NCBI GenBank assembly: GCA_942493095.1
Contig: OW818675.1
Span: 1,410,001-1,442,000, forward strand
Direction of reading: 5' to 3'
DNA length: 32,000 nt
Source: Candidatus Electronema halotolerans
GTDB lineage: Bacteria > Desulfobacterota > Desulfobulbia > Desulfobulbales > Desulfobulbaceae
Both the position numbers and the translations under genes were made by a program. Shown here piece after piece: positions 1-32,000 of this stretch; position 1 is the stretch's first letter, and each line of letters opens with the position of its first letter. The notes below the pieces were generated by a model. That model saw only the letters and a list, made by a program, of their open reading frames with translations, ran no database searches and was not told the DNA's origin.

Positions 1-1409
1 GTGCGGTATTCCCAGTCGCAGACCAGGCCGCCGTCCTGCTCTGTCATGCTCAACGAGAGATCAGACTTGGCGATTTTGTAATCCGGCTTGAGCAGGGTCA
101 GTTTCGCCCCGCCCAGCACCAGCTCTTCCTGCGGCGTGTTCTGAAGGGAGAACATGACCTGAAAAAGCGGCGCATGACTCATGCTTCGGGCCGGATTGAG
201 CTGCTCCACCAAATAATCAAAAGGAATATCCTGATGGTCGTAGGCTTCAAGCGCGGTCCGGCGCACCTGCCGCAGGAGATCAAGGAAGCTCTGCCTGCCG
301 TCAATCCGGCTGCGGAGGACCAAGCTGTTGACAAAAAAGCCGATCAGCCCTTCGGTCTGGGAATGGGTGCGGTTGGCAATGGGGCTGCCCACAGCCAGAT
401 CATCCTGACCGCTCCAGCGGTGCAGCAGGATATTAAAGGCGGCCAGCAGGGTAATGAAGAGCGTTGCCCCCTGCTCGCGGCTGATCTGCTTGATTTTTCC
501 GGTCAGCTCCTGATGCAAGCTGCTGCGCAGATGTCGGCCCTCGGTGCCCATGACCGGCGGACGCGGAAAATCTGTAGGCAGTTCGAGCAGCTCCGGCAGC
601 CCGACGAGCTGATTGCGCCAATAGGTGAGCTGGTCTGACAAAATGCCCTGCTCCAGCCATTGCCGCTGCCAGGCCGCATAGTCGCTGTACTGAATCGGCA
701 GTTCCGGCAGTTCCGGCTCCTGGCCCGCTGCCAAGGCATTATAAATCTCCTTCCACTCCCGGATCAGCACCCCGACCGACCAGCCGTCGCTGATGATGTG
801 GTGCATGTTGAAAAGGAGCATCTGCCGCCCGTTGCTCAGATTCAGCAGATGCAAATCCAGCAGCGGGCCGCTGCTCAGGTCAAAATTCAGCCGGGCATGT
901 TCGCTGATGAGTTCATGAATCCGCCTGTCCTGTTCCGACTCAGGCAATGTGCTGAGATCGCTGACATGGAGCGGATTATACGCCTCGAATACGCGGGCGG
1001 TCGCTTGGCCGTCAAGGTTCGGAAAGCAGGTGCGCAGGTTCTCGTGCCGCTCAATCAGGGCAAGCAAGGAGGCGGCGAGCAGTTTTTCGTCCAGCCGCCC
1101 TTTGCAGTCAAAGACGGCGGGAATGTTATATACAGCCTCCTCCTCCTCCAACTGCTCCAGAAAAAGCAGCCGCTGCTGGGCAAAGGATATCGGAGCTGTT
1201 TCTTCTTTGGCAAGACGGAGAATGGGCTGCTCAAACAGGGTCTTGCGCCGGAGAAAATTGAGAATTTCTTCTTTGCGCTCAGTCAGCTCGGTGCGCAGTT
1301 GCTCATTCAGAGTGCCTTTTGGAGCCTTGAAACGCAACCGCCCGTTTTCAGACCAGATTTCTATGTGGAGCCGCTTCAGGTCAACAAGAAAATCTTCCAG
1401 ATGCCTCAC
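1..1409 (-). CDS. Non-ribosomal peptide synthetase, 5' portion only (TubC-like N-terminal docking domain + condensation domain); continues beyond the left edge
   Basis: Not in the ORF track because it has no in-window stop; I translated the minus strand by hand. It starts at GTG (1409-1407). The translation reads (M)RHLEDFLVDLKRLHIEIWSENGRLRFKAPKGTLNEQLRTELTERKEEILNFLRR, which fits the docking-domain pattern L..L...IE.W.E.G.LR..APKG.L. It continues ISFAQQRLLFLEQLEEEEAVYNIP ... LLFNMHHIISDGWSVGVL (C-domain HHxxxDG motif). The frame is open to position 3. The plus-strand ORFs 174-638 and 660-1802 are its antisense shadows. Confidence 0.85.
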   Translation of the reverse strand, partial: MRHLEDFLVDLKRLHIEIWSENGRLRFKAPKGTLNEQLRTELTERKEEILNFLRRKTLFEQPILRLAKEETAPISFAQQRLLFLEQLEEEEAVYNIPAVFDCKGRLDEKLLAASLLALIERHENLRTCFPNLDGQATARVFEAYNPLHVSDLSTLPESEQDRRIHELISEHARLNFDLSSGPLLDLHLLNLSNGRQMLLFNMHHIISDGWSVGVLIREWKEIYNALAAGQEPELPELPIQYSDYAAWQRQWLEQGILSDQLTYWRNQLVGLPELLELPTDFPRPPVMGTEGRHLRSSLHQELTGKIKQISREQGATLFITLLAAFNILLHRWSGQDDLAVGSPIANRTHSQTEGLIGFFVNSLVLRSRIDGRQSFLDLLRQVRRTALEAYDHQDIPFDYLVEQLNPARSMSHAPLFQVMFSLQNTPQEELVLGGAKLTLLKPDYKIAKSDLSLSMTEQDGGLVCDWEYR

Positions 1410-4400
1410 AGCTCACCTTCCTCCATTTCAGCGACTGCATCGCTTTCTTCAGCAACGGCAAGCAGCCGGGCCAGTTCGCTCACTGTGGGCAGGGCGAAAA
1501 GCTGCCGCAGGGACAGCTCTGCGGCAAAGGCGGTGCGGATGCGCGAGACCAATTGCGTGGCTAAGAGCGAATGGCCGCCGAGATCAAAGAAGTTGTCATG
1601 CACGCCAATCTGCTCTGGCCGCCGCCGGAGCACTTCGGCCCATATCTCGGTCATGCGCTGTTCCTCGTCTGTGCGGGGCGCAACCCGGCTGGGCTGTTCT
1701 GCGGCTTCCACTGACAGGTCTGCCAGCGCACGGTGGTCGAGCTTGCCGTTGCTGGTCAGAGGCAGGGTATCGAGCAGAAGGAAGCCCGCAGGCACCATGT
1801 AATCTGGCAGGCGGCTTCTGAGCTGGCTGCGCAAAACTTCAATCAGGTCAGCAGGCGCCTCTTCGGTCGGGACAATGTACGCCAGTAAACAGGCATTGCC
1901 GTTCTTGTCATCAAGCAGCACCACTGCCTCTCGCACTGCCTCGTGCTCATGCAGAACCGTCTCGATTTCGCCCAGCTCAATGCGGAAGCCGCGCAGCTTG
2001 ACTTGCTGGTCAATCCGACCCAAGTATTCAAGACTGCCGTCAGGCAGCATCCGGGCCAGATCGCCGGTTTTGTAGAGCCGCTCTTGTCTGCCGAACAGCT
2101 CAAGCTCAATGAAGCGGGCTGCGGTCAGCTCTGGCCGGTTGAGATAGCCCCGCGTCACGCCGCCGCCACTGACGTGCATTTCTCCGGGCACCCCGACAGG
2201 CACAGGCTGCTGGTGCGGGTCAAGAATCCAGACGTGGAGATCGGGAATGGGGATGCCTATGCCGCCGCCGTCCTGCTGACAGCCGGTCAGCGGGCAATAG
2301 GTGACATGCACCGTGGTTTCGGTGATGCCGTACATGTTGACCAACTGCGGCTGTGCAGGATCATGGCGGGCGAACCACCGCTCCAGCATCTTGCAGTCAA
2401 GAGCCTCGCCGCCAAAGATGACATAGCGCAGGGCCAAGTCATCAGGCCGGATGTCAACGCTGATGAGCTGGCGGAAGGCGGACGGAGTCTGATTGAGCAC
2501 TGTCACCTGCTCTTTGATCAGGAGCTGATAAAATGCTTCCGGGTCGCGGCTGGTCAAATAGGGCACCACCACCAATTTGCCGCCGCAGAGCAATGCGCCC
2601 CAGATTTCCCAGACTGAAAAGTCAAAGGCATAGGAATGGAACAGTGTCCAGACATCCTGCTCGTTGAAATGATACCAGCTCTCGGTTGCCGTAAAAAGAC
2701 GGCTGATATTGGCGTGCGTCACCAAGCAGCCCTTGGGCTTGCCGGTCGAACCGGAGGTGTAGATCACGTAGGCGAGATTGTCCAGCCCGCTTTGCAGGGC
2801 AGGATTTTCCGCTGAATGGGCGGCTATTGCCTGGCAATCCCGGTCAAAAGTCACGGTGCGGATGCCTTCGGTCAACGGCAGCCGTTCCAGCAGGCAGGAC
2901 TGAGTGAGCAGCACTTGCACGGCGGCATCTTCGAGCATGAACAGCAGCCGTTCCTGCGGATAGTCCGGGTCAAGGGGCAGATAGGCTCCGCCCGCTTTGA
3001 GAATGCCGAGCAAACCAACCAGCATGTCCAAAGAACGGTCAACGCAGATGCCGACTAAACTCTCCGGCCCGATCCCCAGCGTCAGCAGATGATGCGCCAA
3101 TTGATTGGCTTGGCGGTTCAGCTCGTTGTATGTGAGTTGCTCTTCAGCAAAGACAACCGCAATGCTGTCTGGGTGCAACGCAGCTTGGGCCTCAAATTGG
3201 GCAATAACGGTCTGCTTTGCCGGATACTCCACCCGCTCCTGCGCCGAAAAACGCTGGATTTCAGCAGCGGTCAGCAACGGCAGGCGGCAGACTGGCTGTT
3301 CCGGGCGAGCGCAGATGCCTTCCAGCAGCACGGCAAAATGCTCGGCCAAGGCGGCAATGGTTTCAGCTCGGAACAAGTCGGTATCATATTCCCAAGCGCA
3401 GACCAATTCGCCGTTCTGTTCAGCGGCAGTCAGGGTCAGGTCAAACTTGGCAACCTTGTAGTCCGGCTCAGACAGCGACATGTTCAGGCCGCTGAATTGC
3501 GGCTCCTCCACAGACTGGACCAAGAGAAACATGACTTGGAACAGCGGCGCATGGCTCATGCTCCGGGTCGGATTGAGCTGCTCCACCAGATATTCAAAAG
3601 GAATGTCCTGATGGCCGTAGGCTTCAAGGGCGGTCTGCCGCACCTGACCGAGCAGGTCAAGAAAGCTCTGGCTGCTGTCAATTTTGGTGCGGAACACCAA
3701 GGTGTTGACAAAAAAGCCGATCAGCTCTTCGGTCTGATGATGGCTGCGGTTGGCGACAGGGCTGCCCACGGCTAAATCGCTCTGCCTGCTGTAGCGGTGC
3801 AGGAGGACATTGAAGGCGGCCAGCAAGGTCATGAACAAGGTTGCGCCCTGTTCTTGGCTTATTTGCTTAATTTTTTTTGTCACCGCCGCGCTGATTTTGC
3901 TCTTCAGTCGCCGGCCTTGATGGCGCAGCATTGCCGGACGGGGAAAGTCAATGGGCAATTCGAGCAGCTCCGGCATTCCGGCCAGCTTCTCCCGCCAGTA
4001 GGCGAGCTGGGTCGTCAGCACACCCTGTTCGAGCCAGTTTTTCTGCCAGGCCGCATAGTCGCTGTACTGGATGGACAATTCCGGCAGGCGCAGTTCCTGC
4101 TGCTGCACAGCGGTGCTGTAGAGCTGCGACCACTCACGGAGCAGCACCCCCATTGACCAGCCGTCGCTGACTATGTGGTGCATGTTGAGCAGCAGCAGAT
4201 GCTCTGTCGGCCCAATCTTGAGGAGATGCAGGCGCAGCAGCGGGCCGCTTTCCAGATCAAAAGGACGATGCACTGCTTCATCAAGCCACGCATCAAGCCA
4301 GCACTGCTGTTCAGCGGCAGCCAAAGCTGGCAATTCCACCACGGTCAGCGGATCATAAACCGCTGTGCGCTGCACAGTCGCTGCCCCGTTGATTGCTGGA

Positions 4401-7400
4401 AAGCAGACACGCAGGCTTTCGTGCCGCTCAATCAGGGCGAGAAAAGACGAGCGCAGGGCCTGTTGGTCAAGGCTGCCTTCCAGCCGCAGGACAACCGGGA
4501 TATTGTAGGTCGCAGTCCTGCCCTCCAACTGGGCAAGGAACCAGAGCCGCTGCTGGGCAAAGGAAAGTCGCAGCGGCTGCTCCTCCGGCAGCCGGGGTAT
4601 GGTCAGCAGCTTCAGCTCCCGCTGATAGCCGAGCTGTTCGGCCAATGACCAGGCCGCCTCGCTGAGAAAATCTTCCTTATACGCTGTCCGCCAGCTCTCC
4701 GCCACTTGAGCATCAATTTTTTGGTGGGCATGAAATTTGATGTCGCCCAGCATCTTGCCTTCCGCATGAAGGCCGTCGGTCATCCGCTGCCTGCTGTCCT
4801 GATAAGGCTTGAGCATGTCCTGATGCAGCGGCAAATCGAGAACGTCGCAGAGCGTTGCCAAAGTCGGCTGCGGCTGACTGACTAAATCCTCAAATTTCAG
4901 GCAGCACTGTCGTTCTGCCGGGATATCTTGCAAGAAATTGAGAATGTTGTGATTGCAGTGCAGCCAGAGCATTTCCGCCAGTTTGACTGACGAGCCAGAC
5001 TCGGCCAGCTCCGCCAAAGCAGAAGAGTATGGATGGCCGGAAAGGATGCGCTCCATCCGGGCTTTTTCAAAGGAGCGGATCATGCCAAGCGGATGCCGGA
5101 GCAGGTGGATGTACAAGGCATTGTCAAAATATTCCTCAGCCTGCCGTAAAATGGCGGCATCCACGCTGTAGAACGGGGTTTTATCGACCAGCAGCCTGTT
5201 CTTGGCCGCAGTCTGGAGAACCTGATAAAAGGTCTGCACGTCCAGATCGTCTTGTTCATACTCAGTCATCATCTGCCAAGCCTGTTCCGCCGCGCAGCCG
5301 TGCAGCTCCATCAGGGCGCGGACTGTGCCTTGCAGCCAGAAGGCATCATGCTCAGTGCAGCGGGCGGCCCGTTCGCGCAGATCAGCAAAGCCGAGCAGCT
5401 CCAGTTCCGGCGGAGCGAAGAGGCGCGGATGGCCGCCGAGCATGACCCGGAGCAGGGTGGTGCCGGAACGGGGCGGGGCAAGAATGAAAACCGCAGGCGG
5501 ATTTTTTCTGGCCCTGCTGCCCGGCTTGAAGCGGGGTTTCTCGATGAGCCGCTCCAGTTCGGCCAAGTCCGCTGCTGTCACCTTGTGTTGCCGCAGCTCT
5601 GAGCTGCTTTCCGTAGCAGTCCCTTCCAACCGAGCCATCAGGTTGGGATAATGGCTTCTGATGCAGTCAACAAACTTGCTCACTGTCGGCGCGGTAAAGA
5701 GATCATAAATGTGAAAAATTTCCTGCGTCTGCGCATTCAGCTCGTTGATGAAGCGGATGCCGTTGAGCGAATTGCCGCCAATGGCGAAAAAATCATCATG
5801 AATGCCGATGCGCTCCACACCAAGAATTTTCTGCCAGATTGCCGCAATCAGGACTTCCGCCTCGGTCTGCGGGGCGACAAAGCCGGTCCGGGCCGCCGCA
5901 TCCGGTTCCGGCAAGGCTTTGCGGTCAATTTTGCCGTTCACGGTCAGAGGAAAGCTGTCCATGACTATGAAGGCGGCAGGCAGCATGTAGTCAGGCAGCC
6001 GCTCGGCCAGCCAAGCGCGCAGGCTGCGCTCTGCATCGACCAGCGGCGCGGCCAAGGTGAAATAGGCGAGCAGACGGGCATTGTCGCCTTGGCCGAACGG
6101 CATGACCACTGCCTCCTGCACCGCCTCATGCCGGGCTAAAATCGCCTCGACCTCGCCCGGCTCAATGCGGAAGCCGCGAATTTTCACCTGCTGGTCAATC
6201 CGGCCCAGATATTCAAGGCTGCCGTCCGGGAGCTGGCGGGCCAGATCGCCGGTCTTGTAGAGCCGCTGCTTTTGGCCGAACAGCTCGGTTTCAATAAATC
6301 TATCCGCAGTCAATTCAGGCCGGTTGAGATAGCCCCGGCTGACTCCGGCCCCGCCGACAAACATTTCCCCGGCAATGCCGATGGGTAGCGGCTGCTGCTG
6401 CGCATCAAGAATCCAGACCTGCAAATCGGCCAAAGGACGGCCTATGGTGCCGCCTTCCTCCTCGCAGCCGGTCAGCGGGCAATAGGTGACATGCACCGTG
6501 GTTTCAGTGATGCCGTACATGTTGACAAGCTGCGGCCTGCTGTTGCCGTGCCGGTCAAACCAAGGCCTGAGCGCGGCATAATCCAGTGCTTCGCCGCCGA
6601 AAATGACATAACGCAGGGCGAGCCGGTCCGGCTCGCTGTCAGTTTTGATGAGCTGCCGGAAGGCGGAGGGAGTCTGGTTGAGCACTGTCACCTGCTGCTC
6701 AATCAGGAGCTGATAAAAAGCTTCCGGGTCGCGGCTGATCAGATAGGGCACCACCACCAGCCTGCCGCCGTAAAGCAGCGCGCCCCAGATTTCCCAGACT
6801 GAAAAATCAAAGGCATAGGAATGGAACAGGGTCCAGACATCATCCGCCGAAAAATGATACAGCTCCTCGGTCACGGCAAAAAGGCGGCTGACATTCTGAT
6901 GCGTCACCAGGCAGCCCTTGGGCTTGCCGGTTGAGCCGGAGGTGTAGATCACGTAGGCCAGATTGTCCGGCCTGATCTCAATCAGCGAATTTTCGGACGG
7001 AAAAGCGGCGATTCTTGCCTGATCACTGTCCATGCAGAGCGTGACCGCGCTGTGTTCCGGCAGGGCATCCAGCAAACTGCTCTGGGTGAGCAGCACCTTG
7101 ACCCCGGAATCTTCCAGCAGGAAGCGCAGCCGCTCCTGGGGTGCATCCGGGTCAAGAGGGACATAAGCCCCGCCTGCCTTGAGAATGGCAAGCAGGCCGA
7201 TCACCATGTCCAAAGACCGCTCCACGCAGATGCCGACCAAGATTTCCGGCCCGACTCCCATGCTGATCAGGCAGTGGGCAAGTTGATTGGCCTTGTGGTT
7301 CAGTTCCGCATACGTAAGCCGCTGTCCTTCGCAGACTGCGGCAACCCGGTCAGCATGTTTTTCTGCCTGCGCCTCAAACAGGGCAGTAAGAGTGGCGGGC

Positions 7401-8797
7401 GGAGCAAGGGCTTGCTTGCTCTGATTCCATGCGGCAAGCTGTATCTGCTCCGCTGGGCTGACCAAGGGAATTTTGCTGACCAAGGCATCCGCATCAGCCA
7501 GCGCATGTTCTATAATATGGACAAAGCCCTCCCTGACGCGCCTGACCTCGGCTGCATCCAGCCAAGCAAGGTTATAGACAAAATCGACCTGCACATCCGC
7601 ATGATCATGAAATTCCCAGACCGAAATGATCAGCGGATGCTGTTTGCTGTCATTGGTCAGAGTAACGGTTCTTCCTTGGAAAATGCCGGACTCGGTCGCA
7701 TGATCGTGCTTGGCGTAGTTGAACTGAAAATCAAACAGATTCCGCTGACCTGCGCCGTGCAGACCTGCTTCCCGATACAGATCGCCGATGGGCAGCCGCT
7801 GATGGCGGTAATCGGCCTTCAGAGTCCTGCCGATTGCAAGGAGCAGCTCGCGGAAGCTCAGATCAGTGCCGAACCGGAAGCGGGCCGGAATCATGTTGAT
7901 GAACAGGCCGATGGTCTCCTTAAAGGCCGCGCCGCTGCGGTTGAGAATGGGCAGGCCGACTGCCAGCTCGTCCCGGCGGGCGGTGCGGACAAAATAGACA
8001 TACAGGGCACTGAGCATGACATGAAAGGGCGTGGAGCCTGCTTCCTTGGCAAAGGCGACCATCTGGTTGTAAAAAGAACGCTCCAGCCAGAGCACCTGCC
8101 GCTCCGAAGGCAGGCCCCGGTCGGCAGCGCGTAGCTGCTTGGGCTGGAACAGCGGCTCCGGCAGGCTGCGGTACTTGTCCGCCCAATACTGAATATCCTT
8201 GCCGCAGCGCGGTGATGCAGCGTATGCCTGGTCATTTTCAATAAAATCAAGGTACGATGAGAAAAGCCATTCTGAACGGAAAGGCACAGCACCCTCTTGG
8301 AGCAACGTGCTGTAGAGTTTGCCCAGCCTTTTATTGAACAGCGCGATTCCCCAGCCGTCACTGATCAGATGATGATAAACGGAAAAAAATTTGTAATGCT
8401 CCTCATGCACTTTGAGCAGGGCGAAGCGGCACAGCGGCTGCTCATACAGGGGAAAAGGCTGCGTGAACTGCGTCTGCATCCATGCGAGAGCCGCCTGTTC
8501 AGCATCATCTTGCGCCGAAAAATCAAGCAGCGGCACCGGCACGGTTATGTTGTCTGCAAACGTTTGCAGCGGCAGCTCAGAGGGAGATGGCCCAGCCTTG
8601 AGGATCGTCCGCAGGGCATCGTGTCCTGCCGCCATAAACTGCACAGCCAAAGCAAATAGCTCATAATCAACAGCAATGTTGATCTCAACATACGCGCCGA
8701 TGTTGTACAGCGGCACATCCGGGTGCAGCATTTGGTCAAACCAGATTTCACGCTGGGGCGAGGAGAGCGGATGCTGCTGAATTTTTTGCATGTTCAT
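1406..8797 (-). CDS. Bimodular non-ribosomal peptide synthetase, C-A(Thr)-T-sulfotransferase-C-A(Thr)-T
   Basis: The ORF runs 1406-8893 (2495 aa).
- C1 has HHLISDGWG.
- A1 has LAYVIYTSGSTGKPKG, NMYGITETT, YKTGDLAR, GRIDQQVKIRGFRIE and NGKIDRKAL.
- T1 has FFAIGGNSL.
- The sulfotransferase-like insert begins PPAVFILAPPRSGTTLLRVMLGGHP.
- C2 has LSFAQQRLWFLAQLEG and HHIVSDGWS.
- A2 has the same core motifs as A1.
- T2 has FFDLGGHSLLATQL, followed by an acidic tail EESDAVAEMEEGEL.
The hand-read Stachelhaus code is D-F-W-N-I-G-M-V-H-K in both A domains. The first 32 codons of the ORF (MQTHIIQFDYVVIISFFLLV...) look non-native, so I place the start at ATG 8797 (MNMQKIQQHPLSSPQREIW), with 8791 also possible. 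The start is uncertain and no clear SD was seen. Confidence 0.9.
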   Translation of the reverse strand: MNMQKIQQHPLSSPQREIWFDQMLHPDVPLYNIGAYVEINIAVDYELFALAVQFMAAGHDALRTILKAGPSPSELPLQTFADNITVPVPLLDFSAQDDAEQAALAWMQTQFTQPFPLYEQPLCRFALLKVHEEHYKFFSVYHHLISDGWGIALFNKRLGKLYSTLLQEGAVPFRSEWLFSSYLDFIENDQAYAASPRCGKDIQYWADKYRSLPEPLFQPKQLRAADRGLPSERQVLWLERSFYNQMVAFAKEAGSTPFHVMLSALYVYFVRTARRDELAVGLPILNRSGAAFKETIGLFINMIPARFRFGTDLSFRELLLAIGRTLKADYRHQRLPIGDLYREAGLHGAGQRNLFDFQFNYAKHDHATESGIFQGRTVTLTNDSKQHPLIISVWEFHDHADVQVDFVYNLAWLDAAEVRRVREGFVHIIEHALADADALVSKIPLVSPAEQIQLAAWNQSKQALAPPATLTALFEAQAEKHADRVAAVCEGQRLTYAELNHKANQLAHCLISMGVGPEILVGICVERSLDMVIGLLAILKAGGAYVPLDPDAPQERLRFLLEDSGVKVLLTQSSLLDALPEHSAVTLCMDSDQARIAAFPSENSLIEIRPDNLAYVIYTSGSTGKPKGCLVTHQNVSRLFAVTEELYHFSADDVWTLFHSYAFDFSVWEIWGALLYGGRLVVVPYLISRDPEAFYQLLIEQQVTVLNQTPSAFRQLIKTDSEPDRLALRYVIFGGEALDYAALRPWFDRHGNSRPQLVNMYGITETTVHVTYCPLTGCEEEGGTIGRPLADLQVWILDAQQQPLPIGIAGEMFVGGAGVSRGYLNRPELTADRFIETELFGQKQRLYKTGDLARQLPDGSLEYLGRIDQQVKIRGFRIEPGEVEAILARHEAVQEAVVMPFGQGDNARLLAYFTLAAPLVDAERSLRAWLAERLPDYMLPAAFIVMDSFPLTVNGKIDRKALPEPDAAARTGFVAPQTEAEVLIAAIWQKILGVERIGIHDDFFAIGGNSLNGIRFINELNAQTQEIFHIYDLFTAPTVSKFVDCIRSHYPNLMARLEGTATESSSELRQHKVTAADLAELERLIEKPRFKPGSRARKNPPAVFILAPPRSGTTLLRVMLGGHPRLFAPPELELLGFADLRERAARCTEHDAFWLQGTVRALMELHGCAAEQAWQMMTEYEQDDLDVQTFYQVLQTAAKNRLLVDKTPFYSVDAAILRQAEEYFDNALYIHLLRHPLGMIRSFEKARMERILSGHPYSSALAELAESGSSVKLAEMLWLHCNHNILNFLQDIPAERQCCLKFEDLVSQPQPTLATLCDVLDLPLHQDMLKPYQDSRQRMTDGLHAEGKMLGDIKFHAHQKIDAQVAESWRTAYKEDFLSEAAWSLAEQLGYQRELKLLTIPRLPEEQPLRLSFAQQRLWFLAQLEGRTATYNIPVVLRLEGSLDQQALRSSFLALIERHESLRVCFPAINGAATVQRTAVYDPLTVVELPALAAAEQQCWLDAWLDEAVHRPFDLESGPLLRLHLLKIGPTEHLLLLNMHHIVSDGWSMGVLLREWSQLYSTAVQQQELRLPELSIQYSDYAAWQKNWLEQGVLTTQLAYWREKLAGMPELLELPIDFPRPAMLRHQGRRLKSKISAAVTKKIKQISQEQGATLFMTLLAAFNVLLHRYSRQSDLAVGSPVANRSHHQTEELIGFFVNTLVFRTKIDSSQSFLDLLGQVRQTALEAYGHQDIPFEYLVEQLNPTRSMSHAPLFQVMFLLVQSVEEPQFSGLNMSLSEPDYKVAKFDLTLTAAEQNGELVCAWEYDTDLFRAETIAALAEHFAVLLEGICARPEQPVCRLPLLTAAEIQRFSAQERVEYPAKQTVIAQFEAQAALHPDSIAVVFAEEQLTYNELNRQANQLAHHLLTLGIGPESLVGICVDRSLDMLVGLLGILKAGGAYLPLDPDYPQERLLFMLEDAAVQVLLTQSCLLERLPLTEGIRTVTFDRDCQAIAAHSAENPALQSGLDNLAYVIYTSGSTGKPKGCLVTHANISRLFTATESWYHFNEQDVWTLFHSYAFDFSVWEIWGALLCGGKLVVVPYLTSRDPEAFYQLLIKEQVTVLNQTPSAFRQLISVDIRPDDLALRYVIFGGEALDCKMLERWFARHDPAQPQLVNMYGITETTVHVTYCPLTGCQQDGGGIGIPIPDLHVWILDPHQQPVPVGVPGEMHVSGGGVTRGYLNRPELTAARFIELELFGRQERLYKTGDLARMLPDGSLEYLGRIDQQVKLRGFRIELGEIETVLHEHEAVREAVVLLDDKNGNACLLAYIVPTEEAPADLIEVLRSQLRSRLPDYMVPAGFLLLDTLPLTSNGKLDHRALADLSVEAAEQPSRVAPRTDEEQRMTEIWAEVLRRRPEQIGVHDNFFDLGGHSLLATQLVSRIRTAFAAELSLRQLFALPTVSELARLLAVAEESDAVAEMEEGEL
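4630..5520 (-). other. Sulfotransferase-like domain embedded between T1 and C2 of the NRPS (approx residues 1125-1420)
   Basis: A PAPS 5'-phosphosulfate loop-like motif PRSGTT lies at 5456-5473 within NPPAVFILAPPRSGTTLLRVMLGGHPRLFAPPELELL. A later segment YIHLLRHPLGMIRSFEKAR resembles the 3'-phosphate-binding R...S segment of Sulfotransfer_3-type and CurM-type ST domains. The domain is bounded by T1 (GGNSL at about 5771-5795) and C2 (LSFAQQRLWF, 4538-4567). Domain borders are approximate. Confidence 0.7.
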
Positions 8798-9127
8798 TGC
8801 GCTGGTTGTGTTTCGCAGCTGGAGATGCGGTGCCACCAGAAGAAAAAAGCTAATAATTACAACATAATCGAACTGAATTATATGTGTTTGCATTCTTCAA
8901 GTCAAGCAGATTTGTCCGGTGGGCTGTTTTTTTGGTCATGGCTGTCTCACCGCAGACCGGGCGGGGGCGGCGACGCGGCGGCGGTGAAAACGTCCCTTGA
9001 CAAGAAGTGCTGATTGCAGTACTTGTTATATAACAGGTTGCGGTTTCGTTTCAGTCAGCCGCCAACGGAGTGAAAGCGTAATAAATTCACCTTTAAAATA
9101 TTATTCATATTTTTGCCCAGAAAAAAA

Positions 9128-9156
9128 TTTACAAGCACCTGCAAACGCAGTATAGT
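9128..9156 (+). promoter_or_regulatory. Sigma70-like promoter TTTACA-N17-TATAGT upstream of the Met/Gln-rich protein gene
   Basis: TTTACA lies at 9128-9133, followed by an exact 17-nt spacer and TATAGT at 9151-9156. An A/T-rich tract (aaaaaaa) lies immediately upstream. This would give a leader of about 170 nt before ATG 9331. The call rests on sequence match only. Confidence 0.4.
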
Positions 9157-9330
9157 CAGACTGAGGAATTTACTTGAAATGATGCTTCTCGTTTTTTCAA
9201 ACCAGAGGAGCGGAACAAACAAAGCATAATGCTGCGCATCCAGCCTGCTGTCCGATCAGGCATGAGCAATAAGTCGGGTCTCAAGGCTGCGGTCTGGCAG
9301 CCATTATGTCAACACGAGGAGGAGTTGGAA

Positions 9331-9669
9331 ATGAAGGGCATGATCGTTAAATTAGTACTGGCAGCATCGGCAGGTCTTCTGATGGTTGCAGGTTCAGCAT
9401 CCGCGCAGGCAATGAAGCAGCAGGCGCCCGGAGGCTACACGCTTGAGCCGAGCACCATGCAGAACATTGATCAGATCATCCTCCAGATGCAGCAGGAGAT
9501 GATCCAGAAGAACTATTCCGCCATGCTGCTCAAGCCGCAGATGATGGCCAAAATGATGAATGAGCGCGCTCCGCAGAACTTCATGCAGGGCACCATTCAG
9601 CCGGTGATGATGCAGAAAATGCGCGATCAGATCAAACCGCAGCAGATGCAGATGATGCAGACTCGCTAA
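9331..9669 (+). CDS. Small secreted Met/Gln-rich protein (112 aa) with Sec signal peptide
   Basis: GGAGG at about 9319-9323 lies 7-8 nt before ATG 9331. The N-terminus MKGMIVKLVLAASAGLLMVAGSASA/QA is a classic signal peptide with an ASA cleavage motif. The mature part has about 16 Met and many Gln, with no Cys or His (QMMAKMMNERAPQNFMQGTIQPVMMQKMRDQIKPQQMQMMQTR). The upstream part of ORF 9229-9669 lacks an RBS. Confidence 0.6.
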   Translation: MKGMIVKLVLAASAGLLMVAGSASAQAMKQQAPGGYTLEPSTMQNIDQIILQMQQEMIQKNYSAMLLKPQMMAKMMNERAPQNFMQGTIQPVMMQKMRDQIKPQQMQMMQTR

Positions 9670-9722
9670 TAGCAGCCGGCCTCCGCGCCCCTCCCTTTCT
9701 TTCCTTGCAAAGAAAGGTTGAG

Positions 9723-9775
9723 AAATAACCAGATATGCTGCGCAAGCGCGGCGTGTCTGGTTATTTTTATTTTCT
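9723..9775 (+). terminator. Rho-independent terminator after the Met/Gln-rich gene
   Basis: An 11-bp perfect stem pairs AAATAACCAGA (9723-9733) with TCTGGTTATTT (9756-9766). The stem runs into TTTTATTTTC. It is preceded by a second hairpin, CCTTTCTTT (9694-9702) with AAAGAAAGG (9709-9717). Confidence 0.6.
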
Positions 9776-10044
9776 GCTGACGGACATTGCAGACGAAGTT
9801 CCATGAGCACTTTCGCGTGACAGGCAGTTGAGCGGAGCCGCAGCCACCAGCCTGTGAGTCGGTTCTGCTCCGGCAAGGCCTGTCAGGTCAAGGGTTGCGG
9901 CGGAAGCACGGTTTTTCATTTACGAACCGCTGCTTGGTTGATATTGTGTCAGGTGCGGCTTGCAGCCCAGGCGGCTTGCGCCCTGAATGCCTGAGCTGCT
10001 GCCCTTGGAAGGTGAAAACGGTAATAAAGCAAAAGGAGATGATC

Positions 10045-10623
10045 ATGAAATGCAAAACAAGCGCTGTCCTTTTTGCTGTTTCATTTATTCTGTTTCTGAT
10101 TGAGTTGTTTTTCAAAATCGATCTGATGGTGCTGCTGTTCAGCTATCATGAGACATTTCTTGATGCCATGCTGCCAGTTTTCATCTTCACAGGAATTGGC
10201 TTTGCTGTCGATTATGTTCTGCATTTGCTAAAAAGAAAAGAATCGGAAAAGAATCAGCTCTATCAGGAAACCGTTTTTGGCATGAATCATCTGGTGCGGA
10301 GCCTGCAAAGCAAATTTATCATGATCACTGAATCGGAAGCAGTTAAAAAGGAGTTGGGCTGCGATCTCATTGAACTGCTCAGGGAGTCATCTGAAGATAT
10401 TGAAAAAATCCTTGATAAATTGACTGATCTGAACAAGGCTGATTCTGAGACTGTCAAAGAGATTTTGGACAGTCCAAATCACTGCCATATCTGCGGCTGC
10501 GAGATAAAAGCCTCAAAGCGGGCAACGCATTGCGCCCATTGCAAAAAGATAGGTTGTCCGATCCGTGAAGCGCAGCAGACGCAGGAGGGAGCAGAATCAG
10601 TTTCCTGTCAAAGAGATAACTGA
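10045..10623 (+). CDS. Hypothetical membrane protein (2 predicted TM helices, coiled-coil middle, C-terminal Cys/His zinc-ribbon-like cluster)
   Basis: GGAG at 10035-10038 precedes ATG 10039 and ATG 10045 (MIMKCK...). Hydrophobic segments are AVLFAVSFILFLIELFF and MLPVFIFTGIGFAVDYVLHLL. The C-terminal cluster is HCHICGCEIKASKRATHCAHCKKIGCP. The GC-rich 5' extension of the ORF (9895-10038) is unlikely to be coding. Confidence 0.55.
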   Translation: MKCKTSAVLFAVSFILFLIELFFKIDLMVLLFSYHETFLDAMLPVFIFTGIGFAVDYVLHLLKRKESEKNQLYQETVFGMNHLVRSLQSKFIMITESEAVKKELGCDLIELLRESSEDIEKILDKLTDLNKADSETVKEILDSPNHCHICGCEIKASKRATHCAHCKKIGCPIREAQQTQEGAESVSCQRDN

Positions 10624-10680
10624 TGCTGTCAAATTTGTTGACTCGCAGGAGTGCGAATATTTTTTTACAGAGGAACAACC

Positions 10681-11706
10681 ATGAGCAAGAGAATTGTTCT
10701 GTTTAACCATAAAGGCGGAGTCAGCAAGACAACTACGACCTATAATCTGGGTTGGAAACTTGCTGAAAACAGTCGCGTCCTTCTCGTTGATGCTGACCCT
10801 CAATGTAATTTGACCAGCCTGCTGCTCGGTGATGATTTTGATAAATATTATACAGAAAAAGAAACATGTCGTCACAACTTGCGTGATGGAGTCGAGGTGG
10901 CATTCAAAGGTAAGCCCTCTCCAATAACGGCAATTGACTGTTTTGTTCCATCAAGACAGCCAAACCTGTTTTTAATTCCAGGGCATCCGAATTTGTCTGA
11001 GTTTGAGGCTGCTCTTACTTTTGCACAGACTTCAAATAATGCAATTGCAACTCTAGAAAATCTTCCAGGAGCATTCAGTGCATTTTTGAAAGAAGTAGAA
11101 AGGAAATATAAAACTGAATATACGATTATTGACTTAAACCCAAGTTTAAGCTCTATTAATCAAAATCTTTTTCTGGCATCAGATTACTTGATTATTCCAA
11201 CGAATCCTGATCCATTCTCTTTGATGGCAATAGACACACTTCGGGCAGTGATGCCTCGCTGGGCTAAATGGTTAAAAGAAAACGCATCATTATTTTCTGA
11301 AGCATCTTATCCATTAGATGAAAATCCACCAGTTCTGCTGGGTACTATTATTCAGCGTTTCAATGTTCGGAATCAGAAAGCAGCACGGCCATATCGTAAT
11401 AATATTGAAGACATAAAGAAAAAGATAGTTTTAGAGCTTCTTCCCGATTTGATGCGATTAGGCATGGCAAAAAAAGAGAAGGATTACGGAAGTATATTGA
11501 TGCAAAATGGTCTTTGTCTTGCAGAATTGTCTGACTTTCAGGGTTTGCTGCCGAAAGCTACAAATGCAGGAGTTCCTGTGTATGCGCTTACTGATGATGA
11601 AATAGGAGCAACTGGTATTGTATTAAAAGGAATGCAAGAGAATCGAAAACGATTTGGAAAACTTTTTGATCAACTTGCGGCGGAAGTCAGACGGTTGACC
11701 GCATAA
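10681..11706 (+). CDS. ParA/Soj/MinD-superfamily ATPase (341 aa, longer than classical ParA)
   Basis: A deviant Walker A motif KGGVSKTT lies at 10711-10734 within MSKRIVLFNHKGGVSKTTTTYNLGWKLA. Other motifs are VLLVDADPQCNLT and a Walker B-like YTIIDLNPS. The start is ATG 10681. Confidence 0.85.
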   Translation: MSKRIVLFNHKGGVSKTTTTYNLGWKLAENSRVLLVDADPQCNLTSLLLGDDFDKYYTEKETCRHNLRDGVEVAFKGKPSPITAIDCFVPSRQPNLFLIPGHPNLSEFEAALTFAQTSNNAIATLENLPGAFSAFLKEVERKYKTEYTIIDLNPSLSSINQNLFLASDYLIIPTNPDPFSLMAIDTLRAVMPRWAKWLKENASLFSEASYPLDENPPVLLGTIIQRFNVRNQKAARPYRNNIEDIKKKIVLELLPDLMRLGMAKKEKDYGSILMQNGLCLAELSDFQGLLPKATNAGVPVYALTDDEIGATGIVLKGMQENRKRFGKLFDQLAAEVRRLTA

Positions 11707-11709
11707 GCA

Positions 11710-12318
11710 ATGATTGTAAATTTCCGAGAAAGTTTGGCTGATGCTGAAAGATTGCGACTGCTTTATGCGCATTGCCTTGACCAGCTCCATCTTCCCGGAG
11801 ATTACAGTGATCTGCTCAGGATGAGCTTTATTTATTGCCTGAGCGCGCTGGACAAGTTGATGCACGATATTATTTTGCACGAAATGGTGGAAATATATGC
11901 TGGAAGGCGTTCGCCAACTCCTAAATATCTCTCCGAAGCACTTACGATTGAAAATCATCTTCTACTGTCAGAGGCAACTGTTCCTCCTCCTGAAATTCTC
12001 TTTGAAAAAATTATTCGGCGAAAACTTGGCTATCAAAGCTTTATGGATCCGGCAAAACTTGCCGAAGGCTTATCGCTCATTTGGGAAGAACCGCATAAAT
12101 GGCAGGCTATTGCCAACGAATTAAGCAAAGATGAGAAACAGATCAAGATCGAACTCAGAAATATCGTCAAGCGGAGAAGCGCGATAGTTCATGAGGCTGA
12201 CCGAGACCCAAGCACTATGGAGAAACTGCCTATTGATCAAGATGATGCCGAGCGAGTTCAGCTATTTATCAGCGAGATAGGAGAAATTGTTTACCGGCTT
12301 GTCTGTTTGATACCATGA
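11710..12318 (+). CDS. HEPN-superfamily protein (predicted RNase) with Rx4H motif
   Basis: The gene starts 3 nt after the ParA-like stop. The sequence looks all-helical. The motif ELRNIVKRRSAIVHEAD carries R-x4-H at 12172-12192 (RRSAIVH), in the C-terminal third where HEPN catalytic motifs sit. Confidence 0.65.
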   Translation: MIVNFRESLADAERLRLLYAHCLDQLHLPGDYSDLLRMSFIYCLSALDKLMHDIILHEMVEIYAGRRSPTPKYLSEALTIENHLLLSEATVPPPEILFEKIIRRKLGYQSFMDPAKLAEGLSLIWEEPHKWQAIANELSKDEKQIKIELRNIVKRRSAIVHEADRDPSTMEKLPIDQDDAERVQLFISEIGEIVYRLVCLIP

Positions 12319-12363
12319 AATGATAATGATGCCGCAGTCAATGCGCTTGCAAATTGCCCGACC

Positions 12364-14331
12364 ATGACCACCTACATCACCACCCCGATTTACTACGTCA
12401 ATGCCCTGCCGCACATCGGCCATGCCTACACCACCATCATCACGGATACGTACAGCCGTTTCCGGCGGCTTTGCGGTGATGATGTCCGTTTTCAAACCGG
12501 CACGGACGAGCACGGCGAAAAAATTGCCCAAGCTGCGGAAAAGGAAGGATGCAGTCCGCGTGAGTATGCTGACCGGATTTCCGCCGCCTTCCGCAGCACG
12601 TGGCCGCTGCTGGATATTGCCCCGGATCGCTTCATCCGCACCACCGAGCCAGAGCATATCAAGGTGGTGCAGGCTCTCCTGCAACAGGTCTATGAGCGGG
12701 ATGATATTTACTTTGCCGAATATTCAGGGCAATACTGTAAAGGCTGCGAACGCTTCCTGACCGAAAAGGAGCTGATCGACGGCAAATGCCCGGATCACCT
12801 GACTGTGCCGGACGAGGTCAGCGAGCAGAACTACTTCTTCCGCATGTCAAAATATCAGGACTGGCTGATCAGCTATATCAAAAACAATCCTGATTACATC
12901 ACCCCGGAACGCTACCGCAACGAGGTGCTGTCATTTCTCAGCGAGCCGCTGGAGGACTTGTGCATCTCCCGGCCCTGCTCGCGCCTGACGTGGGGCATTC
13001 CCCTGCCCTTTGACGAGAAATTTGTCACCTATGTCTGGTTTGATGCCTTGATCAACTATCTGACCGGCATTGGCTGGCCAGACGGCCCAAATTTCGATAA
13101 ATACTGGAATGTTGCCGAGCACGTGATTGCCAAGGACATCCTCAAGCCGCACGCCATTTACTGGCCAACCATGATTCAGGCGATGGGCCTGCCGCCCTAC
13201 AAGCGGCTGCATGTGCATGGCTATTGGAATGTGGATGAAACCAAGATGTCGAAATCGCTTGGCAATGTTATTCGGCCCAGCGATCTGGTCGAGGAATACG
13301 GCGCAGACACGGTGCGCTATTTCCTGCTGCGCGAGATGAGCTTTGGCCGCGATGCCTCCTTTTCCACCAAGGCAATCTTTGATCGGCGCAATGCTGATTT
13401 GGCCAATGATCTTGGCAATCTCTTTTCCCGCAGCCTGACCATGCTGGCCAAGTATGCGGACTCCATCGTGCCAGAACTTGACAAGGCCAGTGTGACTGAG
13501 GAGGACCGGCTGCTGGTCGATGCGCTGGAAAAGATGGTGGAGGAATACCGCCAGTGCATGAATAATTTTGAGTTTCACCGTGCTTTGCAGGCGGTTTGGG
13601 AAGTGATCGGCATGTTGAACCGCTTCATTGTCACCAATGCGCCGTGGGAGCTGGCTAAGGACGAAAGCCAAGCCGGGCGGCTGCGCACTGTGCTTTATTT
13701 CTTGGCAGACAGTCTGCGCCTGCTGGCCTTGGTTCTGCGTCCGGTCATGCCGACTGCGGCAGGCAAAATGGCGGCAGCTTTGGGTCTGGAGGAGCAGCTT
13801 GCCAAGGCAGTGCTGGATGAGGAAGGCTGCTGGGGCAAGATACAGGCTGGCACGGTGCTGAAAACAGGCGAGGCACTCTTCCCCCGCTTGGACAAGAAGG
13901 CTGCTCAACCTGCTTCTGCTGCGCCGGAAAAAATTGCCAAGGCTGAGAGAAAAAAGGCGAAAGAAGCGGTTGCCCCGGAGACGGCAGAACAGGACGGTCT
14001 GATTACTTTTGACTATTTTGGCAAGGTTGAGCTGCGGGTGGCCGAGATTGTCGCGGCGGAGAAGATCGCCAAGGCGGACAAGCTGCTCAAGCTCACGGTC
14101 AAGGCACCGGAAGAGCGCACTTTGGTGGCGGGCATTGCCAAGCATTATCAGCCGGAAGACATCATCGGCCTGAAGGTCATTATTGTCGCCAACCTCAAGC
14201 CTGCAAAGCTCATGGGCATCACCTCGCAGGGCATGGTCTTGGCGGCCAAGGAGAAGGATGCGGACGGCAATGAGCGGCTGGTGCTTTCCACTGTGACCGG
14301 GGATATTGCGGTTGGATCGCGGGTGGCGTAG
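12364..14331 (+). CDS. metG: Methionine--tRNA ligase with C-terminal tRNA-binding (EMAP/Trbp111-like) domain
   Basis: The sequence shows TTPIYYVNALPHIGHAYTT (HIGH motif), KMSKSLGN (KMSKS motif) and a CxxC knuckle (CKGCERF...CPDH). The C-terminal segment is FGKVELRVAEIVAAEKIAKADKLLKLTV...GITSQGMVLAA. Confidence 0.95.
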   Translation: MTTYITTPIYYVNALPHIGHAYTTIITDTYSRFRRLCGDDVRFQTGTDEHGEKIAQAAEKEGCSPREYADRISAAFRSTWPLLDIAPDRFIRTTEPEHIKVVQALLQQVYERDDIYFAEYSGQYCKGCERFLTEKELIDGKCPDHLTVPDEVSEQNYFFRMSKYQDWLISYIKNNPDYITPERYRNEVLSFLSEPLEDLCISRPCSRLTWGIPLPFDEKFVTYVWFDALINYLTGIGWPDGPNFDKYWNVAEHVIAKDILKPHAIYWPTMIQAMGLPPYKRLHVHGYWNVDETKMSKSLGNVIRPSDLVEEYGADTVRYFLLREMSFGRDASFSTKAIFDRRNADLANDLGNLFSRSLTMLAKYADSIVPELDKASVTEEDRLLVDALEKMVEEYRQCMNNFEFHRALQAVWEVIGMLNRFIVTNAPWELAKDESQAGRLRTVLYFLADSLRLLALVLRPVMPTAAGKMAAALGLEEQLAKAVLDEEGCWGKIQAGTVLKTGEALFPRLDKKAAQPASAAPEKIAKAERKKAKEAVAPETAEQDGLITFDYFGKVELRVAEIVAAEKIAKADKLLKLTVKAPEERTLVAGIAKHYQPEDIIGLKVIIVANLKPAKLMGITSQGMVLAAKEKDADGNERLVLSTVTGDIAVGSRVA

Positions 14332-14393
14332 CAGAAAATAGATGTTCCCATGCGGGAGTGTGGGAACAAGTACATTACTTGAGAGGAGTTGCA

Positions 14394-15437
14394 ATGATAA
14401 AAAATCTTGAGATAAAAAATTTCAGAGGCTTCTCTGAATACAAGATTGATGATGTCGGGCAGGTCAATCTGCTGGTTGGGACAAACAACTGCGGGAAGAC
14501 TTCGATTTTGGAAGCGATTCAACTGCTTAAATTACGAGGATCCTATCTTGCATATTTTTCTAGTATTGATCAAAGAGGAGAGAAAAGTGAACAACAGATA
14601 AGTGCAAGAGATTTTCGTGGCCTATTTCATGGATTTAATTTTATACCATTATCTGCATTCTTAATACAATGCAATGATAATGAATATTTAAAAACTTCAA
14701 TCAGCACAGAGAAAGATCTTTATCTAGATATTGACACACTTGATAATGATTATAGATTTCATATTATCTATAGCGTTAAAAACAAAAAAACTGAATCTGT
14801 TATTGTGTTTAACAAGGGTAGGACAGAGCAAAGGTTTGCTAAAAATGCACCAGAACATATTAAAAATATAAAATTTGTGCCAGCATCTTCCCTGACGACA
14901 CAGAAAGTTATTGCTCTATTCGAGAAGATAGCTCTTCTTCCTGATGAGGAATTTGTACTGGAAGCTATAAGAATTATTGAACCAGATATTATGCGTCTTG
15001 CATCTCTTGGAGGAAAGACTTTCTCTGAAAGAGATACTCGTGGTGGATTTTTTGTAAAAAGCAGTAAATGGGAGGAAAGAATTCCCATAGGCAGTTTCGG
15101 TGACGGCATCTGGCGTTTGCTCGGCATCGCCTTATCTCTTGTTGGAGCAAAGAACGGAACCTTGCTGATTGATGAGATAGACACCGGCTTGCATCACACG
15201 GTGATGTCCAAGATGTGGAAGCTGATTTGCGCCACAGCAAAAAAACTCAATGTGCAGGTCTTTGCCACCACGCACAGCAGCGATTGCTGGAAAACGCTGG
15301 CTGACAATGCCGTTGAAGAAAAATTTGCAGACATGCCTATCCGTATTCATCGTATTGACAAGGATAAAAAGAAACCGGAAACTTTCACCAATCAGGAAAT
15401 GCACCTTGCCTTGAACAGAGAAATTGAGGTGCGTTGA
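14394..15437 (+). CDS. ABC-type (AAA_15/AAA_21-like) ATPase, 347 aa, no fused nuclease domain
   Basis: The RBS GAGAGGAG (14381-14388) precedes ATG 14394. The N-terminus is MIKNLEIKNFRGF. Walker A GTNNCGKTS lies at 14478-14504. There is a signature-like SFGDGIWRLLGIAL, a Walker B/D-loop LLIDEIDTGLH and an H-loop FATTHSSD. Confidence 0.85.
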   Translation: MIKNLEIKNFRGFSEYKIDDVGQVNLLVGTNNCGKTSILEAIQLLKLRGSYLAYFSSIDQRGEKSEQQISARDFRGLFHGFNFIPLSAFLIQCNDNEYLKTSISTEKDLYLDIDTLDNDYRFHIIYSVKNKKTESVIVFNKGRTEQRFAKNAPEHIKNIKFVPASSLTTQKVIALFEKIALLPDEEFVLEAIRIIEPDIMRLASLGGKTFSERDTRGGFFVKSSKWEERIPIGSFGDGIWRLLGIALSLVGAKNGTLLIDEIDTGLHHTVMSKMWKLICATAKKLNVQVFATTHSSDCWKTLADNAVEEKFADMPIRIHRIDKDKKKPETFTNQEMHLALNREIEVR

Positions 15438-15438
15438 G

Positions 15439-16077
15439 ATGATTTATGAAAAGGTGCTGCTGGTTGAAGGCGAGGAAGACAAACGGGTTATTCCTGAGCT
15501 TGTCGAAGCTAATGGCGTACAATGGGGAAATAAACCGAAAGATCGTATTGTTGAAATCAAGCCGCTCCACGGAATAGAAAAACTGCTTGATAAAAATCTG
15601 ATCAATATTGAACTGAAAGCATCTGGTTTAAAAATTCTCGGCATCATTCTTGATGCAGATGAATTTCCTTCCAAACGTTGGCAAAGCATCCGCAACTGCC
15701 TGATTGAAAGATTTCCTGATCTCCCAGAACAATTGCCACAATCTGGCCTGATTCATCTTGGTGAAATCAAAGTCGGAGTTTGGATGATGCCGGACAATAA
15801 AGAGCGTGGAATGCTGGAAACCTTCCTCCAATTTCTCCTGCCGGAAGATAGCAAGGCGTTATGGCAATTTTCCGAGCAAAGCTGCCATCAGGCAAAAGAG
15901 CAAGGTGCTTGCTTCAAAGACTGCCACAGCGATAAAGCAAAAATTCACACATGGCTGGCGTGGCAAAATCCGCCCGGAAGGCAGCTTGGTTATGCGATAA
16001 AAGAACGCATTCTTTCGCCAGACTCGCCGCAGGCGGAAATTTTTATGCAGTGGTTCAAAGCACTGTTTGAAGTATGA
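15439..16077 (+). CDS. Toprim-like protein of the DUF3226/DUF4435 type (212 aa), partner of the upstream ATPase
   Basis: ATG 15439 lies 1 nt after the ATPase stop (TGAgATG), with GAGGTG at 15425-15430 as the RBS. The N-terminal strand LLVEGEEDKRVI (15457-15480) supplies the Toprim-type Glu, and GIILDADEF supplies DxD at 15652-15660. The segment VGVWMMPDNKERGMLETF resembles what I remember of DUF3226. The family assignment is from memory and not searched. Confidence 0.65.
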   Translation: MIYEKVLLVEGEEDKRVIPELVEANGVQWGNKPKDRIVEIKPLHGIEKLLDKNLINIELKASGLKILGIILDADEFPSKRWQSIRNCLIERFPDLPEQLPQSGLIHLGEIKVGVWMMPDNKERGMLETFLQFLLPEDSKALWQFSEQSCHQAKEQGACFKDCHSDKAKIHTWLAWQNPPGRQLGYAIKERILSPDSPQAEIFMQWFKALFEV

Positions 16078-16188
16078 AGAAATATTTTCTTTTTAGAAAC
16101 CATTTTTGCTAACTTCTGCAATTTATCTGCCGATGTTTTTGTCTGCGTCAGATCGGAAACAGAGGAAACAACGTCAATGTATTAAAAT

Positions 16189-16623
16189 ATGGACGCAAGA
16201 GAAGAAGCACTGCAACTTTTTCAGTCAGGATATGCTTGCTCTCAGTCAATCGTGATTGCCTTTTCAGAGCAAGCAGGTGTTGACAGGGATACAGCAAAAC
16301 GAATATCCTCTGCTTTTGGCGGCGGCATGGGGCGACTGCGGAAAACCTGCGGCGTGTTGACTGGCGCATTTATGATACTGGGTATGAAGTATGGCAACGC
16401 AGAACCGAATGATATGGATTCAAAGCTGCATACTTATCGTTTGGTTCAAGAATTTACCAGACGATTCCAAGAAAAACACGGCGAGACAGATTGCGGCAAA
16501 CTGCTCAAAAAGCATGTCAGTGAACAAGATGTCGAACAACGGCAACACCACAGGAAAATATGTGATATTTTTGTTCGTGATGGCGCAGAAATTCTATCTG
16601 AAATATTAGACAGGCAATTTTAA
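16189..16623 (+). CDS. C_GCAxxG_C_C family protein
   Basis: The sequence has FQSGYACSQSIVIAF, GGGMGRLRKTCGVLTGAFMILG (a CGxxxG variant of the family motif) and downstream Cys residues (ETDCGKLL, KICDIF). Its stop TAA (16621-16623) overlaps the next ATG by 1 nt. Confidence 0.75.
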   Translation: MDAREEALQLFQSGYACSQSIVIAFSEQAGVDRDTAKRISSAFGGGMGRLRKTCGVLTGAFMILGMKYGNAEPNDMDSKLHTYRLVQEFTRRFQEKHGETDCGKLLKKHVSEQDVEQRQHHRKICDIFVRDGAEILSEILDRQF

Positions 16624-17315
16624 TGAGAATAATCATTACTGACCTGACAAAATTTAACAAAAAAGATATTGTCTGTATTGCAGGAATCAATCCAAAGACA
16701 AATGAGTGCATCAGGCCGAGGCCATATATTGCAAAAAAAGATTGTCAAAAGAGAAATATATTGCCCGGCGCAATAATTGAAGGTAAATTTACTTCTTACC
16801 CATATACTGCTCCGCATACGGAAGATAGAAATAGAAGCCTGTTGACATTTCGTGGCCCATGCAGTTCAGAAGAATTTAAACATCTGCTTAAAAATACAAG
16901 TATTGATTCTGTTGAAGAAGGTTTTGGAATCCAATTTGCAGATGGTCAAAAATATATCCCCCATAACAATCCTCCAGATTTATCAATTATAACATTGACA
17001 TTGTATCCTGATCAATTATATATGGTTAAGGATAAATACAACAAACTTAGAGTTAATTTTACTCAACACAGCAAAGAATTTAGTTTCCTGTCTGTCACAG
17101 ATTTAAGATTTTGCAATTACGCTGAAAGAAACCTTATAGATGATAATTTATATGAGCTGAATAATTTTATTCATACCCAACAAGAAATTTATCTTAGATT
17201 AGGTCTTAGCCGTCTTTACAAAAACGAGAAGGACGGAAGAAGCGGATTCTGGTTGCAAGTCAATGGGATTTACACCTTTCCAGAATATTTCAAAAAAATC
17301 AGGTGCTATGAGTGA
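16623..17315 (+). CDS. Uncharacterised protein, possibly dual-OB (DuOB)-type (230 aa)
   Basis: The N-terminus MRIIITDLTKFNKKDIVCIAGINPKTNECIRPRP resembles the ...C(I/V)AG(I)...(W/C)IRP opening that I recall for 'dual OB domain-containing' proteins, which often neighbour DUF488 genes. The gene is very AT-rich and is overlapped at both ends by its neighbours. The family call is tentative. Confidence 0.55.
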   Translation: MRIIITDLTKFNKKDIVCIAGINPKTNECIRPRPYIAKKDCQKRNILPGAIIEGKFTSYPYTAPHTEDRNRSLLTFRGPCSSEEFKHLLKNTSIDSVEEGFGIQFADGQKYIPHNNPPDLSIITLTLYPDQLYMVKDKYNKLRVNFTQHSKEFSFLSVTDLRFCNYAERNLIDDNLYELNNFIHTQQEIYLRLGLSRLYKNEKDGRSGFWLQVNGIYTFPEYFKKIRCYE

Positions 17316-17898
17316 AAATAACGAGCTGTTCACAGTAGGGTACTCACCTTACGAAAGAGAGTCTTTTTTATCTGTTTTAAAAAAATATAAAATAACAGCA
17401 GTTGCAGATGTTCGTTCTTTACCGTTCAGTCAATTCAAACCGGAATTTAATCGAGACCAGCTATCTGAATTTCTTAAAAAGAATGAAATTGTTTATGTTT
17501 TCTTAGGAGATGTTTGCGGTGCAAAAATAGAAGACAAGTCTTGTCAGGTTGACGGAAGGATAGATTATACACTTGTAGCAAAAAAACATAAATTCAGTGA
17601 ATGCTTAAAAAGAATAATCAACGGTATGAATAAATTTAGAATAGCACTTATGTGTTCAGAAAAAGATCCAATAATGTGCCATAGAACAATATTGATTTGT
17701 CGAAATTTGATTTCCTATAATGTTTCTGTGAAACATTTATTAAGCGATGGAACTATTGAAGATCATAAAGATAGCGAACAGAGGCTGCTGAAACTTTTTA
17801 ATCTGAATCATCCAGAATTATTTCGCAGTGAGAAAGAGAGATTGAATGAGGCATATTTACGGCAAGGCAGAAAAATTGCTTTTGAAGCAAGCGCATGA
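17308..17898 (+). CDS. DUF488 family protein (196 aa)
   Basis: The sequence has LFTVGYSPYERESFLSVLKKYKITAVADVRSLPFS and the family hallmark MCSEKDPIMCHR at 17650-17685. ATG 17308 overlaps the upstream stop by 8 nt. Confidence 0.8.
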   Translation: MSENNELFTVGYSPYERESFLSVLKKYKITAVADVRSLPFSQFKPEFNRDQLSEFLKKNEIVYVFLGDVCGAKIEDKSCQVDGRIDYTLVAKKHKFSECLKRIINGMNKFRIALMCSEKDPIMCHRTILICRNLISYNVSVKHLLSDGTIEDHKDSEQRLLKLFNLNHPELFRSEKERLNEAYLRQGRKIAFEASA

Positions 17899-17951
17899 AC
17901 ATAGATTAAAATTATTTTGCCACTAAATCTATTTGAATAAAAGGACATGCA

Positions 17952-18395
17952 ATGCACAGGATAAAACTTTACACTATCGGATTTACAAAAAAAAGCGCAG
18001 AAGTATTTTTTTCGGAAATACGTGATGCTGGTGTGAAAATAGTCATCGACGTTCGGTTGAACAATATTTCGCAGCTTGCTGGTTTTGCTAAAAAAAACGA
18101 TCTTGTTTTTTTCTTGAAAGAATTGTGTGATTGTAAGTATTTGTATATTCAAGATTTTACACCAACAAAAGAAATTCTTGATGCGTACAAAAAGAAAGAG
18201 ATTGACTGGCATGAGTATGCCCGGCGTTTTCTGCTGCTCATTGAAGAACGTGAAATTGAAACAAAAGTATCGATTGAACAGCTTGATAACGCATGTCTTC
18301 TGTGCAGCGAGCCAGCATCTGAACACTGTCATCGTCGTTTGGTGAGTGAATATCTTGCGGAAAAGTTAATAAATGTAGATGTTAAGCATCTGTAA
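17952..18395 (+). CDS. DUF488 family protein, second divergent paralog (147 aa)
   Basis: The sequence has LYTIGFTKKSAEVFFSEIRDAGVKIVIDVRLNN and the hallmark CSEPASEHCHRR at 18303-18338. An AAGGA RBS lies at about 17940. Confidence 0.8.
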   Translation: MHRIKLYTIGFTKKSAEVFFSEIRDAGVKIVIDVRLNNISQLAGFAKKNDLVFFLKELCDCKYLYIQDFTPTKEILDAYKKKEIDWHEYARRFLLLIEEREIETKVSIEQLDNACLLCSEPASEHCHRRLVSEYLAEKLINVDVKHL

Positions 18396-18448
18396 TTTTC
18401 TAAAAATACGTTCATTCCATGAAAGTATAACTGCTATAAAACAGTTTG

Positions 18449-19744
18449 ATGAAAAAGCGCATTTTCTCTCTTGTTGTTGCCAGCACACTTGCTGGTTTAA
18501 TCGGAATATGGTTCTTCACGCGGGACACGTTGCCTAAAACTATCGAGATAGCAACTGCCAGACCGGGCGGGATGTACTACAGGTTTGGAAAGGCCCTGAA
18601 AGAAAAACTACAGCAAAGAATAGATCATGGTCATGAGATATTACTCCATGACACATCAGGAACATTGGAAAATATCGAGCTGCTGAAAAACGACAAGGTT
18701 CATTTTGCCCTGCTTGAGTTTGTCCTGTACCCAAACCCAAATGACAATATATCCATCATCACCCCGCTCTATCATGAACCAGCACTGATCCTTGCCAAAA
18801 AAGAACTGGCCATAAATTCTGTCTTTGACTTGCAAGGACGGCCTGTCTGCGTCTGGCCAAAAGGCTCTGGCATGGAAAAAACAACTGAAATGCTGCTGGA
18901 TTTTTATGATCAAGACATAGAACGGGTGGAAAAAAACTGCTTTGCGGAGCAAGACTCGTGGGATGCTGCTTTTGCAGTGTTCGGACTGCTTACCCCGTCT
19001 CTGCAAAAGATGGTGCAAACGGGAGATTATAAAATTATCGGCCTTCCAGTAACTAAGGCGCTGGCAGCATCCTATGCTTTTCCCACTGAATTCACAGTTC
19101 CAAAAGGAATATTTGCCAGAAAGCCGCACCTGCTCCCAGCGCATGATATTCAAACCGTTGCCTACACGACTTTTCTTGCCGGGAACAACGGAGAAAATTC
19201 CAAGAAAAAAGCTGATCCAGTTCTGGTAAATGAGGTGCTTGACGCGATATACAGCCCTGATCTTCATATTCAATTTCCAATGCTGATGTCTCAGGAAAAA
19301 GCAAAGACTTGGTCAAGGCTTCCTCTGCATCCGACAGCAATGGAATATTTTGAGCCGTACCGTAAAATCGGGGTGATCGCGAATTTCATGGAATCCTTGG
19401 CTGCTGTCAAGGAATTGTTTTTTGCTTTTGCTGCTGCCTGCTATTTTCTCTGGCTACGCGTTAGCGAACTGCGCAAGAAAAAGGAAAGAGATGAGGTTGC
19501 GCGGATGAAAGAACAGCTTGATGATTTTTTGAAAATCACAATGGAGGCTGACCGCAAGCAGATGCAGTCAACATCTCGTGAAGAGCTGATACATCTGATG
19601 CAACAGGTCACAGAAGTAAAGCTGCAAGCCTTGACTGAACTTACGCATGAGAGATTGCGTTCAGATCAAATGTTTTCCATCTTCCTGATGCAGTGCCACA
19701 ATGTTATTGTAAAAATTCAAGTGAAGATTGGAATCCTCAACTGA
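18449..19744 (+). CDS. TAXI-family (TRAP-associated) solute-binding-like protein with C-terminal TM helix and coiled-coil
   Basis: There is an N-terminal anchor IFSLVVASTLAGLIGIWFF. The motif ATARPGGMYYRFGKAL...SGTLENIELLKNDKVHFAL is TAXI/NMT1-like. The C-terminus has LFFAFAAACYFLWL followed by a charged helical region (RKKKERDEVARMKEQLDDFL...). The track starts at TTG 18446, but ATG 18449 is more likely. Confidence 0.7.
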   Translation: MKKRIFSLVVASTLAGLIGIWFFTRDTLPKTIEIATARPGGMYYRFGKALKEKLQQRIDHGHEILLHDTSGTLENIELLKNDKVHFALLEFVLYPNPNDNISIITPLYHEPALILAKKELAINSVFDLQGRPVCVWPKGSGMEKTTEMLLDFYDQDIERVEKNCFAEQDSWDAAFAVFGLLTPSLQKMVQTGDYKIIGLPVTKALAASYAFPTEFTVPKGIFARKPHLLPAHDIQTVAYTTFLAGNNGENSKKKADPVLVNEVLDAIYSPDLHIQFPMLMSQEKAKTWSRLPLHPTAMEYFEPYRKIGVIANFMESLAAVKELFFAFAAACYFLWLRVSELRKKKERDEVARMKEQLDDFLKITMEADRKQMQSTSREELIHLMQQVTEVKLQALTELTHERLRSDQMFSIFLMQCHNVIVKIQVKIGILN

Positions 19745-19767
19745 AGACTATAATCCAAACAGACAAT

Positions 19768-20172
19768 ATGCAACAACTGAAAAAGGAATATCGGCAGCAC
19801 AGCCCGCTGGAGCTGGCTGCTGTCTGCGCCCGCATTGCCTTGGACACCAAGGCCGAAGAACTTGCCGTGCTCGACGTGCGCGGACAGTCCTCATTTGCTG
19901 ATTATTTTCTCATCATGAGCGGCCGCTCGACCCGGCATGTCCAAGCCTTGGCTGAAGCCATTGAGACGGAGCTGAACTCCAAGCGGATCAGCAGCCAACA
20001 TGCCGAGGGCTTGCAGGAAGGCCTCTGGGTGCTGCTCGATTTTGGCGACGTGGTGACGCATATTTTTTATCGGGATCAGCGCAAGTTTTACAACCTCGAA
20101 GGCCTGTGGCACGATGCGCCCCTGCTCGATTTGCAGCGCGATTTGGGCCTTGACGAACAGGAGGGCGCATGA
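19768..20172 (+). CDS. rsfS: Ribosome silencing factor RsfS
   Basis: The sequence LELAAVCARIALDTKAEELAVLDVRGQSSFADYFLIMSGRSTRHVQALAEAIE...WVLLDFGDVVTHIF is the typical RsfS/Iojap pattern. The start is ATG 19768. Confidence 0.9.
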   Translation: MQQLKKEYRQHSPLELAAVCARIALDTKAEELAVLDVRGQSSFADYFLIMSGRSTRHVQALAEAIETELNSKRISSQHAEGLQEGLWVLLDFGDVVTHIFYRDQRKFYNLEGLWHDAPLLDLQRDLGLDEQEGA

Positions 20173-21716
20173 TGACTGCGGCAGGAAAGCCTGTGATGCT
20201 GGCAATTTTGGACGGCTGGGGCCTTGCTCCGCCTTCCGCGACCAACGCCGTCTCTGTTGCTGAGACTCCGAACATGGACAAATGGGCGGCGGAATATCCT
20301 TGCACGACCTTGGCCGCCCATAACGGCGCGGTTGGCCTGCCGGAAGGACAGATGGGCAACTCCGAAGTCGGCCATCTCAATATTGGCGCGGGCCGGGTGG
20401 TGTATCAGGATTACACCCGCATCAACCGGGCTGTTGAGCTGGGGGAATTTGCTCAGAATCCTGTGCTGACAGCGGTGCTGGACAAGGTCAAGGCCGCAGG
20501 CAGCCGGGTGCATTTCTGCGGCCTGCTCTCAGATGGCGGGGTGCATTCGCATCTCAGTCACTTGGCCGCCCTGCTGGAAATGGCTGCGGCCCGCCAGATT
20601 GAGGCCAAAATTCATTGCTTCATGGATGGCCGCGACACGCCGCCGAAAAGCGGAGCAGGTTACATGCGGCAGCTCATGGAGATTATCGAGCGAGTTGGCT
20701 GCGGTCAAGTGGCGACGGTCTCTGGCCGCTACTGGGCTATGGATCGCGACACGCGCTGGGGTCGGGTGGAAAAGGCATGGCAGGCAATGGTTGACGGCCA
20801 AGGGCAGACCGCAGCTGATCCGGTGCAGGCTGTGGAAGATGCCTACAGCCAGGGCGAGACAGACGAATTTATTCAGCCGACTGTGGTGGATGCGTCAGGC
20901 CGAATTCAGGACAACGACGCAGTGGTCTTTTTCAACTTCCGCGCTGACCGGGTGCGCGAGCTGTGTCATGCTTTCGCGGATACGGACTTCACAGGGTTTT
21001 CGGTCAGCAATCGGCCTGAGCTGCTGGAGCTGGCAACCATGACCGAATATGAAGCAGATTTTTCTTTTCCCATCGCCTTTCCGCCGCAGAATCTGACCCG
21101 CATTCTTGGTGAGGAGGTGAGCCGGGCCGGGCTGCGCCAGCTACGCATTGCTGAGACTGAGAAATACGCGCATGTCACCTACTTTTTCAACGGAGGCAAT
21201 GAGGTGCCTTTTGCCGGTGAAGAGCGTATATTGGTTGAATCGCCGCGTGATGTTGCCACTTATGATCTCAAGCCTGCCATGAGCGCGGTTGAGGTGACTG
21301 ACCGCCTGCTGGCCGCGCTGGCCAAGCAGGATTATGATTTGGTGATTCTCAACTTTGCCAACGGCGACATGGTTGGTCATACTGGGATTTTGCCAGCGGC
21401 AGTGCTGGCCTGCGAAACTGTGGATCAGTGCTTGGGCCGGATTGCCGAGCGGCTGCGCGAGCTGGGCGGCATCCTGCTGATCACCGCTGATCACGGCAAT
21501 GCCGAGGTGATGCGCAATCAAGCAACCGGCCAGCCGCACACTGCTCACACCCTGAACCCGGTGCCGCTGATTTTGGTCAGTGAGCAGCACAAAGGCTGCA
21601 CTCTGAAAGGTGGCGGTGCGCTCAAGGACATTGCCCCGACCCTGCTGCACCTGCTGGGGCTGGAGCAGCCAAGGGAAATGGAAGGCGAGGATTTGCTTGC
21701 ATTCCTTAACCTTTGA
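20169..21716 (+). CDS. gpmI: 2,3-bisphosphoglycerate-independent phosphoglycerate mutase
   Basis: The sequence has PVMLAILDGWGL, GLPEGQMGNSEVGHLNIGAGR, LLSDGGVHSH and ITADHGNAE. Its ATG overlaps the rsfS stop (ATGA). Confidence 0.95.
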   Translation: MMTAAGKPVMLAILDGWGLAPPSATNAVSVAETPNMDKWAAEYPCTTLAAHNGAVGLPEGQMGNSEVGHLNIGAGRVVYQDYTRINRAVELGEFAQNPVLTAVLDKVKAAGSRVHFCGLLSDGGVHSHLSHLAALLEMAAARQIEAKIHCFMDGRDTPPKSGAGYMRQLMEIIERVGCGQVATVSGRYWAMDRDTRWGRVEKAWQAMVDGQGQTAADPVQAVEDAYSQGETDEFIQPTVVDASGRIQDNDAVVFFNFRADRVRELCHAFADTDFTGFSVSNRPELLELATMTEYEADFSFPIAFPPQNLTRILGEEVSRAGLRQLRIAETEKYAHVTYFFNGGNEVPFAGEERILVESPRDVATYDLKPAMSAVEVTDRLLAALAKQDYDLVILNFANGDMVGHTGILPAAVLACETVDQCLGRIAERLRELGGILLITADHGNAEVMRNQATGQPHTAHTLNPVPLILVSEQHKGCTLKGGGALKDIAPTLLHLLGLEQPREMEGEDLLAFLNL

Positions 21717-21760
21717 AGATAATGAGATATAAAGGTTAGGCTCCTTACTGGACTTTGAAT

Positions 21761-22369
21761 ATGCTGAGAAATTTTTTCAAGCTGAATGCCCCGTTCGATA
21801 CATTCAACAGGGAGACTTTCGACTCTCATCTGAGGACAAGTAAGCATATTTGCAATGTGTTGTATGAGCCTAACTCCTATAAAGAAGCCAAGGTTACAAG
21901 AGTAACATTTGAGAATGTTTCTTTCTCAAAAACAACTATAATCAAGGTGACATTCATCGACTGTATTTTTAAAGACTGTCTCTTTATAGCAACAAAATTT
22001 ACATCAGTTGGATTTCATGACTGTATTTTTGAAAATTGCAATTTTTACAAATCTACATTTCATAGCCTCTACGCAAGACCACATCAGTTCAGGAAGGCTA
22101 TTGCTAATGATGAGTATGCAAATATTGCCGTTCATCTGTACCAACAGCTCCGTGAGAATTATTATCAAGAATCGCAACGGGAGTTTAAGAACGAGGCGGA
22201 GTATTATTTTGGACATTGGAATCGAAAAAATGAGTATATCCAAGCAAAAAGGAAGAAAAAGAAATTCTATTCTTATATTTTTCAGCATATTATCTCGTAC
22301 CTGTATGGGTATCTCTTAGGGTATGGATATAGATTGCGCAATCTCGTAGTGACCACATTTGTATTGTTA
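21761..22369 (+). pseudogene. 5' fragment of an IS-disrupted pentapeptide-repeat / 2TM pore (Ion_trans_2-like) protein gene
   Basis: Eleven consecutive pentapeptide repeats carry a central Phe (VTFEN VSFSK TTIIK VTFID CIFKD CLFIA TKFTS VGFHD CIFEN CNFYK STFHS; 21902-22066). The reading frame is terminated by the TAG formed by the first bases of the IS (22370-22372). Confidence 0.8.
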
Positions 22370-22379
22370 TAGCGGTTTC
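22370..22379. repeat. IS630-family left terminal inverted repeat
   Basis: TAGCGGTTTC is the exact reverse complement of 23404-23413. Confidence 0.8.
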
Positions 22380-22455
22380 AGGTTGTATGGTTATCAGAAA
22401 AAGATTAAACTTGACTTGTCTGTTTTTTCCATTTTTTTACACACGGAGGTCTGCC

Positions 22456-23389
22456 ATGATTTATTCTATTGATTTCAGAAAGAAAGTCTTGTCTGTTTAT
22501 GAAAAACAGAAATCATTGAGAAGAACTGCAGATTTGCTTGACGTTTCCTATAAATTTGTTCAAAGTCTTGTAAAAAGATGGAAGACTGAGGGGACGCTTG
22601 AGCCGAAGCCTCATAAAGGCGGAAATCCTCCGAAAATCAAGGAAGTTCATATGCCTTTTCTGACCAGCATGATTGATGACGAGAACGATCTTACGCTTGA
22701 AGAGATGTGTGATCGCTTATACGAGAAATTCAATTTAAAAATAGCACCTTCCACGCTGTGCGAAACTCTCGCCAGACTGAAAATCAGCCGGAAAAAAAAC
22801 TTTCCGCGATCCGGCGGCGTATAAAGAGGAAAATATAGCAAAGACAGTTAATTACCTTGCAGGCCTGCTCGAGGCTGACAAAAAGAATTTCATCTTTATT
22901 GATGAGACAGGATGCTGTTTGAACATGTCGAGAAAATTTGCAAGATCAAGAAAAGGAACAAGAGCTTTTTCAAAAAGACCTTCAGGTAAAGGGAAAAGAA
23001 TAAGCATGATAGGAGCTGTAAAGTTTGGAAAAATATTGAAGTGCATGAAATTTAAAGGCACCATGACAGGAGATGTCTTTTATTTCTATATAAAAAATTA
23101 TCTTTTGAAATATCTTGACAGCAGCAAGACAGTCGTTCTTGACAATGCCAGTCCTCATAAAAACAAAGAAGCTCTCGCTTTGATCAGAAGTACAGGAGCG
23201 AAGATCATTTTCCTCCCTCCTTATCGTCCTGAACTGAACCCTATTGAATACTGCTGGTCAGTAATGAAAAACACTATAAGAAAATTGAAGCCGAGAACAG
23301 AGCGTGAGCTGATGGAAGCTTATGATATATCTCTGAAAACGGTTAAGTCAAAATCAATCAAATCGTTTTTCCGTCATTGCTGGGTTTGA
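22456..23389 (+). CDS. IS630-family transposase, in two frames (frameshift or slippage needed at an A8 run)
   Basis: OrfA runs 22456-22824 (MIYSIDFRKKVLSVYEKQKSLRRTADLLDVS... HTH, ...LKISRKKN). The second frame is open from 22781 to 23389 (...KKTFRDPAAYKEEN...NFIFIDETGCCLNMSR...VVLDNASPHKN...YRPELNPIEYCW), giving a DDE triad of D, D and E. The frames meet at GAAAAAAAAC (22791-22800). The downstream frame is +1 relative to orfA. Confidence 0.8.
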
Positions 23390-23403
23390 TATCTGTTCAA
23401 TAC

Positions 23404-23413
23404 GAAACCGCTA
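23404..23413. repeat. IS630-family right terminal inverted repeat
   Basis: GAAACCGCTA is the exact reverse complement of 22370-22379. Confidence 0.8.
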
Positions 23414-23415
23414 TA

Positions 23416-23649
23416 TTGTCAACCATTTTGGCGAATTACATATTCGCTCAGTATCTTTTTGCAGAACCAGTGGAAACATCATTGGTGAAGACGATATACT
23501 TCACACTTACGACTATGGCAACGCTTGGAGCATCTGGCTATAGTCCAGACACGGAAATAGGTTATCTATTCGTAGTGGCAAATGTCATATTCGGAATGAG
23601 CATTTTATCTGCAACTATCGGTGCAATATTTAAGAAGGTTATCCGATGA
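23416..23649 (+). pseudogene. 3' fragment of the IS-disrupted pentapeptide-repeat / 2TM pore protein gene (pore helix, filter-like loop, inner helix)
   Basis: The fragment reads LSTILANYIFAQYLF (TM), SLVKTIYFTLTTMATLGASGYSP (pore-helix and filter-like segment at 23509-23541, compare the canonical T-x-G-Y-G-D) and IGYLFVVANVIFGMSILSATIGAIF (TM). It joins in frame to 22369 once the IS and one TA are removed. Confidence 0.8.
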
Positions 23650-24482
23650 TGCTGGTGATAGAATTTGGAAGCGGCAGGCGTGGAGATTGCGATCTGACAT
23701 CAGATAGAGATATTCTCCTTATTGGAACGGATTGGCAGAAAATTTCGTATGAATCGGCAAAGTGGTGCATAAATGGTTTTTCTGTTAGTACATTTTTGTT
23801 CGACAAGGCCAGCTATTTGGCAAGCAAGGGCAATCTTTTCTTCAAGCATATCTTCGATGAAGGTGTCCTTGTATTCGGATCAGAGGCTCGCTATAGAGAA
23901 CTTAAAGATAGATGGCAGGCGGCTGCCGACTATTGGGATGAAGTACGAGATAATTTAGACCTCTTGGAAGTTATTCATTTTATTCCTCAGACATCTGCTG
24001 GAATAGCCGTAGCTATTGATATTTTAATTTCTAGTGTGCGGAACATTCTAATTCGGAGACTTGCATGCGACGGAAAATATGTATTCGCATGGGGGAAGGT
24101 TTTTGTAGAGGCAAACAAAAGACAGATGATCAAGAAAGAGGATATACATCTTTTTATGACATCGAGATGTCTAAAGAATAAATATCGTCAAGGTTTTATC
24201 CAAAATCTACCGCTCTCATACTTGGAAGCTCTTCTTGAAGCATCCAATAGGGCTTGCGGAGTGATGCTGAGACCAAACTTCGCTTATCGCGCTGCCCTTC
24301 GATCTTTGCCAGAAAAATACTTGGATGGGACATACAAACAGCTTCGTGCTCTGGAACTCATGTGTGCAGAATATTTGTTTGATAAATCCCTTGACCCGTT
24401 AATGAGTATTGTCCGTACTCCTGCATACTTCTGCGTCAATGGGCCTGCCAAGTCCATCCGCCGATGTCAAAAAGCGGTATGA
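23646..24482 (+). CDS. Pol-beta-superfamily nucleotidyltransferase (MNT-like N-terminus + about 200 aa helical C-terminal region)
   Basis: The motif FGSGRRGDCDLTSDRDILLIG matches G-S-x(n)-D-x-D (23667-23711). Its ATG overlaps the stop of the pore-protein gene (ATGA at 23646-23649). Confidence 0.75.
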   Translation: MMLVIEFGSGRRGDCDLTSDRDILLIGTDWQKISYESAKWCINGFSVSTFLFDKASYLASKGNLFFKHIFDEGVLVFGSEARYRELKDRWQAAADYWDEVRDNLDLLEVIHFIPQTSAGIAVAIDILISSVRNILIRRLACDGKYVFAWGKVFVEANKRQMIKKEDIHLFMTSRCLKNKYRQGFIQNLPLSYLEALLEASNRACGVMLRPNFAYRAALRSLPEKYLDGTYKQLRALELMCAEYLFDKSLDPLMSIVRTPAYFCVNGPAKSIRRCQKAV

Positions 24483-24640
24483 TTGATGGCTCCAGCATTA
24501 TCGCAGGTATTAAACAACAAATCGATTTTCATACTGAATCGGTCGCCGAGCTGAAAGCGGCCAAAGCGTGAATCAATCGAGTTCCCGCGCCTTGGCCTAA
24601 CTTGCGCGGATATGAGGAAATTTTCAATCGAGAGAAAACT

Positions 24641-25861
24641 ATGAGCAATCATCGGCAGGGTACGGCCTTTCAAGTCAATAAAACATACGCGGAAATCAAT
24701 GCCCGGATCAAGGCGGGCGAGGCTGTGGTGGTCACAGCGGACGAGATGGTCGATATTGTCAAACAGGAAGGCCCGGTCGAGGCGGCCAAGCGGGTTGACG
24801 TGGTGACAACCGGCACCTTTTCGATCATGTGCTCGTCCGGCCTGTTCTTCAACTTCGGCCAGAGCAATCCCACCATCAAGGGCCAGAAAGTCTGGCTCAA
24901 CAAGGTGCCTGCTTATGCGGGCATTGCTGCTGTGGATGCCTACATCGGCGCAACCGAGCTGGCAGAGACGGATCCGCTCAATCAGGTTTATCCGGGCGAA
25001 TTCCGCTACGGCGGCGGCCACGTCATCCAAGACTTGGTTGCAGGCAAAAAGGTCTTTCTGGAAGTCAAAGCCTATCCGACCGACTGCTATGCCAACACCA
25101 AGTGGAAAAAAGATGTGACCTTGGCTGACCTGCCTCAGGCACTGCTCTGCAATCCCCGCAACGGCTATCAGAATTACAACTGCGCCGTCAATCTGTCCGA
25201 CCGCATCGTCTATACCTACATGGGCACGCTCAAGCCCAACTGCCGCAATGCCAACTATTGCAGCGCAGGTCAGCTCAGTCCGCTGCTCAACGACCCGCTC
25301 TACCGCACCATTGGCATTGGCACCCGCATTTTCCTTGGCGGCGGCACAGGCTACGTGACGTTCTGCGGCACCCAGCACAATCCGGCTGCGCCACGCGGCG
25401 ACAATGGCGTTCCCATCCGGCCCGCTGGCACCATGATGGTGCAGGGCGATCTCAAGCAGATGTCAGCAGACTGGCTGCGCGGAGTCAGCATTCAGGGCTA
25501 TGGCAGCTCGCTGGCGGTCGGCTTGGGCGTGCCGATTCCGATCCTCAACGAGGAGATGGCCCGCTTCACCGGGGTCTCGGACGAGGAGATTTTCACCCAT
25601 GTGGTCGATTACGGCCACGACTACACCAATGGCATTGCCCGCACCTACGGCAAGGTCAGCTATGCCCAGCTCCGCAGCGGTGAAATTGAGGTAGAAGGCA
25701 AGAAGGTGCCGACCGCGCCGCTCTCTTCGCTGGCAAAGGCCCGGCAGATCGCGGAAATCCTGAAAGAATGGATTCAGCAGGGCAAGTTTCATCTCGGCGA
25801 ACCGGTCGATTATTTCCCCACAGTGGATTTTTCCTTTGACAAGCCAGAGCCGCAGGAGTAA
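24641..25861 (+). CDS. Homocysteine biosynthesis protein (COG1900 / DUF39 family)
   Basis: The sequence has NKTYAEINARIKAGEAVVVTADEMVDIV...VDVVTTGTFSIMCSSGLFFNFG and ...IFLGGGTGYVTFCGTQHNP. This resembles DUF39 proteins implicated in aspartate-semialdehyde-dependent homocysteine synthesis. The in-frame ATG is at 24641. Confidence 0.75.
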   Translation: MSNHRQGTAFQVNKTYAEINARIKAGEAVVVTADEMVDIVKQEGPVEAAKRVDVVTTGTFSIMCSSGLFFNFGQSNPTIKGQKVWLNKVPAYAGIAAVDAYIGATELAETDPLNQVYPGEFRYGGGHVIQDLVAGKKVFLEVKAYPTDCYANTKWKKDVTLADLPQALLCNPRNGYQNYNCAVNLSDRIVYTYMGTLKPNCRNANYCSAGQLSPLLNDPLYRTIGIGTRIFLGGGTGYVTFCGTQHNPAAPRGDNGVPIRPAGTMMVQGDLKQMSADWLRGVSIQGYGSSLAVGLGVPIPILNEEMARFTGVSDEEIFTHVVDYGHDYTNGIARTYGKVSYAQLRSGEIEVEGKKVPTAPLSSLAKARQIAEILKEWIQQGKFHLGEPVDYFPTVDFSFDKPEPQE

Positions 25862-26657
25862 CTGTAGGGAGAAGACAGCCCGGCTTTGCCGCCTGCTGCG
25901 GGACTTCGGGCGGGTCGGCATTGCTTTTTCCGGCGGTGCTGACTCCTCCTTTCTCCTGCGTTCCGCCCTTGATGCGCTGGGCGCGGAAAACGTGCTGGCT
26001 CTGCATGGCCGTTCCTGTCTCCAGAAAAAGGAAGAACAGGAGCGGGTGGCAGCATGGCCGGAGCGGCATGGCTTTCCGGCGGTATGGCTGCGCCTTGTTG
26101 AACTGGAGCCGTTGCAGTGGCAGGAATTTGTCCGCAATCCGCCAGACCGCTGCTATTTTTGCAAACGGCATATATGCCAGCTTTTTCAGGCTCTCTTGGC
26201 TGAGGAAGGCATTGCCGTGCTTTTGGACGGCAGCAACGCGGATGATTTGCAGCAGGGCGAAACCAGCCGGCCCGGTCTGCGGGCAATTGCGGAACTCGGT
26301 GTCCGCAGTCCCTTGGCGGACTGCGGTTTCAGCAAGGCGGAAATTCGGGACTTGAGCCGCGAGCTGGGTTTGGAGACATGGAATCAGCCTGCTTCTTCCT
26401 GCCTTGCCACCAGAATTCCGCAGGGCATGGAAATCACTGTTGCCCGGCTGGAGCAGGTCGCGGCAATGGAGCAAGTGCTTGCTGAAGCTGGCTTTTCCGG
26501 CTGCCGGGCACGGCTCCTTGACGAGGCGGCGGTCTGCTTGCAGCTTCAACAGAACGACATGGAACAGTTTTGGCCCGGAGAAATCCGCAAGCCGCTCTGC
26601 TCCCAGCTGAAAAAACAGGGCGCAGAAAAAATTCTTCTTGACCTTGATGGCCGTTGA
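25836..26657 (+). CDS. PP-loop ATP pyrophosphatase, LarE-like / TIGR00268-type ATP-dependent sulfur transferase
   Basis: The sequence has VGIAFSGGADSSFLL (SGGxDS PP-loop), RCYFCKRH, VLLDGSNADD, and SPLADCGFSKAEIRDLSRELGL...PASSCLATR. The only in-frame start near the PP-loop is TTG 25836, which overlaps the upstream gene by 26 nt. The start is uncertain. Confidence 0.75.
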   Translation: MTSQSRRSNCREKTARLCRLLRDFGRVGIAFSGGADSSFLLRSALDALGAENVLALHGRSCLQKKEEQERVAAWPERHGFPAVWLRLVELEPLQWQEFVRNPPDRCYFCKRHICQLFQALLAEEGIAVLLDGSNADDLQQGETSRPGLRAIAELGVRSPLADCGFSKAEIRDLSRELGLETWNQPASSCLATRIPQGMEITVARLEQVAAMEQVLAEAGFSGCRARLLDEAAVCLQLQQNDMEQFWPGEIRKPLCSQLKKQGAEKILLDLDGR

Positions 26658-26778
26658 CAGATATTTTTTTATTCTGTTTAATGCCTCATATTGATGAGAC
26701 AGGCGTTTCTTGCGCTGTGAAGAGCAGATGCGTCAATCACCCTGGATGGGTAAACAAAAAAGAAGAGAGGAACAGCAG

Positions 26779-27054
26779 ATGAACAAAAAAGAATTAGTTG
26801 ATTCAATGGCCGAGGCAGCTGATATCAGCAGGGCCGCCGCAGAAAAGGCCCTCAACGCCCTGCTCATGAGCATCACCGAGGCTTTGGCTGAAGGTGATAA
26901 AGTGACGCTGGTTGGTTTTGGCACCTTTTCCGCCGTCAAGCGCGCCGCCCGCAAAACCAAAAATCCGCGCACTGGTGAGCCGCTTGATATTCCTGAAAAA
27001 ACCTTGGCCAAGTTCAAGGCTGGCAGCAAACTGGCTGAAGCGGTTAATCACTGA
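26779..27054 (+). CDS. hup: HU-family DNA-binding protein
   Basis: The sequence is MNKKELVDSMAEAADISRAAAEKALNALLMSITEALAEGDKVTLVGFGTFSAVKRAARKTKNPRTGEPLDIPEKTLAKFKAGSKL. A GAGAGGAA RBS lies upstream of ATG 26779. Confidence 0.9.
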   Translation: MNKKELVDSMAEAADISRAAAEKALNALLMSITEALAEGDKVTLVGFGTFSAVKRAARKTKNPRTGEPLDIPEKTLAKFKAGSKLAEAVNH

Positions 27055-27077
27055 AAGTCGGTTCTGTAAAATTTCTC

Positions 27078-27106
27078 TTGCCAAGACGGTTCAGGCAGAG
27101 TATATA
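27078..27106 (+). promoter_or_regulatory. Sigma70-like promoter TTGCCA-N17-TATATA for tRNA-Pro
   Basis: TTGCCA lies at 27078-27083, followed by a 17-nt spacer and TATATA at 27101-27106. A 9-bp leader hairpin, ATTCCTGTC paired with GACAGGAAT, follows before the tRNA 5' end. The call rests on sequence match only. Confidence 0.4.
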
Positions 27107-27143
27107 GGAATTCCTGTCAGCAGACAGGAATCTGTTGCAGTGT

Positions 27144-27220
27144 CGGGAAGTGGCTCAGTCTGGTAGAGCACAGCGTTCGGGACGCTGGGGCCGGAGGTTC
27201 GAATCCTCTCTTCCCGACCA
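27144..27220 (+). tRNA. tRNA-Pro (anticodon CGG), CCA encoded
   Basis: I folded the cloverleaf by hand.
- Acceptor stem: CGGGAAG pairs with CTTCCCG.
- D arm: GCTC-AGTCTGGTA-GAGC.
- Anticodon stem: CAGCG pairs with CGCTG, with loop TTCGGGA (C34 G35 G36, and G37 as expected for tRNA-Pro).
- T arm: GGAGG-TTCGAAT-CCTCT.
- Discriminator base A, then CCA.
Total length is 77 nt. Confidence 0.9.
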
Positions 27221-27235
27221 TCTTTTGAAGAAAAT

Positions 27236-27288
27236 ACAGGGCTTGTTGATATTATTCCAACAATATCAACAAGCCCTGTTTTATTTTC
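27236..27288 (+). terminator. Strong rho-independent terminator after tRNA-Pro
   Basis: An 18-bp perfect stem pairs ACAGGGCTTGTTGATATT (27236-27253) with AATATCAACAAGCCCTGT (27262-27279). TTTTATTTT follows. Confidence 0.8.
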
Positions 27289-27315
27289 GGCTGAGGAGGC
27301 GCTCGCCTCCGCTTT

Positions 27316-27351
27316 AAAAAAAATGTCCCGTTCAGGCTGGCTGAACGGGAC
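27316..27351 (-). terminator. Rho-independent terminator for the convergent carboxypeptidase gene
   Basis: An 11-bp stem pairs GTCCCGTTCAG (27325-27335) with CTGAACGGGAC (27341-27351). On the minus strand it is followed by T8 (plus-strand A8 at 27316-27323). It lies 56 nt downstream of the stop at 27407. Confidence 0.65.
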
Positions 27352-27406
27352 TTGTGGTCCGCAAAAGTCAAACAGAAAGTCTGAGCTGCTTCCCCTGCCG
27401 CCTTGT

Positions 27407-28447
27407 TTATGAATCGCTGTTCCGCCGGGCAACTTGCGCCAGCCTGATCTGCTCTTTTTTCTCAAAGCCATACTCAACTAACTGCTTGATGTCCCGCCAC
27501 ATGGTCTCGCTGCCCATGATCGCCACGACAATGGCATCATTGCCGCGCTTGAACTGGCCCACATAGGTCTGGCGGGCAAGGCTGGTGTAGCCGGTTTTGC
27601 CGCCCACAGCTCCTTCCATCTGCCAGAGGGCCTTGTTATGATTGCGCAGCAGCTTGCCATAGGAAGTCCTGACTTTGGTCTGGCGCATTCGTTCGGCAAA
27701 CTCCCTGTCCTGCATGGCGTGGCGGAATATCTCGGCCAGATCGCGGGCTGTGGAGTGCTGTCCCCGTGCGGTCAGGCCGGAGGCAGTGCGGCAGACCGTG
27801 TTTTCCGCCCCCAGCAGCCGGGCATGAAGGGTCATCAGGCTGGCAAAATCCTCTTCGCTGCCTGCGATTTTTTCCGCCAAGGCCACGCTGGCATCATTGG
27901 CTGAGGCGAGCAGGACAGCATTGATCAGGTCATCCACCTTATACTGCTTCCCGGAATTCAGATAGACCTTGGACCGGGGCATGGTCGCGGCATGAGAGCT
28001 GACTTGCACCTTCTCGTTTTCTTTCAGACGTTTGAGAGCGATCATGCCGGTCAGCACCTTGATGGTCGAGGCAGGCTGCCTAGGCTTGTCCGGTGCTTTG
28101 GCGAAGAGAGGCTCGCCAGTGCGGGCATCGATAATCATCACGCTTTTCGAGGTGATCCGCCTGCTGATGTTATCAGGCACAGCAAGAAAGCGGCTTGCAG
28201 CAGAGACCTTTTCTTTGACTTTGGCAAGGCTCTTTCTGCTGCCAAGGACAGCCACGCCACTTTTTTTCCTGCTTCGCGTGGCCCGCTGCCGGGTGACAGC
28301 TACCGGTTTGCGCTTCCATTGCCGTTTCTGGGCAGCAACCGCTCTTTTGGCACCGCTGTTCAAAACCGGAACAGGAGCCGCCTGAAGCTGGGTGATGAAA
28401 AAGCAGGCCGCCAACAACTGGATGAAGAAAAAAGAGTGCCGATTCAT
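27407..28447 (-). CDS. dacA: D-alanyl-D-alanine carboxypeptidase (peptidase S11, low-MW PBP)
   Basis: There is a signal peptide MNRHSFFFIQLLAACFFITQLQA. The motifs are SxxK as PASTIKVLT, SxN as LLASANDAS and KTG as GGKTGYT. The gene symbol is generic only. Confidence 0.8.
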   Translation of the reverse strand: MNRHSFFFIQLLAACFFITQLQAAPVPVLNSGAKRAVAAQKRQWKRKPVAVTRQRATRSRKKSGVAVLGSRKSLAKVKEKVSAASRFLAVPDNISRRITSKSVMIIDARTGEPLFAKAPDKPRQPASTIKVLTGMIALKRLKENEKVQVSSHAATMPRSKVYLNSGKQYKVDDLINAVLLASANDASVALAEKIAGSEEDFASLMTLHARLLGAENTVCRTASGLTARGQHSTARDLAEIFRHAMQDREFAERMRQTKVRTSYGKLLRNHNKALWQMEGAVGGKTGYTSLARQTYVGQFKRGNDAIVVAIMGSETMWRDIKQLVEYGFEKKEQIRLAQVARRNSDS

Positions 28448-28495
28448 CTTGCTTGGTATTGTTTTAGACAGGAAAGGGAAAATATGCTCTTCTCT

Positions 28496-28525
28496 TGTAA
28501 TATCGACTCGGCAGCCTTGCTGTCA
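28496..28525 (-). promoter_or_regulatory. Sigma70-like promoter (TTGACA-N18-TATTAC) upstream of the carboxypeptidase gene
   Basis: The minus strand reads TTGACA (28525-28520), an 18-nt spacer and TATTAC (28501-28496). The alternative reading is N17 with ATATTA. The call rests on sequence match only. Confidence 0.4.
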
Positions 28526-28552
28526 AGTTTTTTTGCCTAATAAGAAAAATTA

Positions 28553-30193
28553 TTATTCCTGCTGCGGACGCTGCCGCAGGACCGCAGGCCGGAGGAGCAG
28601 GGTGAAATCTGCCTGATGTTCCGTCAAACTGCCATAGCTGACAGACAGGTCAACGCTCTCCATCAGCTTGAGCAGCGCTGTCCGCAATTTTTCTCTGGAG
28701 CTGCCCAGCGCGGCATTCAGCCAGACATCCGCTTTCTCCGCCTCAGCAGCCAGCAGGGCCGGTCGAGCAAAAAAGGCGGCATAATCAGCCTGAGAAAACT
28801 GGGCTGCCAATTCCTGGCCCAGCAGACTGCGCACAGCCTGCGGCAAATCCGCCTGCCGCTCCTGCTCAAGCAGCATCCTCATGGCAGACTCGCCGTTGGC
28901 AATATACAGCATCTGACTGCTCAGGGCAACTGCTGGATGAGCGGCTTCAGCAGGCAGCAGATTCCAATAATAGACAGCATGGCCTGCCGCCTCTGTGACC
29001 TGCTCCGCAGCAATGCCTTGGGCCGTGATGCGCTGACGCAGCCTGTTGACAAGCTGTTGGGCCGCCTCCGGCTGCGCTGCTTGGGCGAACAAGGCCAGCT
29101 TGGGCAGCGGAAAGAAACCAGTCGTGGCAACGCCATTGACCATCAGCCCGGCCTGCGGTCCAACAGCAGTCATAATCTCTTGCAGCGGCAGGCCAAGCTG
29201 CTGCTGCGCCGCCTGATCCGCTCTTTGGTGCAACGCCGGAGCAAGGCTGGCAAACAGCTGCTGATTCAGTCCGGCGGTCCACAGATAGAACAAAGTCTTG
29301 CCTGTCGGCAGAGACAGGGAAAGATTGCGCGCTGACCGTAGCTGATGCCGCACTGTTACCGGCAGGTTGGCGGCATCATATTCCACTTTGCTGTGGAATT
29401 GAAAATCACCCTGATGCGCTGCGGCAAAACCGCTCAAGCTGCGCAGACCGCGCAGCATTTTCAGATTGCAGGAAAATCTGGCATAGCAGTGATCCGTCCC
29501 GGCTTCCGCCCAGAATTGCTGTGCTGCCCGAAACCACGGCTGTTCTGTCAAGCCGCTGCCGTGCTCTTTCTGTCTGAGAGCCGCCGCAATCAGTTCCGGG
29601 CGGAAAGCGAGAATGATCACCCCGTCTTGGACATGCGCGTAGAGCGGCTCGTCATCATCAAGACGGATGCGGGTCAGCTTCAGGCCGTTCACAGTCTCTT
29701 GGCTGAAATCATCGCGCATGGTCAGCCGGGCAATGCTGTCAACAATCCGGCCTGAAGCAGAGGTGCCAAAACCCAGCAGTCGGCTGCGCAGCTCCTCTTC
29801 CGGGTTCCTGCGCCGAGCGGCAAAATCAGGCTTGAGCAGGGCAAAGGTCAGATCATCGCCGAAAAGATGCTGCAAAAAAGGATTGGTCAGCAGATCGGCA
29901 GCCCCGTCATGGAAATCCTCATATTGCTGCACCGCTTCTTCAGTCTCGCCCTGTTCCCTCATGATGCCGCGCAGGGCAGCTTTGGAAAAAAACCGGCCCA
30001 AGGCTGAGTTGGGAAAAGACTGAGAAAGTCCTTTGAGATCAAAGAAGCTGACAACAGCGAGCGTGTCAGCAGGCAGATAGTCGGCATAGTATGCGCTTTG
30101 GGAGGATGGCGCAGAAAAATGTCGGTCTGTGTAATAAAAAATCGTGCCAGCAGCACTGGTCAGCAGAACAAACAACAGGCCGATCTTTTTCAT
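28553..30193 (-). CDS. Hypothetical N-terminally membrane-anchored protein (546 aa; possibly DUF3352-like)
   Basis: This is the longest ORF in the region. It has an N-terminal anchor MKKIGLLFVLLTSAAGTIFYY and a soluble remainder rich in Ala, Leu and Gln. The plus-strand ORFs here are antisense shadows. The family guess is from memory only. Confidence 0.65.
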   Translation of the reverse strand: MKKIGLLFVLLTSAAGTIFYYTDRHFSAPSSQSAYYADYLPADTLAVVSFFDLKGLSQSFPNSALGRFFSKAALRGIMREQGETEEAVQQYEDFHDGAADLLTNPFLQHLFGDDLTFALLKPDFAARRRNPEEELRSRLLGFGTSASGRIVDSIARLTMRDDFSQETVNGLKLTRIRLDDDEPLYAHVQDGVIILAFRPELIAAALRQKEHGSGLTEQPWFRAAQQFWAEAGTDHCYARFSCNLKMLRGLRSLSGFAAAHQGDFQFHSKVEYDAANLPVTVRHQLRSARNLSLSLPTGKTLFYLWTAGLNQQLFASLAPALHQRADQAAQQQLGLPLQEIMTAVGPQAGLMVNGVATTGFFPLPKLALFAQAAQPEAAQQLVNRLRQRITAQGIAAEQVTEAAGHAVYYWNLLPAEAAHPAVALSSQMLYIANGESAMRMLLEQERQADLPQAVRSLLGQELAAQFSQADYAAFFARPALLAAEAEKADVWLNAALGSSREKLRTALLKLMESVDLSVSYGSLTEHQADFTLLLRPAVLRQRPQQE

Positions 30194-30241
30194 CTTGCAT
30201 CTCCAAGCGGCAGGGGAACAGCGCGGACGGGAAACAGAGGG

Positions 30242-30269
30242 ATTGTACCTGAACGCGGGGGAAAGTCAA
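30242..30269 (-). promoter_or_regulatory. Sigma70-like promoter (TTGACT-N16-TACAAT) upstream of the 546-aa gene
   Basis: The minus strand reads TTGACT (30269-30264), a 16-nt spacer and TACAAT (30247-30242). The -10 element lies about 49 nt upstream of ATG 30193. Confidence 0.35.
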
Positions 30270-30384
30270 CGCTGCGGCGAGGAATGCGGGGAAACACCGG
30301 GCGGCCACAGGGAACCTCGAAAAATTGGCGTGTTGGGCAAGAGCAGTATTTTTCGAGGCACCCGTCAGAGACAAGAAACACCTC

Positions 30385-31647
30385 TTATTCGTCACATTGC
30401 TCGGACTTGATGTAGTAGTCAAAGGTTAAGGTCTTGCTGACCTTTTTCCAGCACTCGCCGCCGCTTTTGCCGCCCTTGCCAACAGGCAATGTTTTCTTGA
30501 AAATCGGATAAACTTTGTCATTCACGCCGTCCTTGGGAATGGCAAAGCCCTCGATTGCCGCAGGCGGAAAGAGCCGATAGATCAGAGCCACCTCCACTTC
30601 TGTGATGGCCGGGTCGGCGAGCGGATAGGTCAGCGAGCGGGTTTCACCAGCTTTGAGCCGGGTGTCAAAGGCAACTGTCTCTGCCGCCCACGTGGGCACA
30701 CCGCTCTGTTCGCCAGCCTTGAAGGCTTTGAAAAACAGGGCCTTTTTATCCTCCAGCGGACTGTCCTTGAAATTCGTCCAGAGCACCTTGCCTGCTTTGT
30801 CCTTGGCAGTCACTTTGACAAAGGCCATCCGCATCGGATTGGTTGAAGGAAAGCTGTGCTCAATGATATTCTTGACCGTGATGGCAACCGCCTGCTGCTT
30901 GCCCTCAGCCTGAATCTTCGCCTCCACGCTGACCGCCTTTTTCAGCATTTCCAGATCATGTCCGCCTGTCATCCGGTGCGACAAATGGGTGTCCCGTGAG
31001 GCAAAGAGCAGCACTGCGCCGCCCGGCACCGCCGGCATGTGGCAGGTGATGCAGTTGCTCTGTCCTTCCTCGCTCATGGCGCAGACCGCTACATTTTTTC
31101 CGTTGAACAAATGACTGTGGCAGCCCATGCAGACTTGGCCGTCACCAAAAAGCGACGACTGGGCTGTCTTGTGCAGAGCTTCTGGATTGGCCGGGCGGCT
31201 GGTGTGAAAGGCACCGTCCTGGTTGAGCCGATAGCGGCTGAACGGTTTCTGCTCAACAACCGCTTCAATCCGATGGCAGAAGGTGCAGCCAACGCCTTCG
31301 GCCTGGGTCCAGTTGCTGCTGTCCGGCTCGGCCTGACCTGCCATCAGCTCGGCCAAGTTGTCAGACATGGGCGCATGACAGCTGCCGCAGTGGTAATTGC
31401 CCTGTTTTCCCTGCGCCTTCATGGCCTTGACAAAAGCCTGATGCACGGCCTTGTGGGCTGAATCCTTATGCACTGAGGAAAGGGCATGGAAGGATTCCTG
31501 CCATTCCTGATAGATCGTGGCATGGCAGCCAGCGCACTGATTGGACTGTTCCAGCGGCACGGCTTTTTCCGGCAGCTCATGGGCCTGCGCTTGGGGCAGC
31601 CAGCAGCAGGACAACAGGACTGCTGAAAAGATCAAACGGCATTTCAT
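30385..31647 (-). CDS. Pentaheme c-type cytochrome (cytochrome c554-like N-terminal part + non-heme C-terminal domain), secreted
   Basis: There is a signal peptide MKCRLIFSAVLLSCCWLPQAQA. Five CxxCH motifs are present: CAGCH, CGSCH, CTFCH, CMGCH and CITCH. An AGGAGA RBS lies 7 nt upstream. Confidence 0.85.
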   Translation of the reverse strand: MKCRLIFSAVLLSCCWLPQAQAHELPEKAVPLEQSNQCAGCHATIYQEWQESFHALSSVHKDSAHKAVHQAFVKAMKAQGKQGNYHCGSCHAPMSDNLAELMAGQAEPDSSNWTQAEGVGCTFCHRIEAVVEQKPFSRYRLNQDGAFHTSRPANPEALHKTAQSSLFGDGQVCMGCHSHLFNGKNVAVCAMSEEGQSNCITCHMPAVPGGAVLLFASRDTHLSHRMTGGHDLEMLKKAVSVEAKIQAEGKQQAVAITVKNIIEHSFPSTNPMRMAFVKVTAKDKAGKVLWTNFKDSPLEDKKALFFKAFKAGEQSGVPTWAAETVAFDTRLKAGETRSLTYPLADPAITEVEVALIYRLFPPAAIEGFAIPKDGVNDKVYPIFKKTLPVGKGGKSGGECWKKVSKTLTFDYYIKSEQCDE

Positions 31648-31718
31648 GCTGCATTCTCCTGTAACAAGTAAACACGTGGATTCAAGCTGAATCCAATTCG
31701 CAAATTATCCAGCCCGCA

Positions 31719-32000
31719 TCACTGGCCGGAGAGCTGTCGCTGCAGGCTGTGATAACGGTCCTTGGTGTAGTCGAGCATTTCCTTGGCACGTTGCAGCTTC
31801 TGACGCTCTCCCGGCACCACCAAGGTGTTAAGCGGTCCAATCTCTAAATCTCTGGCTTGCAGAATACGGTCGCGAAGGAAGCCAGCTTCATCGCCATCTT
31901 TCCAGCAGAGGAAGGACAGGTAGTCGCGCATGCGCTGACGCACCGCCTTCTTCGTTTCTGGGAAGCTGAACAGTTTATCAAATAGCGGGCGTGGCGCTTC
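31719..32000 (-). CDS. 3' end of an unidentified protein-coding gene (continues beyond the right edge)
   Basis: The track ORF 31719-31943 starts at an internal GTG. By hand translation the frame stays open to position 32000 (EAPRPLFDKLFSFPETKKAVRQRMRDYLSFLCWKDGDEAGF...). I do not recognise the family. Confidence 0.5.
   Translation of the reverse strand, partial: EAPRPLFDKLFSFPETKKAVRQRMRDYLSFLCWKDGDEAGFLRDRILQARDLEIGPLNTLVVPGERQKLQRAKEMLDYTKDRYHSLQRQLSGQ

Follow-up and report, generated by a model that had tools for sequence, protein, structure and literature searches.

Pairings of an ATPase with a Toprim domain, as in OLD, Gabija, PARIS and AbiL, are among the most successful designs of bacterial immunity, with PARIS frequently found on phages or satellites. 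To our knowledge, the trigger and the target are known for only a few branches of this group. In PARIS, the nuclease is sequestered by the ATPase, and its release upon a trigger leads to tRNA cleavage (PMC11464382; PMC10802264); AriA and AriB are ~55 kDa and ~35 kDa in size, respectively (PMC11464382). AbiL of Lactococcus, encoded by the two genes abiLi and abiLii, is a validated abortive-infection system (PMC13064643). An unnamed two-gene ATPase-plus-toprim system in Nostoc is cited in PMC10802264. HEC-01, a related ATPase-plus-Toprim candidate that lies within Hma systems (Payne et al., 2024), conferred no defence in the assays of its authors (10.1101/2024.01.29.577857). The same study gave rise to PDC-M38, a computational phage defence candidate in PADLOC (Payne et al., 2024; bioRxiv 10.1101/2024.01.29.577857), and defined the PDC systems by their position, as cassettes inside BREX, DISARM or type I RM loci. 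We found no mention of DUF3226, PF11536 or PDC-M38 in the searchable literature, and the domains of PDC-M38 are without a published description.

Here, we analyzed a gene pair in a 32,000 nt stretch of Candidatus Electronema halotolerans DNA (the window), for which an earlier note had proposed an ATPase-plus-Toprim-like architecture of the PARIS/AbiL type. In our reading, to which we assign a probability of about 60%, the pair is a two-gene PDC-M38 operon, in which a compact ABC ATPase and a divergent, minimal Toprim-type nuclease of the DUF3226 family make up a PARIS/AbiL-like sensor-effector module.

Results

The ATPase and DUF3226 genes are adjacent and poor in GC

[quoted passage not shown] The upstream metG gene (655 aa) ends at 14331, leaving a spacer at 14332-14393 before the ATPase, and the GC content is 0.409 in the pair versus 0.561 in metG; both the 62 nt distance and the AT-richness had been recognized in the earlier note. 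The coordinates of the genes and their motifs are listed in Table 1.

Table 1. Features of the ATPase-DUF3226 locus in window coordinates
Feature	Position	Strand	Remark
Shine-Dalgarno-like GAGAGGAG	14381..14388	+	5 nt before the ATPase ATG, within the metG-ATPase spacer; read from sequence
ABC ATPase ORF, 347 aa	14394..15437	+	ATG 14394 to TGA 15437
Walker A / P-loop GTNNCGKTS	14478..14504	+	G29, N31, N32, G34 and K35 invariant in 37 homologs
Hypervariable ATPase insert, aa 61-165	14574..14888	+	predicted to be beta-rich, not coiled-coil
ABC signature-like SFGDG	15093..15107	+	G236 and G238 invariant, D237 nearly so, in 37 homologs
Walker B LLIDEID, then D-loop/TGLH	15162..15182	+	D260, I262, D263, L266 and H267 invariant, E261 nearly so, in 37 homologs
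H-loop TTHS	15267..15278	+	T292, T293 and H294 invariant in 37 homologs
DUF3226 protein ORF, 212 aa	15439..16077	+	ATG 15439 to TGA 16077
LLVEGEEDK, strand 1 end with E10 and D14 (E-x3-D/E)	15457..15483	+	E10 in 35/35 members; D or E at position 14 in 32/35
D72-A-D74 (DxD), directly after predicted strand 3	15652..15660	+	D72 in 35/35 members; position 74 D in 31, N in 4
WMMPDN...E127 block after strand 4	15781..15819	+	family-specific; candidate second metal site with D119 and E127
K166, C-terminal helical part	15934..15936	+	K in 34/35 members; candidate counterpart of OLD K562

Neither a sigma-70-like promoter nor an intrinsic terminator was found in the metG-ATPase spacer, and scanning 14000-16400 for promoters and terminators returned nothing exceeding the shuffled expectation. 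Since the spacer lacks such signals, read-through from metG may be possible. The sequence surrounding the low-GC block contained no convincing att-like direct repeats or tRNA site for integration.

The first gene encodes an AbiLi-like ABC ATPase

As the earlier note had expected, the Pfam search of the first protein returned AAA_15 (3e-27) and AAA_21 (7e-18), with no nuclease domain. The Walker A, signature-like, Walker B and H-loop motifs pointed out before are all in place, and all are invariant or nearly so among 37 homologs. In PADLOC, the protein matched PDC-M38A (PDLC04611; 4e-78, 261.6 bits; protein 1-347, profile 1-383 of 383) and AbiLi (PDLC02336; 6.1e-57; protein 1-347, profile 1-340 of 340) over the full length, the AriA profiles through their generic AAA_15/AAA_21 parts only (2e-27; protein 1-162, profile 1-124), and HEC-01A weakly and partially (3.5e-15). 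No specific NCBIfam model, housekeeping models included, matched this protein or the DUF3226 protein. The AF2 model (pLDDT 85) has the fold of an ABC head: the best Foldseek match in the PDB was PtuA (1.5e-13), accompanied by Rad50, SMC heads and TsOLD (E 1e-13 to 1e-11), and TsOLD was also the best match of a PDB profile search (9e-9). The protein is an ABC ATPase of the OLD/RecF/PtuA-like (AbiLi-like) clade.

The region at aa 61-165 is hypervariable. The mean pairwise identity is 0.29 in this insert versus 0.73 at aa 226-310, and 0.33 versus 0.87 when cable bacteria are compared alone. In the AF2 model, the insert contains strands at 88-93, 97-104, 121-128, 131-140, 143-150 and 159-162. Hypervariability of this kind would be expected where a surface is engaged in an arms race, and the insert is a candidate sensor surface.

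The second gene encodes a DUF3226 protein with Toprim-like motifs

The second protein matched DUF3226 (PF11536) at 4e-71 with 239.4 bits, against a gathering cut-off of 27, over profile positions 2-208 of 208. Pfam and PADLOC returned no DUF4435 or AriB match, in agreement with the earlier preference for DUF3226 over DUF4435. The protein also matched PDC-M38B (PDLC04624; 2.3e-68, 228 bits; protein 2-211, profile 11-219 of 220), as did all of 35 diverse DUF3226 members. Both window genes thus match PDC-M38 at full length, adjacent and on the same strand, and as nothing in their sequence sets them apart from this computational candidate family, they are members of it. As this family is already listed, the finding is sound without being new: the novelty suggested earlier is lost insofar as a named PADLOC system covers both genes, and it is retained insofar as PDC-M38 is itself only a computational candidate. 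Unlike the defining PDC cassettes, the window pair lies outside any RM, BREX or DISARM locus.

The AF2 model of the DUF3226 protein (pLDDT 79 overall and ~90 for aa 1-120) has the topology b1-a1-b2-a2-b3-a3-b4, followed by 90 C-terminal residues of low confidence (pLDDT <50 at 162-169). We checked the model and the family for the Toprim motif, with its definition and the roles of the OLD residues taken from PMC6755086. The glutamate closing strand 1 and the DxD after strand 3 (DxN in 4 of the 35 members) are present in both; the predicted strands at 5-9 and 66-71 directly precede E10 and D72-A-D74. The DAD sits where the earlier note had put its DxD. For LLVEGEEDK, the motif and its start at 15457 were correct, but the end had been given as 15480, one codon short of the true end at 15483. 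In the block after strand 4, W115, M117, P118, G124 and E127 are invariant, and D119 and N120 are each kept in 33 of the 35 members.

Profile comparisons led, mostly at a weak level, to Toprim families. The window protein scored 17.4 bits against Pfam OLD-like_TOPRIM, below the cut-off of 23.2, in an alignment confined to the first 23 positions of a 67-position profile, and 19 of the 35 diverse members matched this family at E up to 1 (best 1.3e-5). Beyond PDC-M38B, the PADLOC matches of these members were Old (eight members, best 1.9e-4), HEC-01B, AriB, mad4 and GajA; the sole non-Toprim family among the weak matches was Csm3 (0.057). A PDB search with the family profile placed AriB on top, although not at a significant level (E 0.66). 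The only match of a PDB search with the single protein, XopAI, was judged spurious. Alignment of DUF3226 with the AriB/DUF4435 family by hhalign gave a probability of 86.6% and an E-value of 4.5e-6 over only 27 columns, corresponding to the first 25-27 residues; under relaxed settings, GIILD72 was aligned with FLCD90 of the AriB family at low confidence. LLVEGEEDK is the segment that aligns with OLD-like_TOPRIM, PADLOC Old, the AriB chains in the PDB and the AriB-family profile.

A Foldseek search with the model, suggested in the earlier note as a check for Toprim similarity, returned no significant match in the PDB (best E 0.07, lumazine synthase) or in BFVD (best E 0.026), and Toprim proteins (retron Eco2, DnaG and primase-helicases) appeared only among the non-significant matches. 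We therefore do not claim a structural Toprim match. The Toprim idea holds up in the placement of the conserved motifs and in the weak Toprim profile matches but not in the structure search, and the assignment is moderately supported by motif-level matches together with the predicted topology. Most likely, the product of the second gene is a divergent and minimal protein of the Toprim type, and we infer that it acts as a metal-dependent nuclease.

The pair resembles AbiL, PARIS and OLD and is distinct from each

The window pair shares with AbiL the arrangement of two genes for an ABC ATPase and a small Toprim/OLD-like nuclease, and its ATPase matches AbiLi from end to end. The second genes differ, DUF3226 in the window and RloB-like in AbiLii; neither the window protein nor the 35 DUF3226 members matched AbiLii or RloB at E up to 1.

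The likeness to PARIS lies in the LLVEGxxD at the start of the effector, which aligns with the AriB family. The E-x3-D/E motif formed by E10 and D14 is also seen as E25/D29 in the AriB family and as E400/E404 in OLD. However, where the window protein has DAD, the AriB family has D-R-E as its second catalytic motif, and only two of the 35 DUF3226 members touched DUF4435 (0.24) or AriB (0.0069). AriA carries coiled-coil insertions, whereas in the model of the window ATPase of 347 aa the insert is beta-rich and coiled coils are absent. Both window proteins are shorter than their PARIS counterparts, as the earlier note had pointed out; the AriB chains in the PDB span 308-316 aa, compared with 212 aa here. 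Given the full-length AbiLi match and the near-universal synteny of the two genes, the PARIS/AbiL-type architecture proposed for the pair is reasonable.

The OLD family (P2 Old, class 1/2 OLD and GajA) has an ATPase of the same clade. The spacing of E400, E404, D455, D457, E508 and K562 in BpOLD resembles that of E10, D/E14, D72, D/N74, D119, E127 and K166 in DUF3226; D72 and E127 are 55 aa apart, compared with 53 aa between D455 and E508, to which they may correspond. In OLD and GajA, however, the ATPase and Toprim are fused in one chain, whereas a stop codon separates the two proteins in the window. HEC-01 likewise combines an ABC ATPase with a separate Toprim-like protein, and the ATPase and a few DUF3226 members matched HEC-01A and HEC-01B, respectively, at a weak level; by profile, it is a separate family.

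The pair is syntenic across distant lineages and shows signs of mobility

Homologs of the ATPase and of the DUF3226 protein each number in the thousands, and the pair therefore extends far beyond chance. The DUF3226 branch comprises 2278 clusters at 50% identity, and a scan of the genome collection gave at least 595 confirmed matches. The co-occurrence of the two families, raised as a question in the earlier note, is strict: the ATPase gene lies directly upstream of the DUF3226 gene on the same strand in 78/78 genome loci with room for the comparison, drawn from cable bacteria, cyanobacteria and Planctomycetes. This order is also kept in metagenomic members with 34% identity and in plasmid members with 26-35% identity, and the two genes are split into separate ORFs at all loci examined.

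The GC content of the pair is below that of its flanks in 78/78 loci, with a mean deficit of 5.8 points. Its context is highly variable: the 71 upstream neighbours represent 97 Pfam families. A 6.4 kb mobilizable ColE/MOBQ plasmid carries the pair as its main cargo, the pair adjoins BrnT/BrnA on an Acinetobacter plasmid, and ParE/ParD modules were also found next to pair members. The low GC, the variable neighbours and the plasmid cargo are signs of mobility. Among relatives of Electronema, the pair occupies a fixed place just upstream of rsfS.

We took a census of the Pfam families of the nearest upstream (71 loci) and downstream (74 loci) genes. These neighbours were mostly housekeeping genes; Uma2 occurred 14 times, and RM, PLD and PIN genes were encountered only singly. 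Placement mainly in classical defence islands was rejected on this ground. The DUF3226 family had no match in INPHARED and a single locus in IMG/VR, which led us to reject phage-borne carriage of the kind known for PARIS; in this respect too the family, nearly absent from viral collections, differs from PARIS.

Discussion

By analogy with PARIS (AriA/AriB), AbiL and OLD, we propose a mechanism in which the DUF3226 protein, translationally coupled to the ATPase, would interact with it physically, with the ATPase as sensor and regulator keeping the nuclease in check. The hypervariable, beta-rich insert of the ATPase may serve to recognize a cue from a phage or plasmid. Once activated, the DUF3226 protein as the effector would cut nucleic acid, be it tRNA, other RNA or DNA, using a two-metal site formed by E10/D14, D72/D74 and D119/E127 with assistance from K166. 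Cleavage would result in growth arrest or abortive infection, giving the pair a presumptive anti-phage role.

The pair might instead be a selfish addiction cassette resembling a toxin-antitoxin system, with DUF3226 as the toxin and the ATPase as the antidote; post-segregational killing would maintain the cassette on plasmids and in chromosomal islets, and it would lack a dedicated anti-phage role. The small mobilizable plasmid of which the pair is the main cargo, the adjoining BrnT/BrnA and ParE/ParD genes, the GC content lower than that of the flanks everywhere and the scatter among housekeeping genes rather than defence islands all fit this idea, and PARIS itself acts as a toxin-antitoxin pair (PMC13064643). 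PARIS is, however, both at once, so that the two roles are not exclusive; the hypervariable insert suggests recognition of a changing external ligand, and the family came to notice through copies lying within RM/BREX/DISARM loci (10.1101/2024.01.29.577857). We consider an addiction cassette without a defence role unlikely. It also seems improbable that DUF3226 is no nuclease at all but an adaptor without catalysis, or another enzyme on a flavodoxin/Rossmann-like fold, with the ATPase or an unlinked partner as the effector. This would agree with the Foldseek results, headed by lumazine synthase, RecA/KaiC-like and succinyl-CoA synthetase folds (none significant), with the OLD-like_TOPRIM score of the window protein below the gathering threshold and with the confinement of the AriB-family alignment to 27 columns. 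Yet the invariant acidic residues stand exactly at the ends of strands 1 and 3 and are joined by the conserved D119, E127 and K166, a pattern indicating a metal-dependent active site, and the weak cross-family matches, Csm3 excepted, are all Toprim nucleases and include no other alpha/beta enzymes.

A housekeeping function in the metabolism of DNA or RNA, such as OLD/RecF-like repair or RNase M5-like RNA processing, with the pair inherited together with the neighbouring genes, would account for the large same-strand core genes often found upstream (metG, valS, alaS, gltX-like, metH, topA, clpB and mutS2), the conserved place beside rsfS in Electronema genomes and the lack of promoter and terminator signals in the metG-ATPase spacer. 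Such a role is very unlikely in view of the patchy distribution over cable bacteria, cyanobacteria, Planctomycetes and small gammaproteobacterial plasmids, a genomic context that differs in nearly every lineage, the consistent GC deficit and the failure to match any NCBIfam housekeeping model; in addition, the closest named relatives of the ATPase are all defence proteins.

The reading of the pair as a PARIS/AbiL-like sensor-effector module can be carried further, to a conjecture that we regard as rather improbable. DUF3226 might be a distinct minimal Toprim nuclease lineage that, together with the AbiLi-like ATPase, constitutes the smallest known PARIS-type module, common in filamentous cyanobacteria and cable bacteria and acting on tRNA or other RNA. 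Its repeated location directly downstream of aminoacyl-tRNA synthetase or other highly expressed core genes (metG, valS, alaS, gltX-like, metH, topA), rather than in classical defence islands, would then link the expression of the module, or its triggering, to the state of translation.

The DUF3226 branch is concentrated in cable bacteria, cyanobacteria and Planctomycetes, which are ecologically important and poorly studied with respect to their phages. If DUF3226 proves to be a working nuclease-based defence, a Pfam DUF would gain a function, and the pair would offer a model of minimal sensor-effector coupling. For the window, the value lies mainly in correct annotation as a PDC-M38-type candidate pair, with two further candidate conflict modules flanking it around metG. 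Downstream, DuOB and two DUF488 genes (PDC-M45B 1e-72 and PDC-M45C 3e-63) form one putative conflict module. The other, upstream, consists of a ParA-like gene and a RiboL-PSP HEPN gene, and such a ParA-HEPN pair also adjoins the ATPase-DUF3226 pair in Nostoc sp. WHI.

A defence candidate pair of the PDC-M38 branch

The gene pair described in the earlier note was confirmed: an ATPase gene and a gene for a 212-aa partner lie adjacent behind metG, with a TGAgATG junction read from the sequence. The pair is AT-rich relative to its neighbours, as had been stated (40.9% GC vs 56.1% in metG), and starts a low-GC block extending to about 19500. The listed motifs were all found in place, except that LLVEGEEDK ends at 15483 and not at 15480.

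Table. Features of the window and of a Citrobacter plasmid locus (L089)
Feature	Position	Strand	Remarks
Non-ribosomal peptide synthetase	1406-8893	-	2495 aa, two C-A-T modules
ParA-like AAA_31 ATPase and RiboL-PSP HEPN protein	10651-12318		Upstream of metG, 40% GC islet
metG	12364-14331	same as pair	655 aa; stop 62 nt before ATPase start
ABC ATPase	ATG 14394 to TGA 15437	+	347-aa ORF read from sequence
DUF3226 protein	ATG 15439 to TGA 16077	+	212-aa ORF read from sequence
DuOB-domain protein	16623-17315		First of the 16623-18395 DuOB/DUF488 set
DUF488 proteins	17263-17898 and 17952-18395		PADLOC PDC-M45B (1e-72) and PDC-M45C (3e-63)
Pentapeptide-repeat protein	21755-22372		Shares low-GC islet with IS630 element
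IS630-family insertion sequence	22368-23415		Terminal inverted repeats imperfect, 29 nt long (22368-22396, 23387-23415)
IS630 transposase parts	22387-22824 and 22919-23389		HTH ORF and DDE_3 ORF, respectively
ATPase-DUF3226 pair and preceding gene	L089 3440-5942		Citrobacter freundii plasmid pRHBSTW-00398_4, 6449 bp

The locus is a fresh example of the catalogued candidate branch PDC-M38, a putative defence system of the ATPase-plus-Toprim-like kind. In PADLOC-DB, the ATPase matched PDC-M38A (4e-78) and its partner PDC-M38B (2.3e-68), both over the whole length. The partner was correctly placed closer to DUF3226 than to DUF4435, as Pfam gives a full-length DUF3226 match (PF11536; 4e-71, 239 bits) and none to DUF4435. 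PDC systems are cassettes inside BREX, DISARM or type I RM loci, and 145 curated "phage defence candidates" were entered into PADLOC (Payne et al., 2024, bioRxiv 10.1101/2024.01.29.577857); the supplement of that study lists PDC-M38 as cassettes CAS_00138 and CAS_00155. A library search of the literature found no mention of DUF3226, PF11536 or PDC-M38, and the family is thus catalogued but not described in the papers covered. The suggested novelty is thus reduced by the high-scoring profiles of a named system, although PDC-M38 is a candidate only. As an annotation the result is secure, and the pair is a good and compact target for experiments, though a specialist would not be surprised by it.

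The proposal of a split OLD/PARIS/AbiL-like immune module was supported in part. The DUF4435 effector and the AriA-type insert of PARIS are both absent from the pair, which rules out its assignment to PARIS. The AbiLi profile of PADLOC-DB is matched end to end by the ATPase (6e-57), but the likeness to AbiL is confined to this side of the pair.

NCBI applies the name "DUF4435 domain-containing protein" to P0001, a protein 100% identical to window 15439-16074, and to the Tumidithrix ortholog P0058. Considering the Pfam result, public annotation of the DUF3226 family is therefore inconsistent.

An ABC ATPase with a hypervariable insert

The first protein of the pair is an ABC ATPase. As expected, Pfam assigned it to AAA_15 (3e-27) and AAA_21 (7e-18) and found no nuclease domain in its 347 aa. 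Among 37 homologs, the residues of Walker A, the signature, Walker B, the D-loop and the H-loop show no or almost no variation, and the AF2 model is an ABC head (pLDDT 85). Foldseek places this model nearest to PtuA (Septu and retrons; 1.5e-13), to Rad50, to SMC heads and to Thermus OLD, the last of which is also the best PDB profile match of the protein (9e-9). The insert between the two halves of the modeled head is beta-rich and not a coiled coil. This stretch, residues 61-165, is hypervariable, with a mean pairwise identity of 0.29 vs 0.73 for residues 226-310 (0.33 vs 0.87 within cable bacteria only).

The DUF3226 protein is a putative Toprim-derived nuclease

The AF2 model of the DUF3226 protein follows the order b1-a1-b2-a2-b3-a3-b4 (pLDDT about 90 over aa 1-120) and places E10 directly after b1 and D72-A-D74 directly after b3, in agreement with the Toprim layout (PMC6755086). 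Over 35 members, down to 34% identity, E10, D72 and E127 are each conserved in 35/35, K166 in 34 and D119 in 33; position 14 is D or E in 32, and position 74 is D in 31 and N in 4. The E-x3-D/E pair and the acidic-residue spacings (62 aa from E10 to D72, 55 aa from D72 to E127) resemble those of BpOLD, in which E400/E404 is followed by intervals of 55 aa (E400 to D455) and 53 aa (D455 to E508) (PMC6755086). The AriB family has a similar pair, E25/D29, along with D90.

Pfam OLD-like_TOPRIM is matched by 19 of the 35 members (best 1.3e-5), and the PADLOC families matched besides PDC-M38B are the Toprim-bearing Old, HEC-01B, AriB, mad4 and GajA, with Csm3 (0.057) as the sole non-Toprim exception. 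AriB is the top PDB profile match of the family (E 0.66), and hhalign against our AriB/DUF4435 family gave 86.6% probability with only 27 columns aligned; D72 falls on AriB-family D90 at a relaxed threshold only, with low confidence. The Toprim-like nature of the partner is thus favored by layout, conserved acidic residues and weak family matches, but the OLD-like_TOPRIM score of the window protein is under the Pfam curated cut-off and Foldseek returned no significant match for its model in PDB or BFVD. On balance, the DUF3226 protein is likely a "Toprim-derived nuclease".

In PARIS, AriA sequesters AriB until a phage trigger frees it to cleave tRNA (PMC11464382, PMC10802264). By analogy with PARIS, and equally with AbiL and OLD, the ATPase might interact with the DUF3226 protein as sensor and keeper of the nuclease, and recognition might take place at its hypervariable insert. 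A two-metal nuclease is the role proposed for the DUF3226 protein, which would be set free or activated upon infection, with growth arrest as the outcome.

Conserved synteny in variable neighbourhoods

The DUF3226 family comprises 1184 clusters at 90% identity and 2278 at 50% identity (E up to 1e-3), with at least 595 confirmed matches in a one-genome-per-species collection. In 78 of the 80 best loci among these matches, from cable bacteria, many cyanobacteria and Planctomycetes, an ATPase homolog lies immediately upstream on the same strand; in the other two, a contig end cuts off the upstream side. The predicted synteny of the two families was therefore upheld in 78/78 intact loci. In 78/78 loci, the GC content of the pair is below that of its flanks, by 5.8 points on average. 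The gene order is kept in 34%-identity metagenomic members and 26-35%-identity plasmid members. The pair is the main cargo of the 6.4 kb Citrobacter ColE/MOBQ plasmid, where the genes overlap by 4 nt; it adjoins BrnT/BrnA on an Acinetobacter plasmid and follows P2-like tail genes on a Plesiomonas megaplasmid. It is almost missing from the viral collections searched (INPHARED, IMG/VR). On pRHBSTW-00398_4, a 193-aa gene annotated "tRNA modification GTPase" precedes the pair.

Neighbours in other loci are mostly housekeeping genes varying by lineage, and the family as a whole is not a classical defence-island resident. Among conflict-type genes, only Uma2 recurs next to the pair, while RM, PLD and PIN genes seldom occur there. 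Sister Electronema genomes have rsfS immediately after the pair, and three of them (L003, L005, L007) have topA before it. In the window, an extra 3.6-kb low-GC block separates the pair from rsfS and carries a C_GCAxxG gene, the DuOB gene, the two DUF488 genes and an NMT1_3 gene. The DuOB/DUF488 set, absent from this place in the sister genomes, has the lowest GC content of the window (32-34%).

Upstream of metG, the ParA-like (7e-30) and RiboL-PSP HEPN (1e-6, slightly over the gathering score) genes, 4 nt apart, probably form a separate two-gene conflict module; their homologs directly precede the pair in Nostoc sp. WHI (L048:2048-3761). With low-GC cassettes on both sides, metG in this genome is therefore flanked by small conflict-type cassettes.

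An aminoacyl-tRNA synthetase gene lies directly upstream of the pair on the same strand in several unrelated lineages (window 12364-14331 and loci L004, L067, L072, L076 and L088): MetRS in the window, ValRS-like in Ca. Electrothrix YB6, AlaRS in three Nostocales and GluRS/GlnRS-type in a 34%-identity metagenomic member. The number of such cases appears to exceed chance, but the observation was made post hoc. Further genes in this upstream position are metH (6 loci), topA (3 loci), clpB and mutS2.

Elsewhere in the window, the non-ribosomal peptide synthetase has a sulfotransferase domain embedded at aa 1133-1403. A third low-GC islet (21500-24500) contains the pentapeptide-repeat gene and the IS630 element, whose transposase is split in two ORFs and is therefore probably frameshifted or decayed.
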